DNA of 64,000 nt, taken from the IMG/VR virus record IMGVR_UViG_3300017951_000010, positions 27,412 to 91,411 of that record, one strand, 5' to 3'. The stretch comes from a virus. Under the pieces are notes generated by a model, which saw only the letters and a list, made by a program, of their open reading frames with translations, was not told where the DNA came from and did not search any database. The stretch's first letter is position 1. Each line of letters opens with the position of its first letter. A program made the translations under genes and the position numbers. Of the stretch, positions 1 to 64,000 are shown one piece after another.

Positions 1-49
1 AAAGATCATCACAAGACGTAGAGATCGCAGTCGAGAAAGCAGGATTATA

Positions 50-427
50 ATGGCAGAATTTTACACAAACTTACCGCCAAAACAACAAAACGAGTTAGAC
101 AAAACAATCGAAAAACTAACGACAACAAACTACCAAACAGAGTACCAGTTCAACGTTGGTGAGTACGACAGCACTGTGGCCTTCTTCGTTAAGAGAGGTT
201 TCACAAGAACTTCAGCAGAGTCAACAGCATACGTGATATTATCACAGGCAAAGATTGATAGTGTAAAACCTCAGGAAATTTTAGACAAATTGACCTACGC
301 CTCACCTGCAAAGCTCAGTGAACTTATCACAATAATTTTAAATGCCAACAGGTACAAATCCAGTAGGCTGGGAGTAAGACAGACCCTCAACACAACAGGA
401 ACAGTATCTAGAAATATAATAGATTAA
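50..427 (+). CDS. hypothetical protein in virion morphogenesis module
   Basis: 125-aa ORF whose stop overlaps the start of the gp4-like gene; no diagnostic motif. Confidence 0.6.
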   Translation: MAEFYTNLPPKQQNELDKTIEKLTTTNYQTEYQFNVGEYDSTVAFFVKRGFTRTSAESTAYVILSQAKIDSVKPQEILDKLTYASPAKLSELITIILNANRYKSSRLGVRQTLNTTGTVSRNIID

Positions 428-867
428 TGATTCCTAGATTCGCAAATGGAAAGTTCTCACCTAAGAACGGTGAAAAATATGTTGGCATCAAGACTCCAAC
501 ATATAGAAGCAGTTGGGAACACGCTTTCATGCGCCTATGCGATGAACATCCAAATGTTTATCAATGGGCATCAGAGTCAATCAAGATTCCTTACAGGCAT
601 CCATTCACAGGCAAGTACACAGTTTACGTGCCCGACTTCTTTGTCGTGTACATTGACAAGACGGGAAAGAAACACGCCGAGATGATAGAAGTAAAACCAA
701 TGTCGCAAACAAACATGGAATCGGCAGGACGGAGCATGGGTAAAAAGAAACAAGTCGTGATTAATCAGGCCAAATGGGAGGCCGCGTCGGCGTATGCAAA
801 GCAGAGAAGAATAGGTTTCAGAGTGGTGTCAGAAGAGCAGTTGTTCCATCAAGGCAAACGTAAGTAA
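427..867 (+). CDS. T4 gp4-like head completion nuclease (TnsA-like PD-(D/E)xK fold)
   Basis: Motifs YRSSWE, WASE-x-IKIPY, YVPDF, IEVKP, NQAKWEAA typical of T4 gp4 homologs. Confidence 0.85.
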   Translation: MIPRFANGKFSPKNGEKYVGIKTPTYRSSWEHAFMRLCDEHPNVYQWASESIKIPYRHPFTGKYTVYVPDFFVVYIDKTGKKHAEMIEVKPMSQTNMESAGRSMGKKKQVVINQAKWEAASAYAKQRRIGFRVVSEEQLFHQGKRK

Positions 868-875
868 ATATACAC

Positions 876-1400
876 ATGACAAAAAAACTAGAAGATATTC
901 TTAATTTACCAAACGTCAAAGAAGCATTCAAGGAAGTTGATAAAAAAGAAAAACACAGAGCATTAAATGAAACTAACGGTTCGTCCGCAAACAAAAATTT
1001 AGATCCACAAACAAAAGCAAATCTGGAAAAAAGTTATAAAGAGTTTGACAAAGTTGCGGCCGCACTGCCACAGGTCAAAGGACTTGGAGAATTAAGTGAT
1101 CTGGAACTAGACAAACTGGCCATAGAGGCAGAAGAAAGTTATAAGAATCTTATGGATTTGGGGATGAATGTGGACTCACGTTATTCAGGCCGAATCTTTG
1201 AAGTTGCCAGCACTATGCTTAGAAACGCCATAGATGCAAAAAGTGGTAAAATTGACAAAAAACTCAAAATGATTGAACTACAACTTAAAAAGCAAAAACT
1301 AGATCAAAACGACAAAGACGGTACAGCAGTGGAAGAATCAGAGGGTTTTGTCATATCTGATCGAAACGAATTGATGAAGAAACTGCTGAAAAAAGACTAA
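876..1400 (+). CDS. probable terminase small subunit (gp16-like)
   Basis: Helical protein with RIFEVASTML and C-terminal SDRNELMK resembling gp16; lies upstream of TerL. Confidence 0.55.
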   Translation: MTKKLEDILNLPNVKEAFKEVDKKEKHRALNETNGSSANKNLDPQTKANLEKSYKEFDKVAAALPQVKGLGELSDLELDKLAIEAEESYKNLMDLGMNVDSRYSGRIFEVASTMLRNAIDAKSGKIDKKLKMIELQLKKQKLDQNDKDGTAVEESEGFVISDRNELMKKLLKKD

Positions 1401-1409
1401 ATATTGCAT

Positions 1410-2006
1410 ATGAGCACATTCTCACAATACCTTACGGAATCAACAAAGTCATATGACTATAAAATAAAGGTTGCGGGCGCACTGCCAGAAGGTTTCGCTA
1501 ACAAGATGGAAACTGCACTTCAAAAATTTGACGTTGCTAACATGTCATCAGGGAAGAAAACACCTATAATGACTGTGCCTCTTGATTTCCCACAACTGAG
1601 CAACGAAGAAGTTACTATCTTTGATGTGACTACAAACTATCCAGTATCAGTAAGAGAATTAAAAGAATATTTAGGGGTGTATATGAACTTGCCACAGACA
1701 CACATCGTTGTCAGGAAACCAGGCGAGCCAACAGAGGAATACCAAGATAACATGCAGGTAGCAAAAAATTCAGAATACAAAAATAAATTATTGGATTTAG
1801 AATACACAGATTCGGCTAAAATTAATGCAGAAGACTTCCATTCAGCCAAGGCCAACATGAGCCTACTAAAAGAATTACTTAAAGACAGAGAAGAGAACAA
1901 AGACCAACCAAAAGAAAAAGCAAACATTCAAAGCAACGAAGAGCAGGGTACTCCCAGTCCGCTTTCTAAATCAACAAATCCACACCCAGATCCAAAGAGG
2001 AAATAA
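1410..2006 (+). CDS. putative head-internal/structural protein
   Basis: ATG 1410 follows TAAATA box at 1398-1403; N-terminus MSTFSQYLTES resembles the T4 capsid-targeting leader. Confidence 0.55.
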   Translation: MSTFSQYLTESTKSYDYKIKVAGALPEGFANKMETALQKFDVANMSSGKKTPIMTVPLDFPQLSNEEVTIFDVTTNYPVSVRELKEYLGVYMNLPQTHIVVRKPGEPTEEYQDNMQVAKNSEYKNKLLDLEYTDSAKINAEDFHSAKANMSLLKELLKDREENKDQPKEKANIQSNEEQGTPSPLSKSTNPHPDPKRK

Positions 2007-2009
2007 GTT

Positions 2010-2828
2010 ATGGAAATGATCGACGTATTAAAGAAGTTACAAGAAATCGCAGAGACCAAACCAGAATTAGTTAAAGATGCTGTGGAGAACGTGGAGAAAA
2101 CAAATCCCAAAGTTGACGAAAGCAGAATGAAAGACTACCTACATGATGAGGCCGAAAAACTTTCAAGAAAAGAATTTTTAGAAAAGCACGGAAGTAGCCT
2201 AGCAGGTTTCTACGATGCAATAAATGGTGACCCAGAAGACAATGAAAAGCCAATGGAAGGCAAAAAAGAAATGAAGAAAGAAACAGTTAAAGAAGCAATA
2301 CAAATTTCAACAGACACGCCAGAAGAAGCAGGCATGATGATGCAGATTCTTAAACTTGCAGGTGTTAAACCAGTTGACGCTAAAATGATCGGTGCGCAGG
2401 ACGACGAGCCAGAGCATGACCATGACGACGCAACAGGTTCGATGGACATGGCCAGAATGAGAGACATCGTAAAGAAACCAGAGGATGAAAAAGCAGAAGA
2501 AACATTTGCCAACGCACCTGATGGTTACAAAGGTGAGCCAGAAACTCATGACGTTGACACTCTTGTAAATGTACACTCAGGTGGACTGAACAGACAGAAA
2601 TCTCAACACAGAAAAGAGTATCCGGGTGACAACCCAATGGCAGTTGCCAAGGAAGACCAGATCACAGAACAGGATCTAGCAAACAGCCTGAGAGAACAAT
2701 ACCAAAATTTCAAGAAGGCTTACCAAGAAGCCGCCAAACCTGATTTCCTTGACATGGACAAAGATGGTGACAAGAAAGAGCCAATGAAGAAGGCCGTCAA
2801 GGACAAAGAGGCTAAAGAGAAAAAATAA
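2010..2828 (+). CDS. acidic putative head-internal/scaffold-like protein
   Basis: Highly charged 272 aa; several xxE processing-like sites; C-terminal PDFLDMDKDGDKKEPMKKA motif. Confidence 0.55.
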   Translation: MEMIDVLKKLQEIAETKPELVKDAVENVEKTNPKVDESRMKDYLHDEAEKLSRKEFLEKHGSSLAGFYDAINGDPEDNEKPMEGKKEMKKETVKEAIQISTDTPEEAGMMMQILKLAGVKPVDAKMIGAQDDEPEHDHDDATGSMDMARMRDIVKKPEDEKAEETFANAPDGYKGEPETHDVDTLVNVHSGGLNRQKSQHRKEYPGDNPMAVAKEDQITEQDLANSLREQYQNFKKAYQEAAKPDFLDMDKDGDKKEPMKKAVKDKEAKEKK

Positions 2829-2869
2829 GTTAGTTTTCTACCACACTCTACGACATTAAATACTACGTT

Positions 2870-4462
2870 ATGGCATACGTAAGTTTAGATTCAGACCAAA
2901 TTAAGAAGGCCAATAAAAGGCACAAATACTCAAAGGAACAAGTAGAACAACTTGAGAAGTGCATGGACGAGAAGACAGGCCCTTTGTATTTCATGAAACA
3001 GTTCATGAAGATCCAGCATCCTACCAAAGGCGAAATGCCTTTTGAACCTTATCCGTACCAGGAGAGATTGATCGAAGCATACAATTCACATAGATTCAGT
3101 ATTTCGATGTTGCCCAGACAGACAGGCAAGACAACCTGTGCCTCGGGCTATCTTATATGGTACGCCATGTTCAAGCCAGATTCACAGATACTAATTGCCG
3201 CACACAAATACGCAGGAGCATCAGACATCATGTCTAGGGTGCGTTATGCATATGAGATGTTGCCGGCTTGGATCAAAGCCGGAGTCAACCAATACAACAG
3301 GAACTCGATAGAGTTCGACAACGGATCAAAGATAATGGCAACCACAACAACAGAGAACACAGGACGGGGTATGTCCTTGACAATGATCTATTGTGATGAG
3401 TTCGCGTTCGTGCAACCACCCGAGAAAGCCAAAGAGTTTTGGACTTCACTGTCGCCAACTTTGAGTACAGGTGGTAAGTGCATGATCACAAGCACTCCCA
3501 ACTCAGACGAAGACCAGTTCGCCATGATATGGAAAGAGGCCAACAAACGATTTGATGAATATGGAAACGACAAGATAGTGGGCACCAACGGCTTCTATGC
3601 CATGAAGGCGCACTGGAACGAACACCCAGACAGAGACGAGGCATGGGCAGAAGCAGAAAGAGCCAGGATCGGTGAAGAAAGATTTAGACGGGAACACGAA
3701 TGTGAGTTCTTGATTTTTGACGAGACATTAATCAACAGTATAACTTTGGCCGACATGGAGGGCATGCCACCAGTGGAGACCACGGGGCAAGTGCGTTGGT
3801 TCAAAAGGCCAACTCCGGGACACACCTACATGGTTTCCTTAGACCCTAGCATGGGGACGGGTGGAGACTTTGCCGCTATACAGGTGTTCGAACTGCCCAC
3901 ATTTGAGCAAGTGGGAGAATGGCAACACAACACCACTCCCATGAATCAACAAGTTAGGATTTTACAGGGCATCAACAAGCACATACACGACACAATTTTA
4001 GAAAAGGACTCCACAGCAACTCCACAAATATTTTATTCAATGGAAAACAACACCATAGGTGAAGCCGCGCTCATGAGAGTTATGGACATAGGTGAAGAAA
4101 ACATACAAGGAATGTTCTTATCTGAACCAATTAGAAAAGGACACAGGAGGAAATTTAGAAGAGGATTCAACACAACTGCAAAGTTTAAAATAGACGCTTG
4201 TACAAAATTCAAAGAGCTCATTGAGAGTGGAAAGATGAAAATAAACTCACAACTGCTTGTATCCGAACTAAAGGATTTCGTTGCAAGTGGATTGAGTTAC
4301 AAGGCCAAACCCGGACAGCACGACGACCTAGTGAGTGCCTGCCTTTTAATGACACGTATGATGAAGGTTTTGGCAGATTTTGATCCAAAAATATTTGAAA
4401 AATGGACTGACAGGACCAGTGAGATCACACCAATGCCAATATTTGGATCGTTCACAGGATAA
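2870..4462 (+). CDS. terL: terminase large subunit (T4 gp17-like)
   Basis: Walker A PRQTGKT, Walker B IYCDEFAF, coupling motif ITSTPN, nuclease SLDPSMG and HDDLV. Confidence 0.96.
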   Translation: MAYVSLDSDQIKKANKRHKYSKEQVEQLEKCMDEKTGPLYFMKQFMKIQHPTKGEMPFEPYPYQERLIEAYNSHRFSISMLPRQTGKTTCASGYLIWYAMFKPDSQILIAAHKYAGASDIMSRVRYAYEMLPAWIKAGVNQYNRNSIEFDNGSKIMATTTTENTGRGMSLTMIYCDEFAFVQPPEKAKEFWTSLSPTLSTGGKCMITSTPNSDEDQFAMIWKEANKRFDEYGNDKIVGTNGFYAMKAHWNEHPDRDEAWAEAERARIGEERFRREHECEFLIFDETLINSITLADMEGMPPVETTGQVRWFKRPTPGHTYMVSLDPSMGTGGDFAAIQVFELPTFEQVGEWQHNTTPMNQQVRILQGINKHIHDTILEKDSTATPQIFYSMENNTIGEAALMRVMDIGEENIQGMFLSEPIRKGHRRKFRRGFNTTAKFKIDACTKFKELIESGKMKINSQLLVSELKDFVASGLSYKAKPGQHDDLVSACLLMTRMMKVLADFDPKIFEKWTDRTSEITPMPIFGSFTG

Positions 4463-4474
4463 TAAATACGCTAT

Positions 4475-6904
4475 ATGAATCCAAAAAACTCAGTAGACCT
4501 ATTCAACAAGATTAGATCACAGTTCACTAATGTCCGTTTGGGCGACGGAAATGGCGCGGCAACGGCTGATCCAAAAACCGCTGTATTTTTTGAGTTTGAA
4601 TTCCAGGAGGATGCGGACACTTTTGGTTCAGTAAGCATCAGTCTAGCAGATGGTGAGAACATGAAAGTTTACTATAACAGAGATCTTGTCAACAAAATTG
4701 ACGAAGATAGCAGGGACGAATGGTACGCATTTCTCAAGGAACTAAAGGACTACGCAGTAGAGCACCAACTAGGGTTTGACGTTAGAGATATCACGAAATC
4801 GAACCTAACGAAGCAGGATTATCAAAATCTTGCAGATACGAACAAAACGGTAAATACTGACGAGATGTCAGAAGAACTAGCAAGAATCACTAAACTAGCG
4901 GGTGTGAACGAAGGCCTCACAGGCACAGCAAAACGTTCATACGAGAACCTAGACAAGACAAAATTAATAATCAGACACAAAGGCAAGGTTGACGAGACTG
5001 TGCCAGGTGCGAGATCAAGACAGATACAATCACTGTACATCGAGAACGAGGACGGTGAGAGGTTCAAGTACCCACTGACACACCTAGCAGGTGCGAGGGC
5101 GATGATGAGACACGTGGCCAACGGTGGAAGACCACACGACGAGTTCGGTGAACACATCATACAGACTTCAGAAGACATAGCGAAACTACAATCTTTTTCA
5201 AGATACGTTTCGAACAAGGATCAACTGAACGACAACGCAGGTGACATTATCGAAAACACGAAACTACAATTAGAGAATTTAAGAGAGTACATGAGAAATT
5301 TGTCAAAACAAGGTCACTATGAATCAAGTTGCAAGAGCTACAAGAAAGCAGAAGACCAAGTATTAGATGACGAGACCGTAAACAAACTGAGAGAGAAGTT
5401 CACAATGACCAACCTAGACAAGAGAGTGGAAGACGCTTTCCCACTTATCAACAAAGTAATGGCAGAATTAGAAAACGCAGGCAAAGAAGAACAAGTGAAC
5501 GAACTTGACCCAGGCGAGGCACCAAAAGTCAAAGACACACAGCCGACAGTGCTAGGCAAAGATGTTGAGCCAATCGACGCACCGGTGCAACCACCAGTTG
5601 ACCATGGCGCGATAGTGCAATCATTCCTCACAGATCCAGACAGCAAGATGATCCTAAGGAAGGACGCGGCGGCTGACAAGATGCTGAGGAACACAAAATT
5701 CACGAACAAGAACACGATGCTGAGCTCGATACTGGGCGACATCGCCAGCAGGATGCTGACCAAGTCAGGCGAGGAAGACAGGGTGGCCAACTTCGCTTCA
5801 AGGGTTGCGGATGAGATGGAACAGGAGAACAGTGCAAACTTCAAGCCAACTCCGGACTACATGAAGAACAAAAAGATAGCAATACAACTCGCAAAGAGAT
5901 ACATCGACGACTACAAGAAGATGGAGAAAGATCCAGAATACGAAAAACAGGTTAGGATGGAACCAGGTGAATTCAATCCCAAGAAAGATCTAAAAGGCAA
6001 GGCAAAAGAAACTGAAGCGTTTGAGTCATGGGCCGAAAACATAACAGAACAGAAACCCTACGTGTCAATGTACAGAGACGACAACGGCAAGATGGTGTAT
6101 GACGTACTGGACAAAGACGGCAAGTCAGCGTTCAAATCATCCGACGAAGAACTTTCAACCAACTTCCTACGTAAGAACTACGACGAGTTGATGGGTAGAA
6201 TGGCCGTGACGAAAGCAGACAAAAATTTAAACAATCCTGCATACCAAAAAATGAAGGCGGGAGATGACAGATACGCAGACAAGACCGAGGGCATGGGCGA
6301 CAAAATAGCAGACATGGCACAGAGCATGAGCAAAGATGAATTCATGAGTAAAGCAGACGAACTAGGACTCACACCAGAAGAAGCCGCGGAACACTACGAG
6401 AAGATGCAGGGCGGTGCACACGCAGGTAAATTTGAAGGTAATCAATTCGCACAGGCAGTACAGAAAGCCAAAGCGGCGGGCATGAAGGCGGGAGACAAGT
6501 TCAAAGTTGGTGACCAAGAGTACACACTGAAAGATGCTATAGAGTTAGCAGGCCTACAGTTGGAAGAATTCTTCTCAGAAGAAGAAAGCGACGATTGGAC
6601 AAAACTTATGAACGCAGTTGCTGAAAGATATGGCAAAGAGAAAGCAAGAGTGATCCACGATTATGCCCAATTAGGCACTGACAGCGGACCGGAACTAATG
6701 AAAGACCATGGCTTGACACCCGGAGACGGTATGGAGGAGAATCAGCGGGAATGGTTCAAGAAGTTTCCATGGTTGGAAAAATTAGATAAGACATCATGGA
6801 TGGACCGTCTTATCAACATCGCTGGCGAAGGGCCGGACTATGGAACTCCAGTCTCAGAAGATCCCGAGTTGGCTCGTATCAAAAACCTAGCATTTTACCA
6901 ATAA
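4475..6904 (+). CDS. large putative virion head protein, possibly processed into modules
   Basis: 809 aa, preceded by TAAATA box; repeated ELARI-xx-LA motif; modular C-terminal half. Confidence 0.6.
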   Translation: MNPKNSVDLFNKIRSQFTNVRLGDGNGAATADPKTAVFFEFEFQEDADTFGSVSISLADGENMKVYYNRDLVNKIDEDSRDEWYAFLKELKDYAVEHQLGFDVRDITKSNLTKQDYQNLADTNKTVNTDEMSEELARITKLAGVNEGLTGTAKRSYENLDKTKLIIRHKGKVDETVPGARSRQIQSLYIENEDGERFKYPLTHLAGARAMMRHVANGGRPHDEFGEHIIQTSEDIAKLQSFSRYVSNKDQLNDNAGDIIENTKLQLENLREYMRNLSKQGHYESSCKSYKKAEDQVLDDETVNKLREKFTMTNLDKRVEDAFPLINKVMAELENAGKEEQVNELDPGEAPKVKDTQPTVLGKDVEPIDAPVQPPVDHGAIVQSFLTDPDSKMILRKDAAADKMLRNTKFTNKNTMLSSILGDIASRMLTKSGEEDRVANFASRVADEMEQENSANFKPTPDYMKNKKIAIQLAKRYIDDYKKMEKDPEYEKQVRMEPGEFNPKKDLKGKAKETEAFESWAENITEQKPYVSMYRDDNGKMVYDVLDKDGKSAFKSSDEELSTNFLRKNYDELMGRMAVTKADKNLNNPAYQKMKAGDDRYADKTEGMGDKIADMAQSMSKDEFMSKADELGLTPEEAAEHYEKMQGGAHAGKFEGNQFAQAVQKAKAAGMKAGDKFKVGDQEYTLKDAIELAGLQLEEFFSEEESDDWTKLMNAVAERYGKEKARVIHDYAQLGTDSGPELMKDHGLTPGDGMEENQREWFKKFPWLEKLDKTSWMDRLINIAGEGPDYGTPVSEDPELARIKNLAFYQ

Positions 6905-6910
6905 TAGTAG

Positions 6911-6939
6911 TAGACTTTAGATAAATATAGTTGTATATT
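6911..6939 (+). promoter_or_regulatory. sigma70-like promoter of gp32 with embedded late box
   Basis: TAGACT 6911-6916, 17-nt spacer, TATATT 6934-6939; TAAATA at 6922-6927 inside the spacer. Confidence 0.5.
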
Positions 6940-7004
6940 ACGCTATATGTCTAATATACATTTAGGCACAAACAAACATAGGCACAATAAAGGAGGCTTA
7001 CATT

Positions 7005-7979
7005 ATGGCATCATTGGCTGAAATAAGAGCGAAGTTAAAATCTCAAGAAGTGAATCGCTCCACTTCATCAGGCGGAGACAACGCCATCTACCCACACTGG
7101 AACATATCGGAAGGTTCTGAGGCAGTCGTTAGATTTTTACCAGATAAGGATACGAATAACACATTTTTCTGGACCGAAAGGAACATGATCAAGTTACCGT
7201 TCGCAGGTATCAAAGGTCAGACTGATTCAAGACCGGTGACAGTGCAAGTACCATGCATGGAGATGTATGGGAAGACTTGTCCAGTGCTCACAGAGGTGAG
7301 ACCGTGGTTCAAAGACAAGAGCATGGAAGACATGGGCAGAAAATACTGGAAGAAGAAGAGTTACATCTTCCAGGGATTTGTCACAACGAATCCACTAGCG
7401 GAAGACTCAACACCTGAGAATCCAATCAGAAGATTTATTATTGGACCTCAGATCTTCAACATAATCAGAAGTGCATTGATGGATCCAGAGATGGAAGAAA
7501 TGCCAACTGACTACGTGAAGGGCGTGGACTTCAGAATAACTAAAACCACAAAGGGTGGTTATGCTGACTACTCAACTTCAAAATGGTCGAGAAGAGAAAG
7601 AGCGTTGGACGAGGCGGAGAGAGCCGCGATCGACACACATGGGTTACACAACCTAGGTGACTTCAGACCAAAAGAGCCAACCGAGGCAGAGGTGAAAATA
7701 ATCAAGGAATTATTTGAGAAATCTGTTGAAGGTGAGGCTTATGATCTTGAACAGTACGGACAGTACTTCAGACCTGCAGGGATGGCCTACAATGCACCGC
7801 AAACACCAAAAGCGGAAGCACCAGCGGCTACAACAGCACCAGCGTCTGAACCTGCACCAGCACCAGTGACGGAATCTGCACCAGCACCACAACCAGCGGC
7901 GACTACGGCTCCTGCAGGCGACAGTGCCAAGAGGGCAGAGGACATACTGAAACTGATCAGATCAAGACAAGCAAAATAA
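7005..7979 (+). CDS. single-stranded DNA-binding protein (T4 gp32-like)
   Basis: AVVRFLP, C-x6-CPV, YWKKKSY, IGPQIF, GVDFRITK, YADYSTSKW; SD AAGGAGG upstream. Confidence 0.9.
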   Translation: MASLAEIRAKLKSQEVNRSTSSGGDNAIYPHWNISEGSEAVVRFLPDKDTNNTFFWTERNMIKLPFAGIKGQTDSRPVTVQVPCMEMYGKTCPVLTEVRPWFKDKSMEDMGRKYWKKKSYIFQGFVTTNPLAEDSTPENPIRRFIIGPQIFNIIRSALMDPEMEEMPTDYVKGVDFRITKTTKGGYADYSTSKWSRRERALDEAERAAIDTHGLHNLGDFRPKEPTEAEVKIIKELFEKSVEGEAYDLEQYGQYFRPAGMAYNAPQTPKAEAPAATTAPASEPAPAPVTESAPAPQPAATTAPAGDSAKRAEDILKLIRSRQAK

Positions 7980-7991
7980 TCTGACATTTAC

Positions 7992-8022
7992 CAAGGCCCA
8001 GATATTGACCATTTGGGCCTTG
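7992..8022. promoter_or_regulatory. inverted repeat (terminator or operator) overlapping a sigma70-like -35 box
   Basis: CAAGGCCCA 7992-8000 / TGGGCCTTG 8014-8022; TTGACC 8005-8010 in the loop, TAATAT 8028-8033 after a 17-nt spacer. Confidence 0.55.
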
Positions 8023-8038
8023 TGTAGTAATATAGAGT

Positions 8039-8143
8039 ATGGATATAAAAAGAAAAATTGTAAAAGCAGTGGAATGGATATTGATTAAACAGATACCTGC
8101 ATGGGTATTGATAGTGGCAATCATCCTTTGGATACTGCTGTAG
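8039..8143 (+). CDS. small membrane peptide (34 aa)
   Basis: MDIKRKIVKAVEWILIKQIPAWVLIVAIILWILL; fills the gp32-uvsX gap; below the ORF-track cutoff. Confidence 0.5.
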   Translation: MDIKRKIVKAVEWILIKQIPAWVLIVAIILWILL

Positions 8144-8153
8144 GAAATAAATT

Positions 8154-9215
8154 ATGACAAAAGTGTTTGACGCGACAAAATTTAGAAAAAGCATTACGAA
8201 ATCAATTCAAGGACTAGGCATAGGGTTCAGTGATCCAACAGACTGGATATCGACAGGCAACTATGCACTGAACTACCTAATATCAGGAGATTTCAACAGA
8301 GGCGTCCCACTGGGCAAGGTCTCTGTACTAGCAGGAGAATCGGGCGCAGGAAAGTCATACATTGCATCGGGTAACATCATAAGGAACGCACAGGAACAAG
8401 GTATTTTTGTAATCCTAATAGATTCAGAGAACGCACTAGATGAAACCTGGTTACAGGCGCTGAACGTTGACACATCAGAAGACAAATTACTAAAATTAAG
8501 TTTATCTATGATAGATGACGTAGCGAAAACAGTTTCAGAATTTATGAAATCATACAAAGACGAACACGCAGACAACAAGGAAGGCGCTCCAAAAGTTTTA
8601 TTTGTGATAGACTCGTTGGGTATGCTGTTGACACCAACTGATGTGGACCAGTTCGAGAAAGGTGAGATGAAAGGCGACCTAGGTAGGAAGCCTAAGGCAC
8701 TTACAGCACTAGTTAGGAACTGTGTGAACATGTTTGGTAGTTGGAACGTTGGACTTATAGCAACCAACCACACATATGCATCACAGGACATGTTTGATCC
8801 AGACGACAAGATATCAGGAGGTCAAGGCTTTATATATGCAAGTTCCATTGTGATTGCAATGAAAAAACTTAAACTTAAAGAAGACGAAAAAGGCAACAAG
8901 ATATCAGATGTGAGGGGTATAAGAGCGGCATGTAAAGTCATGAAGACCAGGTATGCCAAGCCTTTCGAAAGTGTGCAAGTGAAGATTCCATATGACACAG
9001 GCATGGATCCTTACAGTGGACTCGTGGATCTTTTTGAGAAAAAAGGTGTGCTGACACAACAAGGAAACAGGTTAAAATACATCGATTCGAATGGCAAAGA
9101 GCACTTAGATTTTAGGAAAGCATGGACAGGTGATAAATTAGATATGCTTATGGCAGACTTCACAAAAATTGCTGGAGAGCCAGATACAAAAACAGAAGAA
9201 AAGAGCAATGATTGA
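8154..9215 (+). CDS. uvsX: RecA-like recombinase UvsX
   Basis: ISTGNYALN, Walker A GESGAGKS, IDSENALD, VIDSLG, NHTY, SGGQG, KTRY. Confidence 0.95.
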   Translation: MTKVFDATKFRKSITKSIQGLGIGFSDPTDWISTGNYALNYLISGDFNRGVPLGKVSVLAGESGAGKSYIASGNIIRNAQEQGIFVILIDSENALDETWLQALNVDTSEDKLLKLSLSMIDDVAKTVSEFMKSYKDEHADNKEGAPKVLFVIDSLGMLLTPTDVDQFEKGEMKGDLGRKPKALTALVRNCVNMFGSWNVGLIATNHTYASQDMFDPDDKISGGQGFIYASSIVIAMKKLKLKEDEKGNKISDVRGIRAACKVMKTRYAKPFESVQVKIPYDTGMDPYSGLVDLFEKKGVLTQQGNRLKYIDSNGKEHLDFRKAWTGDKLDMLMADFTKIAGEPDTKTEEKSND

Positions 9216-9444
9216 TTTTACACACGAAGATATTGAACGTCTATGGACATCGATTATACACTACGTACCGGAAAGACAAAAATCAGATATGGCAATTGAC
9301 TTCATAAAAAGTTTAGAAGACATCGGTGTTGAGCACGACGAAATCAAAGCATCAGCAGAATACGACCCTAAACTTGAAGAAGCGATTAGGACCGTGTTTG
9401 TAGAAGACGATGAAGAGTCAGACGGATACGGTGAAGATGACTAA
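9208..9444 (+). CDS. acidic hypothetical protein
   Basis: ATG 9208 overlaps the uvsX end; 78 aa. Confidence 0.6.
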   Translation: MIDFTHEDIERLWTSIIHYVPERQKSDMAIDFIKSLEDIGVEHDEIKASAEYDPKLEEAIRTVFVEDDEESDGYGEDD

Positions 9445-9898
9445 TTGGTATTTTGAAGTAAGCAGATCACTAGATAAGATTCCAGATTGCACAGCATACT
9501 TTGACAAAGAATTAATCGAAGCAAAGAAACAATGCAGAATATACGGAAATCTTGAAAAAGCATCAGCGGCATTGCCAGGTATAGTAGAAGAACGTTTTGG
9601 ACAACTTCAACAACTAGAGGCTATACTTGAATACCTAAATATAGAACTTAGAAGATTGAGGTCAAAAACTTTTAAAAAGTTCTTAGAGAACTACAACCGG
9701 GCACTGTCAAGCAGAGACGCAGAAAAATATGTTGACGGCGAGGACGACGTTGTGGACCTAACAAAGATTGTCAACGATTTTGCTTTACTACGTAACCAAT
9801 GGCTGGGCATAACCAAAGGACTTGATCAGAAGCAATGGCAGATCACAAACATTGTAAAACTGAGAGTCGCGGGAATGGAAGATGCCGACATCAAATAA
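9437..9898 (+). CDS. uvsY: recombination mediator UvsY-like
   Basis: Coiled-coil with AEKYVDGEDD and KGLDQKQWQITNIVKLR; follows uvsX. Confidence 0.8.
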   Translation: MTNWYFEVSRSLDKIPDCTAYFDKELIEAKKQCRIYGNLEKASAALPGIVEERFGQLQQLEAILEYLNIELRRLRSKTFKKFLENYNRALSSRDAEKYVDGEDDVVDLTKIVNDFALLRNQWLGITKGLDQKQWQITNIVKLRVAGMEDADIK

Positions 9899-10511
9899 CA
9901 GAATCATATTAACGGACGTTGATGGGGTTTTACTAGAATGGGAACATCATTTCACCAAATGGATGTTGCAAAGAACACTTTTTGACGCCCGAGGAGCAAG
10001 ATATCATCCATACAGGCTACTACCCGACAAAGAAAACACCTATGAAATGGCCGAACGTTTTGGATTGTCTAAGACAGAAATCCGTAAATTAATACGCGAA
10101 TTCAATAGGAGTGCATGGATGGGCACACAACGTCCAATGCCGGAGTCACAGACATGGGTCAAACTGTTGGCCGCCGAAGGTTGGACATTCATACCTATTA
10201 CATCTCAGACATCAGACAAGCCAGCACAGGAATTGCGTAAAAAACGATTGGGAGAACTGTTTGGCGACCACGTGTTCGTGAATTACCATATACTAGGCAC
10301 CGGAGCCGACAAAGACAGTGCTTTAGCCGAATTCCACGGAACCGGGCTGTATTGGGTCGAGGATAAACCTCACAACGCCTTAGCAGGGCTCAATTACGGT
10401 TTAAACCCCATATTAATCGACCATCAATACAACCGTGACTTCGAACATCCAGACATAGTGCGTGTAAATAATTGGCAAGACATTCACAAACTTGTGTCAG
10501 GAAGAAAATGA
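9882..10511 (+). CDS. HAD-family 5'(3')-deoxyribonucleotidase-like
   Basis: DVDGVL motif I, ITS motif II, K and WVEDK motifs III/IV, YNR. Confidence 0.8.
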   Translation: MPTSNNRIILTDVDGVLLEWEHHFTKWMLQRTLFDARGARYHPYRLLPDKENTYEMAERFGLSKTEIRKLIREFNRSAWMGTQRPMPESQTWVKLLAAEGWTFIPITSQTSDKPAQELRKKRLGELFGDHVFVNYHILGTGADKDSALAEFHGTGLYWVEDKPHNALAGLNYGLNPILIDHQYNRDFEHPDIVRVNNWQDIHKLVSGRK

Positions 10512-11182
10512 AAATTTACGTAGGTTGGGACAGCAGAGAAGACATAGCATATCAAGTGTGTGAACACTCCATCAAGCGCAGAGACCCCTCAGCGGAAGTG
10601 ATACCACTCAAACAGAACGACATGAGGGCGCAAGGAATATACACACGAGAAAAAGACAAACTTGCATCAACCGAATTTACTTTCACAAGATTTTTTGTAC
10701 CTTACCTCAATGATTACAAAGGATGGGCAGTTTTTTGTGACTGTGACTTCTTATGGAAAGTTCCTGCACACAATCTTGTTAAGTTTATGGACCCCAGCAA
10801 AGCAGTTGTTTGTGTTCAGCATGATTACACACCAAAAGAGACTACAAAGATGGACGGACAGGTACAATCCGTGTACCCACGTAAGAATTGGAGTAGCATG
10901 GTTCTGTGGAATTGTGAACACCCAAAAAACAAAATGCTTACCCCCGAATTCCTGAATGAACAGACACCCAAGTTTCTACACAGGTTCTCATGGCTCGAGG
11001 ATTCCGATATAGGGTCACTGCCGCACAACTACAACTGGCTTGTGGGATGGTACAGGGAGCCTGAACAGGGCACTCCCAAGATACTGCACTACACGGAAGG
11101 TGGCCCGTGGTTCGACGGATATAGAAACTGTGAGTACTCGGACGACTGGAAGAAGGAAGCAATCAATCTATTCAGTGCGTAA
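10508..11182 (+). CDS. GT-A glycosyltransferase (GT8-like)
   Basis: STEFTFTRF, DCDFL (DxD), PRKNWSS, YNWLVG, LHYTEGGPWF. Confidence 0.8.
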   Translation: MKIYVGWDSREDIAYQVCEHSIKRRDPSAEVIPLKQNDMRAQGIYTREKDKLASTEFTFTRFFVPYLNDYKGWAVFCDCDFLWKVPAHNLVKFMDPSKAVVCVQHDYTPKETTKMDGQVQSVYPRKNWSSMVLWNCEHPKNKMLTPEFLNEQTPKFLHRFSWLEDSDIGSLPHNYNWLVGWYREPEQGTPKILHYTEGGPWFDGYRNCEYSDDWKKEAINLFSA

Positions 11183-11616
11183 TGAACTGGGAAAAAATAA
11201 AAACTCAACACTACTTCAAGGAACCTGTAGAACACATCTATACAAGTTCTATCTTTGACTCTAAAGAATATGACAGGTTGTATGAAAATCAAAATAACCT
11301 AAATCACCAACATTGGCAAGATTTTGACAAACAATACAGGACCGGTTTCACATTTTTTGAGGACGTCAACGACATATCTCTAAACAACGACGTGCTGTGT
11401 TTATGGTTTTTCAAAGAGCGAAGCGACAGAGGCGTGAGCACAATGATAAATCTGGATGGCAAACTTATTACGTATTTTCCAAACGCTTTCCTAATCACGA
11501 CTAGTAAAAAAATCAAGTTCGAAGAAAAACAAGAGCCATACATACGGAGACCTGTTGTGCAACTGGATATGCCATTAGACACATACAACAGCATCACAAG
11601 TAAGTTTCAAAAGTAA
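11182..11616 (+). CDS. hypothetical protein, possibly a degenerate 2OG-Fe(II) oxygenase fold
   Basis: EPVEHI N-terminus and YFPNAF/RRPVVQL resemble ORF 14784 without its metal ligands. Confidence 0.45.
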   Translation: MNWEKIKTQHYFKEPVEHIYTSSIFDSKEYDRLYENQNNLNHQHWQDFDKQYRTGFTFFEDVNDISLNNDVLCLWFFKERSDRGVSTMINLDGKLITYFPNAFLITTSKKIKFEEKQEPYIRRPVVQLDMPLDTYNSITSKFQK

Positions 11617-12212
11617 ATTTTATCAATTTGGTTTATTCCGTCGTGAGTGTCAATTACTTGTGAGTTCTTGAAACCCAAGTTCGTCATAAAATCATCCATT
11701 TGTTTTTCGTGTGGCATGTCTGGAAATTGTTTGTTGGGATGGATGTTAACTTCTTGAATAACATAGGTTGCCCTCTGGAAAATTTTTGGAGCACCTTGCA
11801 TTATCATTATTTCTGCTCCTTGTACATCTTGCTTGATTAGATCGTAATCCGCATCTTCGCCGATTACCTGTCCAAGTGTCTTCATCTGGCGTGTCTCATA
11901 GTCTTTGAATATTCCAAACAACGTGGAACCTTTTGTATAGGTTATTTTTTTCCTATTTCCTTTGTCGATCTCTCGTAGATAAATTTTTACTTCTTTCTCT
12001 TGGTCTCCTAGCACAGCGATATGTACGTCTTCCGTTAGCATTTTTAATCTTCCTTCGTGTTTTTGTCCTGCTTCTATGCAAGTGTAATGAGCATCCGGCC
12101 AAATGCTTTTTACATTCTTGGTCCAGAAACCATTCCATGCTCCTATGTCTAGAATCTTGGATGGTGTGAAATTTTCTTTTATTTTTAAATTTCTTAGGTA
12201 ATCGTACATCAT
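11607..12212 (-). CDS. FkbM-family methyltransferase
   Basis: ILDIGAWNG, IEA, LIKQDVQGAE. Confidence 0.85.
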   Translation of the reverse strand: MMYDYLRNLKIKENFTPSKILDIGAWNGFWTKNVKSIWPDAHYTCIEAGQKHEGRLKMLTEDVHIAVLGDQEKEVKIYLREIDKGNRKKITYTKGSTLFGIFKDYETRQMKTLGQVIGEDADYDLIKQDVQGAEIMIMQGAPKIFQRATYVIQEVNIHPNKQFPDMPHEKQMDDFMTNLGFKNSQVIDTHDGINQIDKIYF

Positions 12213-12215
12213 TCT

Positions 12216-13028
12216 TTATAAAATTCCTTTGTCCATCAATATCTCAACAGCAGTGCCATTTTCAAACTCTTCGGGCGTGAATTGTTGATATGCAAGGCTG
12301 TACAACCATGGCTCTGGGTCAGCATAATATGGTTCTTCAATATCCTCGAGGTGCACGTTGCCCATGGGTTCAGCGAAACTTTTTCTATGGCAAAAAACAG
12401 GCACGCCCATACATACTGCCTCCACTGCACTGATACTACAACTAGTCACACACGCCCAAGCGTCCTTCAAATCCTCGGATAGGGGCACCTTGGCCTCACT
12501 TGGTCCTGATGTGCCCCTGCCCCTAGGCTTGTGTCGAAGTCTGATCGGTCTGTCTGTATATCTTTTCAGTGATTCTATGGTATTGGTTGTCCAATTGACC
12601 TGGTCCAAATAATTATGAATTCCTGCCGAGCTAGGGCACACTAAAATGTGTTTGCCTTTAAGTGTGGGAGCGGCAATTTTGATTTTGAATTGATCAAATC
12701 TATCTGACCTGCAATCTTTGATAAACCTTGCATGTATAGTGTTTTTACATATCCTCCAGAAATGATTATCTGGCCTAAGGTTGCTGTTGTCAAACCTACC
12801 AAAATAGGGGGTATCAGTAAACCAAAAGTTTTGTCTTCTTGCCTCAAGTCTTTTAACCATTTGTAAGTTGTTTGCAACAAATCCCCAAAACATAGAATTG
12901 TCAGCGGCTTGTGATTGTTTTGCGTTGTCTAAAACCGTCACCTGGTCGGGCCAGGACTTTTGAACTCCTTCAAAAACTTCCCATGCCTTGCTTTTTTTAT
13001 TTTTAAATGGAGCGTAAATTGTTAGCAT
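12216..13028 (-). CDS. capsule-synthesis (KpsS/KpsC-like) GT-B glycosyltransferase-like protein
   Basis: DTPYF, ILVCP, RLRHKP, VTSCSISAVEAVCMGVPV, WLYSLAYQQF. Confidence 0.6.
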   Translation of the reverse strand: MLTIYAPFKNKKSKAWEVFEGVQKSWPDQVTVLDNAKQSQAADNSMFWGFVANNLQMVKRLEARRQNFWFTDTPYFGRFDNSNLRPDNHFWRICKNTIHARFIKDCRSDRFDQFKIKIAAPTLKGKHILVCPSSAGIHNYLDQVNWTTNTIESLKRYTDRPIRLRHKPRGRGTSGPSEAKVPLSEDLKDAWACVTSCSISAVEAVCMGVPVFCHRKSFAEPMGNVHLEDIEEPYYADPEPWLYSLAYQQFTPEEFENGTAVEILMDKGIL

Positions 13029-13665
13029 CTATAAATTCTTTCAGTAAGTTTGCCCATTGTCTATGCCCTTCCGTGGATGGATGTGGATCATTGGGACTGA
13101 CAATCAAGTTCTTTTCTGCGATAAATTCCATTTGACTTATTCCTGGATTAAAAAATCTCTGCATGTTTATCGCTTTCTTTATCACGTCAAAATCCGACAC
13201 ACCACTTTCGAAATCATTTGGCAGGCTGTTGTACATCACGTACGGAATACGTTTGCGCTCAAAATAATTCTGTAAATCAAACACATTGTCAAGAAAATTC
13301 ATAATTAGGTTGTTTTCGATGTCCCATCCTCTGTTGGATCTTAGAAAACTTACGTTGTCTAGGGTTTTCCATGTTCTCCAAGTCAAATCTGTACCAGGAA
13401 TCCTGTCTTTTTTCCAACCATCATTTGTCACGTAATCATTTCTATGAGAACTAGACCAACCAATGACTGCAAATTTATCTTTTGTATCATTCTGCTCGAA
13501 CCAAACCTTTGTGCTGAAACTAATACGATCGTTACCCCTACCACCCATGGCCAGGTTGACCAAGTCTGTTTGATACTCTTTGGCTAAAATTTTTGCGGTG
13601 TGGGTTTCTACTCCATCTTTTGGTCGATCAGTCAAAAAACTGCAACCGTTTGAGAATATTGTCAT
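13003..13665 (-). CDS. SGNH/GDSL-like hydrolase or acyltransferase
   Basis: NGCSF, NLAMGGRGNDRI, IGWS, DPHPSTEGH; ATG 13665 preferred. Confidence 0.65.
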   Translation of the reverse strand: MTIFSNGCSFLTDRPKDGVETHTAKILAKEYQTDLVNLAMGGRGNDRISFSTKVWFEQNDTKDKFAVIGWSSSHRNDYVTNDGWKKDRIPGTDLTWRTWKTLDNVSFLRSNRGWDIENNLIMNFLDNVFDLQNYFERKRIPYVMYNSLPNDFESGVSDFDVIKKAINMQRFFNPGISQMEFIAEKNLIVSPNDPHPSTEGHRQWANLLKEFIDANNLRSI

Positions 13666-13695
13666 GTGTGTCATTATAGCATAATTATTATTTGA

Positions 13696-14784
13696 ATGCC
13701 AGCAAAAAACATAAATGACATACGATTTTTTACAGATCGTTGGGAAACAATAGACCGAACTTACGAATATGATGTAAACTATCATCCATCTGTGCCCTCA
13801 AAATTTAAATCTTTACCAACTTTTGTTTCGGAGTTTTATGATTGTAAAGTCAATAGTTGTCCCGTGTTGCTGACCAGAGACAATCAACTGGTCTCTGACT
13901 TTATCTGGGGGCTAAGATCTAATACCAAGCACAAACCCAGTAAGACACATAAACTATGGTCATTCTGGGGCGAGTCGGTCGATATAAAACTGCCACAGGT
14001 GACCGAAAACTTCAACGAGTCAAACTTGTATGTTTGGTTACCAGTTGACGAATACTGCGTTGGCAATCCATGGCACATTTGGATAGATGTGATTTCAAAG
14101 TTCAGGCTAGTTGAAAAGCGTTGGTCAACTAATTTTGCCAATTACTGTTTTATACTTGCAAACAAAAGTCCTTATCTTGAAAAAATTTGCAAAGCGTTGT
14201 TTCCAGATGTGAAGATTGTTGTCATGCCAAAGGGTGAAACTTGGCATTTCAAACACCTAATTGTTCCTAGCCTCAGCAATTCTGATGATGGTGTAATTGT
14301 TCCACCATTGGCTCAATGGCTAAGGCATTTCAAAGGACTCCCTAAACTAAAAGAAATCAAACCCGACAAAAAGATTGTTGTTCTGAGGCCGGGCGCAACG
14401 TCTAGAAGAATCACTAATTCGGACGAACTACTATTGAAATTAAAAGGATGGCACACAGTAAGTTTAGAAACAATGTCCATAGAAGACCAAATGCGTGTGT
14501 TTGCGGAATCGACTCATGTACTAGCGGCACACGGTGCAGGACTAACAAATCTTCTGTGGTGTAATCCTGGAACCAAGGTCATAGAGATACAGGACAGGAA
14601 CATGTTACACAAAAAGGTATACCCGTTGTTGTCTTACCACCTGGGTCTGAAACATGAATTGTATATAGCAGACAGTGAACGGATTCATTTGCAGGGCGGA
14701 AAGAGGCCTAAGGGCATAAAAAGATTTAGTGACATGATCGACTTCAAAATCAACATACCGGAAATAATGGAGATATTAGATTGA
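13696..14784 (+). CDS. glycosyltransferase family 61 (DUF563)
   Basis: NPWHIWID, RRITN, QMRVF, AHGAGLTNLLW, VIEI. Confidence 0.85.
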   Translation: MPAKNINDIRFFTDRWETIDRTYEYDVNYHPSVPSKFKSLPTFVSEFYDCKVNSCPVLLTRDNQLVSDFIWGLRSNTKHKPSKTHKLWSFWGESVDIKLPQVTENFNESNLYVWLPVDEYCVGNPWHIWIDVISKFRLVEKRWSTNFANYCFILANKSPYLEKICKALFPDVKIVVMPKGETWHFKHLIVPSLSNSDDGVIVPPLAQWLRHFKGLPKLKEIKPDKKIVVLRPGATSRRITNSDELLLKLKGWHTVSLETMSIEDQMRVFAESTHVLAAHGAGLTNLLWCNPGTKVIEIQDRNMLHKKVYPLLSYHLGLKHELYIADSERIHLQGGKRPKGIKRFSDMIDFKINIPEIMEILD

Positions 14785-15527
14785 TGCACTCCATACTTAA
14801 AAATTTCAAGGCAGTTGTAACTGATCCATATCCACATTTTATAATAGAAGACGCATTACCTTGGGATCTTTACTCTACACTGGAACATGAATGGCCTGCT
14901 GAACAGATGCTATCTACCAAACCCTATGATAATGGTGTATGCTACAGGTTGAAAGCGGACGTTATGCTGAAACAAGGTGAAGTGTCTGAGACATGGAGAA
15001 ATTTCTGTGAGTATCACACATCGGTTGAATTCTTTGATGAGGTTAGAAATATATTCAAAGATTACATAGAACCATTACAAGGCAAACTGGGAGCTCGGGG
15101 TTGGGCAGAAAATGATGCAGAGGTTTGGACTGACTGCCAGACTGTGATGCATAAGCCTATCACCTATACGTCCAGAACCGCCCACATCGACAACCCGATG
15201 GAGATGTACGCTGGATTGCTTTACATGCCATACCCCGATGATAAAAGTTTAGGAGGTGAATTCCAGATACACAAAGCAATCAACGACATAACAAAGGTAG
15301 ACAAATCTAAAGGTAGACAAATATATGACGAGGACCTAGGTGACGTTGTCACTACTGTTCCCTACAAACCAAACACTTTCGTGATGTTTTGTAATTCTAC
15401 CCCAAACGCAATACACAGTGTTACACCGCGTATTCATCCGCAACTACACAGGCGCAGTGTAAACATAATAGGTGAGTACAGCAGACAGAGTGGCAAGTCT
15501 ATGTATAAAGTGACAGAATTGAAATGA
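14784..15527 (+). CDS. 2OG-Fe(II) oxygenase
   Basis: DPYPHFIIE, HID, GGEF, HSVTPR, RRSVN. Confidence 0.75.
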   Translation: MHSILKNFKAVVTDPYPHFIIEDALPWDLYSTLEHEWPAEQMLSTKPYDNGVCYRLKADVMLKQGEVSETWRNFCEYHTSVEFFDEVRNIFKDYIEPLQGKLGARGWAENDAEVWTDCQTVMHKPITYTSRTAHIDNPMEMYAGLLYMPYPDDKSLGGEFQIHKAINDITKVDKSKGRQIYDEDLGDVVTTVPYKPNTFVMFCNSTPNAIHSVTPRIHPQLHRRSVNIIGEYSRQSGKSMYKVTELK

Positions 15528-16339
15528 TAGCAGGCATACACACCACCAAACAACGAACCCAGAGATATGTTGACGCATTCGTTAGAGGCACGCCAGGACC
15601 CAACACGATATACCAGTTCAGGGACCTGACTAGGTTACCTGAAGAAAAGCTCACAATGTATGGCATACTGGCAGGATCCGGAGAGGTGTACAAGTGGTGC
15701 CAGAGAGAACAAAAAGATTTCTATTTCATGGACCATGGATACTTCAAAAACTGCCATGATGAACCTCATTGGCTACGCATCACACGAAACGCACACTGTC
15801 AAAACAAGATCACGACAACAAAGACAGACAGGTATGAGAAATATTTCAAGAAAGATATTAAGCCATGGAACAAAAATGGAAAGAGCATACTGGTACTCCC
15901 GCCAACAAATGCTATAAGCAATTTCTTCCAGGTCACGGACTGGCTTGACAAAACAATGGCCACCTTGAAGAACAACACAGACAGACCCATAGAAGTGCGA
16001 GAGAAACCCTACAATCCAACTATAGAAGTAGATCATGTCGGGGCCACTGTCAAAGTGGACAGGCCAACAAATCACCAAGGCAAAATAGAATGGAGCAAGT
16101 ATTTCGCCACTGTCACGTACAATTCCAACACCATGGTGGAGAGCCTTACCAACGGAGTCCCCGTTCTGTGCGATCCGGTCAACTGTGCGGCGGCACCAAT
16201 ATCAGAAACTGATTTCAGTAAAATAGAATCGCCTAAATACGGTGACAGAGTTGCCTTATTTTCAAATTTGGCCTACAACAATTGGAACATGGAAGAAATG
16301 GCTAATGGTACAGCATGGAGAATGATTAATGAAAGTTGA
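15524..16339 (+). CDS. capsule-synthesis-like GT-B glycosyltransferase paralog
   Basis: MDHGYF, ILVLPP, VREKP, VTYNSNTMVESLTNGVPV, LAYNNW. Confidence 0.6.
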   Translation: MIAGIHTTKQRTQRYVDAFVRGTPGPNTIYQFRDLTRLPEEKLTMYGILAGSGEVYKWCQREQKDFYFMDHGYFKNCHDEPHWLRITRNAHCQNKITTTKTDRYEKYFKKDIKPWNKNGKSILVLPPTNAISNFFQVTDWLDKTMATLKNNTDRPIEVREKPYNPTIEVDHVGATVKVDRPTNHQGKIEWSKYFATVTYNSNTMVESLTNGVPVLCDPVNCAAAPISETDFSKIESPKYGDRVALFSNLAYNNWNMEEMANGTAWRMINES

Positions 16340-17312
16340 AATTTTTAGAAGAACGGTAAAAGATAGGAGAAAAGGCAACAGTTGGGACTTGTTGTATCAC
16401 CTAAAGGAAGGCATAGAAGCCGCGGGAGATGAAGCAGTTATAGTCAATGAACACAGGACTGGACCAACAGTTCCAGGAGAAATGACACCGACTGCACCCA
16501 TGGCGGCCATGTTTGGTTATGGCGGTGACCGACAAATGCACCACACCAAAGGCAGACGTAGAGAACTTGCAGACAACTGTAGGGCAAAGAAGATTCCTCT
16601 CATAACTTTTGACGGTGGTGTTTTATCGAGTTTTGGTAACGTGTCAACGTCACCAGATCATCATTTCAGGGTATCCTTGTACACCCCGATGAATGACGGG
16701 AACTTCCTGTCTGACAACAGTCCAGGTGATCGTTGGGAAATGATGCGTAAGAAATTCAAAGTAAAATATGAACCATGGCGTAAATCCAATCAAGAAGACC
16801 CTATAATATTCGTATTACAGCCAAAAGACAACTGGAGCATGAACGAGCTAGACCCTATCGAATGGTTCAACGGCGTATATGAAAAACTTAGACCGATAAC
16901 AGACAGAAAATTTATAGTCAGGCCACATCCAAATAATGTGGCATCAATTGACGACAGGCGAAAAGAATTTCCTGACGATATAGAACTACAATTCACACAA
17001 AAACATTTTGCCGGAGATGAAAAAAAGCACTATAGATTCAATTTCCAAGATACTATAACTAATTGTCATGCTGTTGTTACTCACAATTCTACTGCCAGCG
17101 TCGACTCTTGCGTTCGTGGGATACCTACCTTTTGTACCTCAGATCTTGCGCTTTGTTGGCCTGTAGCAAACAAAGATCTAAACAGGATCGAAACGCCCGA
17201 ATATCCGGACCGGACACAATGGTTGCATGACCTTGGCTATAAGATGTGGAGCATCAAAGAAATCAGAGACGGCACAGTATACAAAAGGTTCAAAGAAAAA
17301 CTAGGACTATGA
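16329..17312 (+). CDS. capsule-synthesis-like GT-B glycosyltransferase paralog
   Basis: FVLQPKD, VRPHP, VTHNSTASVDSCVRGIP, WLHDLGY. Confidence 0.65.
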   Translation: MKVEIFRRTVKDRRKGNSWDLLYHLKEGIEAAGDEAVIVNEHRTGPTVPGEMTPTAPMAAMFGYGGDRQMHHTKGRRRELADNCRAKKIPLITFDGGVLSSFGNVSTSPDHHFRVSLYTPMNDGNFLSDNSPGDRWEMMRKKFKVKYEPWRKSNQEDPIIFVLQPKDNWSMNELDPIEWFNGVYEKLRPITDRKFIVRPHPNNVASIDDRRKEFPDDIELQFTQKHFAGDEKKHYRFNFQDTITNCHAVVTHNSTASVDSCVRGIPTFCTSDLALCWPVANKDLNRIETPEYPDRTQWLHDLGYKMWSIKEIRDGTVYKRFKEKLGL

Positions 17313-18169
17313 CGAGTCTTGCAGTAATTACAACTTTTCCACCAAAAAACAACTACGCTGATAGGATGATTCAAAGTCATATCGACAATTGGCCCGATGA
17401 CGTGACACTTTATGCCTACTACGAAAAAAACAAGCCAACACTCGAACACCCAAAAGTCAAATACGTAGACACAGAAGCGGTGAACCCTGAACTTGTAAGA
17501 TTCAAAAATCGCCATAAAAATGATCCTGTGGCGAATGGTGAGACCACACCCATACCTGGGGGAGTAAGAAGATTGCCAAATGCAGGAGACCTAGACAGAG
17601 GCAAAGGTTCCTTTCTTTGGGACGCGGTAAGGTTTTCTCACAAAGTCTTTTGTGTTGCACACGCCATTGAAAACATCGACAACGACTACTTGCTTTGGCT
17701 TGATGCTGACACCTACACGTTCCGTCCGATAACAAAAAAGTTTGTGACGGATCTATTGCCGAACGACAAACTTGTAAACTACCTAGGGAGGCCAACATAT
17801 CCCGAGTGTGGTTGGGTATGCTACAATAGGAGACATCCAAAAATAAAAGAGTTTATCCACCAATGGACAAAACTATATACTAATGACACAATATTCAACG
17901 AGCTGGAATGGCACGACAGTTATCTGTTTTGGCAGGTATTACAGCGAGTGGCTCCTGACCAAGGCGTGGACATAGGACACGGTGCGGGAGTACAAGGACT
18001 GCATGTTTTCGTGAACAGTGTTCTAGGAGAATATGTCGATCACATGAAAGGAAAAAGGAAATTGAAGGGCAAAAGTTCAAAATCAGACCTTAGAGTAAAA
18101 AGAGATCAACAATATTGGCAGACGGTTGAAGACTACAACCCGTTTGCAAAACAAGGAGACAAAAAATAA
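17309..18169 (+). CDS. GT-A glycosyltransferase (phage family)
   Basis: WDAVRFSHKVF, WLDAD, ECG, WHDSY, DHMKG. Confidence 0.7.
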   Translation: MTSLAVITTFPPKNNYADRMIQSHIDNWPDDVTLYAYYEKNKPTLEHPKVKYVDTEAVNPELVRFKNRHKNDPVANGETTPIPGGVRRLPNAGDLDRGKGSFLWDAVRFSHKVFCVAHAIENIDNDYLLWLDADTYTFRPITKKFVTDLLPNDKLVNYLGRPTYPECGWVCYNRRHPKIKEFIHQWTKLYTNDTIFNELEWHDSYLFWQVLQRVAPDQGVDIGHGAGVQGLHVFVNSVLGEYVDHMKGKRKLKGKSSKSDLRVKRDQQYWQTVEDYNPFAKQGDKK

Positions 18170-19327
18170 ATGAAATACCCACTAGCATACTCCACTTGGG
18201 GCAAAGAAGAATTAGATGCAATACAAAAAGTGATTGACACGGACATGTACACCATGGGCAAACATGTAAAACAATTTGAGAATGAATTTGCAGAACTTTT
18301 CCACTCTCCCAATGCCATCATGGTAAATTCTGGTTCGAGCGCAAACCTTTTGATGCTCAGCCTTTTAAAATGGAAATACAAACTGACAGGTGACATAATT
18401 GTTCCTGTTGTAGGTTGGGCAACTACCTATTTCCCAATAGCACAAAATGGCTTTAAGATAAACTTTGTTGATGTAGATCCAAACACATGGAACATAGATG
18501 TTAACAAAATAGAACAGGCGATTACACCAAACACCTGTGCAATTATGCCAGTAAATTTGTTGGGCAATAGTTGTGACTACCAAGCAATCAAAAGCATTTG
18601 CGATAAACATAACCTTGTTCTTATAGAAGACAACTGCGAGTCGATGGGTGCTAAATTCAACGAGCAACACACGGGCACCTTTGGCCTGGCCGGCTCATTC
18701 AGTTTCTTCTTTAGTCATCACATACAAACAATGGAAGGCGGTATGATATTGTGCCGAGACAAGGAAGACGCGGACTACCTAAGGAGTATGAGGGCACACG
18801 GTTGGGTAAGAGAATTGCCTGACAATTCTTCATTGTATCAAAAAACAGGAAATGCATTTGATGATAATTTTATATTTGCCACTCCGGGATACAATCTACG
18901 TCCTCTAGAAATGAGTGGAGCGATTGGCTCTGTCCAACTTACAAAATGGGATTCAATCATGTCCACTAGATTGGCCAACGCCAAACATTTTTTAAATTTG
19001 TTCTCAAACAAATCGTGGTGCAGGATACAACAGGAGACCGGTAAAAGCAGTTGGTTCACATTTGGGATAGTGCTTGATGGAAAACTAAAAGGAAGGCGGC
19101 CAGAAGTGATAGACGCATTGTCTAAGGCAGGCATACAGAACAGACCGTTGGCATCGAGGAATTTTCTTAAACAACCAGTTATGCCAAACTTAGACTACAT
19201 GGTGTCTGGTACAACGGAGTCGGCTGATGACATACACGAAAACGGATTTTTTGTTGGCAACGGAAGTGTTGGTATACAAGAAGAGATCAGCCAGATGTAT
19301 GAAATAATCAGTGGTATTGCAAAATGA
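18170..19327 (+). CDS. DegT/DnrJ-fold PLP enzyme, ColD-like GDP-4-keto-6-deoxymannose 3-dehydratase
   Basis: VNSGSSAN, EDNCESMG, SFFFSHHIQTMEGG (His in place of the usual Lys), GYNLRP. Confidence 0.8.
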   Translation: MKYPLAYSTWGKEELDAIQKVIDTDMYTMGKHVKQFENEFAELFHSPNAIMVNSGSSANLLMLSLLKWKYKLTGDIIVPVVGWATTYFPIAQNGFKINFVDVDPNTWNIDVNKIEQAITPNTCAIMPVNLLGNSCDYQAIKSICDKHNLVLIEDNCESMGAKFNEQHTGTFGLAGSFSFFFSHHIQTMEGGMILCRDKEDADYLRSMRAHGWVRELPDNSSLYQKTGNAFDDNFIFATPGYNLRPLEMSGAIGSVQLTKWDSIMSTRLANAKHFLNLFSNKSWCRIQQETGKSSWFTFGIVLDGKLKGRRPEVIDALSKAGIQNRPLASRNFLKQPVMPNLDYMVSGTTESADDIHENGFFVGNGSVGIQEEISQMYEIISGIAK

Positions 19328-20196
19328 AAAGTTTAACAATCGCAACAACCTGGGGCACGAAATACCATCCTAACCCTGTGGTTCCGTGTGTAGAAAGCAC
19401 TATCAAAAACTGGCCCGAACATGCCAAGATACTTTTATATCCAGACGACATGAACCAATCTATAAAATCACCTCGTGTGCAAAACATAGATCTGTTACAG
19501 GCACAACCAAAACTGCAAGAATTCATTAACAGGCATAAAGACGACCCGATGTTGAATCCTCGAATACGACAAAATACACAGGAGCAAAAAGGATTCGACA
19601 AAGACACCTCGATATATGTGTACGATGCAGTGCGTTTTAGTTATAAAGTTTTTGCGTGTATAGACGCTTGGCAAAGGACCAAACCTGATATGCTATGGTT
19701 CTTGGATGCTGATCTACTGACATTTGAAAAGATCCCAATGTCTTGGCTAGAACACATAATGCCAGATACAGCGTTCACGTCTTATCTGGGCCGACCAAAA
19801 AAAGGTTTTTCTGAGACTGGATACTACGCATTTAACACCGCACACAAATACACAGGCGAATTTTTTGAGAGATGGGAACAGTACTACACAGAAGATTTAT
19901 TTTTCAACATACAAAAGGGTTTTCTAAACCATTTTCCAATATCAGGGTACACAGACTCGTTCACGTTTGATGCTGTCAGGATCGAAATGGAACAGGCTGG
20001 TAAAATAAAAAATGAAGACCTAAATGACGGCAGGTGGGCGGGCGAAAGAAAGGCCAGGCATCCATTTATCAATTCAGAATTGGGACAGTACATGGACCAC
20101 ATGAAAGGTTACACAAGAAAGTCTGCAATGAGCTCTAAAAAAAGAGACCTTACCACTAAACAGACACATCCATATTGGCAAACACTAAAAGATTAG
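19324..20196 (+). CDS. GT-A glycosyltransferase paralog
   Basis: YDAVRFSYKVF, FLDAD, ETG, TDSF, HPFINSELGQYMDHMKG. Confidence 0.7.
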   Translation: MKSLTIATTWGTKYHPNPVVPCVESTIKNWPEHAKILLYPDDMNQSIKSPRVQNIDLLQAQPKLQEFINRHKDDPMLNPRIRQNTQEQKGFDKDTSIYVYDAVRFSYKVFACIDAWQRTKPDMLWFLDADLLTFEKIPMSWLEHIMPDTAFTSYLGRPKKGFSETGYYAFNTAHKYTGEFFERWEQYYTEDLFFNIQKGFLNHFPISGYTDSFTFDAVRIEMEQAGKIKNEDLNDGRWAGERKARHPFINSELGQYMDHMKGYTRKSAMSSKKRDLTTKQTHPYWQTLKD

Positions 20197-20212
20197 GTTA
20201 GTAAATATGGCT

Positions 20213-21148
20213 ATGAGATCACTTATAACAGGTTGCCAAGGTTTCATAGGCAAAAATCTAGCACAGCATCTAAAAAAACAAGGACATCATGTCACTGGAA
20301 TCGATAAAAAACTAAAAGTGGGTGATCCTGTTTTTGTTGATGATTTTGTAGGACACGACATGGAGTCAAGAATTACAATAGACAACGACTTTGACAGGAT
20401 ATATCACCTGAGTGCTGACGTGCCAAATTCAAAAAATGTTGGATCAGCTCAACTTGGCACTGGCAGAAGTAACCCTATTCAGACAATACAAGCAATGGAT
20501 TTTGCGGCTAAAAATAAATCACATTTTATATATGCTGTGTCTGCCATGATATACAACACTAGTTTTCAAGGTCATAACGGACCTGACCTTAATGAAGATG
20601 AACACATATGGCCTGCACAGCCGGCTGGCAATATATACGGAATGGAAAAATTATACAACATGCAATTGGCACAAGAATACGCAAAAAGTTATGGCATGAA
20701 AATTTCGTTACCTATATTCCACGCCATGTACGGTCCACACTGTGATGTGCTTGAAAATTCTAAAGTTGTAGCGGCAACTTGCCTAAAAATAATCAAAGCC
20801 AATGATCCTGGAGAAATTGAAATTTGGGGTGACGGAACGCAAATTAGATCCTTCTGCTACATTGATGACTTGATGATAGGGCTTGACAAATTAATTGAAA
20901 ATGACGTGCAAATACCAATCAACATGGGATCAGATGAAGCGATCACCATGAACCAATTAGCAGACATGCTGATCGACATATCAGGGAAAAAAATAAAAAA
21001 GACATACCTTCCATCCGGACCGGCTGGTTGTATGCGAAGAAATTCTGACAATACGAAAATTAAAAAATTGACAGGCTGGAAGCCAAACTATCCACTCCTA
21101 GAAGGACTGAAAAAAACATACGAATACGTACAGACAGTAGTAAAATGA
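20213..21148 (+). CDS. NAD-dependent sugar epimerase (GDP-mannose 3,5-epimerase-like)
   Basis: ITGCQGFIG, YGMEK, IWGDGTQIRSFCYIDD, RRNSDN; ATG 20213 lies 5 nt after TAAATA. Confidence 0.8.
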   Translation: MRSLITGCQGFIGKNLAQHLKKQGHHVTGIDKKLKVGDPVFVDDFVGHDMESRITIDNDFDRIYHLSADVPNSKNVGSAQLGTGRSNPIQTIQAMDFAAKNKSHFIYAVSAMIYNTSFQGHNGPDLNEDEHIWPAQPAGNIYGMEKLYNMQLAQEYAKSYGMKISLPIFHAMYGPHCDVLENSKVVAATCLKIIKANDPGEIEIWGDGTQIRSFCYIDDLMIGLDKLIENDVQIPINMGSDEAITMNQLADMLIDISGKKIKKTYLPSGPAGCMRRNSDNTKIKKLTGWKPNYPLLEGLKKTYEYVQTVVK

Positions 21149-22017
21149 AACTAGAAATATGGACGGACTACGGTCCATTGAATTCAAAACCAATTTTTCA
21201 CGCATTCATCCAAAGCGTTCGTGACGCCGGAGACCAAGTTTACGAAAATAGGTCGACCAACGCCGACGTGGCTGTAATATGGAGCGTGTTATGGCGAGGC
21301 AGGATGCAATCTTACAGACCAATCTGGGAAAAGTACAGGACAGAAGGCAAACCGGTCGTTGTCATAGAAGTGGGCGGTCTAAGACGCAATCAAAGTTTCA
21401 AGATAGGAATCAATGGCATAAACAGAGATGCAGATTTTGCCAATCAAGAGTTTGATGACAAACGTTGGCCATTGTTTAGACACGAATTGAAGCCGTGGAA
21501 TCCAACAGGAGAGATGATAGTAATATGTGGACAACATGATCAATCGGAACAATGGAAGGGGTTACCTAGAATGGGCACCTGGATCAAAAACCAAATTGCA
21601 GAAATCAGAAAATACACATCTCGTCCAATACTAGTGAGGCCACATCCACGAAATCAGATCCCATTTAAGGAAAGTGATTTCAAGAACGTCAAAGTACGTC
21701 TGCCGAGGCGAGACTACAAAACATACGACGACACAGACTTCAAGGCTGTGCTAGGCCGTGCGTGGGCAATCATCAACCATAGTTCTAATCCTGCCATAGA
21801 GTCAGTGATAAACGGAGTTCCGGTGTTTGTATCGCAATCTAGTTTATGCCATGATGTGGGTAACTTATCAATTTCAGACATAAACACACCTGCTATGCCA
21901 AATAGAATGCAGTGGGCCAACAGGCTTGCCTACACTGAATGGTTCGAAGACGAGATTAGACAGGGATTGCCATGGCAAAGAATCAAAAAACGACTGCAGG
22001 AGAAATACCTCAAATGA
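21145..22017 (+). CDS. capsule-synthesis-like GT-B glycosyltransferase paralog
   Basis: IEVG, ICGQHD, VRPHPR, INHSSNPAIESVINGVPV, LAYTEW. Confidence 0.65.
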   Translation: MKLEIWTDYGPLNSKPIFHAFIQSVRDAGDQVYENRSTNADVAVIWSVLWRGRMQSYRPIWEKYRTEGKPVVVIEVGGLRRNQSFKIGINGINRDADFANQEFDDKRWPLFRHELKPWNPTGEMIVICGQHDQSEQWKGLPRMGTWIKNQIAEIRKYTSRPILVRPHPRNQIPFKESDFKNVKVRLPRRDYKTYDDTDFKAVLGRAWAIINHSSNPAIESVINGVPVFVSQSSLCHDVGNLSISDINTPAMPNRMQWANRLAYTEWFEDEIRQGLPWQRIKKRLQEKYLK

Positions 22018-22775
22018 CAATAATAAACTTAGGAAAAATGAATGAAATACTACCGATAGAATTTGAAACGTACAAAGGCGAGACCATTGTTGTTAAGACA
22101 ATCATAAGGGGCGGTAAAAAAATACAGGAAACAGGATACTACGAAGACAAAGTCAAAAACAAGCCGAGAGGCAATGCCTACGTGATAGGTAACGGTCCAT
22201 CGAGGAAAGGTTTCGACCTCAACACACTCAAAGCCACAGGACAAACTTACGGATGCAATGCCCTGTACAGAGACTTCTTGCCAGATTTTATCTTTAGCGT
22301 GGATACAAAAATCACAATGAAAATGGTAGAGGACGAGGTGGGTCTCAAGACAAATCATTATGCACCTGCTCTCGAAGTCAACAGGAAACAATCAAAAGGC
22401 ATGCTACACCTCATACCACACAATCCTCACTGGATATCAGGCAACGCCGCGTTCTGGACTGCATGTGTGCATGGGCACAGAAACATTTACCTAATAGGTT
22501 TTGATTTCAGAGAATACGGCAAGGGCGAACTGAACAATATCTACCAGGACACGGAAAACTACGGCGAGAGGCATAGTGATGCCATATTTGAACAGTGGTT
22601 GAAACAATTTAGGGATCACCTGAAGATGAGACCTTACTGCCATTTTACTATTGTTCACGACAACCCACCGGATTTCCTTAACTACTTGCAGACAGGAACA
22701 GATCTTGGAAATTCCAGTCTAATGACTTACAAGGAATTTAACGATAAAGTTTTAAAAAAGCAGACTGAAACTTAG
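22014..22775 (+). CDS. DUF115/Maf/Cst-like nucleotide-sugar transferase
   Basis: IGNGPSR, YGCNALYRD, SG, IYLIGFD, NNIY. Confidence 0.6.
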   Translation: MTIINLGKMNEILPIEFETYKGETIVVKTIIRGGKKIQETGYYEDKVKNKPRGNAYVIGNGPSRKGFDLNTLKATGQTYGCNALYRDFLPDFIFSVDTKITMKMVEDEVGLKTNHYAPALEVNRKQSKGMLHLIPHNPHWISGNAAFWTACVHGHRNIYLIGFDFREYGKGELNNIYQDTENYGERHSDAIFEQWLKQFRDHLKMRPYCHFTIVHDNPPDFLNYLQTGTDLGNSSLMTYKEFNDKVLKKQTET

Positions 22776-23205
22776 GTCTAAAAGCATAGAAGTTTTAATT
22801 GTGATTTGAATAAGGATCCTTCAATACAGTCATCTGATACAGATGCACCATCTCATGAGCAAGTTTTTCGATAAAGTCTTTCCATGTAGGAAATTTACAA
22901 TGTAGTTGTATGTAATATCCTTCAACAATATGATGTGGCAATTTGCGTTGATTAAATCTTCCTGCTGGTGCATGTCTGCCATCCCAATGAGCCACACATC
23001 TGCCCCAGTCCTTGTGTAACTTTTTGATTTCAATATGAACACGCCCTAATCTATTACCAAAAAGCACTGTGTTTAATTTGGTAAACCAATGTGCAACTGC
23101 CATCCCTGTAGGTTTATACTCTCGGACGTCGCCCCTGGTCTCAAGGTTCCGTTGCAGTTGTTTTCTAAAACTTTTTATTCTACTATGTGTTTTCTTTCTT
23201 TGCAT
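22738..23205 (-). pseudogene. SprT-like zinc metalloprotease with an in-frame TAA near the C-terminus
   Basis: LAHEMVH; TAA at 22795-22797 interrupts HN*NFYAFRPKF and the frame stays open to 22738. Confidence 0.55.
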
Positions 23206-23207
23206 GG

Positions 23208-23235
23208 TTGACAAAATTACCAATTATTGTATAAT
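23208..23235 (+). promoter_or_regulatory. consensus sigma70-type (early) promoter
   Basis: TTGACA 23208-23213, 16-nt spacer, TATAAT 23230-23235, upstream of the helicase module. Confidence 0.75.
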
Positions 23236-23271
23236 GTACTAATAATTATCTAAATTACCAGGTTTATAAAA

Positions 23272-24600
23272 ATGTCAGATATGCCAAAAACAATTAACGA
23301 AGCCCTTAAAATATTAGCATATAATGATTATCTATGGGGTGACCCCACAAAAAAGGCAATAAATGCCCATCCTAAGGACAGAGCAACTGTGTCATCATTA
23401 GCAGAATCACAATATGCGTGGACTGAAAAACAGGCAAGGCTGGCACTCGTAATACTGAAAAGATATCTCACGAAGTTTCAAGCACATGGCATGGATATAA
23501 AATCTCTGCTTGATGATCCCAAGTATGACGAACAATTCCGTGAAATCAATTTTAAAAAAACAATACAATACATCTCAATAGAAGATGAAGAATTGATAGA
23601 AGTACGATTTCCTTATCACAAAAAAGTCATCCAACTGATACGATGCCTCAAGGATAAAAGAGACCTCCCTGCAGGCTATTCCTCGTATGATGGTGAGTCA
23701 AAAAAATGGTTGTTCAAAAAAACAGATGTGACAACATACTACCTTACATTAATTGCGGCACGATATGATTTTGAATTTTTAGATAAAAAAATAATTAAAG
23801 ACTACGACAACATCAATAAATCTATTAAAAATCATAAAATACCTACTGCCACCATTGTTGGCGAACAAGTTTGCTTGTCCCACGCTCCGGAATCCATGCT
23901 GTCTTACTGGCAAGATACTCAGCAAGACAAACCTTTGTTGCATCAAATAGATGCATTGAAAAATATCCGAGTTGATGCCACACAACTTGTTTGCAGTGCT
24001 GAGAATCAACTGGCCTTAAAAATTGCCAATAACAACCACCATAAGTTATGGATAGATTCGAAAACATACTCCAAACAAGAAGTGGTGAGGAGTTTGTTTG
24101 AATTGGATGCCTTTCCTTTGGTAATGCCTTGCCATAGTGATTTACAGGAAGAAAATGAAGTAGAAGAATTTTGGGAGTGGCTTAACGTATTCAAAATAAA
24201 CGGGATCGACATACTCAAAGATTGTTCTTGGGGATTTGACCTCCGCGAACCTATATACAGGAAAGATGTGGAAAGGAACAATGAAAGAACTTATCTGATT
24301 GACAGCACAAAGTCGAGACAGTTTTTCGAAAACTTGTATGAACTGCACCAGATGAGCAAACAATTTAAATTTATCGATAAAAAAACCAAAATACTTTTTG
24401 TAAGGAACAGGATACCACGTGCATTAATCAAGAGCAAGATACAACCAAAAACATCTCTAATAGCGTTAGGTGGTGGTTATTATGCTGGTGGCACAGAGAA
24501 TCTGAAAAGACTGCTTGAAAATCTTCCAAAAAAGTTGTATTATAGTGATCACCAACCGAGTAGTTGGGACTGGAATGATCGCATTATACAAAAAATTTAA
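23272..24600 (+). CDS. hypothetical protein upstream of UvsW
   Basis: 442-aa ORF abutting the helicase start. Confidence 0.7.
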   Translation: MSDMPKTINEALKILAYNDYLWGDPTKKAINAHPKDRATVSSLAESQYAWTEKQARLALVILKRYLTKFQAHGMDIKSLLDDPKYDEQFREINFKKTIQYISIEDEELIEVRFPYHKKVIQLIRCLKDKRDLPAGYSSYDGESKKWLFKKTDVTTYYLTLIAARYDFEFLDKKIIKDYDNINKSIKNHKIPTATIVGEQVCLSHAPESMLSYWQDTQQDKPLLHQIDALKNIRVDATQLVCSAENQLALKIANNNHHKLWIDSKTYSKQEVVRSLFELDAFPLVMPCHSDLQEENEVEEFWEWLNVFKINGIDILKDCSWGFDLREPIYRKDVERNNERTYLIDSTKSRQFFENLYELHQMSKQFKFIDKKTKILFVRNRIPRALIKSKIQPKTSLIALGGGYYAGGTENLKRLLENLPKKLYYSDHQPSSWDWNDRIIQKI

Positions 24601-26064
24601 ATGAGCAGTTGTAAATTAGTAATAAAAGACGAAGTAAATGTGAAGTTTGAGAATCTATCTCTCGAATGGCGCAAAAGACTGTCAAACAAATTCAAATATG
24701 AGATACCATATGCAAGGCATCTGCCAGCAGTGAAATTGGGCAGATGGGATGGTAAGGTAAGTTTCTTTGGATTGGGAGGCACCACGTACCTCAACCTAGT
24801 TGACCAAATACTTCCTATACTAGAAGAAGGCGGCGTATATGTGGACTTCGAAGACAGACGTCAACAACACAATTATGAATTTAAAAAAGTAGACAAGGAC
24901 TACTTGTCGCACATCACGTGGCCAGACAATCATCCGTGTGCAGGACAGAAATTACAACTTCGTGACTACCAAGTTGAAACCATAAACAAGTTTATAGAGA
25001 ATCCTCAGTGCATACAGGAGATTGCCACGGGAGCAGGTAAAACTATAATCACAGCGGCATTGTGTCAATTGGTTGAACCATACGGACGTACATTGACTAT
25101 TGTTCCAAACAAAAGTTTAGTGACTCAGACAGAGGAAGACTTTCTCACCTGTAATTTAGATACTGGCGTGTACTATGGTGACAGGAAGGAACTTGGTAGG
25201 TACAATACAATCGCGACATGGCAGAGCTTGAACGTTCTGGAAAAGAAAGCCAAAGACGAACACACAACAGAGTTCCTTGAAGCAATACAAGGCATCAACA
25301 CAATAATAATTGATGAGGTGCACATGGCAAAAGCAGACGTGTTGAAGAGATTATTGACTGGTCCATTTGCACACTGTGGCATACGTTGGGGTCTCACAGG
25401 TACTGTACCAAAGGCAGATTATGAATTCATGGGCCTGAAATGTAGCATCGGTGAGGTTGCAAATAAAATACAGGCCAGTGAACTACAGGAGAAAGGTGTG
25501 TTGGCAAACTGCCACGTGAATGTGTTGCAGACACAGGACCATCCACAGTTCAAAACATATGGAGAAGAATTGAAATGGTTAACCACAGACCAAACAAGAA
25601 TGACTTGGGTAGCACAGACAATACAAAGTATCTCAACATCAGGGAATACTTTGATACTAGTAGATAGAATAAGTGCAGGTGAAATACTAGAGAAGAAATT
25701 AAAGGACTCAGTGTTTGTGTCTGGGTCAACAAAAAACACAGATAGAAAGGAGCAGTACGATGAAGTATCTACTAGCCAAAATAAAATTATTATTGCCACA
25801 TATGGAGTTGCCGCTGTTGGCATTAATATTCCTAGGATTTTTAATCTTGTCCTAATAGAGCCAGGTAAGTCATTTGTGAGGGTGATACAGAGCATAGGTC
25901 GTGGGATCAGAAAAGCAGAGGACAAGGACAGTGTGCAGATCTGGGACATTACCAGCAGTTGCAAGTTTGCAAAAAGACACCTGGGGGCGAGGAAAAAGTT
26001 TTACAAAGAAGCCAATTATCCATACAAGATAGAAAAGATAAATTATGAAAACAATTTTAATTGA
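24601..26064 (+). CDS. uvsW: UvsW-like superfamily 2 helicase
   Basis: LRDYQ, ATGAGKT, DEVH, GLTGT, QSIGRGIR. Confidence 0.92.
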   Translation: MSSCKLVIKDEVNVKFENLSLEWRKRLSNKFKYEIPYARHLPAVKLGRWDGKVSFFGLGGTTYLNLVDQILPILEEGGVYVDFEDRRQQHNYEFKKVDKDYLSHITWPDNHPCAGQKLQLRDYQVETINKFIENPQCIQEIATGAGKTIITAALCQLVEPYGRTLTIVPNKSLVTQTEEDFLTCNLDTGVYYGDRKELGRYNTIATWQSLNVLEKKAKDEHTTEFLEAIQGINTIIIDEVHMAKADVLKRLLTGPFAHCGIRWGLTGTVPKADYEFMGLKCSIGEVANKIQASELQEKGVLANCHVNVLQTQDHPQFKTYGEELKWLTTDQTRMTWVAQTIQSISTSGNTLILVDRISAGEILEKKLKDSVFVSGSTKNTDRKEQYDEVSTSQNKIIIATYGVAAVGINIPRIFNLVLIEPGKSFVRVIQSIGRGIRKAEDKDSVQIWDITSSCKFAKRHLGARKKFYKEANYPYKIEKINYENNFN

Positions 26065-26749
26065 TGGTTGTAGTTATGGTTTAATTTTTAGCCATCATTT
26101 GATAAAGCCTTTTTTCAATGAAAAGTTTGGAGCAAGTAACATCGTTAATATAAGCAAAACAGGTGCTTCGTTTGATACCCAAATCAAAAACTTAATAGAA
26201 ACTTTGTCTGTTGGTGACAGACCAGATTTGATACTTATTCCGGTCACTCATATGACCAGATACGATGAACCTGTTAGTAAGAAATTTGATCCTGCTTTGG
26301 CCTATGATTGGCCTTTGTGTGTTTCAATGGATCCTTTTAAAGATAAACAAAATCTAAATTCAAGATTTCAATCAAAGTTTAATTTAGATTTCATCAATGG
26401 CCTGTTGAAAACTAAAACCATGCTATACAACGATGTAACTAGTTTTAACAACCTTTTGGTAAAAATAATCACTTTATCGGCTTTCCTAAAAAGCAATGGG
26501 TACAGGTATGTAATATTCAATATGTGTAATAACTTCAAAAAGTTGCGTGACATAAATTTTAATAAAACCAAATTAATACAAGACGATGTGAATGTTATGG
26601 AACTATTTGACTTTTGTGGTAATGAATATATGCATCAATTTTCAAAGGGTATACCTCAGGAACAAAAGTATTTTCATCATTATGAGGAACATGAAAATAT
26701 TCAATTGTTAAATTATATCAATTCCTATATAATAAAAAACAATATATGA
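26045..26749 (+). CDS. AT-rich SGNH-like protein
   Basis: IDGCSY, NISKTGAS, late HH; very low GC (13/60 in line 26521-26580). Confidence 0.55.
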   Translation: MKTILIDGCSYGLIFSHHLIKPFFNEKFGASNIVNISKTGASFDTQIKNLIETLSVGDRPDLILIPVTHMTRYDEPVSKKFDPALAYDWPLCVSMDPFKDKQNLNSRFQSKFNLDFINGLLKTKTMLYNDVTSFNNLLVKIITLSAFLKSNGYRYVIFNMCNNFKKLRDINFNKTKLIQDDVNVMELFDFCGNEYMHQFSKGIPQEQKYFHHYEEHENIQLLNYINSYIIKNNI

Positions 26750-27249
26750 AAATCCTTACACTTGATGACAGAACCTACAAACTGGAAAAGATCCCGGAAT
26801 GGGTAGATGAGAACTTGAGATTTGCAGTTTTGGACAACTCGGATCCAAGCAATCCAGATTTCTTTTACATTCCGTTGATCTTCTTAGAAAGTTTCAATGC
26901 GCCCGCGGCGGTTCTCGAAATTGGCGAACACAGAATCAAAATGCCTCTTGACTGGAAGATGCTGATAGGTGAAGCAGGACAACAGGAAATGCATCTCTTA
27001 CCTATCACGAGTTTGAACGATAGAGGATTCGATGCATTCACGTTCAATCCTTTATCAAGTGCAAAACCAGAATTCCTACCAATAGACATAGTTGATATAT
27101 ACACCGAGGTCAAATGGTACTTCCCAAAAATAAAGTCAGGGCAGATGTTGGCCGTGCCACTAACTGATGGTGCAAAACCTCTATGTGCCTACTTTGTAAA
27201 AGATATTTCCAGACAATGTGAACAGGTTGACTATGGCTCGGTATGGTAA
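26746..27249 (+). CDS. hypothetical beta-rich protein in the replication module
   Basis: 167-aa ORF with coupled start/stop overlaps. Confidence 0.65.
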   Translation: MKILTLDDRTYKLEKIPEWVDENLRFAVLDNSDPSNPDFFYIPLIFLESFNAPAAVLEIGEHRIKMPLDWKMLIGEAGQQEMHLLPITSLNDRGFDAFTFNPLSSAKPEFLPIDIVDIYTEVKWYFPKIKSGQMLAVPLTDGAKPLCAYFVKDISRQCEQVDYGSVW

Positions 27250-27478
27250 AAAATCAATCCATATAGAAGCACCTATATTAAAAATCCAAAACAAATATGT
27301 GTGGATGGAGGAAGAATGGATAAAAGATTTTATGGGTTGGCTTAACCAAAATAATTTCCGTATTACAGGTTTACAACACATGAACAAGAAACTAAAATTA
27401 ACATTTAAAACAGCAAAGGACTGTACAATTTTTGGATTAAAATATGCCGGGAAAGACAAACAAAAAAAAGTTTTTTGA
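27233..27478 (+). CDS. hypothetical protein
   Basis: Short ORF filling the gap, with overlaps at both ends. Confidence 0.5.
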   Translation: MARYGKKSIHIEAPILKIQNKYVWMEEEWIKDFMGWLNQNNFRITGLQHMNKKLKLTFKTAKDCTIFGLKYAGKDKQKKVF

Positions 27479-27911
27479 CCTAAGGAACGGCCTTAAGGCT
27501 GTTGATTTTAGAAATAAAAACTACTACGACAGGGTCGACGACGAAGAAAAAAATTTGTATTCACCTTTCATGTTAATGAGATACGTGTCAACGGTGTCGT
27601 CAAAGGACAGATTTTATACAGAACACTATGTTGAAATGGTGAATGAATGTGTAAACAAAAACATGAAAAATTTACAATGGTACAAAGCACACAAAAAATT
27701 AGCATGGATTTTAACTTCTATGTGCGGTGCACTACAACAGCAGTTTCACCCATGGATAAAACCAATGAAACGTGTAACAAATAAAAGCCTAGATCAATTG
27801 AAGTCAATATACCCCACATGGCACACAGATGACCTCGAGGCTTTAGACAAAGTACTGACCGACAAAGAACTAGAGGAGTTGTTGGAGGAACATGGCATCG
27901 AGTCAAAATAA
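27444..27911 (+). CDS. clamp loader small subunit-like (T4 gp62-like)
   Basis: YSPFMLMRY, EMVNE, FHPWIKP and C-terminal LTDKELEELL pattern. Confidence 0.6.
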   Translation: MPGKTNKKKFFDLRNGLKAVDFRNKNYYDRVDDEEKNLYSPFMLMRYVSTVSSKDRFYTEHYVEMVNECVNKNMKNLQWYKAHKKLAWILTSMCGALQQQFHPWIKPMKRVTNKSLDQLKSIYPTWHTDDLEALDKVLTDKELEELLEEHGIESK

Positions 27912-28578
27912 ATGCACGTACTGTGGCAAGAACTTTGCAAAGGCAAGGACACTTCAAGTACACTTATGTGAACCAAAACGCAGATATTTACAACGTGATG
28001 AAAAATGGGTAGTGAATGCTTTCATGGTATTCCAAAGGTTCTATCAAATTCATCAACACGGTTCAAAACTTAAAACCTATGATGATTTTGTCAAAAGTGC
28101 ATACTATAATGCATTTGTAAAATTTGGCAGGTACATCATGCACATAAATCCGTTGTATCCAGAAAAATATATCGACTATGTGCTTCGCTCAAAAATTAAA
28201 TTAGATCATTGGGCAAGAGATGATTTATACGAAGTATACTTGATTGAAACATTAAAAACTGAACCAGTTGAAGCGGCCCTCCAAAGGAGCATCACAACAA
28301 TGATGGATTGGGCAAACGAACAAAACGCACAATGGTCAGACTATTTCAGATTGGTTAACACTAACAGAGCGGTAGCTCATATACAACAGGGAAAAATAAG
28401 TCCGTGGTTGTTGCTCGGTTGCAATGCAGGCAAAAGGATGTTAAAATCATTCAACGACGAACAATTACAAATGATAGAAAAATTTATAAATCCAAGTTTC
28501 TGGCCAAGCAAGTTGAAAAGTTATCCAGCAGATCACATGCTGGTGCAAGACACAGCAAGAGAGGCCAAAATTGTCTAA
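27892..28578 (+). CDS. zinc-finger protein of unknown function
   Basis: N-terminal CTYCGKNF...HLCE; GKISPW. Confidence 0.65.
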   Translation: MASSQNKCTYCGKNFAKARTLQVHLCEPKRRYLQRDEKWVVNAFMVFQRFYQIHQHGSKLKTYDDFVKSAYYNAFVKFGRYIMHINPLYPEKYIDYVLRSKIKLDHWARDDLYEVYLIETLKTEPVEAALQRSITTMMDWANEQNAQWSDYFRLVNTNRAVAHIQQGKISPWLLLGCNAGKRMLKSFNDEQLQMIEKFINPSFWPSKLKSYPADHMLVQDTAREAKIV

Positions 28579-28804
28579 GATCAAATTAGAAATAAATGAC
28601 GATTTGAAATTTGAAGATGGCGACTGTGCTGTGATTATCAAGGATGATGGATCTATAGGAAGAGTGATAATGCCGGATATGGACAAAGACTACTTGAATA
28701 CAGAAGGTTACAGAAAACTGCTTGATGTCATTGAGGTGTTGGATCCAGGAAGCAAAGAACAGTTCATCAAATACAATGAGAAAAACAAAGGGAGTGTACA
28801 CTAA
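28571..28804 (+). CDS. small acidic hypothetical protein
   Basis: 77 aa; stop overlaps the ATG of the minimal DnaE. Confidence 0.55.
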   Translation: MSKIKLEINDDLKFEDGDCAVIIKDDGSIGRVIMPDMDKDYLNTEGYRKLLDVIEVLDPGSKEQFIKYNEKNKGSVH

Positions 28805-29394
28805 TGCCTGACGTAGACATAGACTTCTATGACAGAGACGGTGTGCTGAAACTGTTCAAACACACACCAGCAACAATCATAAAAGACAACAAGGCAGAAA
28901 AACATAAAACAGGTGTTTACTTTCATGCTTGTCCGGAACACCCTGTTACGGGACACAGCACTCTGGACTACAAAAAGGCCGAGGACAGAGGATATTTTAA
29001 AATAGACATGTTGAATGTGAACATCTATAAAGATGTCAAATCTGAACAAGAATTGGTAGAGTTGATGATACAGGAACCAGATTGGGACATGCTTAAAAAT
29101 CCAAAGACTGTTGAGAAACTTTTCCACCTAAACGGCCATTACAACATCGTTTCAAAGTTGGAGCCACGAAATATTGAACAACTTGCGGCTGTACTAGCAA
29201 TCATACGTCCTGCAAAAAGGCATCTAATGTACAAGGACTGGAAAGATATATTGAACGAAGTATGGATTCGTCCAACCGATGGATCTTATTTTTTCAAGAA
29301 GTCCCACGCCATAGCATATGCACAGGCCATAGTTGTCCAAATGAATTTACTGAGCAGAGCTAAATATAGTTTTGATGCAACATCAAAAAACTAA
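28804..29394 (+). CDS. minimal DnaE (Pol III alpha) catalytic-core protein
   Basis: PDVDIDF, KHKTGVY, GYFKIDML, LAIIRP, FKKSHAIAYA in 196 aa. Confidence 0.8.
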   Translation: MPDVDIDFYDRDGVLKLFKHTPATIIKDNKAEKHKTGVYFHACPEHPVTGHSTLDYKKAEDRGYFKIDMLNVNIYKDVKSEQELVELMIQEPDWDMLKNPKTVEKLFHLNGHYNIVSKLEPRNIEQLAAVLAIIRPAKRHLMYKDWKDILNEVWIRPTDGSYFFKKSHAIAYAQAIVVQMNLLSRAKYSFDATSKN

Positions 29395-29653
29395 AAGACT
29401 TAGAAAAAAACTTCCAATACAGATCAAAGACCTAGGTGATACCCAAGCAGTGGTCGACTTGTCTGCATTCTTATCGGCTCAAGTAAAGGCAGGCAACAAG
29501 TACAACGTAAAGGTGCTTAACAAAGAAGGACAACTAGATCAACATTTTGTCGATGTTGAACTGCCATACTGGCAGGAAATTTGGGCTCCGAGGGGAATAA
29601 AGATTAGATATGATCGCAGACAGCGATCTTTTTTTTTGACTGTGATTAGGTAG
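29375..29653 (+). CDS. hypothetical protein
   Basis: ATG 29375 lies 8 nt after TAAATA 29361-29366. Confidence 0.5.
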   Translation: MQHQKTKRLRKKLPIQIKDLGDTQAVVDLSAFLSAQVKAGNKYNVKVLNKEGQLDQHFVDVELPYWQEIWAPRGIKIRYDRRQRSFFLTVIR

Positions 29654-30020
29654 GTTTACGAACTAGTTGGATTGTCCTTCTCTTCACCCGTTTCTTTGAA
29701 ATTTGAGACAGTTTTACGGTAGGTCCATGCACTATCTCTACATCTTTGGAATTTAAACTTACTAACGTCGATCTGAAATACCTAAATTGTCCTTTCAAAA
29801 AGATGTTGATTGGTAATTTTCTATTAGACTCATGCCACCAGGTCTCTCCACACTTTAAAAAACGCATCTTGTCCGCTGGCATCATAAGCCTTCCATAATC
29901 GTAAAAACTTATAACATTTGCATCTTCATTCTGCACAATGCCAACGTATTCCAAATCGCCCTTTCTGATCAGGCTTAAAAAGGGAAATTTATCCCTTAAG
30001 GTGTAAAAAATTTCGTTCAT
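29646..30020 (-). CDS. hypothetical protein
   Basis: 124 aa, WWHESNRKLPINIFL, basic C-terminus. Confidence 0.65.
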   Translation of the reverse strand: MNEIFYTLRDKFPFLSLIRKGDLEYVGIVQNEDANVISFYDYGRLMMPADKMRFLKCGETWWHESNRKLPINIFLKGQFRYFRSTLVSLNSKDVEIVHGPTVKLSQISKKRVKRRTIQLVRKPT

Positions 30021-30028
30021 GCTCTATC

Positions 30029-30046
30029 TATAAATACTGTTAAATA
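30029..30046 (+). promoter_or_regulatory. T4-type late promoter boxes
   Basis: Perfect TATAAATA 30029-30036 plus TAAATA 30041-30046, 6 nt before ATG 30053. Confidence 0.7.
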
Positions 30047-30052
30047 TGTATT

Positions 30053-30847
30053 ATGCAAACAGTATCAAGGTATTTACTCAACAATGTGGTAATTGTTTAC
30101 CAAAATGGTTATCATGGAAGGAACTCAAAGGTGTACGATAGAAGACTTACAATTCATAGAGGAGTTACAAATCCACTTACCTTTACGTTCAAAAATGAGG
30201 ATCAGAAAGCCCAAGATGTGTCATCGAAGACAGTGGCCAGTGGAAACTACTACCAATTGGTGATTGTTGATACCGAATCAAAGAAAGCGGTTATCACAAA
30301 AAATTTGACTATTTTAGACGACGGAAGCACAATTACAACTAAAGGACAAGCAAAATGTGAGATATCAGACGGAGACCTTTTGGCTTTAGATGCAAAATTT
30401 TACGAGTATTCAATTCAGGAAATCAAATCAGACGGCAGTACGCTGGTCACTTATGCAGATACAAGTTACGTGGCGGGGGGTAGCATAGAAATATTAGACA
30501 CAGCATATCCACAGTTCACACCTAGTTTGACCGTGAGCAGTTTCACGTTGTCCAGCGATATTTTCACATCCGGTGCTGTTAAGGGACGTCCGGGTATCAA
30601 CAACAACAAGGCACTACACACTGTTGCCATTTATCCAAATAACTTTTCGGGCACAGTGGAAGTACAAGGTACCATGGAAACTGTTCCGTCTGCGAATGAC
30701 TATTTTACAATTACCAGTACTACAATGACCGACTCGTCAAGTGTTACAAGTTTAAACTTCACAGGTGTTTTCCAAAATGTGCGTTTCAAGGCCACCAGAA
30801 CATCTGGTAACACTGGTAAGATTGACAAAATACTTTATAGACAGTAA
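30053..30847 (+). CDS. putative virion structural protein (Ser/Thr-rich, beta-rich)
   Basis: Late box upstream; composition typical of tail/baseplate accessory proteins. Confidence 0.55.
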   Translation: MQTVSRYLLNNVVIVYQNGYHGRNSKVYDRRLTIHRGVTNPLTFTFKNEDQKAQDVSSKTVASGNYYQLVIVDTESKKAVITKNLTILDDGSTITTKGQAKCEISDGDLLALDAKFYEYSIQEIKSDGSTLVTYADTSYVAGGSIEILDTAYPQFTPSLTVSSFTLSSDIFTSGAVKGRPGINNNKALHTVAIYPNNFSGTVEVQGTMETVPSANDYFTITSTTMTDSSSVTSLNFTGVFQNVRFKATRTSGNTGKIDKILYRQ

Positions 30848-30850
30848 AAT
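30822..30850 (+). promoter_or_regulatory. sigma70-type promoter for primase-helicase
   Basis: TTGACA 30822-30827, 17-nt spacer, TAAAAT 30845-30850. Confidence 0.65.
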
Positions 30851-30857
30851 ATAGGGT

Positions 30858-31871
30858 ATGAACCTGATCCAATCTACTATTCTGACAAGTCTACCTGCGG
30901 CTAGGAAAAAAACTCCCAGTGGCTGGATATCTTTCAATGCGCCTTGTTGCGTACACAACGGCGAGACGGCAGACAAAAAGAAACGTGGTGGCATAATGAC
31001 CAGTGCAGACGGAACAGTAAGTTATCACTGCTTCAATTGTGGATTCAAGGCCAGTTACGTGATCGGCAGGAAGCTCACGTACAAGATGAGGCAGTTCATG
31101 GGCTACATCGGCATACCCGACGACACAATAAAGAAGTTGGCCATAGAGGCCATGCGTGAAGAAGAGAACGACATCAAGTATGAGAAAAAGAAATTTGTAA
31201 ACTTTAAAAACAAAGCACTGCCAAAAAACACACACAAACTTGATATTTGGCTAGAGAAATATATCGGAAACGACTTGACAGAACCGCAATGGAAAAAAAT
31301 TGATGGACTACTCAAATACCTAGGAGATAGAGGCATTGGCCCTGATTGGTATGATTTCATGTACTCTCCAGACAAGATGTGGGACATACACCAACGTCTG
31401 TTAATACCATTCTATTGGAGGGGTGACATTGTTGGTTACACAGGAAGAATATTTGAAGAATCGCGTGGTGTAAAATATTACACCGACGTATGGCCGGGGT
31501 ACGTGTTCAACATGGACGCACAGGATTGGGCAAGGAAATTTGTTATAGTCACTGAGGGACCTTTTGATGCCATTGCCGTTTCTGGAGTCAGCATACTGGG
31601 GTCGGAGATAAATGACACACAAAGAGAGTTGATTAATAATCTTGGAAGAAGAGTTATTGTTGTACCGGACAGAGATGCACCTGGAGAAAAATTGATTGAT
31701 CAGGCGACAGAGTTTGGATGGAGCGTGGCCTTTCCTGAATGGGATAACAGTATCAATGATGTTGCAGATGCAGTAAAGAATTATGGGAGGCTGTACACGA
31801 TACAATCTATTTTGAAAACAGCAGAAAGTACCAAACTTAAAATTGACCTGAAGAGGAGGATGTATGGTTAG
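30858..31871 (+). CDS. DNA primase (T4 gp61-like)
   Basis: Zn-binding PCC...HCFNC, GYTGR, TOPRIM TEGPFDA and PDRD. Confidence 0.9.
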   Translation: MNLIQSTILTSLPAARKKTPSGWISFNAPCCVHNGETADKKKRGGIMTSADGTVSYHCFNCGFKASYVIGRKLTYKMRQFMGYIGIPDDTIKKLAIEAMREEENDIKYEKKKFVNFKNKALPKNTHKLDIWLEKYIGNDLTEPQWKKIDGLLKYLGDRGIGPDWYDFMYSPDKMWDIHQRLLIPFYWRGDIVGYTGRIFEESRGVKYYTDVWPGYVFNMDAQDWARKFVIVTEGPFDAIAVSGVSILGSEINDTQRELINNLGRRVIVVPDRDAPGEKLIDQATEFGWSVAFPEWDNSINDVADAVKNYGRLYTIQSILKTAESTKLKIDLKRRMYG

Positions 31872-32772
31872 TTTCCACGTTGAACCTACAAGTAAATGCA
31901 CTCTGGCGTGTAGCCTATGTGATAGGACTTGGTTCTATGAAAAGTTCAAGACTCGATCTATACACGAAATTGATGTAGACAATCTTGTATCTTTTGTGGG
32001 TGCCAATGCTAACATCGAACTGTGTGGCAACAACGGAGATCCTATATATCATTCTAAGTTCTTAGAACTTATTCGTAAATTAAAAGATAACAACTGTAGG
32101 ATAAGCATTATAACAAACGGTTCATCGAGAAGTAAAACTTGGTGGACAAGTTTATCTGTCCTACTGACAGAAAAAGATTCAATTACATTTAGCATAGACG
32201 GTCTAGAGGATACCAATCACATCTATCGTAAAAATTCTAAATGGCACACAATAATAGAGGCTGTAAATGTCATGTCGTCTAGTAAATGTAAATTGATTTG
32301 GAAGTTCATTGTATTCAAACACAATCAACATCAGATAGAACAAGCACAGGGTTTTTCAAAGACTTTGGGTTTTGATCATTTCAGATTAGAGCAGAGCGAT
32401 AGATGGTTAGGACAAAAAGATTTGATGCCTGACGAGGAATATGTTGACAAATACTACAAGCATCAGGAGTCAGTTTTGATTGACAAAGACTACCAAACCC
32501 AAATGAGTCCTGCTTGTTTGGTAAATGACAAACCAAGTTCTGACCTTTATATAGACGCAGAAGGCGACTTTTATCCTTGCTGTTGGATGGGCACCTATAG
32601 ATACAAGTACAAGAACATTTTTTCACCAAAACAATCAAATTTCAATATTAGAAACAACACACTACAAGATATTTTGCAAAGGTCGGATGTGGTTGAATTT
32701 TTTAATTCAACAAAACAATTTACATCTGCACACGATTGTTGTAAAATACAATGCGGAGTAAAAAATGGCTGA
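31864..32772 (+). CDS. radical SAM protein with C-terminal SPASM/twitch-like domain
   Basis: CTLACSLC, CGNNGDP, TNG, FSIDG, PCCW...DCCKIQC. Confidence 0.88.
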   Translation: MVSFHVEPTSKCTLACSLCDRTWFYEKFKTRSIHEIDVDNLVSFVGANANIELCGNNGDPIYHSKFLELIRKLKDNNCRISIITNGSSRSKTWWTSLSVLLTEKDSITFSIDGLEDTNHIYRKNSKWHTIIEAVNVMSSSKCKLIWKFIVFKHNQHQIEQAQGFSKTLGFDHFRLEQSDRWLGQKDLMPDEEYVDKYYKHQESVLIDKDYQTQMSPACLVNDKPSSDLYIDAEGDFYPCCWMGTYRYKYKNIFSPKQSNFNIRNNTLQDILQRSDVVEFFNSTKQFTSAHDCCKIQCGVKNG

Positions 32773-34204
32773 ATACACATTTGATGTACAAAAACTTTAT
32801 ATAGAAATGCTTTTGGCAGATGCGGAATCATTTGCTAGAGCGCAGAATATATTCAAACCGGAATCTTTTGATCGAAAACTGCAACCAATTGCCAAGTTCG
32901 TCAAAGACTACATGGACGAATACAAAGTCATGCCAGAGGTTGAACAAGTGAACGCAAAGCATGACATAAAGTTGAAATCAGCAAAAGACCTAGACCCGAG
33001 CCATTTCAATTGGCTACTAGACGAATTTGAAACATTCTCGAGACACAAGGCACTGGAACGTGCGATACTACAGTCAGCAGACTTATTGGAAAAGGGCGAC
33101 TATGCTCCTGTGGAGGACATGGTCAAAGACGCAGTGAACGTGGGACTGACACGTGATCTCGGTACAGACTACTTTGAGGACCCTAAAGGAAGACTAGAGG
33201 CACTCAAGGCAAACAACGGGCAGATCAGCACAGGCTGGCAGAACCTCGACAAGAAACTGTTTGGCGGTTTCAACCGTGGAGAACTAAACATCTTTGCAGG
33301 TGGATCAGGCGCAGGTAAGAGTTTGTTCTTGCAGAATCTTGCGGTGAACTGGGCACAGGCTGGTCTGAACGTTTGTTACATATCATTTGAATTGAGTGAA
33401 CAACTGACTGCTATGAGATTGGACGCTATGATGACAAACATTCCCACTCGTAAGGTGTTTCCAGAGATAGAAAACGTAGAGATGAAGGTCAAAATGCTTG
33501 CCAAGAAATCAGGTACTCTTCAAATCAAATACTTGCCAAGCGGAAGTAACGTGTTGGACGTGAGAACATATCTCAAAGAGCTAGAACTAAAAAACAAGAA
33601 GAAAATTGATTGCATACTGATAGACTATTTGGATCTCATGATGCCAAAAAGCAAAAGGATATCTCCGGCAGACTTGTTTATCAAGGACAAGTATGTTTCG
33701 GAAGAACTGAGGAACTTGGTTGTGGAAAAACAGTGTGTACTTGCAACTGCATCACAGTTGAACAGGGCGTCTGTGGAAGAGATCGAATTCGATCACAGTC
33801 ACATATCGGGCGGACTGTCCAAGATACAAACCGCTGACAACGTGATAGGTATATTCACATCGAGGGCTATGAAAGAACGTGGTAGGTATCAGATACAGTT
33901 CATGAAGACAAGATCAAGTTCTGGTGTTGGACAGAAAGTGGACTTGGAGTTTGACGTGGACAGTTTACGTATCAGGGACCTGGCAGATGATCCGGAATAC
34001 AAACAGTTTGACAAACAAAGAAGCACAATATACGATAACCTCAAGAAGACATCTAAGGTCACGGGCAGTGACACTCCAAAAGATGCGAGAGATAGTGTAC
34101 CAGACCCAACAAAAGGTGACACCATAGGTAAGGTGAAAGCAACTGTCGAGGGCGGCAAACTGAGACAACTCTTAAACGAACTGCACTCAGATGAAGAACA
34201 ATAA
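32765..34204 (+). CDS. replicative DnaB-like helicase (T4 gp41-like)
   Basis: ISTGW, GGSGAGKS, SFEL, IDYLDL, ASQLNR, MKTR. Confidence 0.93.
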   Translation: MAEYTFDVQKLYIEMLLADAESFARAQNIFKPESFDRKLQPIAKFVKDYMDEYKVMPEVEQVNAKHDIKLKSAKDLDPSHFNWLLDEFETFSRHKALERAILQSADLLEKGDYAPVEDMVKDAVNVGLTRDLGTDYFEDPKGRLEALKANNGQISTGWQNLDKKLFGGFNRGELNIFAGGSGAGKSLFLQNLAVNWAQAGLNVCYISFELSEQLTAMRLDAMMTNIPTRKVFPEIENVEMKVKMLAKKSGTLQIKYLPSGSNVLDVRTYLKELELKNKKKIDCILIDYLDLMMPKSKRISPADLFIKDKYVSEELRNLVVEKQCVLATASQLNRASVEEIEFDHSHISGGLSKIQTADNVIGIFTSRAMKERGRYQIQFMKTRSSSGVGQKVDLEFDVDSLRIRDLADDPEYKQFDKQRSTIYDNLKKTSKVTGSDTPKDARDSVPDPTKGDTIGKVKATVEGGKLRQLLNELHSDEEQ

Positions 34205-34874
34205 CGACATAGAATTCATCTATGAGAAGTTAAGTTCACTGTACCCAAACTACTCAAACAAGAAACCCAAAGCAAAAATATATTCCAAAGCATACACTAG
34301 CCTGATAGGAGTAATGCTGTCGGCACAGTCACAGGATAAAAGGACCGCTGTTGCTTGTAGACAATTATTTGCTTTGGCCGACACACCCGAGGAGATGTTA
34401 AAACTATCACAGGCGGAAATTATCGAGGCCATAAAACCCGCAGGACTGTTTAACGCAAAGTCTAAAAACATACTAGCCACTAGCAAAATGTTACTTGAAA
34501 AATTTAACGGGCGTGTGCCAAACACACAGAAAGAACTGATGACACTGCCCGGAGTTGGACGTAAGAGTTCTGATATCGTTATGAGATTTGTTTTTGGTGA
34601 GCCACACATAGCAGTGGACACCCACGTGTTCAGGATGTTGTGGAGGCTAGGTTGGGTGGACTCATTAGACGAAGGCAAGGCATCTATCACTGTGAACAAT
34701 ACCACACCCAGCAAGTACAAGTACGGTGCACATATGTGGTTGATAACACACGCCAAGTTGGTGTGTAAATCAAGATCGCCGTTGTGCGACTCCTGTGTGA
34801 TAAGCGCCGCGTGTGACCGGCGGAACATCGACACACCAAAAAATAAATTACGTCAAGAAATCTCCGCAACATAA
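34191..34874 (+). CDS. nth: endonuclease III (HhH-GPD DNA glycosylase/AP lyase)
   Basis: LSAQSQD, LPGVGRKS, AVDTHV, 4Fe-4S loop CKSRSPLCDSCVISAAC. Confidence 0.93.
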   Translation: MKNNNDIEFIYEKLSSLYPNYSNKKPKAKIYSKAYTSLIGVMLSAQSQDKRTAVACRQLFALADTPEEMLKLSQAEIIEAIKPAGLFNAKSKNILATSKMLLEKFNGRVPNTQKELMTLPGVGRKSSDIVMRFVFGEPHIAVDTHVFRMLWRLGWVDSLDEGKASITVNNTTPSKYKYGAHMWLITHAKLVCKSRSPLCDSCVISAACDRRNIDTPKNKLRQEISAT

Positions 34875-34926
34875 TCTACGCAGATAAATATGTTTGCTCA
34901 AGGCAACAACAGGCAAACATAGGCAA

Positions 34927-36618
34927 ATGAAAGATAAGGAACTAAACGACATAACAAGGCTGTACGATAGATTTATTAGGCAATGCCCAGGCACAGAAGA
35001 ATACACGCAAAGGCTCGCTGAGGAAACTCGCATCATCCTTCAACTACGTTTCGTAGATTACTTCATACAAATATGTGACATCATTGCAATGACACGAGAC
35101 ATACCACACATGACACGTGGTTCGGCTGGTTCGTCATTGGTCTGTTACCTATTGGGCATAACAGATGTGGACCCAGTGGAGTGGGGCATACCCGTAGCAA
35201 GGTTCCTCAATCCCAACAGGGATGACCTACCTGATGTTGATATAGACTTTCCCCATCACAAGCAGGACGAGGTGATGCAAAGAATATTCAAACGTTGGCC
35301 GGGACGCAGTGCTAGAATATCTAACTACGTGCTCTATCAAGATAAGTCGGCAAGGCGTGAAGCGGCGAAACGTTTGGGTGTCAAGGGTAACCTACCCCGC
35401 AGGTTCACATATGATTCGTTAGGCATCGACGCCAAAGAGGCCAGACGTATCGAGAACAAATTGAAAGGTAAGAAAAGATGCATATCAAAACACTGCGGAG
35501 GAATACTGATGTTTCAAAGACAACTACCAAAAAGCCTGTTCACGGCGGAGAACCAAATACTACTAGACAAGAACGAAGTGGAGGACCTGGAACACCTCAA
35601 GGTGGACATTTTAGCCAATCGTGGTTTGTCGCAACTCATAGAGATAGATCCCATACGGAAACTGACAGACTATCCCGAAGAGGATTCCGCTACTTCGGAA
35701 CTTTTGTGCAGGGGAGATGTACTGGGAGTGACACAGGCAGAGAGTCCGGCCATGAGGAGACTGTTCAGGGCGATACAACCGAAGAGTAGGAAGGACTGTG
35801 TGTTCGCCACGGCACTGATAAGGCCCGTTGCCATATCAGGACGCAAGAAGGCCACCATGTTCCATGACTGGAGCAAGGAACGTATGAGTGATACTATTGT
35901 GTATGAGGATGATGCCATAGACAGGATCGCAGAGGTGCTGGACATAGACAAGTATGAGGCCGACATGTACAGACGTGCATTCGCCAAGAAGAACGAAGAA
36001 AAGATAATGGAGTTCATAACGAGACTGGGCGAGCATCCACGCAAGGACGAGATTATAACAATGCTACAGTCATTGTCAGGGTTTGGCCTGTGCAGGGCAC
36101 ACGCCGTTAACCTGGGAAGGTTGATATGGGCGTTGGCTTATCAAAAAGCACACAACAAAGAAAAATTTTGGAGATCTTGTTTAAAACACTGCCAGGGATC
36201 ATACAAGCGTTGGGTTTACAGGACAGAAGCCAAGCGTGTGGGCATAGAAGTAGTAACACCTAGCAAGTCCGACAAATGGGACACACCGGAGTACCAATAC
36301 AGGAAGTACGGTTGGTGGAGCCAGGATAATTTCATGCCAGGCATGTACGTGAAAGAACTTTATCTGGACAAAGTGGAGTTCGCAGGTATGATAGCCAACG
36401 GAAGAGTGTTCCGTAGCGACAAAGGTAGTTACGTGACGTTCCTGACGCTGGGCGTTGGTAATGGACAATACATAGATGTCACTATCAAACGAGCGTTTGC
36501 ATACAGTGATCATGATGTGGTGTGGGGACAGGGTACAATAAGGCACAGCAACAACTCGGACTATGTGGAGTGCTATGATTCAAAAGGTTTCCGTTTGGAA
36601 AAATTCAACAATAAGTAA
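34927..36618 (+). CDS. dnaE: compact DnaE-family DNA polymerase lacking the PHP domain
   Basis: RGSAGSSLVCYLLGITDVDP, RFLNPNRDDLPDVDIDF, SKHCGG, KVDIL, ALIRP, AHA, C-terminal OB-fold-like segment. Confidence 0.85.
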   Translation: MKDKELNDITRLYDRFIRQCPGTEEYTQRLAEETRIILQLRFVDYFIQICDIIAMTRDIPHMTRGSAGSSLVCYLLGITDVDPVEWGIPVARFLNPNRDDLPDVDIDFPHHKQDEVMQRIFKRWPGRSARISNYVLYQDKSARREAAKRLGVKGNLPRRFTYDSLGIDAKEARRIENKLKGKKRCISKHCGGILMFQRQLPKSLFTAENQILLDKNEVEDLEHLKVDILANRGLSQLIEIDPIRKLTDYPEEDSATSELLCRGDVLGVTQAESPAMRRLFRAIQPKSRKDCVFATALIRPVAISGRKKATMFHDWSKERMSDTIVYEDDAIDRIAEVLDIDKYEADMYRRAFAKKNEEKIMEFITRLGEHPRKDEIITMLQSLSGFGLCRAHAVNLGRLIWALAYQKAHNKEKFWRSCLKHCQGSYKRWVYRTEAKRVGIEVVTPSKSDKWDTPEYQYRKYGWWSQDNFMPGMYVKELYLDKVEFAGMIANGRVFRSDKGSYVTFLTLGVGNGQYIDVTIKRAFAYSDHDVVWGQGTIRHSNNSDYVECYDSKGFRLEKFNNK

Positions 36619-36743
36619 ATCTGTAACGCCATTATTCAATGACGTCGGAAAAACAAGGACCTGCTGAGTTGAGAGAAACACAGGCACTGCAAAAAAGGCC
36701 CTTCCGTATGCGAATTAATCGCTAACAATCACAAAACAAAGTG

Positions 36744-36772
36744 TTGACTTATTGTTATAGAACAAATAATAT
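36744..36772 (+). promoter_or_regulatory. sigma70-type promoter of the ABC transporter operon
   Basis: TTGACT 36744-36749, 17-nt spacer, TAATAT 36767-36772; SD AAGGAG before ATG 36798. Confidence 0.6.
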
Positions 36773-36797
36773 GTGAAAACTTATATAAGGAGAATAA

Positions 36798-38054
36798 ATG
36801 AAAAAAATCATAATTTCAATAATTTCCTTTCTAGCATTAATTTGCATGCCTGTAATGGGTTTGGCAAAGGATGTAAAGATAGGAGTGATATATCCGCTGA
36901 CAGGGTCATCTGCACAGATTGGTAAGGATGCTGTTGCGGCAGTGAATACTGCTTTGGATATTATCAACAACAGCCATGACATACCAGGCATGCCTCTGGC
37001 AAAGAACAAAGGACTAAAAGGTCTTAACGGAGCCAATGTCAGCATAGTTGTGGGTGACCATACAGGAAAACCAGACGTTGGTGTCAGTGAGACTGAAAAG
37101 ATGCTGAACAAAGATGGTGTCCACGCCATGTATGGTGCATACTTTAGTTCAGTGGTAGCCGCGGCTAGCACAGTGACGGAAAGAGCAGGAATACCATTTG
37201 TAAATGGAGATTCTGCATCACCTAAACTAACATCGAGAGGTCTGAAATACTTTTTTAGAGTTGGGCCACACGATGGAATGTTTACTCAGTTGATGTTCGA
37301 ATTCATAAAGGACTTCAACAAGAAAAACAATGCAAACCTGAACACATTGGGTATCATACACGAAGACACACTTTGGGGTTCAGACAGTGGATCAACTCAA
37401 AACAAGATGGCCAAAGAACAAGGTTTGAACGTTGTTGAGAAAATCAGTTACAAGGCGTCTACCACGACGTTGACATCTGAAGTACAGAAACTGAAGGCAT
37501 CAAATCCAGATGTAACTCTTCCGTCTCAGTATACCGCAGATGCATTCTTGTTCATGAACACAGCCAAGGAGTTGGATTACAATCCTAAATTGTTAATCGC
37601 CCAGAACGCTGGATACGTCGACCCAACATTTATTTCAACAATGGGTGACAAGGCAGAGGGCGTGATTTCAAGATCACCTTTCAACACTGATCTAGCAAAG
37701 ACCATACCAATGATAGGAACCATAAATGAGATCTTCAAGAAACACTCAGGCGGTAGAGATCTGTCTGATGTTCCAGCGAGAGCATTTACTGGATTCATGG
37801 CCCTTGCTGTTGCAATAGACAACGCGGGCTCGACAGATCCTGATAAGATCAGACAGGCTCTTGTGGATCTAGACATTCCAGGCGAAGCATTGATAGTACC
37901 ATACAGAGGTGTCAAGTTTGGTCCAGACGGGCAAAACTCGGCAGTGAGAGGTGTGCTGATGCAGGTTCAAAACGGAAAATACTGTACTGTATATCCTTAT
38001 GAACTAGCGGCTTGTGACCTTGTGTATCCTATGCCAACTTGGGATCAAAAATAA
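36798..38054 (+). CDS. HAAT/Liv-family ABC transporter substrate-binding protein
   Basis: Signal peptide, VKIGVIYPLTG, GAYFSS, YFFRVGP, EDTLWG. Confidence 0.93.
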   Translation: MKKIIISIISFLALICMPVMGLAKDVKIGVIYPLTGSSAQIGKDAVAAVNTALDIINNSHDIPGMPLAKNKGLKGLNGANVSIVVGDHTGKPDVGVSETEKMLNKDGVHAMYGAYFSSVVAAASTVTERAGIPFVNGDSASPKLTSRGLKYFFRVGPHDGMFTQLMFEFIKDFNKKNNANLNTLGIIHEDTLWGSDSGSTQNKMAKEQGLNVVEKISYKASTTTLTSEVQKLKASNPDVTLPSQYTADAFLFMNTAKELDYNPKLLIAQNAGYVDPTFISTMGDKAEGVISRSPFNTDLAKTIPMIGTINEIFKKHSGGRDLSDVPARAFTGFMALAVAIDNAGSTDPDKIRQALVDLDIPGEALIVPYRGVKFGPDGQNSAVRGVLMQVQNGKYCTVYPYELAACDLVYPMPTWDQK

Positions 38055-38065
38055 CAACACCAAAC

Positions 38066-38095
38066 TTCGAGGCGTAGGCGTCGCGACGCCTCGAA
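38066..38095 (+). terminator. intercistronic stem-loop after the binding-protein gene (attenuator or mRNA stabiliser)
   Basis: TTCGAGGCGT 38066-38075 / ACGCCTCGAA 38086-38095. Confidence 0.6.
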
Positions 38096-38111
38096 TTCAT
38101 ATTTTCATACA

Positions 38112-38978
38112 ATGGGCACTGATATCATTATACAGGCAATCGTAGCAGGACTGATGATGGGACTGATATATGCCTTGATAGCGGCGGGCCTCAGTTTGAT
38201 TTTTGGATTAATGGAGATTGTAAATTTCGCTCACGGCGAACACCTTATGCTGTCCATGTTTACAACATTCTGGTTGTGGTCATTGTTCGGCCTGGATCCT
38301 TTACATTCAATTCCGGTAACTGTTTTGCTGATGGCATTCTGTGGTATAATCACACATTACTTCTTGATACGTTACATATTGAAAGCGAAGATGTTGATAC
38401 AGATATGTGCAACCTTTGGGTTGTCTATATTCATGAGATCATTGGCGCAACTTTTGTGGACACCAGATTACAGACACGTGTCCAATCCGATTCTGGAAGG
38501 CAGGCTCGAAATAGGTAACATATACATCGGACAACCACAACTGTTCGCCAGCATGGTTTGCCTACTGGCTTTCGTAGGACTCTACTGGTTCGTAAACAGA
38601 ACTGACACAGGGCTGGCAATACAGGCAACTTCACAGGACAGGCATGCCGCAGAAATCCTGGGTATACCATCTAATAAAATGTTCGCACTGGGGTGGGCCA
38701 TAGGCCTAGGCTGTGTTGCTGTTGCTGGTTCAATGATGATGAACTACTTTGCTGTTTTCACAGACGTTGGTACCAACTTTGCCCTATTTGCCTTTGTTGC
38801 GGTTGCCCTCGGCGGTTTCGGTAGCATTATCGGCTGTCTATATGCGGGCATCATAATAGGCCTTGTAGAGTCACTGGGCGGCCTGCTGATAGACCCTTCG
38901 TTTAAATTACTGTACATTTTTGCCATATACCTCATAGTTGTGATTTACAGACCGCAGGGTTTGTTCGGGAGATACTGA
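38112..38978 (+). CDS. livH: Liv-type ABC permease
   Basis: YALIAAGLSLIFG...VNFAHG, ALGGFGS; multi-TM. Confidence 0.92.
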   Translation: MGTDIIIQAIVAGLMMGLIYALIAAGLSLIFGLMEIVNFAHGEHLMLSMFTTFWLWSLFGLDPLHSIPVTVLLMAFCGIITHYFLIRYILKAKMLIQICATFGLSIFMRSLAQLLWTPDYRHVSNPILEGRLEIGNIYIGQPQLFASMVCLLAFVGLYWFVNRTDTGLAIQATSQDRHAAEILGIPSNKMFALGWAIGLGCVAVAGSMMMNYFAVFTDVGTNFALFAFVAVALGGFGSIIGCLYAGIIIGLVESLGGLLIDPSFKLLYIFAIYLIVVIYRPQGLFGRY

Positions 38979-39985
38979 TGAGCAACGCACTGTCACAAGC
39001 GAAGTCAGAACCAATTTACAACACCAACGGAAAAATTGCATTCTCAATATTGTGTACTGTGATTCTACTTGCGTTCCTGCCTGTAATTGGCATTAACAAT
39101 TTTTACCTACATTTGTTTATCATGTTATTCATGCACAGTGTGATGGCGCAATCATGGAACATCATCGCCGGCTTTTCAGGACAGATAAGTCTGGGACATG
39201 GATTATTTTTTGGTATAGGTGCTTACGCTACATCATTCCTCTACACCGAATACGCAATAACACCCTGGATCGGTATAATATTCGGCATGGCGGTGTCGGG
39301 TGTATTGGCAGTTCTCATAGGTGTTCCTATGTTGCGATTACACGGTCACTACTTTGCCATAGCGACATTATTGATAGCAATCAGTTTCTCATTGTTTTTC
39401 AGACGATGGGATCTTGTCGGAGCGGCATCTGGACTCTGGATCACAATGACAGATACAGATTCATGGATGGCACTTCAGTTCCATTCAAGTAAAGTTCCAT
39501 ACTACTATATTTTCTTATCATTCTTCATTGCTAGTTTCCTCATGACGTGGATATTGAACAGATCCAAACTAGGTTATAGGTTGAAAGCAGTACGAGATGA
39601 TCAACAGGCGGCGGCCAGCATCGGAATAGATGTGTCACGTCATAAGATATTGGCCTACGTGATTTCGGCGATGATGATGTCTCCAATGGGAAGTCTGTTC
39701 GCACAGTACATACTCATAATTGACCCTGCGACAGTGTTCAATATAGAATTTTCAATCGTGGTGCTTTTAATTACAGTGCTGGGAGGCATTGGAAGCGTGT
39801 GGGGGCCTTTGATAGGCACTGCTATCCTGATTCCGATCTCCGAATACACTAGGATATACCTAGGCGGGACCGGAGGAGCAGTTGACCTTATACTCTACGG
39901 ATTGATACTGATGCTGATATGTGTGTTCAGACCAACAGGTTTGATATCATTACTACCTAACAAAGTATTACAAAGGAAAAAATGA
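38978..39985 (+). CDS. livM: Liv-type ABC permease
   Basis: WNIIAGFSGQISLGHG, GHYFAIAT, AVRDD, VLGGIG. Confidence 0.92.
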   Translation: MSNALSQAKSEPIYNTNGKIAFSILCTVILLAFLPVIGINNFYLHLFIMLFMHSVMAQSWNIIAGFSGQISLGHGLFFGIGAYATSFLYTEYAITPWIGIIFGMAVSGVLAVLIGVPMLRLHGHYFAIATLLIAISFSLFFRRWDLVGAASGLWITMTDTDSWMALQFHSSKVPYYYIFLSFFIASFLMTWILNRSKLGYRLKAVRDDQQAAASIGIDVSRHKILAYVISAMMMSPMGSLFAQYILIIDPATVFNIEFSIVVLLITVLGGIGSVWGPLIGTAILIPISEYTRIYLGGTGGAVDLILYGLILMLICVFRPTGLISLLPNKVLQRKK

Positions 39986-40704
39986 AAATATTGAAGGTAT
40001 CCGATCTAAGTAAATCATTTGGTGGCATCAAAGCCAACAGTGAGATATCATTCGATGTAGAACAAGGAAGCATTCTGGGAGTTATTGGACCCAACGGTGC
40101 CGGTAAATCAACACTGTTCGATTTGATAACTGGATACACAAAAGCAGACTCAGGACGGGTTGAATTCTTTGGCAAGGACATATCCAATATGAGGCCAGAC
40201 AGAGTAAGCAGTCTGGGTATAGGAAGAACTTTCCAAAAACTTAAACCGTTTGCGGATCAAACTCTGCTTGAGAATGTGATGATAGGGTGCTTCGTAAATG
40301 CAACAACCATGAAGAACGCAAGGAACAGGGCACTGGAGATTATTGACTTTGTTGACCTAATAGACAAGAGATATCATTATGCTAGAGAACTTTCAACAGG
40401 TCAAAGAAAAAGACTTGAGATGGCCAGGGCCATGGCCATAGAGCCAAAGTTACTGCTAATGGATGAAGTGACGGGCGGCGTGGATCAGAAAACGATCCCA
40501 GGCCTGGTGGAGTTAATTAAGAAAATGAAGAAGACCGGAGTTACGATTATAACCATTGAGCACAACATCAACATCATAATGGAAATCTCAGACAACATCC
40601 TTGCTTTAGATCAAGGCGAAAGGATTGCGTACGGCACACCGACTCAGATACAGAATAACAAAAAGGTAGTCGACTCCTACCTAGGAACCTATGATGCTAA
40701 TTGA
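39982..40704 (+). CDS. livG: Liv-type ABC ATP-binding subunit
   Basis: GPNGAGKST, RTFQ, LLLMDE, IEH. Confidence 0.93.
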   Translation: MKILKVSDLSKSFGGIKANSEISFDVEQGSILGVIGPNGAGKSTLFDLITGYTKADSGRVEFFGKDISNMRPDRVSSLGIGRTFQKLKPFADQTLLENVMIGCFVNATTMKNARNRALEIIDFVDLIDKRYHYARELSTGQRKRLEMARAMAIEPKLLLMDEVTGGVDQKTIPGLVELIKKMKKTGVTIITIEHNINIIMEISDNILALDQGERIAYGTPTQIQNNKKVVDSYLGTYDAN

Positions 40705-41401
40705 TATCAAAAACATTGACGTACTTTATGATGATTACCAAGTGATATGGAACGTTTCGATGAATGTCAAACAAGGTGAGATAGTTGCGTTGCTGGGTCC
40801 GAATGGTTCAGGTAAGAGCACTATACTAAACACAATCAGCAACTTGGTTCCTCATAGGAAGGGAAGCATACACTTTGATGGGCAACTTATTTCAAACGTT
40901 CCAACACATCAAAGGACGTCTTTAGGTATTTCACACGTGCTTGAAAGAAGAAGAGTTTTTCCACACCTTACTGTAATTCAGAACTTGATGCTCGGAGCAT
41001 GGCACTCAAAGGCCAAAGAAAAATCTCAAATTTCTCTTGCTAAAATTTTCAAAATATTTCCAAAACTTCAAGTACGAAAAAATCAATTGGCTAGAACCAT
41101 GTCCGGTGGGGAACAACAGACTCTAGCAATAGCAAGGGGATTAATGGGACTACCTAAATTGCTGATGGTGGATGAGCCATTCCTTGGACTGTCTCCAATC
41201 GTAATGAAAGACTTGATCAAAGTATTCAGGAACATCGCAGATGAAGGAATATCAATTTTATTCGTTGAACAGAATGTTAGATTAGCACTAAACATGGCTG
41301 ACCGAGGATACATTCTGGAAAGCGGAAGATTAGTAATTGACGGTGAATCAAAGGATCTGATTGATAACGAAAAAGTTACGAAAGTATTTTTAGGGAATTA
41401 G
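40694..41401 (+). CDS. livF: Liv-type ABC ATP-binding subunit
   Basis: GPNGSGKST, MSGGEQQ, VDEPFLGLSP, VEQN. Confidence 0.93.
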   Translation: MLIDIKNIDVLYDDYQVIWNVSMNVKQGEIVALLGPNGSGKSTILNTISNLVPHRKGSIHFDGQLISNVPTHQRTSLGISHVLERRRVFPHLTVIQNLMLGAWHSKAKEKSQISLAKIFKIFPKLQVRKNQLARTMSGGEQQTLAIARGLMGLPKLLMVDEPFLGLSPIVMKDLIKVFRNIADEGISILFVEQNVRLALNMADRGYILESGRLVIDGESKDLIDNEKVTKVFLGN

Positions 41402-42187
41402 TTACAAAGCCGCAAGATCATTATTCAGCAGATCTGTTATCAACATACTCCCCGGATAATGTGTAATACAAAAATCAGGTTTCGAGTCTTGAAGCACTGA
41501 CTGTGGCGTTACACCACATGCCCAAAATATCGGTATCTCTCCATCCTCAAGCGGCCTCGGTGCATCTCCATAATCCGGTTTCATTATATCATCGATTCCA
41601 ATCTTAGCGGGATCTCCTAAATGAATGGGTGCGCCGTGCACCGCAGGAAATCTCGAACTAATCTGTATTGATCTTATTGCGTCCTTGGCAGTAAGTGGCC
41701 TCATGGAGACAACAACCTTTCCGCTAAACTTACCTGCGGGTTTGCAGTCAATCGATGTCCTGTACATAGGCACTACCGTGTCATTCTCTATGTGTTGCAT
41801 GGGTATGCCGGCTTCTAATAAAGGTAACTCGAAAGACATAGAACATCCAAGAACAAAAACTGTTAAGTCATCGTTCCAATATTTTTTGATATCAAATGGT
41901 TCGTCGATTATCTTTCCTTTTTCCCACACCCTGTATCTTGGCACATCTGTTCTGATGTCGATGTCACCTAGGTCTTGTAGCATTGGATTTCCTTTGGTTC
42001 CAAATCCTATCAACGGGCAAGGCTTTGGGTTCTTCTGACAGAAAGATGCGAAGTCCATTGCGTAGTCACTTGGTAATATGCAAACGTTCCCTTGGACGTA
42101 CTTTCCCGCGGTACCGGCAGTTTGTTTAGTATACTGATTTTTCCTTATTACTTGTCTTGCCTCTGATGGATTTTGAATATCAAGCAT
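41402..42187 (-). CDS. DUF1445 putative hydro-lyase / D-glutamate cyclase-like protein
   Basis: [53 protein letters not shown]; ATG 42187 preferred. Confidence 0.9.
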
Positions 42188-42271
42188 TTTATTTTTTTGT
42201 AGATACTTATAATAGTTTCCAGACACAGTCAAAAGTTTAATCACCGATGACGGCTATCAGTAAATACCGGT

Positions 42272-43108
42272 ATGAAACAATTCAACGCAGAATTTCTTGA
42301 AACAGATTGGCGAAGAAACAGACCACAAAAATTTGGATTCAAGATGTCGAACGAAAAGACTTTGGCAAAACATCAACGTCTCCTTCCGCCCGAAATGGTA
42401 AAAGGAAAATCAATACTGGACATAGGATCATTCATGTCACAGACAGGGGATTGGTGTTTGAATCACGGTGCCACAAAATACACTGGTGTCGAAATAATAA
42501 AAGAATTTGCAGACAGGGGCATAGAACTGATGGAGAAGTATCACTCAGGAGAGAATTGGAACATCATACATTCGAGTCTTGAAGATTACTTTGCCACTCA
42601 CAACGAGAAATATGATATCATATTCTCATGGGGAGTATCATTCAGCCAAATAGATCACGCATGGTTCATCAAAAATCTCTGTGAACGCTGTGATCACATG
42701 GCCCTCAATTGGAGGCATCCAAAGGTGATGTGGAACGACAACAACGATTACATTCCAGATGAGATGTGGAAGAAGTTTGAATATGATATCCCTTACCAAG
42801 AATGGCAAGAGGACGTAATGACACAGACAGCAGGTAAGAATGCAAGTGTATACTGTTCCTCTGTACACACAAGCATGAAGGCAGTGCAACTGCTTATGAA
42901 GATGAATGGTTTTTCATCAAGCACAGACAGTTATGAGTACTTCAAGAAGGTCATGCCTGAAGACATGGGCATGTTCAGACGAAAAGACAGACCCGGCTTC
43001 TTTGTGGTCGAAGGCACTAGAGACGAGGCAGTGGCACGTCCAAACATATTCAACGAGATGGTTGAAAACCCAAAGGTGTGGAATGAAAAGTGGATCGACT
43101 GGTGTTAA
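42272..43108 (+). CDS. class I SAM-dependent methyltransferase-like protein
   Basis: KSILDIGS, TGVE, YDIIF; TAAATA 42261-42266 upstream. Confidence 0.7.
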   Translation: MKQFNAEFLETDWRRNRPQKFGFKMSNEKTLAKHQRLLPPEMVKGKSILDIGSFMSQTGDWCLNHGATKYTGVEIIKEFADRGIELMEKYHSGENWNIIHSSLEDYFATHNEKYDIIFSWGVSFSQIDHAWFIKNLCERCDHMALNWRHPKVMWNDNNDYIPDEMWKKFEYDIPYQEWQEDVMTQTAGKNASVYCSSVHTSMKAVQLLMKMNGFSSSTDSYEYFKKVMPEDMGMFRRKDRPGFFVVEGTRDEAVARPNIFNEMVENPKVWNEKWIDWC

Positions 43109-43769
43109 GGACTGGCAGTTTGATGAGACGATAGCAAAGTCCTTCGTTGAACATGCCAGGAAGCACATACCAAACTACGAGCAAGTCATAGACAAGTGTG
43201 CCAACTATTGTGAACTCAACCTGCCCAAAGATGCAAAGATCATTGATGTTGGCTGTGCCACAGGGCACACATTAAGCAGACTGCACGGTCGCGGGTTTAC
43301 TGATCTATATGGCGTTGACAACAGTGAAAGCATGGTAGAACAGGCACAACAAGGTATAGCAACTTACACAGTGAGTGACAAGTTTCCAGAAGGACAGTTT
43401 GACATGATACTGTGTAACTGGACCTTACATTTTATGAAAGACAAGATATCTTATCTGACCTCTATGCGTGACGGACTATCTGAAAACGGGACAATGATTA
43501 TATCCGAAAAGATCAGTAAAGATCCAGATCGTGTTAAATTGTATCATGACCAAAAAAAGAGGCTGGGGGTATCTGAAGAAGAAATAAAACGAAAACAAAA
43601 ACAATTAGAGAACGTCATGTTCATAGACTCGCTAGATTGGTACCAACGCATCTTAAAAACATTGGGTTTTGAAGTGACAGTCATAGATGCTGATTGGTGT
43701 TTCGCGACGTTCTTGTGTAGAAAAGAAAAAGACTCATGGATGCAATGGACATACCACACTGGGTGGTAG
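43083..43769 (+). CDS. CmoA-like SAM-dependent transferase
   Basis: WQFDE, HIPNY, DVGCATG, GVDNS, WTLHF, ISEK, LENVM. Confidence 0.75.
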   Translation: MKSGSTGVKDWQFDETIAKSFVEHARKHIPNYEQVIDKCANYCELNLPKDAKIIDVGCATGHTLSRLHGRGFTDLYGVDNSESMVEQAQQGIATYTVSDKFPEGQFDMILCNWTLHFMKDKISYLTSMRDGLSENGTMIISEKISKDPDRVKLYHDQKKRLGVSEEEIKRKQKQLENVMFIDSLDWYQRILKTLGFEVTVIDADWCFATFLCRKEKDSWMQWTYHTGW

Positions 43770-44824
43770 GAGACAAACACATCTATAATCAACTAGAGGC
43801 ATGGGAAGAAATTGCGGCCTCGGGCAAAGCATACAGGTTTTACTTCTACGATCATGTGTACAACCGTTACGACTGGTCCGTAGAACCAAAACAGTCGTGG
43901 GATGAGTTAGTGTTACACAGATGCCTGCAACTGCGGCAGAAATACAGAAAACTATCTTTGTGGTACAGCGGTGGACGAGATTCTCACCACGTGTTGAGAT
44001 CGTTTGCCAAAAATAATATACCAATAGACGAGTTACTACTTTTACATTGGAAGATGAATCCAGTACGTAATCACGAATATTATAACTGGCAGTTGCCTCT
44101 GGCAAAAAAATACAAAGAGGTCAACCCTAATGTTAAGATAACGACAGTGGATGTTGACTCAAAAGTTTACAACAAATACTATGATTCGAAAGGACCAGAT
44201 TCTAGATATTTCTCTTCCGACGATGGGCTCTATCAACCAAGTGATTTCGAGTGGCACACAGTAAATCTCTGCAATATTTCTGACAGCAGTACCGGGGTAA
44301 TTGTGGCCCTTGAAAAGCCATACCTTTATCTAGATAACGGAAAACTGTATCACAGATTTGTTGACAAACCGTTTGAGCTGTACAGAGGCTCCATTAGTGA
44401 ATTTGAAATGTTCCACTATGCCCCTGACCTGCCAGAGTTATATATCAAGCAGTGCCACATATTGGCCAACTACATAAAACAGAAATACCCAAATAAGGAC
44501 AAGCAATTCTTTGATGAGTTCATAGAGAACCCCCATGGTTCTTATTACAGTGAATACTGTACGGCGTGTGGACGAGGTCCGGCCATCGATGAGGACGAAC
44601 CGTGCAACAACGGAAAAAACAAGTACAATGGGTCACATAAAATATTTGACAACATCATAGACATTGCCCAAAAAGACAATTTTAAATCCTACAAGATATG
44701 GAAGGATGGTATGGAATATTGGCACAAAAAAGTGCCGGAGGCATTTCAACAGAAGCAGAATTACAGACAGGGTGGAACCACAGGAATAGTAAGCACATCT
44801 AAGTTCATTATGGACTATGCCTAA
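43736..44824 (+). CDS. PP-loop (adenine nucleotide alpha hydrolase)-like protein
   Basis: LWYSGGRDS motif; KQCH. Confidence 0.55.
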   Translation: MDAMDIPHWVVGDKHIYNQLEAWEEIAASGKAYRFYFYDHVYNRYDWSVEPKQSWDELVLHRCLQLRQKYRKLSLWYSGGRDSHHVLRSFAKNNIPIDELLLLHWKMNPVRNHEYYNWQLPLAKKYKEVNPNVKITTVDVDSKVYNKYYDSKGPDSRYFSSDDGLYQPSDFEWHTVNLCNISDSSTGVIVALEKPYLYLDNGKLYHRFVDKPFELYRGSISEFEMFHYAPDLPELYIKQCHILANYIKQKYPNKDKQFFDEFIENPHGSYYSEYCTACGRGPAIDEDEPCNNGKNKYNGSHKIFDNIIDIAQKDNFKSYKIWKDGMEYWHKKVPEAFQQKQNYRQGGTTGIVSTSKFIMDYA

Positions 44825-44844
44825 ATACAAACAAAAGAAAAATC

Positions 44845-45540
44845 ATGCCAAAATATATAAAGACAGTCAAGACAAAAGAACAACTGGCAGTACTGCTTCA
44901 AGGCATTGCCGGCAAGGGTAGAGAACTTATACAGCAATGGATCGATATCGATCCTATCTTTGTTGGAGAGTTGACATCAGCAAATTACGAAATGAGTATC
45001 AAAAAGCATCTCATAGAATCTGTGAAACAGATTTCGATAGAAGGCCACTGGTGTGAGTTTGGAGTCAGAGAAGGAAGAAGTCTCCAATGGTTGATAAATG
45101 AGCATCCTAATACTGTAATACATGCTTTTGACTCATGGAAAGGATTACCAGAGGATTGGAACCACGGAACAGGCACAGTGGCCGACATGTCTTGTGAACC
45201 TCCTGTTGTGCCAGAACACATACAACTACACAAAGGATGGTTCAAAGACACATTACCTATCTGGAAACAAAAAAATGACGGACCAATCGCATTCCTCCAC
45301 ATGGACGCCGATATATACTCATCTACCAAAGAAGTCTTGGTATCATTGGATGAACAAATTGTTCCTGGAACTGTTATAACTTTTGATGAATTTTGCAATT
45401 TTAGACTTTCCGGAAAGATGAGCAAATGGCAGGACCAAGAATTCAGAGCGTTAACAGAATGGCTAGATGAAAAGCAAAGGGAGGTTGAACCTTTAAATCG
45501 AAACTGGGCGTATCAGGCGAGTTGTGTAGTCGTTAGTTGA
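44845..45540 (+). CDS. TylF/MycF-like O-methyltransferase
   Basis: EFGVREG, FDSWKGLPE, KGWFKDTL, HMDADIYSS, FDE. Confidence 0.85.
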   Translation: MPKYIKTVKTKEQLAVLLQGIAGKGRELIQQWIDIDPIFVGELTSANYEMSIKKHLIESVKQISIEGHWCEFGVREGRSLQWLINEHPNTVIHAFDSWKGLPEDWNHGTGTVADMSCEPPVVPEHIQLHKGWFKDTLPIWKQKNDGPIAFLHMDADIYSSTKEVLVSLDEQIVPGTVITFDEFCNFRLSGKMSKWQDQEFRALTEWLDEKQREVEPLNRNWAYQASCVVVS

Positions 45541-46263
45541 TCTGCTTTCATGTACAAAAATAAAATCCGCATCATGGGGATAGCCTTCATATGATGTGTC
45601 ACGCACAGCATCTTGCACTGTTTCGCATTTCATTATTTTCTTGTTCTTGATAAAATACCAATATGTTTGGTAGCCTAGGTCTGTAAGATATTGGAAAATG
45701 TTTTCTAAAGGATATTTTGTGTTTTGATCCCATATCTCAACCATAAGTGTCGGCCAAGATGTTTTCAAAAGTGCTTCTGCACCTTTCAACACATCGAGTT
45801 CAGTACCTTCGGTATCTATCTTGATAAGTCCAATATTGGAATGTTTTTGGTCGTCTAACTTGACCACATCCACCGTGATCGGTTTACCCCATCCTGGATT
45901 AAGAAATCCATTTTGTGAAAGCCTCTTGTCGTCTATGTAGAAAGTTTCTTTGCCTTGGAAGTTGCTTACTGCAAGATTATAAACCGAGACATTACTGAAT
46001 TTTTCTTTTAATTTGATTGTCTGTTCATAACTGTGACTGGGTTCATATGAATGCACGTGTTTAAATTTTTTCGCGAAGAACGTTGACATCAAACCCGCCG
46101 CGGCTCCGACATCAATTGCTTCTTCATTCTTATCAATGAGTCCCATGTTTTCTATTGCAGTGAGAGTTCCGTTAGTGACTTTGCCGTATGACTTTTCTGT
46201 GAACACACGCCTATCTAAAACAGATTTTGGTAAATCTAAATCTTTGTAAAACATAACCCCCAT
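45493..46263 (-). CDS. FkbM-family methyltransferase
   Basis: IDVGAAAG, YEP, IKIDTEGTE. Confidence 0.85.
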   Translation of the reverse strand: MGVMFYKDLDLPKSVLDRRVFTEKSYGKVTNGTLTAIENMGLIDKNEEAIDVGAAAGLMSTFFAKKFKHVHSYEPSHSYEQTIKLKEKFSNVSVYNLAVSNFQGKETFYIDDKRLSQNGFLNPGWGKPITVDVVKLDDQKHSNIGLIKIDTEGTELDVLKGAEALLKTSWPTLMVEIWDQNTKYPLENIFQYLTDLGYQTYWYFIKNKKIMKCETVQDAVRDTSYEGYPHDADFIFVHESRSTNDYTTRLIRPVSI

Positions 46264-46847
46264 TCTCGCAAATACATTTTCGGAACCTGCTTATTGTTTA
46301 ATAATGGATCGCGCCAATAAACCGACTTAATCATATTTAAATTTGATTTTTCCTTCACTATTCTAGTTAGCGGTTGATTTAGCTCGTACCCTATTTCTTC
46401 AAACTTGTCTATCCAGTACGGTGCTTCCTGGCAGTTGACATGATGGTGGCCGGGCCAACCAATTGGGCACCATGTAAAAATAACATATTTGGCTCTCTTG
46501 AATATGTCCATGTAGTTGTGCACCTTGCTTCCGTCTATGTGCTCGCTTACACTGACGCTCCAAATTAAGTCAATCTGATCAGGTATCTCTTTTATTTTAA
46601 CCACACCGTCGTTCTCAAAATCATGTTTGAAAAGGTTATCACATATCGGATTGACCAAGGCGTCACTATCTCCTTCGATGCCATAAGCAGTGTAGCCGTG
46701 TTGCTCTTTAGCGAATGCCACATTTAATCCCACACCACAACCAACATCCAACATTGTCTTGCAGTCTAGTTGGGTCCTGAAATAATCGAGGAGGTATGGA
46801 CTCACGTGTCCTCTGCTCCAATGTCCGCCTGTGTTGTTGTTTGCCAT
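46236..46847 (-). CDS. class I SAM-dependent methyltransferase
   Basis: LDVGCGVG, GIEG, SEHI, GHHHVNCQ. Confidence 0.8.
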   Translation of the reverse strand: MANNNTGGHWSRGHVSPYLLDYFRTQLDCKTMLDVGCGVGLNVAFAKEQHGYTAYGIEGDSDALVNPICDNLFKHDFENDGVVKIKEIPDQIDLIWSVSVSEHIDGSKVHNYMDIFKRAKYVIFTWCPIGWPGHHHVNCQEAPYWIDKFEEIGYELNQPLTRIVKEKSNLNMIKSVYWRDPLLNNKQVPKMYLREWGLCFTKI

Positions 46848-47932
46848 TATTTGAATTGAAGTTGCAGGTTGATTCTCATGCCTTCGTCCACACGCCCACC
46901 AGTGTGCATAGTGTATCCAGGATCGAACAGTGCAAAGTTTCCTGTGTTGTTTGTTGTCAATTTGACAATATTATCTGTGATCAATTTCTGCTCGGACGTT
47001 CCATCTAGCAGGTTCCTTCCAAACTGGTAGTTGATCCTCAATCTCTTTGGAAGTCTGAAGATAGCACTCCTGTGCAGTTTGTCCTCCATGTAATTTCCAA
47101 TTGCGTTTGCCCTGCCCCATACGGATTCAAAGGCATCGTGCTTCCACCTATTACTGGTCTTGACAAACCATATAGGTCCTTGTTTTTCTGTAACTTCTCC
47201 CAAATAGAAAGCACCTTTCAGCAAATCAAATTTTGGGTCTAAGTGTAGGTTGGTTGTCACTGGATGTTTCTGCGACACTGAATTGATATCTCTGTACTGT
47301 TGGAAGATATGACTGTCCGTCGGATAGGAAACGTGTAAGGTGACTTTCTTAACACTCATGCTCTTGCCCATGTATGAAGATGCCGCATCTAGTATTCCTT
47401 GCTTCTCGAATTCTTCATTTAACATGTCCTGCACCTTGCTACCATTTTCGGGTTTTGGGTTTGCTCTGTCGTATGTCCCTATTTGAGTTATTTGATCTTG
47501 TTTGTTTAATAAAAAGTCAATGTCCGATTGGAGGAGACTCTTGACCTTGTGTCCTATGTCGCTATATCCAAATGTGACACCCTGCTCTGCCAGGGTGTGA
47601 AAGTGTTTGTTGTCAGAATGCTTGTCAAAGAAGTTATGTCTATTTGTGGTTATTTGATAAGTGTACTGCCTGCCTACTTTTTTTCGCCAATGGTTTATAA
47701 TTTCCTGTTCTCCCTCCTGCAGAGGCATCTGTGTCTTTGAAAGCTCTACAAGTTCATCCACGATCATTAGGAATTGGTTCATTCCTTTTTTCTTCATGAA
47801 CATATCCTCACACCGATTGACAAGTGCATCTGATTCGAGATTGTCATCGAAACGTTGTTCTTGTCTTACTTCGGGGAGGTCTGATACATCGGGGAAAACA
47901 AATCCGTGATCGGCTATTTCTTGATAATTCAT
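46847..47932 (-). CDS. 2OG-Fe(II)/phytanoyl-CoA dioxygenase-like protein
   Basis: LHLD, GP, MHTGG, RINLQ; ATG 47932 lies 8 nt after a minus-strand TAAATA. Confidence 0.6.
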   Translation of the reverse strand: MNYQEIADHGFVFPDVSDLPEVRQEQRFDDNLESDALVNRCEDMFMKKKGMNQFLMIVDELVELSKTQMPLQEGEQEIINHWRKKVGRQYTYQITTNRHNFFDKHSDNKHFHTLAEQGVTFGYSDIGHKVKSLLQSDIDFLLNKQDQITQIGTYDRANPKPENGSKVQDMLNEEFEKQGILDAASSYMGKSMSVKKVTLHVSYPTDSHIFQQYRDINSVSQKHPVTTNLHLDPKFDLLKGAFYLGEVTEKQGPIWFVKTSNRWKHDAFESVWGRANAIGNYMEDKLHRSAIFRLPKRLRINYQFGRNLLDGTSEQKLITDNIVKLTTNNTGNFALFDPGYTMHTGGRVDEGMRINLQLQFK

Positions 47933-47940
47933 TATATGGG

Positions 47941-47956
47941 TATTTAACAATAAATA
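47941..47956. promoter_or_regulatory. back-to-back late-type promoter boxes
   Basis: TATTTA-ACAA-TAAATA between divergent ATGs at 47932 (-) and 47962 (+). Confidence 0.65.
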
Positions 47957-47961
47957 TTCCT

Positions 47962-48783
47962 ATGCACAATTATCATTTCTCTAATGGATGCAGTTTCTCA
48001 ACCAAAAAGAAACACAATAGTTGTCACCAATGGTTGGCTAATCACTATGGACTAGGGCAAGACAAAACTATCAACTGTGCCAAAGGCGGACGTGGCAATG
48101 ATAGGATCGTACAGACCACAATGTCATTCTTTTACAATAATCCAGAAAGAATGAAGGACACCACAGTAAGCATAGGCTGGTCAACACCCTACAGATGGGA
48201 TTTTATTTTGAGAGACAAACAAGAGAGTTCAAGAGTCATACGTGGTGCAAATACAGAGTTTGACTGGCAGTGGCAGACTTTTCACCTTGCAAAGGCTGAT
48301 CCACCTGAACCTGGTAGGTTCTTCCTTGATTATGGAATCAATGAAAGAGGAATGGATCTAGATCTTACCCATGCTGTAAAACTTTACACTCAAATTCTAA
48401 CATTACAATATTTCTTCAAGCAACACAACATAAGGTATGTCATGTACCATGCTTTAACGAACTATTGTCCTGTGGACACCGTGGACGGTATATCTAGATC
48501 TCAACTGAAAAATTTACGTGACGCCATAGATAAAAAACATTTCATGAATTTTGACAGCAGTGAGTCAGTAAAGGAAAAAGTTAAGATGCAACTTGCAAAC
48601 AGGTCATCACCAGAACACAGGTATCATCACAAAGAGGATTACTGCCAGTCACACTTCGAGTTTGTGGCGAAGCATGGTCTGGGCAAGGCACCGAACGACG
48701 CACACCCAAATCCCGAAGGACACAGGCGATGGGGACAACTACTTTACGATTTCACAAAAAATAATGGCCTTTTTTCTAACTAA
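47962..48783 (+). CDS. SGNH/GDSL-like protein
   Basis: SNGCSF, NCAKGGRGNDRI, IGWS, DAHPNPEGH. Confidence 0.65.
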   Translation: MHNYHFSNGCSFSTKKKHNSCHQWLANHYGLGQDKTINCAKGGRGNDRIVQTTMSFFYNNPERMKDTTVSIGWSTPYRWDFILRDKQESSRVIRGANTEFDWQWQTFHLAKADPPEPGRFFLDYGINERGMDLDLTHAVKLYTQILTLQYFFKQHNIRYVMYHALTNYCPVDTVDGISRSQLKNLRDAIDKKHFMNFDSSESVKEKVKMQLANRSSPEHRYHHKEDYCQSHFEFVAKHGLGKAPNDAHPNPEGHRRWGQLLYDFTKNNGLFSN

Positions 48784-49384
48784 ATCTTGTTTCATTCACA
48801 CTCCTAAGTGTGCCGGCAGGTGGGTCAAACAACACCTCAGCGAAGCCTGTACCATCACTGGTAGGGAATACAATCAAGGATTCTTGGGAGAGAAAAACAC
48901 AGAACATTACGCCCCAACTTGGATCGAGCTCGGGGATAAAAAACCTTTTGCATTTGTGAGACACCCAATCGTGTGGTTGGCAAGCCTACACAATCACAGA
49001 ATGCGTAAGAGAGGAAACTGGTTTCCAGACAGGTTCCCATTAGAAAAGGCAGGACATTCTGATTGGCATCAATTTGTAAAAAACGTTTGCCTTCATGAAA
49101 ACTGGATACAGGAGTACTATGACATGCACGTGGGACAGTACGGAGATCAAATCATGATAGGAAAAATGGAAAACCTTGAAAGCGAACTGATAAGAATACT
49201 TACTGCGTTGAATGAACCTTTTGATATCACAAAATTAGAAGGCAAAGGAAAAATATTGCACAAAAGATCGAACATAGAGAACACGATGAAAAGAGTAAAA
49301 GCCTTGTCTCTGAAAGAAAAAGAGGCTCTGTATGAAAGCCAGAAAGTGGCCTTCTTAAAGTACGGCTATTCCTTGTCTGTGTAA
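48764..49384 (+). CDS. sulfotransferase-like protein
   Basis: 5'-PSB-like FIHTPKCAG, 3'-PB-like FVRHP..WLAS. Confidence 0.7.
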   Translation: MAFFLTKSCFIHTPKCAGRWVKQHLSEACTITGREYNQGFLGEKNTEHYAPTWIELGDKKPFAFVRHPIVWLASLHNHRMRKRGNWFPDRFPLEKAGHSDWHQFVKNVCLHENWIQEYYDMHVGQYGDQIMIGKMENLESELIRILTALNEPFDITKLEGKGKILHKRSNIENTMKRVKALSLKEKEALYESQKVAFLKYGYSLSV

Positions 49385-49942
49385 TTCGACAAATCCAGAA
49401 CGTTTGTCGTTGTGCATGTAGACGACATCCTTAACAAACTGTTTCACACTAGACACATTCCTTAACGAACAAAAGACCCTAGTATCATTGTGCGAGTGTT
49501 CTAGAATAAATTCTTTATAGGTTCGTACAGGGTAATGGAACCCCATACTGCTTTCACTCATTATCACATCAAACTTAGGAGCGTTATCCCAGGTGGTGTC
49601 AGTTGGTTCTAAAAGTTTGTATTCTCGAACATTACGTGACTCAAGGCTAGACCTTATACTTTCAAAACTGTTGTAGGCTTCAAAATCATCAACTGGACCA
49701 AAGTCGTTGTGTCTCTTGTCGTTGTCTTGATCGTTTCTTTGCTTGTCTAATAACCAAATTTCCGTACCGTGCTCTGTATTAAACCAGCCTGATTCGTGTG
49801 CAAATCCACAGCCAATGTCTAACAACGTCTGCGGCATGATGCCGAGATAGTCTTTAAAGGCAGTGTACCCGACATATTTTTTATCAATGTACTCTTTGGA
49901 GTTCCAAAGTTTTTCTTGCCTACCTAATACTTTTTCTGACAT
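49355..49942 (-). CDS. class I SAM-dependent methyltransferase
   Basis: LLDIGCG, FDVIMS, GFHYP; ATG 49942 preferred. Confidence 0.75.
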   Translation of the reverse strand: MSEKVLGRQEKLWNSKEYIDKKYVGYTAFKDYLGIMPQTLLDIGCGFAHESGWFNTEHGTEIWLLDKQRNDQDNDKRHNDFGPVDDFEAYNSFESIRSSLESRNVREYKLLEPTDTTWDNAPKFDVIMSESSMGFHYPVRTYKEFILEHSHNDTRVFCSLRNVSSVKQFVKDVVYMHNDKRSGFVELHRQGIAVL

Positions 49943-50825
49943 GTTCCCAGCACTCCCCAGATTCAAATTCTGCAACGCTCCATTGGCAGTGGGCAATATT
50001 GTTTGTCCATTGCTTCTTATCACCCCTGTATGGATTGTTGATTTCATCAAGGCTATTACTACTTACATCATAGACCATACTTCCTGTGTCTAGCGCAACA
50101 CTTGGAACTCCGTTGATTACGGCATCTATACCTGTACCGGAGGTGTAAGTTACTGTGCACCATGCGTCCTTGAATAGTTCTTGCACAGGTACAAAATTCT
50201 TTTGGGTAAGATCACAGTCCTGCCATATGACATTAGGCAGGCTCAATATTTCTTGTTTCAGTTTGTTGTGTAGTGTTGTCTTCCTGTACAGCGGATGTGG
50301 TCTCACAATTATAGTTCTATCTGTTTTAGCCCTCAATTCTTTTGCTACATTGTTGGTCCATTGGAAAATATCTAAACCCCGTAGGCTGGCATCTCCTACC
50401 TTTTGCATACACAACAAAACGTAGTCTCCGTCTGCCTTCCACACACACTCCGGATCATATCCGTTTCTCTCAAACACTTTTTTTGACCTATCAGCCGTTA
50501 TGTGTTCAAATCCCCACTTCGCGTCATCCCAAAGGAATCCATTAACTCCTACCCTGAACTCCGAATGGAACGCTGTTGATATGGGCCTGCCAATCAGTTG
50601 TGTTTCCAACTGAACATATGGCATTCCACTTTCTATCACACGACCTTTGCCTTGATGTGCTTTCCTACCTCTGCTTTTCTTATAACTGCCATATATCACG
50701 GCACAGTCATACTTGTGAGCGTTGTCACTGGTGGTAATCTCGCCACCACACCCTTTGGCAAAGGATACCAACACGTTCCTGAATTGGTCATAGTTGGCAG
50801 AATCTTCTATTACAGCAATTCGCAT
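49920..50825 (-). CDS. capsule-synthesis-like GT-B glycosyltransferase paralog
   Basis: CMQKVGD, VRPHP, VTYTSGTGIDAVINGVP, IAHCQW; ATG 50825 lies 5 nt after a minus-strand TAAATA. Confidence 0.65.
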   Translation of the reverse strand: MRIAVIEDSANYDQFRNVLVSFAKGCGGEITTSDNAHKYDCAVIYGSYKKSRGRKAHQGKGRVIESGMPYVQLETQLIGRPISTAFHSEFRVGVNGFLWDDAKWGFEHITADRSKKVFERNGYDPECVWKADGDYVLLCMQKVGDASLRGLDIFQWTNNVAKELRAKTDRTIIVRPHPLYRKTTLHNKLKQEILSLPNVIWQDCDLTQKNFVPVQELFKDAWCTVTYTSGTGIDAVINGVPSVALDTGSMVYDVSSNSLDEINNPYRGDKKQWTNNIAHCQWSVAEFESGECWEHVRKSIR

Positions 50826-50849
50826 GCGGGTATTTACGTAGCGGAGCGA

Positions 50850-50907
50850 AAGCGTAAATTTTACCAAACGTTTTTTCAAAAAATACGCGGAAGCGTAAAA
50901 GCGTAAA
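50850..50907. repeat. three AAGCGTAAA direct repeats flanking a T6-C-A6 dyad
   Basis: Copies at 50850, 50891 and 50899; TTTTTTCAAAAAA at 50871-50883. Confidence 0.6.
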
Positions 50908-50956
50908 GCCGGTCTGACCCGAACGATAATTAACACTTAACAATGGGAGACACAGC

Positions 50957-51127
50957 ATGGGCATACACTACGACTACAAGAGCACCCGAGGTTCCAAGAA
51001 GATGCAGAAGCAACAGGAACGTGAACAGCGCAGGCGATCCAGACGCTCCCGGGGGGAGATCCCCAAACAGAAACAGGACGAGAACAGGCCACTGACACTG
51101 GACATGATCACGGACCCCAACAAATGA
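50957..51127 (+). CDS. small basic protein (56 aa)
   Basis: MGIHYDYKSTRGSKKMQKQQEREQRRRSRR...; SD GGGAGA; ATGA overlap with the next gene. Confidence 0.6.
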   Translation: MGIHYDYKSTRGSKKMQKQQEREQRRRSRRSRGEIPKQKQDENRPLTLDMITDPNK

Positions 51128-52155
51128 TCAATGAGAGATTATTCAATCACTACCGCATAGACACCCGCAAGGACCTACGGATAGGCAACAGTTGCCCCAG
51201 GCCCTTCGACACGGTGCTGATAGACAAGCAGGGATCCTGCTACGCCTGTGAGTGCCAGTCGTGGTTGCCACAGAGCATAGGCAACCTGCAGGTTAGGCCC
51301 CTGGCGGACATACTGGGCAGTGACATGCACAGGCACCTGCAGGGGTCCATAACGGACGGCACCTACAGGTACTGCAACGAGCACCAGTGCTCCTACATAC
51401 GGTCACAGAACGTGTTGCATGGCCAGCCGGATCGCATACGTCACCTGAGGCTGGCCATAGATGACAGTTGCAACCTGCGTTGTCCGAGTTGTAGGAAGGG
51501 CTTGATATTCCACAAGGAGGGCTCCGCGTACGACCTGGGCATACGCCTGGCCGACAGGATCAACGACTGGTTGCATGACTGTGAGGACCCGATGCAGGTG
51601 CACATAGGTTCCGATGGTGACCCGTTCGCGTCGCACGTGTACAGGCACTTCATGGAGCAGACACCACAACGGGACAACATCCGGTACAGCATACTGACCA
51701 ACGGACTGATGTTTCCGGAGTTCCACTCGCGGGTGCCCAACGTGATCGGCAACCTGCAGGAACTGGGAGTCAGCGTGGACGGCGCAACACAGGAGACCTA
51801 CGAGAAGTTGAGGCTCGGGGGCAAGTGGGAAAAGATACTGGAGGGGTTGGAATGCATGGCGGAGCAGAGACAGAAGCACGGCTTCAGGTTCATACTGCAC
51901 TTCGTGGTGCAGAAGGACAACTACCACGAGATGGAGGCCATGATAGACCTGGCGGAGCGGTTCGGGGCCGACCGAGTCTGGCTCAACAAGATCGAGGACT
52001 GGGGCACGACCGATGACTTCCACACACAGGACATCTGGCGGAGCCCGGAGTACCTGCGCAGGCTGGATGGCGTGCGGCAACGCATATGGCGGAGGGGTGA
52101 CCGGTTCATAGAGTGCCCCACGCTGTTGACCGAGAGCGAGAGGGCCCGACCGTGA
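51124..52155 (+). CDS. radical SAM protein with N-terminal twitch/SPASM-like Cys cluster
   Basis: CPRPF...CYACEC...YC...C, CNLRCPSC, GDPF, TNG, SVDG. Confidence 0.88.
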   Translation: MINERLFNHYRIDTRKDLRIGNSCPRPFDTVLIDKQGSCYACECQSWLPQSIGNLQVRPLADILGSDMHRHLQGSITDGTYRYCNEHQCSYIRSQNVLHGQPDRIRHLRLAIDDSCNLRCPSCRKGLIFHKEGSAYDLGIRLADRINDWLHDCEDPMQVHIGSDGDPFASHVYRHFMEQTPQRDNIRYSILTNGLMFPEFHSRVPNVIGNLQELGVSVDGATQETYEKLRLGGKWEKILEGLECMAEQRQKHGFRFILHFVVQKDNYHEMEAMIDLAERFGADRVWLNKIEDWGTTDDFHTQDIWRSPEYLRRLDGVRQRIWRRGDRFIECPTLLTESERARP

Positions 52156-52706
52156 AGTCCTACCACGTGTTGGGGTGCGGCCCACTGGCCGAGATACAGT
52201 CACACACAATGGACTACATCCACAACAGGAGACCGGAGATGCTGGACGAGAGCGACCTCTGGCACAAGGCCGACACGCCGGAGTTCCTGGGTGCGTGTGC
52301 GCCGTTGGTGCGCTGGACACGTGAACTGGGACTGCGGATCAGGGAAGTGGCCTTCACTGTGTCACACAGCGGCACGGTGGTCAACCCGCACATAGACGAG
52401 GCGCCGGTGCTGGCCAAAGTCAACGTGCCCATACTCAACACCCGACACACCTACAACAGGTGGTACGACGTGCCACAACAGGTCATGCAGGACCCCAGGC
52501 ACAGGCGCACCAACAGTTTTGGGAGATCATACCACAGTTTCCAGGGAGTGGCACTGCGGCAGGTGGATGAACTGGAACTGACGTCACCCGCCGTGTTCAA
52601 CTCCGCCCGGGCACACGACATCGCGTTCACCGAGAGGTCCACTTACCCACGAGTGGTGCTGACCTGCATGTTCCACGATGAACCTAAAAAGTTCCTGGAG
52701 GCATGA
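52152..52706 (+). CDS. cupin/2OG-Fe(II) oxygenase-like protein
   Basis: PHID, NVPILN, AHDI, RVVL; GTG start overlapping the previous stop. Confidence 0.55.
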   Translation: MKSYHVLGCGPLAEIQSHTMDYIHNRRPEMLDESDLWHKADTPEFLGACAPLVRWTRELGLRIREVAFTVSHSGTVVNPHIDEAPVLAKVNVPILNTRHTYNRWYDVPQQVMQDPRHRRTNSFGRSYHSFQGVALRQVDELELTSPAVFNSARAHDIAFTERSTYPRVVLTCMFHDEPKKFLEA

Positions 52707-52726
52707 CCGCTCGTAAATATTTCCAA

Positions 52727-53236
52727 ATGAAGATAGCCATCACAGGACACAAGAGAGGCATAGGACGTCAGTTGGACCTACAGCTCACGGCACTGGGACA
52801 CCGGGTGGTGGGCATATCGAGGAGCGATGGGGAGAACATCCGCAGGGTGGCGCACACCGCTACACTGATAGAGGACTGTGACATGTTCATCAACAACGCC
52901 GTGAGTGCCTACGCCCAGACCGAGTTGCTGTTCGAGGTGTGGCACAGGTGGGCAGAGCTCAAGGAGGCGCACCACATCTGGAACATATCCACGAGGCTGT
53001 GCCTGGAGACACAGGACAGGCAGATCAATGGTCTTACCATGCGGGAGAGCATGGAGTACAGGAATCGCAAGATGAGCCTGGAACTGGCACACAGTCAACT
53101 GGCCGCGCAGGCCAGCAACATAAAGATGAAATTAATCAGGCCACCGGGCGTGAGGACCCAGGCGTTCAGTGATCCCAATGGCCTGTCCGCGGAGGAATAC
53201 GTGCATGGACTCCTGGAGGAGCAGGGACTCAAATGA
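52727..53236 (+). CDS. short SDR-like Rossmann protein
   Basis: ITGHKRGIG, FINNA, NIS, YRNRK; ATG lies 7 nt after TAAATA 52714-52719. Confidence 0.7.
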   Translation: MKIAITGHKRGIGRQLDLQLTALGHRVVGISRSDGENIRRVAHTATLIEDCDMFINNAVSAYAQTELLFEVWHRWAELKEAHHIWNISTRLCLETQDRQINGLTMRESMEYRNRKMSLELAHSQLAAQASNIKMKLIRPPGVRTQAFSDPNGLSAEEYVHGLLEEQGLK

Positions 53237-54375
53237 AGCCAAAACAGATACTGATGAACAAGAGCTTCTGTCCGTTGCCCTGGACAGGTTTCATAGTGCA
53301 ACAGAACGGTGACGTCAAGAACTGCGTGTTGGCCAAGAAGACTCTGGGCAACCTGCGTGAACGCACAGTGCAGGAGATAATGTCCGGTGCCGAGAACACC
53401 GAGATAAAGGAACAGATGCTTTCGGACAGCAAACCCTCCAGTTGCGAAGGCTGTCACAGGCTCGAGCAGGGAAAGAGCAACCTCGACATCATAAGCCAGA
53501 GGCTGTACTACATCAAGGAACTGCGAGACGTGGATCCCGAGTTGTACGACCAGTTGTCCAATTTCAATCTGCACACAGTGGACATACGTTGGACCAACCA
53601 ATGCAACCAGGCCTGCGTGTATTGTGGTCCACACAACAGCACACTATGGGAGAAAGAGGTCGGCGCATCTGAAGTCATGTCATTGGAATCAAAAAAGGCA
53701 CTGAGGGATTACATTTTCCAAAACGTCTCACAGTTGAAGAACGTATACCTAGCGGGCGGTGAGCCCACCCTCATGAACGAGAACATCGCGTTCCTCAAAC
53801 TGCTGTTAGAGAGAAACCCAAAGGTGCACCTGCGTGTCAACACCAACCTCAGCAACATCCAGACTAAAGTTGCACGCCTAATAATGCAATTTGAAAACGT
53901 GCATTGGATTGTCAGCGTGGAGTCCACAGGCGACCATTACGATTACATTAGGTATGGCGGCAGTTGGCAGAGGCTGGTGGACAACATCAGTACCGTCAGG
54001 TTGGTACCGGGTCACAAGGTCAGTTTCAACATGCTATACTGCATACTCAACCACAAAGAGATATTCAACTGCATTGACTTCCTGGTGTCAATGGGCTTCC
54101 ATAATAACAGTTTTGTTGTGGGTCCTGTAATTGGACCACGTTGGCTTAACATAAGAAACCTGCCTGCAAAGAAACTGGAATGGTGCAAGAGCGAGTTACA
54201 GCAACGCATAGAAAAAAAGCCTGGCTTCCTGTTAGAGGACGGCCTACGCAATCTCTGGTCATACCTTGACGAGGCGTTTGCACCAGACCTGGATGAGTCA
54301 TTCCGCAGGCTGAGGGAAATAGACCAAAGAAGAGGATTAGATTCAAAAAAAGTGATACCAGAACTTTATGATTAA
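53233..54375 (+). CDS. twitch-domain radical SAM protein
   Basis: FCPLPW, CEGC, CNQACVYC, GGEP, NTN, YIRYG. Confidence 0.9.
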   Translation: MKPKQILMNKSFCPLPWTGFIVQQNGDVKNCVLAKKTLGNLRERTVQEIMSGAENTEIKEQMLSDSKPSSCEGCHRLEQGKSNLDIISQRLYYIKELRDVDPELYDQLSNFNLHTVDIRWTNQCNQACVYCGPHNSTLWEKEVGASEVMSLESKKALRDYIFQNVSQLKNVYLAGGEPTLMNENIAFLKLLLERNPKVHLRVNTNLSNIQTKVARLIMQFENVHWIVSVESTGDHYDYIRYGGSWQRLVDNISTVRLVPGHKVSFNMLYCILNHKEIFNCIDFLVSMGFHNNSFVVGPVIGPRWLNIRNLPAKKLEWCKSELQQRIEKKPGFLLEDGLRNLWSYLDEAFAPDLDESFRRLREIDQRRGLDSKKVIPELYD

Positions 54376-54886
54376 AATAACAAAAATCAGAGACGAATAC
54401 GTCTTCCCAATATTTAAGAATGGCTATACTAGCATCAGAAACCATGCAGACCAGAACAGATGCAGATGGTTTATCAACGAGCAGTGCAGACGGGCAGACA
54501 CCATCACTGTGATAATCAGAGAACCAAGGCAACGTTACATATCTGGGGTGCATACGGTTGTAGAACTTCTGCGCCGTAAACACAAAAACATCGACCACGA
54601 GACAGTTGTGACCCTCATTGAAAATTACAATTTCTCCAACGAACATTTCCAACCACAATGGGCCTGGATGCTTAGGCTGAAAGAATATTTCAGTGGCAAC
54701 ATCAAATTGGAGGGAATGGTACATCTAGACCACTTGACTGGACTACACGACGGTCCCTTCATCCCAGAGATGACCAACGCCCAGAGAAAAATACTAGAGG
54801 CAATGACGCCACCGGATCTATCCAATGACTACAAACTCTACAGACAGATAGGCACAACAGGGAGTATAGCAGATGTATTGTCCTAG
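54368..54886 (+). CDS. sulfotransferase-like protein
   Basis: PIFKNGYTS, IREPRQRYISG, EHFQPQ. Confidence 0.6.
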   Translation: MIKITKIRDEYVFPIFKNGYTSIRNHADQNRCRWFINEQCRRADTITVIIREPRQRYISGVHTVVELLRRKHKNIDHETVVTLIENYNFSNEHFQPQWAWMLRLKEYFSGNIKLEGMVHLDHLTGLHDGPFIPEMTNAQRKILEAMTPPDLSNDYKLYRQIGTTGSIADVLS

Positions 54887-55892
54887 ATTGGACCATTTTG
54901 TGAGGCTAAACGCGGATGGCAGTGTGGGCAGATGTGGACACATGATAAATCCAAAGGGATTCGACACAATCGATCAGTTAGACTCTAGCGAATGGTTGCA
55001 TGGCATCAAAGAAAAGGTCAACAACAACGAATGGCCCAGCGAGTGTGAACGTTGCAAGTTGTCTGAGGAAACCACACGTGAAAGTATCAGGACAAAGAGC
55101 ATAGAGAGACACAAGATACTGCACCCTTTGAACAACAGGTATCTAGTTGTTGGGGGTGTGCTAGACAACGTCTGTAACAGTGCGTGCCAGACCTGTAACT
55201 CAAAGCTCAGCACCAAGATAGGAAGCCTAGAGTCAAAAGATTACCCCAGAGTAGACAACTATGTGAGGTTCTGGGAACTGCCGCAGGATCGGATACTGGA
55301 GGTCGACGTGAACGGTGGTGAGCCTACCGCTAGCAAGAACTACAAAAAGATACTCGCCAAACTTCCACCTAACACCAAAATACTCCGCATGAACACCAAC
55401 GGTTCGCGAATGATACCAGAGCTTTTAGATGTACTGAACAGTGGCATAATGGCCATAGTTACTCTCAGCCTTGACGGCTGTGGAGAAACCCATGACTACG
55501 TAAGATGGCCTATAAAATGGGATGGCTACACAAAGACAGTAAGAAAATATTTAGAGCTGAGGGAAAGATTTCCTTTGCTAAAACTTAACACATGGACCAC
55601 GGTGAGTTGTCTTAACATAAACAATTTGCCAGACATTATCAGGTTCACACAGCAAAATGGTCTAGACCATGCGTGGGCATTCCTCAATGCACCCGACGTG
55701 CTGAATGTGAAATACAGCAACCGGTACACGAAGAGAGCCAAACAGGCTTTTGCAAATTCAGACATTGAACAACTGCAAGAAATATCCAACACTCTGGCAA
55801 CACAAGAAGACAACGAAGAAGCACTGCAAAACTTTGTGCAAAGGCAAGACGCCTTGCGGGGTATATCAATTAAAGATTATAAACTTTCATAA
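54873..55892 (+). CDS. twitch-domain radical SAM protein
   Basis: YCPR, CERC, CNSACQTC, GGEP, NTNG, SLDG, YVRWP. Confidence 0.9.
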   Translation: MYCPRLDHFVRLNADGSVGRCGHMINPKGFDTIDQLDSSEWLHGIKEKVNNNEWPSECERCKLSEETTRESIRTKSIERHKILHPLNNRYLVVGGVLDNVCNSACQTCNSKLSTKIGSLESKDYPRVDNYVRFWELPQDRILEVDVNGGEPTASKNYKKILAKLPPNTKILRMNTNGSRMIPELLDVLNSGIMAIVTLSLDGCGETHDYVRWPIKWDGYTKTVRKYLELRERFPLLKLNTWTTVSCLNINNLPDIIRFTQQNGLDHAWAFLNAPDVLNVKYSNRYTKRAKQAFANSDIEQLQEISNTLATQEDNEEALQNFVQRQDALRGISIKDYKLS

Positions 55893-56952
55893 CCTTTTTG
55901 AGTTCGTCGATCGATGTGGACTTTGGCGCACATATGCCACAGATGCATGTTTTCTGAACACATGTCAAATAGGTGTTAGAATCATTTTCAAGTTTACTCT
56001 TAAGGCTACTGATGTAATCATCCATTGTGTCAGATGTGGCAAGTGCTCCTAACTTACCATCAAGGGTAACCCTGCAATCCTTGTTGGTGTAAAAACTTTT
56101 CGTGTGCGAATCGGCCATCAGGAAAAACTGGTTTGCGGAACAATTGAAACCAACATAACTGTTATTTGGCTGAGGTACAAACTTGGCCGGGTGCTTGAAA
56201 TCTCTGTTGATGCACATCAGTCTCTCTCCACAACATGCTCTGCCTCTACGAATAATTTCCACGTTCTGCATTTTATCTGTCAACTCTTTGCTCAGCCTCG
56301 GCCAGAACTTTCGGAGGTCGTCGAAGTGTTCTTCGGTATAGTTGCCTGTTGGTCCATCGACAAGTTTTGGTTGAATGTTGTAACCTTTCTTCTGCATGAA
56401 CTTCAACATGTACACGCACTCCTGCCAGTTTTTGGGATACATGACAACTATTCCACCATACCGTTTTCCAGATTTATGGGTAACTTCAAGATTACGCAAA
56501 AAATTTTCTTTCAACTTGCCTGGCCCTTCTGTGTGATAACTGAACTGGACATATTCTAAATGTTTTACGACTTCTTTCCATTTGTCTTCTTTGCAAGATG
56601 CGTTTGTTGTCAGTAAACGTGTCAATGACCATTTGTGTGAATACTTTTTGTAAAGTTCTGAACTTTCTTTCAACAAATAAACTATGTCGGGATGATACAA
56701 GGCCTCGCCACCATAAATGTTCAAAGTGGCCGATCTTAATCGTGGCTTCTTCACGTCCATCACCGTGTCTATGTAGCTCATGGCCTGTCCCAGCATCGTG
56801 AGGCAGAGTTCCTTGTCGGGGTGAGCCTGTCTGTTATCGTGTCCACCACAATACGTGCAATCGTAATTACACTTCATGGTTACTCGCCAATCACAAAGGA
56901 AACCCATTTTGTGTTTTGGTGATGCGTAAGGTTCTAGTGTTTTGATCTGCAT
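55870..56952 (-). CDS. radical SAM protein with Cys-rich C-terminus
   Basis: CNYDCTYC, GGEA, TTN, SYH, CVQKTCICGIC. Confidence 0.88.
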   Translation of the reverse strand: MQIKTLEPYASPKHKMGFLCDWRVTMKCNYDCTYCGGHDNRQAHPDKELCLTMLGQAMSYIDTVMDVKKPRLRSATLNIYGGEALYHPDIVYLLKESSELYKKYSHKWSLTRLLTTNASCKEDKWKEVVKHLEYVQFSYHTEGPGKLKENFLRNLEVTHKSGKRYGGIVVMYPKNWQECVYMLKFMQKKGYNIQPKLVDGPTGNYTEEHFDDLRKFWPRLSKELTDKMQNVEIIRRGRACCGERLMCINRDFKHPAKFVPQPNNSYVGFNCSANQFFLMADSHTKSFYTNKDCRVTLDGKLGALATSDTMDDYISSLKSKLENDSNTYLTCVQKTCICGICAPKSTSIDELKKVMKVYNL

Positions 56953-56959
56953 GTCGTAA

Positions 56960-57679
56960 TTATTTCAACTTATTACCAAATTTTTCAATAAAGAGTTTTG
57001 CGAACCTTTCGTGATGTTCGACACCGTAGTGTAGGCCATCGTTCGCGAGACTTGGTTCATTGGTCAGTTTGCGTTGTTGAAACTTGTCCCAGTAGGGCCA
57101 ACAGTTCTTGATGGTGTAATGTTCTAGAACATTCAGGCCTTTAATGTGTTCATGATAAGAGTCCTGTGCAAAACAATGAAAAGTTTTACATTGATTCTTT
57201 TCGGCAAACTTCTCAACAAAAAATACATTTTTAAGAAAATTGTTTTTATCAGTGTGCTCGTTCTCATGTTTGAGTTCCTCGTCATAACTCATCTGACTCT
57301 GGGCGTAGGTATGCAACTTTTCTCTACGACTCCAGAAAGGCCAACACACAATTATTATCCTAGGATCTAATAGTTTTTCACAACCATACAATATCCTTAC
57401 CAACTTGTCGGCACTAGCACCAGGCTGTCCAAGATTCCAGTATCTCAGTCTTTCAGTGTTGTGTTGTGATAGGAAGTGTACCCAGTGTTCGTTGTCAGCG
57501 TTGCCTTGTCCAAATGTATGACTACATCCTAGCACCACTACGTTCTTCTTACCGGAAGGCATCGGCTCCCATTCAGGACACCTGTATCCGTGAGAGTTTA
57601 CTTTGTAGTCCTTCAATGGAGATTTATCCAACGCTACGCTAACTGGCAGTTCTCTATCACCGTAATATCCAAACTTCAT
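56960..57679 (-). CDS. SGNH-like protein
   Basis: NSHGYR, LGCSHTFG, NLGQPGAS, DGLHYG. Confidence 0.65.
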   Translation of the reverse strand: MKFGYYGDRELPVSVALDKSPLKDYKVNSHGYRCPEWEPMPSGKKNVVVLGCSHTFGQGNADNEHWVHFLSQHNTERLRYWNLGQPGASADKLVRILYGCEKLLDPRIIIVCWPFWSRREKLHTYAQSQMSYDEELKHENEHTDKNNFLKNVFFVEKFAEKNQCKTFHCFAQDSYHEHIKGLNVLEHYTIKNCWPYWDKFQQRKLTNEPSLANDGLHYGVEHHERFAKLFIEKFGNKLK

Positions 57680-57981
57680 TATGTGCTTCCTTTCGACAGC
57701 ATCATCTGTTGTTTGATCTTCATGCTGATGTACAGTTCCATGAACCCCATCCTGCCCTTTCGCCCGAACATGTCGGGATACTTCAGTTTGCCCACCATCA
57801 GGTGTTTCTCTTCCGCGTAGCAGTCCAACACGTTGGTTTTCTTGCGATACACAAATTTCAGTGCCTTGCGTTCGGCAAGATATCCCATCAAAGGAGACTC
57901 TTTCCTTAGAAGGTGCTTGGCCACATATGGTGGCACCTGTTGCATGTTTTCTTTGAGCTTGATCGAATAAAAGCGTTTCAC
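57679..57981 (-). CDS. hypothetical protein
   Basis: GTG start 5 nt after TAATTA box 57987-57992. Confidence 0.5.
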   Translation of the reverse strand: MKRFYSIKLKENMQQVPPYVAKHLLRKESPLMGYLAERKALKFVYRKKTNVLDCYAEEKHLMVGKLKYPDMFGRKGRMGFMELYISMKIKQQMMLSKGST

Positions 57982-58001
57982 ACAGTTAATTATTGTGCAA
58001 T

Positions 58002-58078
58002 TGGTGGACCGGAAAGGATTCGAACCTATGGCCTTGAGTTCCGCAAACTCACGCTCTATCCAACTGAGCTACCGGTCC
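58002..58078 (-). tRNA. tRNA-Arg(GCG)
   Basis: GGACCGG acceptor, A20 in the D-loop, anticodon arm TGAGT-TT GCG GA-ACTCA, TTCGAAT, encoded CCA; one U-U mismatch in the T-stem. Confidence 0.88.
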
Positions 58079-58083
58079 ATTAA

Positions 58084-58160
58084 TGGCCTCCGGGGAGGGA
58101 TTCGAACCCCCGACCCCAAGTTTAGGAAACTCGTATTCTATCCAACTGAACTACCCGGAG
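58084..58160 (-). tRNA. tRNA-Arg(CCU)
   Basis: CTCCGGG/CCCGGAG acceptor, A20, loop TT CCT AA, encoded CCA. Confidence 0.92.
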
Positions 58161-58168
58161 GTCTCGTG

Positions 58169-58242
58169 TGGTGGAGGATAGGAGAGTCGAACTCCTGACT
58201 CATCCATGCCATGGATGCGTGATCCCACTTCACCAATCCCCC
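58169..58242 (-). tRNA. tRNA-Ala(GGC)
   Basis: G3:U70 pair, loop AT GGC AT (A32-U38), TTCGACT, encoded CCA. Confidence 0.92.
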
Positions 58243-58314
58243 AAAATGACCAATCACATGCGCGACCAATGACTTTTTTGGTGTATATGGTAATTCTGGC
58301 ATAATTGGTTCAAA

Positions 58315-58390
58315 TGGTGCCGCTTCACGGATTCGAACCGCGGACCTACTGATTACAAATCAGTTGCTCTACCAACTGAGCTAAAGCGGC
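58315..58390 (-). tRNA. tRNA-Thr(UGU)
   Basis: GCCGCTT acceptor, loop TT TGT AA, TTCGAAT, encoded CCA. Confidence 0.95.
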
Positions 58391-58402
58391 ATCACATGTA
58401 AT

Positions 58403-58431
58403 ATAGTACACTATAAACACGCAATAGTCTA
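58403..58431 (-). promoter_or_regulatory. sigma70-type promoter for the tRNA cluster
   Basis: Minus strand TAGACT, 17-nt spacer, TACTAT, ending 12 nt before tRNA-Thr. Confidence 0.55.
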
Positions 58432-58494
58432 CCTGTTAAACGCACACAGAAGCACGTACACGCATGGTAAAGCCACACATGGACTACTTGTCTA

Positions 58495-59292
58495 TTATCG
58501 CTTTCGCATGCCGTTAAACACAGTGATTTTCAGTTTGGAGTTGTCTGAATCGATGGATTTAAATGTATCAAAGTCAATGTTTAATTTTTCCAATAACTTG
58601 GTCATTGCTTTGACATCTTTTGGTAAGCACATGCCTCCATAACCTTTGAGATTCTCATTTACATCTAGGTAGGTGTCTTTACATCTACCAAACTTGACAA
58701 ATGCATCTTTCACGGCAGTGTAATCACAATCCAATCTACCACACACCTCATGCATGATGTTTGCAAATATGATCTTGTATGCGGCGAACACGTTGTTATA
58801 ATATTTCAATATCTCCGCTTCCGTGGGTTTCAATCTCACAGTTTCCTTTGGATAGTGACCGTGTGCTTCAACAAGTTTTTCGAACACAAACTTGTCATGT
58901 GTTCCCACAGCCAGTAGGTTGTGATTGTTTATAAAGTCGTCCGCGGCACAACGTTCTCGCAGAAACTCTGGCACGAAACACAACGTCAGATCATTAAACT
59001 CATTGATTGCTTTTTGAGTGAAGCCACACTCCACTGTGCTTTTGATTGCCACTATTCCTTTATATTCGTTGGCAGATAATTCTTTGAGCACACTAGTGAT
59101 GATGGTTGTGTCACAACTGCCGTCGTCCCCTTGGGGCGTAGGCACACACAGAAACACAATCTCGCTTGGGATGATATCCTTAATTGTGCTGTTTAGTTTG
59201 AGGTCATGGCAAAATATTTCGTGTCCTAATTTTTCAAACCCTGTGTTGATTGCGGACCCAACAACACCTAATCCAACAATGCCTATCTTCAT
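58495..59292 (-). CDS. UDP-glucose/GDP-mannose dehydrogenase family (short form)
   Basis: GLGVVG, CVPTP, KSTV, PEFLRE, AEILKY, GYGGMCLPKD. Confidence 0.9.
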   Translation of the reverse strand: MKIGIVGLGVVGSAINTGFEKLGHEIFCHDLKLNSTIKDIIPSEIVFLCVPTPQGDDGSCDTTIITSVLKELSANEYKGIVAIKSTVECGFTQKAINEFNDLTLCFVPEFLRERCAADDFINNHNLLAVGTHDKFVFEKLVEAHGHYPKETVRLKPTEAEILKYYNNVFAAYKIIFANIMHEVCGRLDCDYTAVKDAFVKFGRCKDTYLDVNENLKGYGGMCLPKDVKAMTKLLEKLNIDFDTFKSIDSDNSKLKITVFNGMRKR

Positions 59293-60146
59293 AGCAACGA
59301 CTCCACTGTTTCTTTCATGCCATCACGGAGAGTGGTGTATCTTTCAAAACCGGTCAGGTCTTTGAGCAGGCTAGTGTCGGGACATCTTCTTAAAACAGAC
59401 CCTCTGGGTCCTTCTCGTATTTCCAACAGTGTTGGATCAACGCCCATAATGTCCATTATGCATTTGGCAACGTCCTCTATCTTTATCTCTTCCTGTTTGC
59501 CAACGTTCACTATCTTGTCATTGGCGTGCAACACTAAATTGTGAGTCATGGCGACAGCATCATCCACGTAACAGAAACTTCTTGTATCGTTTCCTTTGAT
59601 GTAGTACTCACCCTGCTTTGCTCTCTCAACGAACTCACTTATGAAATGATCCCGTTGTCCGGGGCCGTACACATTGAAATACCTTATGATCAACCAGTGT
59701 GTAGAAAGATTGGATATCAAATTTTCTCCTAACGCTTTTGGAATGCTGTAACTCCACCTAGGGTTCATGATGTCATCAAACATAATAGGGACTTGTTCGT
59801 CGGTTGGCACATCATAAAGACCCTTGTCCACCGCACCATTAAATATTTCACACGTGCTGGTGAAAACTATTTTGGTGGGTGAGTCCTTGTAACGTTCAAC
59901 AATGTGCATGGTAGGCAATGTGTTGTTCATTGTTACTTCTGTTGGTGTTTCATAAAAAAGCCTTGTGCCGTTTGTTGCCGCCATGTGTACAATGACGTCA
60001 CAGTCTGGCATGTTGTCCACAACAGACTTGTCCTTGAGGTCTTGTCCGTCTGCTAGATCATAAGTTGTTACGTCATGCTTGTCCTTGATGTGATTTAGAT
60101 AATGACTGCCAATAAACCCTTTATGGCCAGTGAGAACTATTCTCAT
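59289..60146 (-). CDS. NAD-dependent nucleotide-sugar epimerase/dehydratase
   Basis: TGHKGFIG, HMAA, YSIPK, RYFNVYGP, TRSFCYVDD. Confidence 0.88.
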   Translation of the reverse strand: MRIVLTGHKGFIGSHYLNHIKDKHDVTTYDLADGQDLKDKSVVDNMPDCDVIVHMAATNGTRLFYETPTEVTMNNTLPTMHIVERYKDSPTKIVFTSTCEIFNGAVDKGLYDVPTDEQVPIMFDDIMNPRWSYSIPKALGENLISNLSTHWLIIRYFNVYGPGQRDHFISEFVERAKQGEYYIKGNDTRSFCYVDDAVAMTHNLVLHANDKIVNVGKQEEIKIEDVAKCIMDIMGVDPTLLEIREGPRGSVLRRCPDTSLLKDLTGFERYTTLRDGMKETVESLL

Positions 60147-60946
60147 TTCCAGTACTCCTGTTCGGATCTTTCTGCCTTGACCTTATCTTTGAAATCTTCT
60201 ATGTTGCTTCTGCCTTTTGCTTTTCTGGCATCACCCTTCAAGTGGTCCATGAATGTTCCCAGTATTGTATTAACAAACGGATGTCGCTTTCCTAGGCCTT
60301 CGGGGCCTGTGATGTCGTTGCTCTTAGCACCGTGTGTTTGTTCAGTGATCCGACGTGCTGTGTCGTACGTAAAACAATCTACCTGGTATTCTAGTTCAAA
60401 TATCTTGCCTGTGGTGTAAAGGTCTTGAAAAGTCTCTGCGAAGTTCCTAACATTAGGATGTTGAAGATTGTACATAATAAACCCTGTCTCTGTAAATGGC
60501 AACTTCTTATTATTTGGTCTCCCTACGTAGGCTGTAAAATTATCATCTGGCAATAGTTTTTTAAGTTCTTCGATAGGCGGGTCTGCAAAGGTAACGGTGT
60601 CCGCATCAATGAACAACAAAGTGTCTGCCTGGCTGTTCATGATTCTATGACACTGTGCAAACACCTTGTAGCAGAACTTGATCGCGTCATACTTGAAATC
60701 ACGCACACCATTCCTGATGCCGTTGTTTTGTTCATTGTTGTGTTGTTGCAAGAAATCTTTTATCTCAGGACAAGTTTCAAATATGTCGTGTTCGACAACC
60801 CTAGGATCGTCTATTGCAGTCTTAACATTCTCACAGTAAAGATGAATGTTTACGTCGTTGGGCCAGTGCTGTAGGAATGTTTCGACCATTCTTTTACCAT
60901 ACTGTTCCCAACCTGCCTTGTGGAATGTAGTGAGCACTTCTATCAT
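60143..60946 (-). CDS. GT-A glycosyltransferase paralog
   Basis: YDAIKFCYKVF, FIDAD, ETG, VDCF, HPFVNTILGTFMDHLKG; ATG lies 6 nt after a minus-strand TAAATA. Confidence 0.7.
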   Translation of the reverse strand: MIEVLTTFHKAGWEQYGKRMVETFLQHWPNDVNIHLYCENVKTAIDDPRVVEHDIFETCPEIKDFLQQHNNEQNNGIRNGVRDFKYDAIKFCYKVFAQCHRIMNSQADTLLFIDADTVTFADPPIEELKKLLPDDNFTAYVGRPNNKKLPFTETGFIMYNLQHPNVRNFAETFQDLYTTGKIFELEYQVDCFTYDTARRITEQTHGAKSNDITGPEGLGKRHPFVNTILGTFMDHLKGDARKAKGRSNIEDFKDKVKAERSEQEYWK

Positions 60947-60970
60947 CGCCAATATTTAAGTACCGTTATA

Positions 60971-60999
60971 TTGACGGTTGTTATTTTATGTGCTATGTT
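60971..60999 (+). promoter_or_regulatory. sigma70-type promoter
   Basis: TTGACG, 17-nt spacer, TATGTT with TG extension. Confidence 0.45.
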
Positions 61000-61066
61000 A
61001 AAGAAGCATACCAGTTATGCTTGAAACACATAAATAATTTACCCATAAAGGGGCAGGAGGACACTT

Positions 61067-61246
61067 ATGAGAGATACAAAATCAATACTTGCTTATGCAA
61101 AAGAAATGCAGAAGAAGGCAAAGGAATCGGTGTTGAACAAAGTCTTGCGTAAAGAAGTCGAGGTAGGGGCCAACGGTACTCAGCAGTACGTCATTAAGCA
61201 AGGCGCCAACAGAGGCAAGATAGCCGACAAAGATTCATTTCAGTAA
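61067..61246 (+). CDS. small basic protein (59 aa)
   Basis: MRDTKSILAY...EVEVGANGTQQYVIKQGANRGK; SD GGAGG. Confidence 0.65.
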   Translation: MRDTKSILAYAKEMQKKAKESVLNKVLRKEVEVGANGTQQYVIKQGANRGKIADKDSFQ

Positions 61247-61282
61247 ACATTATTGGGAACAAGAGCAAGTTAAATAACCGCG

Positions 61283-61594
61283 ATGGAATTTTTTAACAGC
61301 AAACAATTCATGGCGATAATCATAATCGTCTTGGTGCTATGCACTTTGATGGGTTGCGCCAAGAAACCGCTCGAAACACAAGGGCCGAGCCAGGCCACCA
61401 CGATGGATGCTGTGGGCAAGATGAAGGGCATAGGACTTGTGATAGGTTGCGTGTTTGCTCCCAATAATGAAGAATGTAAAGATTTGAGATCCGGGAAAAA
61501 GGATGAAAAGCCACACGAGTCTCAGGAAGAATACAACCAAAAAGTCAATAACGAATGGAGCGAGCTAGACGAGGATGCCGTCGACACCAAATAA
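61283..61594 (+). CDS. putative lipoprotein
   Basis: Hydrophobic signal with lipobox LMGC; TAAATA 61271-61276 upstream. Confidence 0.6.
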   Translation: MEFFNSKQFMAIIIIVLVLCTLMGCAKKPLETQGPSQATTMDAVGKMKGIGLVIGCVFAPNNEECKDLRSGKKDEKPHESQEEYNQKVNNEWSELDEDAVDTK

Positions 61595-61952
61595 TTTTAA
61601 GGTAACAAACGCCATAGGCGAGACCGACAACTACTTCGGGGCGGAAGTTCAGTTCTTCCACATCACCTTGATACAGAGCGACAGTTCGGTGCTTGACGTA
61701 AGAAATGAGCTGGGCTACGACGAAACGGTGCACAACCTCACCAGGACCATCCTGCAGAGGGGTACAATAATATTCCAGAGAATAGATAATGCGGCATCGG
61801 GAAGAATAGACATCACAATGGAGAGGTCGGGATGGACAGCCTCAACATTGCAATCCGCAATAAGGGCCATGGGCGACAGTGTTGGCGTCAACGACACATC
61901 AGTGAGTCTCTCTGTTGTTGCTGAGACCGAACTCAAACTAGATAACAGTTAA
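61575..61952 (+). CDS. hypothetical protein, possibly virion-associated
   Basis: 125-aa ORF. Confidence 0.55.
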   Translation: MPSTPNNFKVTNAIGETDNYFGAEVQFFHITLIQSDSSVLDVRNELGYDETVHNLTRTILQRGTIIFQRIDNAASGRIDITMERSGWTASTLQSAIRAMGDSVGVNDTSVSLSVVAETELKLDNS

Positions 61953-62260
61953 ATTTTCAATCCAGGTATTATATCTATGCCTTGTAGTTCCTTGGGCTTG
62001 CCTTTGGGATAGTCTGGCTCTATCACGAACTCCTCCGTGGCGTCCGCGTTCTGGCATCCGGCCGCCAGCCAGTCGTATTCAAAATTCATCTTGTTAACGA
62101 AATCCCACAACACGTCGTAGGTACCTCTGTCTGGATCCTTTAGAAGCAGTTCCTTCTTGCACTCCTCCATCGTCCTGAACTCCTGGTCCAACTGGAAGGT
62201 CTGCATTGTGGATGACGGGTCCTGGCCTATCAGGTAGGCCAGAATCAGTAATTTGTACAT
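61949..62260 (-). CDS. hypothetical exported protein
   Basis: MYKLLILAYLIG start; two Cys. Confidence 0.55.
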   Translation of the reverse strand: MYKLLILAYLIGQDPSSTMQTFQLDQEFRTMEECKKELLLKDPDRGTYDVLWDFVNKMNFEYDWLAAGCQNADATEEFVIEPDYPKGKPKELQGIDIIPGLKI

Positions 62261-62261
62261 C

Positions 62262-62492
62262 CTAATTTGCCGGTCTCGCCTCTTGTGCTCTTGACTTCTC
62301 TTTCTTGGGTAGAAGTTCACAAGCCTCCGTCGACGGTTTGTTGCTTAGGTCTTTGTCCGCGATCCACACCCAAGAGTAACTGATGCTGTCGCCTTCGACT
62401 AAACATCTCTTACCGATCAACAGTTCTGGATTGCTTGGGATAGCACAGCCTGTGACTGCAAATAGGAAAATTATAGATATTATTTTTTTCAT
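62262..62492 (-). CDS. putative lipoprotein
   Basis: MKKIISIIFLFAVTGC lipobox. Confidence 0.6.
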   Translation of the reverse strand: MKKIISIIFLFAVTGCAIPSNPELLIGKRCLVEGDSISYSWVWIADKDLSNKPSTEACELLPKKEKSRAQEARPAN

Positions 62493-62577
62493 ATGTGATA
62501 TTTATGTACGCACATTATAGCACACTTCTGTTGTTTGTAAACCACATAAATACCAAAAAACATAAGAGGAGCATATC

Positions 62578-62691
62578 ATGTTTATATCATTAGGAATCAT
62601 AATTGGTTTCGCCGCAGGTTGGTACGCCAACGAAAAATGGGATGACCTTAAATCCCTAGGCGCAAAAGCGATTTTCTGGAAAAAGAAATAA
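62578..62691 (+). CDS. small membrane protein (37 aa)
   Basis: MFISLGIIIGFAAGWYANEKW...; SD GAGGAG. Confidence 0.6.
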   Translation: MFISLGIIIGFAAGWYANEKWDDLKSLGAKAIFWKKK

Positions 62692-62879
62692 TGTTCACCA
62701 AGTTCGTATTCATGTTGCTGTTCACGGCCAACACGCCCGAGCAGACAACATGGGTGTGGCCTGAGGCCTACACCTACCCAGAAGAGAGGCAAGTCATTGC
62801 GAGCTATCCTGTTCTGCCAGTGGAACAGCACGTCATAGAAAAAATTATCATCCCGTTGCCAAAACCCAAGTTAAATTAG
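62691..62879 (+). CDS. hypothetical protein
   Basis: 62 aa, coupled to the previous ORF. Confidence 0.5.
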   Translation: MFTKFVFMLLFTANTPEQTTWVWPEAYTYPEERQVIASYPVLPVEQHVIEKIIIPLPKPKLN

Positions 62880-62888
62880 TTTGCTATT

Positions 62889-63005
62889 TGTAAATTTTGT
62901 AAATTTAAATTTACAAAAGATTTACATCATTTACAGCGTACGGCTAGGTTTTTGGCCAAATCCGTGTATAATTTACTATAAGTAAATTTACAAACTTAAT
63001 TTACA
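62889..63005. repeat. AT-rich palindrome plus ATTTAC(A) repeat array
   Basis: Perfect 24-bp palindrome TTTTGTAAATTTAAATTTACAAAA 62895-62918; ATTTACA at 62909, 62920, 62929, 62986, 62999. Confidence 0.75.
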
Positions 63006-63018
63006 AAAGGAAACAAAA

Positions 63019-63180
63019 ATGTACGCAGACAAGAAAAAAAGCCAAAAGGTTTATGTGGAAAGCAAATGTGTTTCTCGTGACGACTGTTGTTGGGATGAAA
63101 CACCAGAGACGGAAGTCGTTGTGAATTCAAAACAAGATACCACCAGAGAGTGGCCCGCACACTGGAAAGTGATACAATAG
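63019..63180 (+). CDS. small protein (53 aa)
   Basis: MYADKKKSQKVYVESKCVSRDDCCW...; SD AAGGA; directly downstream of the repeat array. Confidence 0.45.
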   Translation: MYADKKKSQKVYVESKCVSRDDCCWDETPETEVVVNSKQDTTREWPAHWKVIQ

Positions 63181-63231
63181 ACCATGTGGCCTGTAACAGA
63201 CGAAGAACAATCTTGGTTATCTAAAAAGTAA

Positions 63232-63816
63232 CTATTCTAACAGTTCGTGTATACCGTAGTATAGGAAGTATATCGCCAACGCAGTGAATATCCATCTGCT
63301 GGCACGGAATATCTTGCCTATGGGTATCTGCTTGATGCGATTACTGAACAAGTAGCAGACAACGGCCAACGCACCTATGCCGGCAACTGCGCCAACACCT
63401 ATATCAATCAATGAGGTTCCGGCCACCCAAAGTCCGGACAGGAATGCCACGACTTCTGCGCCTTCCCTGAACACTGTCAGGAACACTATGGTCGCCAGGG
63501 CTATCATGCTACCCGAGATGCTGTTCTTGATATCTTTCATGTGCTGTGCGGCGCCATGGCAGAACCATGCCGTCCAGAACAACAAACCGGATGCCACGAG
63601 TGCGGTCCAGGCCTCCACCGAATCAAAATCGTTCTGTATGAAATCTATCGCGAAGTAACCCAACGTCGCACTAGCGATCAGCGCCACGATCGTGCTCGCC
63701 ATCACTGTGATCTTCTGCCTGTTGGTGTTTGCCATCAGCCACGCCATCTGCACTATGAGATAGGCCTCTAGGCCTTCCCTGAACCATATGAACGTTGATG
63801 CTGTTATGCCTGTCAT
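63232..63816 (-). CDS. FTR1/EfeU-family iron permease
   Basis: Two RExxE motifs (REGLE, REGAE) in a multi-TM protein. Confidence 0.88.
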   Translation of the reverse strand: MTGITASTFIWFREGLEAYLIVQMAWLMANTNRQKITVMASTIVALIASATLGYFAIDFIQNDFDSVEAWTALVASGLLFWTAWFCHGAAQHMKDIKNSISGSMIALATIVFLTVFREGAEVVAFLSGLWVAGTSLIDIGVGAVAGIGALAVVCYLFSNRIKQIPIGKIFRASRWIFTALAIYFLYYGIHELLE

Positions 63817-63822
63817 GTTGTT

Positions 63823-63851
63823 ATTGTACTGCAAATAGTTAGCAATCGCAA
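63823..63851 (-). promoter_or_regulatory. sigma70 promoter with overlapping Fur-like dyad
   Basis: Minus strand TTGCGA, 17-nt spacer, TACAAT, 6 nt before ATG; imperfect 7-1-7 dyad TGCAAAT-A-GTTAGCA 63830-63844. Confidence 0.55.
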
Positions 63852-63864
63852 CCTAGTTGGTAAA

Positions 63865-64000
63865 CTAAACTTGGTCCATGATACTGTTCCACAGGTCAAC
63901 GTCTGACCGGTAAACGCTTTTGACCTTGTCTATCTGCTCTTGTGTCAGTGTGGGTCTGGGATAATGACTCTGATTTATAGGAACGCCAGTGACCGTGCCA
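63865..64000 (-). CDS. C-terminal fragment of a probable sulfotransferase-like protein (runs off the window)
   Basis: ...PINQSHYPRPTLTQEQIDKVKSVYRSDVDLW... Confidence 0.45.
   Translation of the reverse strand, partial: GTVTGVPINQSHYPRPTLTQEQIDKVKSVYRSDVDLWNSIMDQV

Follow-up and report, generated by a model that had tools for sequence, protein, structure and literature searches.

A complete ABC importer and a DUF1445 gene, orthologous to a SAR11 L-pyroglutamate locus, within a T4-like phage contig

The closest described counterpart of the locus reported here is the L-pyroglutamate transporter locus of 'Ca. Pelagibacter ubique' HTCC1062 (Clifton et al. 2024, PMC11485210), whose binding protein, SAR11_0655, binds L-pyroglutamate with a Kd below 5 nM and has a published genome context that includes pxpABC. 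A further point of comparison is PstS of cyanophages and pelagimyophages, a single-component transporter auxiliary gene (PMC12379486). The likeness is that of a host-derived, high-affinity uptake component in marine T4-like phages, presumed to boost nutrient uptake during infection; however, PstS provides only the binding protein and needs membrane parts from the host, whereas here all five importer parts are phage-encoded and, in the present phage, are linked to a putative enzyme. With regard to that enzyme, the ycsFGI-kipIAR (pxp) operon of B. subtilis also has a DUF1445-family gene tied to 5-oxoproline metabolism, with ycsI located downstream of ycsG and the name pxpI used for the kip region, but in B. 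subtilis ycsI/pxpI accompanies 5-oxoprolinase genes, which the phage locus lacks. We take ycsI to encode a DUF1445 protein, in keeping with a B. subtilis control match, and JGI names DUF1445 homologues YcsI (UPF0317). Human D-glutamate cyclase (DGLUCY), the Pfam namesake of PF07286, has the same domain, which is matched over its full length in the phage protein. Yet cyclase activity has been shown for the mammalian DGLUCY only, and the phage protein fits the bacterial model NF003969 ('putative hydro-lyase'; 398.6 bits, cut-off 324).

The window analyzed here is a stretch of 64,000 nucleotides from the T4-like phage contig IMGVR_UViG_3300017951_000010, a viral record of IMG/VR that is estimated to be 16% complete. 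Six intact genes occupy positions 36798-42187. The first 5, all on the plus strand, encode a periplasmic solute-binding protein of 418 aa with a signal peptide (36798-38054; Peripla_BP_6, E 5e-50), a LivH/UrtB-like permease 1 of 288 aa (38112-38978; BPD_transp_2, profile positions 2-268 of 269), a LivM/UrtC-like permease 2 of 335 aa (38978-39985; BPD_transp_2, profile positions 6-268 of 269), a LivG/UrtD-like ATPase 1 of 240 aa (39982-40704; ABC_tran with a BCA_ABC_TP_C tail domain) and a LivF/UrtE-like ATPase 2 of 236 aa (40691-41401; ABC_tran), the stop and start codons of the 2 ATPase genes overlapping. Convergent with these, on the minus strand, is the gene for a putative hydro-lyase of the DUF1445/YcsI (PxpI) family (41402-42187, 261 aa; PF07286, 208 bits), which also matches PDB 3DB9 (E 1e-78) and 2PIF (E 5e-76). 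A sequence-only reading of this DNA had described the 5 importer genes as intact and as meeting the DUF1445 gene tail-to-tail with no gap, and both descriptions hold: the TAG of ATPase 2 (41399-41401) directly abuts the reverse TAA of the DUF1445 gene (41402-41404). Although the longest DUF1445 frame opens at GTG 42244, we place the start at ATG 42187, as did that reading, because the host orthologues are 261 aa long.

Each of the 6 genes has its orthologue in a conserved SAR11 cluster, with about 72-86% amino-acid identity to the Pelagibacteraceae copies, and this was the best cellular identity in a scan of 185,579 species, each represented by one genome. The cluster has the order pxpCB / pxpA-TPR-DUF1445 / ATPase-ATPase-permease-permease / binding protein, so that the DUF1445 gene lies within the pxpA operon, and it also holds the 5-oxoprolinase genes pxpABC; 55 of the 80 cellular loci have all 6 genes in a common arrangement with a common junction. 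In the phage, the genes from permease 1 through DUF1445 follow the host cluster collinearly, with the permease-permease-ATPase-ATPase order, the overlapping genes and the zero-gap convergent junction that are seen in HTCC1062. Thus, the statement that DUF1445 genes neighbor 5-oxoprolinase and transporter genes is borne out in the SAR11 loci, while the suggestion of an undescribed system is not, since the 6 genes are orthologues of a published locus. The phage copy differs from that of HTCC1062 in being carried by a phage, in lacking pxpABC and the TPR gene, and in having the binding-protein gene inverted, so that it is co-directional with the operon (15/15 phage copies, 0/80 cellular loci), with a TTGACA promoter before it and a hairpin after it. 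Its GC3 is also roughly doubled, and at 4 positions of the binding protein a residue that the cellular copies share without exception has been exchanged.

A sigma-70-type promoter, TTGACT-17-TAATAT, is located at 36744-36772 on the plus strand, upstream of the flipped binding-protein gene. As a single-sequence match this promoter is at the level of chance (14 found in the scan, 15.2 expected). We observed, however, that a -35 element TTGAC[AT] and a -10 element TAnAAT align in 15 of 15 phage copies (consensus TTGACA-17-TAnAAT) within otherwise divergent flanks, and on the basis of this conservation we regard the element, which had been noticed in the sequence-only reading, as real. The Shine-Dalgarno sequence and stem-loop noticed at the same time are also present. 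The former, AAGGAG (36788-36793, plus strand), is 4 nt to the 5' side of the ATG, and AGGAG or AAGGA is found at the equivalent position in other phage copies. The latter, at 38066-38095 (plus strand) between the binding-protein and permease 1 genes, has a folding energy of -17.9 kcal/mol (z = -3.86), and 0 of 200 shuffled sequences were as stable; contig L001 has a weaker hairpin at the equivalent position. Possibly, this structure raises the amount of binding protein relative to the membrane parts.

To the left of the cassette are genes for TerL (55% identical to that of PA5oct-type jumbo phages), a gp32-like SSB, UvsX, DnaB, Nth and Pol III alpha. Ten ORFs to the right gave no match to hallmark phage protein families, but TAAATA-N4-9-ATG, the late motif of the phage, is found on both sides (8 of the 23 sites on the contig are at 42272-62492), and an array of 4 tRNAs is located at 58002-58390. 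Also, an independent metagenome contig, L092, has the right-flank genes of the present phage next to its cassette; it links DnaB and Nth to the cassette, with orf278, a methyltransferase, orf362 and Pol III alpha following. In these respects the placement of the cassette among phage-style genes on both sides is upheld. The exact sequence of the binding protein occurs on 17 recorded contigs and that of DUF1445 on 16, from independent assemblies (JGI, ENA, Logan). Thirteen further metagenome contigs carry the phage-type cassette, all co-directional, with flanks resembling either the present phage or a second viral contig, G001, which IMG/VR labels as a provirus. Each of the 5 importer genes forms a single phage clade over 15 viral or metagenome contigs (SH-aLRT 89-100; ATPase 2 nests in this clade with support of 98), and the tree of binding proteins puts the phage sequences next to the main (surface-ocean) group of Pelagibacteraceae, as its sister clade.

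Bacterial DNA joined to phage DNA during assembly, as contamination or at a prophage edge would also place cellular-type genes on such a contig, and the provirus label of G001 and the unmatched ORFs on the right could be read in this way. We consider such a join extremely improbable. The cassette is 42.6% GC against 43.0% for the remaining contig, and its base composition has shifted to phage values: the phage copies have a GC3 of 0.35-0.51, as opposed to 0.15-0.21 for SAR11. With cellular identity no higher than about 86%, a gene order specific to phages, late motifs and tRNAs extending rightward, and linkage on independent contigs, the question of a chimera is answered in the negative. Very unlikely too, if slightly less so, is that the cassette was picked up by chance and is decaying without a role in infection, as might be suggested by the loss of DUF1445 from related phages and by neighbors that vary between contigs. 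Every reading frame is intact, the promoter and ribosome-binding site are conserved, dN/dS between 2 viral copies is 0.015-0.07 with dS saturated, and the cassette was kept in 2 flank lineages for long enough for a full compositional shift. The cassette is under strong purifying selection, on at least 15 phage contigs of 2 flank types.

A more serious alternative concerns the ligand. The phage binding protein aligns with PDB 8WCH, which is SAR11_0655 with L-pyroglutamate bound, at about 78% identity with no indels (E 2e-215). Pyroglutamate, which was among the substrates named by the sequence-only reading, is thus the experimental ligand of the closest characterized homologue. A branched-chain 'Liv' system was rejected, as the LivJ model scored 71 bits against its cut-off of 477, and the label Liv-type does not hold as a statement of function. 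Four residues invariant in 80 cellular orthologues are replaced in 15 of 15 phage proteins (T120V, T140A, T156G and S244Q), one of them a Thr that aligns with the carboxylate-binding Thr102 in the amino-acid-binding motif of LIVBP, and for this reason the ligand may have shifted. A cassette of the same origin could have been retuned, through remodeling of the pocket, to D-pyroglutamate, another lactam or an amino-acid derivative, which DUF1445 would process in the present phage. Phage-fixed changes number 7 on the 132 cell-invariant columns of the binding protein but only 2 on the 363 such columns of the 2 permeases and 2 ATPases taken together (Fisher p = 0.0018). The [TS] position of an 8-residue Venus-flytrap amino-acid motif is the site of T140A; T120V, T156G, E161M and T274V are within 3 residues of motif positions; and S117, R154 and D159 align with S79, R116 and D121 of LIVBP/Atu2422. 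By contrast, 124 of the 132 invariant columns are retained, the effect of the changes could be on affinity or docking, with the ligand unchanged, and their assignment to the pocket is a prediction from alignment to distant relatives. In the other importer proteins, identities to Pelagibacteraceae copies are 83-87% for permease 1 (0 of 105 cell-invariant columns altered), 70-76% for permease 2, 78-83% for ATPase 1 and 77-83% for ATPase 2; Q138S and Q142R, fixed in permease 2 throughout the phage clade, could represent co-adaptation. Judging from these alignments, ligand or affinity may differ from that of SAR11_0655, but outright retuning appears to us doubtful.

The DUF1445 protein is 76-85% identical to the Pelagibacteraceae copies, whose junction is the same, and retains 105 of 106 conserved columns. 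Among the phage copies the gene occurs only in the present phage; it is absent from L092, L097 and G001, all 3 of the other phage contigs that reach past ATPase 2. The pairing of importer and enzyme, with its zero-gap junction copied from the host cluster, is accordingly inherited and not a phage rule, and DUF1445 is dispensable for the function of the importer in phages. What stands of the sequence-only reading is the observation itself, a complete importer and a DUF1445 enzyme inside a phage, together with pyroglutamate as a substrate and the 5-oxoprolinase neighbors; Liv function, an undescribed system and a pairing designed by the phage do not stand, and uptake of D-glutamate or depletion of the host's D-Glu pool is not supported.

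We favor, with a probability of about 0.68, an auxiliary metabolic cassette derived from a SAR11-type pyroglutamate locus. An ancestor of large T4-like marine phages would have taken this pyroglutamate (5-oxoproline) utilization locus from a SAR11-type alphaproteobacterium. In the phages the binding-protein gene has been turned to the direction of the operon, behind a consensus sigma-70 promoter and ahead of a hairpin. Since the promoter is of the sigma-70 type and not the TAAATA late motif, host RNA polymerase would probably transcribe the operon early in infection. The products would form all the parts of a high-affinity ABC importer, assembled in the envelope of the infected cell, and more L-pyroglutamate, or a closely similar compound, would be taken up from seawater. 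As pxpABC was not found in the 91-kb phage contig or in G001, ring opening must be done by the host or be encoded in the unseen portion, at least 80%, of the phage genome; we suggest that the host's own PxpABC would open the ring to yield glutamate, from which phage synthesis in a cell short of nutrients would draw N and C. As to the host, the GC contents of 43% in the phage and 30% in SAR11 count against this reading. The putative DUF1445 enzyme, kept in the present phage and lost in its relatives, would most likely have the imported lactam, or the D-form of it, as its substrate.

No cultured phage record yielded a HAAT-type binding protein or permease, the only matches being unannotated human faecal metagenomic fragments, two unannotated phage-named records (2-3 kb) and misfiled bacterial records. 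The cassette is known from cells, and what is new is its carriage by a phage. Phages normally carry at most one component of such transporters, and by that measure a complete phage-borne importer of 5 genes is unusual.

The six genes described in the sequence-only reading were all recovered by ORF listing and by Pfam and NCBIfam scans: a Peripla_BP_6 binding-protein gene (36798–38054), two BPD_transp_2 permease genes (38112–38978 and 38978–39985), two ABC ATPase genes (39982–40704 and 40691–41401) and, convergent with these on the minus strand, a DUF1445 gene (41402–42187). The five importer genes, which specify one binding protein, two permeases and two ATPases, are all full length. We place the DUF1445 start at the ATG at 42187, which matches the 261-aa host orthologues, and not at the upstream GTG at 42244. 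At the other end of this gene there is indeed no gap, the TAG at 41399–41401 directly abutting the reverse-strand TAA at 41402–41404, and the hairpin to the 3' side of the binding-protein gene also held up (-17.9 kcal/mol, z = -3.9). The proposed promoter, TTGACT-17-TAATAT, is unremarkable as a single match, yet it is kept in every phage copy, that is, in all 15 viral or metagenome contigs that carry the phage-type importer; the ribosome-binding site is likewise conserved among these copies.

The description of the importer as Liv-type did not stand. Against the LIV-I (LivJ/K-HMGF) models all five proteins scored below the NCBIfam cut-offs: 71 against 477 for the binding protein (LivJ), 96 against 379 for LivH, 94 against 366 for LivM, 186 against 362 for LivG and 206 against 441 for LivF. 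A urea (UrtABCDE) identity was also rejected, there being no UrtA match at all and the UrtB, UrtC, UrtD and UrtE matches falling under their NCBIfam cut-offs. All five components are orthologous, gene by gene, to a SAR11 set. The binding protein aligned with PDB 8WCH at E 2e-215, with about 78% identity over residues 22–418 and no indels. That structure shows SAR11_0655, from 'Ca. Pelagibacter ubique' HTCC1062, in complex with L-pyroglutamate, for which the Kd is <5 nM (Clifton et al. 2024; PMC11485210); the SAR11_0655 system was named as a new ABC transporter class, and homologues of pxpABC (5-oxoprolinase) lie in the same locus (PMC11485210). Binding and transport of L-pyroglutamate by the phage importer are predicted from orthology. 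The binding-protein tree places the phage clade as sister to the main (surface-ocean) Pelagibacteraceae group (SH-aLRT 94), within the wider group that contains all Pelagibacteraceae copies (SH-aLRT 100). We detected no LamB_YcsF match and no tblastn match to pxpA, pxpB or pxpC in the 91,411-base source record; the second viral contig that carries the importer genes (G001, described below) gave no LamB_YcsF match, and 21 kb around its cassette gave no match to pxpA, pxpB or pxpC, both records being estimated as at most 20% complete.

A scan of one cellular genome per species (185,579 species) returned 80 loci, and by tblastn 55 of these hold all six genes in a single arrangement. The genes for ATPase 2, ATPase 1, permease 2 and permease 1 lie in this order on the reverse strand, with a forward DUF1445 gene converging on the first of them and the binding-protein gene diverging from the last. 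These six-gene loci are mostly from Pelagibacteraceae, the others including Fonsibacter, Hyphomicrobiales and some Gammaproteobacteria. In HTCC8051, DUF1445 ends at 6550 and ATPase 2 starts at 6551, which is the zero-gap junction of the window; upstream lie pxpC, pxpB, pxpA and a TPR gene, the last two pointing the same way as DUF1445. The shared order and the shared junction therefore mark the phage segment that runs from permease 1 to DUF1445 as a collinear copy of the host cluster, and only the binding-protein gene is reversed in the phage relative to the SAR11 arrangement. The cellular form of the locus is already known, and its carriage by a phage is the new part.

The window is the final 64 kb of one viral record, linear according to IMG/VR and about 16% complete by CheckV estimate. 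To the left of the cassette we observed a T4-type large terminase, 55% identical to those of PA5oct-like jumbo phages, together with genes for a gp32-like SSB, UvsX, a DnaB-like helicase, Nth and Pol III alpha. None of the ten ORFs to the right matched a hallmark PHROG. A T4-like late motif was nevertheless found on both sides: the contig has 50 TAAATA hexamers, of which 23 lie 4–9 nt before an ATG (ORFs of at least 60 aa). To the right of the cassette they occur at 42272, directly after DUF1445, and then at seven further starts, namely 47932 (minus strand), 47962, 50825 (minus), 52727, 60946 (minus), 61283 and 62492 (minus), with 15 more farther left in the contig. Four tRNA genes (Arg-GCG, Arg-CCT, Ala-GGC and Thr-TGT) form an array at 58002–58390 on the minus strand and read the codons CGC/CGU, AGG, GCC/GCU and ACA; as 3 of the 4 tRNAs favour G- or C-ending codons, we infer that the array would be suited to a phage of 43% GC infecting an AT-rich host. 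Finally, an independent metagenome contig (L092) carries, in order, DnaB, Nth, the cassette, orf278, a methyltransferase gene, orf362, Pol III alpha and radical-SAM genes, whose products are 64–95% identical in amino-acid sequence to their counterparts in the window. Because of the late motif, the tRNA array and this synteny, we conclude that the phage continues to the right of the cassette, so that the earlier claim of phage genes on both sides, and of an importer-plus-DUF1445 set inside a phage, is upheld. An assembly chimera or contamination, including the join with host DNA against which the sequence-only reading had cautioned, is rejected, as judged by composition (42.6% GC in the cassette and 43.0% in the remaining contig), by the phage-specific gene order, by the late-promoter motif and by the independent contigs. 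Flanked by phage genes to its left and right, the cassette lies embedded in a phage genome, as expected for auxiliary metabolic genes.

Several other features of the neighbourhood were observed. A cluster of radical-SAM/SPASM genes (51124–52155, 53233–54375 and others to 56952) coincides with a rise in GC content to 51–59% between 50000 and 54500, compared with about 43% elsewhere; homologues that are 64–65% identical occur in L092, and in two of the window's radical-SAM proteins the SPASM domain is N-terminal to the radical-SAM core, the opposite of the usual order. Methyltransferase genes (FkbM, TylF-like and class I SAM) and radical-SAM genes of unknown role surround the importer in both cassette-bearing phage lineages (window 42272–47950; 9046–9672 and 16010–17434 in L001, the 21-kb stretch of G001). 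In the window the cassette is preceded by the compact Pol III alpha gene (34894–36618), and in L092 this gene follows orf362 (8853–10544), the two proteins being 95% identical, and in another metagenome contig, L097, the cassette adjoins homologues of the window's 58.5–62 kb segment. The cassette neighbourhood has therefore been rearranged between related phages.

G001, a 65.5-kb IMG/VR contig, carries the five importer genes at 77–92% amino-acid and about 75% nucleotide identity to those of the window, in flanks unrelated to the window and with no DUF1445. A degenerate DNA pattern that singles out the phage allele, which had 0 matches in the 80 cellular loci or in any other fetched locus, retrieved 13 further metagenome contigs, all with the genes co-directional and with a GC content of 38–43%. 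The flanks are of the window type in L087, L091, L092 and L097, and of the G001 type in L088–L090, L094, L095, L098 and L099; the exact binding-protein sequence of the window is recorded on 17 contigs. In each importer gene's tree the phage copies group together as a single clade; SH-aLRT is 100 for the binding protein, whose tree includes seven phage rows, 95 and 99 for permeases 1 and 2, and 89 and 98 for ATPases 1 and 2. A comparison of the two viral contigs gave saturated dS and a dN/dS of 0.015–0.07 for the importer genes, and GC3 is 0.35–0.51 in the phage genes versus 0.15–0.21 in SAR11. The five genes are thus retained under purifying selection across 15 contigs of one clade. In the aggregate, the clade, dN/dS and GC3 results indicate a single ancient capture, followed by long residence in phages with the importer kept by selection.

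The DUF1445 gene has a narrower distribution. Its product matched PF07286 (208.5 bits; cut-off 25) and NF003969 (398.6 bits; cut-off 324; profile positions 4–264 of 266), as well as PDB 3DB9 and 2PIF (E 1e-78 and 5e-76), and is 76–85% identical to the Pelagibacteraceae copies. In 67 cellular homologues 106 columns are conserved at 97% or more, and the phage protein departs from them at one only (V220I), keeping the other 105. Interconversion of D-glutamate and 5-oxo-D-proline is a predicted activity, and we found no assay of any bacterial DUF1445/YcsI member in the literature searched. Among 5.8 billion protein clusters a single 90%-identity cluster holds the phage form, and the next-nearest clusters are at most 84% identical, matching the identity level of the SAR11 copies. 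The exact protein is recorded on 16 contigs; a search of viral contigs yielded no DUF1445 relatives, and a 33-nt pattern across the ATPase/DUF1445 junction had 0 matches in them, the searched set perhaps omitting near-identical records. DUF1445 was found only in the population of the window phage, and its retention across related phages was not seen. Since the junction is that of the host, the simplest reading is that DUF1445 would have entered with the original fragment and then been lost in other phage lineages. Possibly, recombination with a host instead brought it back later: over its last 56 residues, ATPase 2 has a mean identity of 0.87 to SAR11 versus 0.81 to phage relatives, a difference of only about 3 residues, while the first 60 residues show the reverse trend. 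ATPase 2 as a whole lies inside the phage clade, and GC3 of DUF1445 is 0.405.

The 80 cellular orthologues of the binding protein share 132 invariant columns; the phage protein keeps 124 of these, and 7 changes at them are fixed in the phage clade. The same count gave 0 of 105 for permease 1, 2 of 87 for permease 2, and 0 of 88 and 0 of 83 for the ATPases (Fisher p = 0.0018). Four of the seven changes are non-conservative (T120V, T140A, T156G and S244Q) and are present in all phage copies; E161M, T274V, P37S and V38S are changes at sites that are 95–99% conserved. In alignment with Atu2422 (3IP5), positions S117, T140, R154, D159, W193 and G194 correspond to S79, T102, R116, D121, Y150 and G151, and T140 also aligns with Thr102 of the LIVBP binding motif. 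The six aligned sites are positions of an 8-residue Venus-flytrap amino-acid motif, which is attributed to Acher and Bertrand (2005) in PMC12965686 and, as quoted there, has Thr/Ser at the position of T140, so that T140A removes this residue of the motif. The ligand or the affinity of the phage binding protein may therefore have shifted. The only such changes outside the binding protein, permease 2 Q138S and Q142R, are fixed in 12 of 12 phage copies at sites invariant in 74 cellular orthologues, and could reflect co-adaptation to an altered binding protein. We would give roughly one chance in four to the full reading that a marine phage lineage encodes a complete, self-sufficient, high-affinity importer with a pocket retuned from an L-pyroglutamate site (T140A at the carboxylate-binding Thr, T120V, T156G, E161M and S244Q), coupled to DUF1445 in the window phage. 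If the pocket is indeed retuned, these phages would install in the infected cell a transport capability that the host itself lacks.

How the cassette would work can be outlined from its signals and gene order, each step being one that we infer. The conserved consensus -35 and -10 boxes, the ribosome-binding site and the lack of a TAAATA late motif in the importer operon suggest that the host polymerase transcribes the operon early. With the hairpin, binding protein would tend to be in surplus, and the overlapping genes would preserve translational coupling. The importer would then increase pyroglutamate uptake, and host PxpABC would turn pyroglutamate into glutamate, the phage fragment being without pxpABC. 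What is seen is the conserved promoter and ribosome-binding site; expression during infection and an effect on host metabolism are predicted.

The viral transporter genes in the literature searched are single components, for example PstS or efflux ATPases, and we found there no account of a phage with a complete, multi-part importer. PstS is a binding protein that plugs into host machinery, whereas here the whole five-part importer is phage-encoded. This family's binding proteins and permeases turned up in only three kinds of record among the 50,697 phage records: unannotated human-faecal metagenomic fragments, two short (2–3 kb) unannotated phage-named records, and misfiled bacterial records; a DNA search of the phage collection gave no match. 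We class the cassette as a phage auxiliary metabolic gene cassette. The suggestion of an undescribed system is not supported, the locus itself being known from cells.

The cassette would tie phages to pyroglutamate, a compound recognised only in 2024 as a SAR11 uptake substrate, and provides a second, independent genomic argument placing DUF1445/YcsI enzymes in pyroglutamate metabolism. The phage-specific changes of the binding protein constitute a natural experiment on the retuning of ligand recognition in this family. Moreover, one operon behind a strong promoter now holds the rearranged importer, which selection has kept in many ocean phage contigs. This implies that phage production in oligotrophic seawater is limited by the capacity to take up a specific dissolved organic nitrogen compound.
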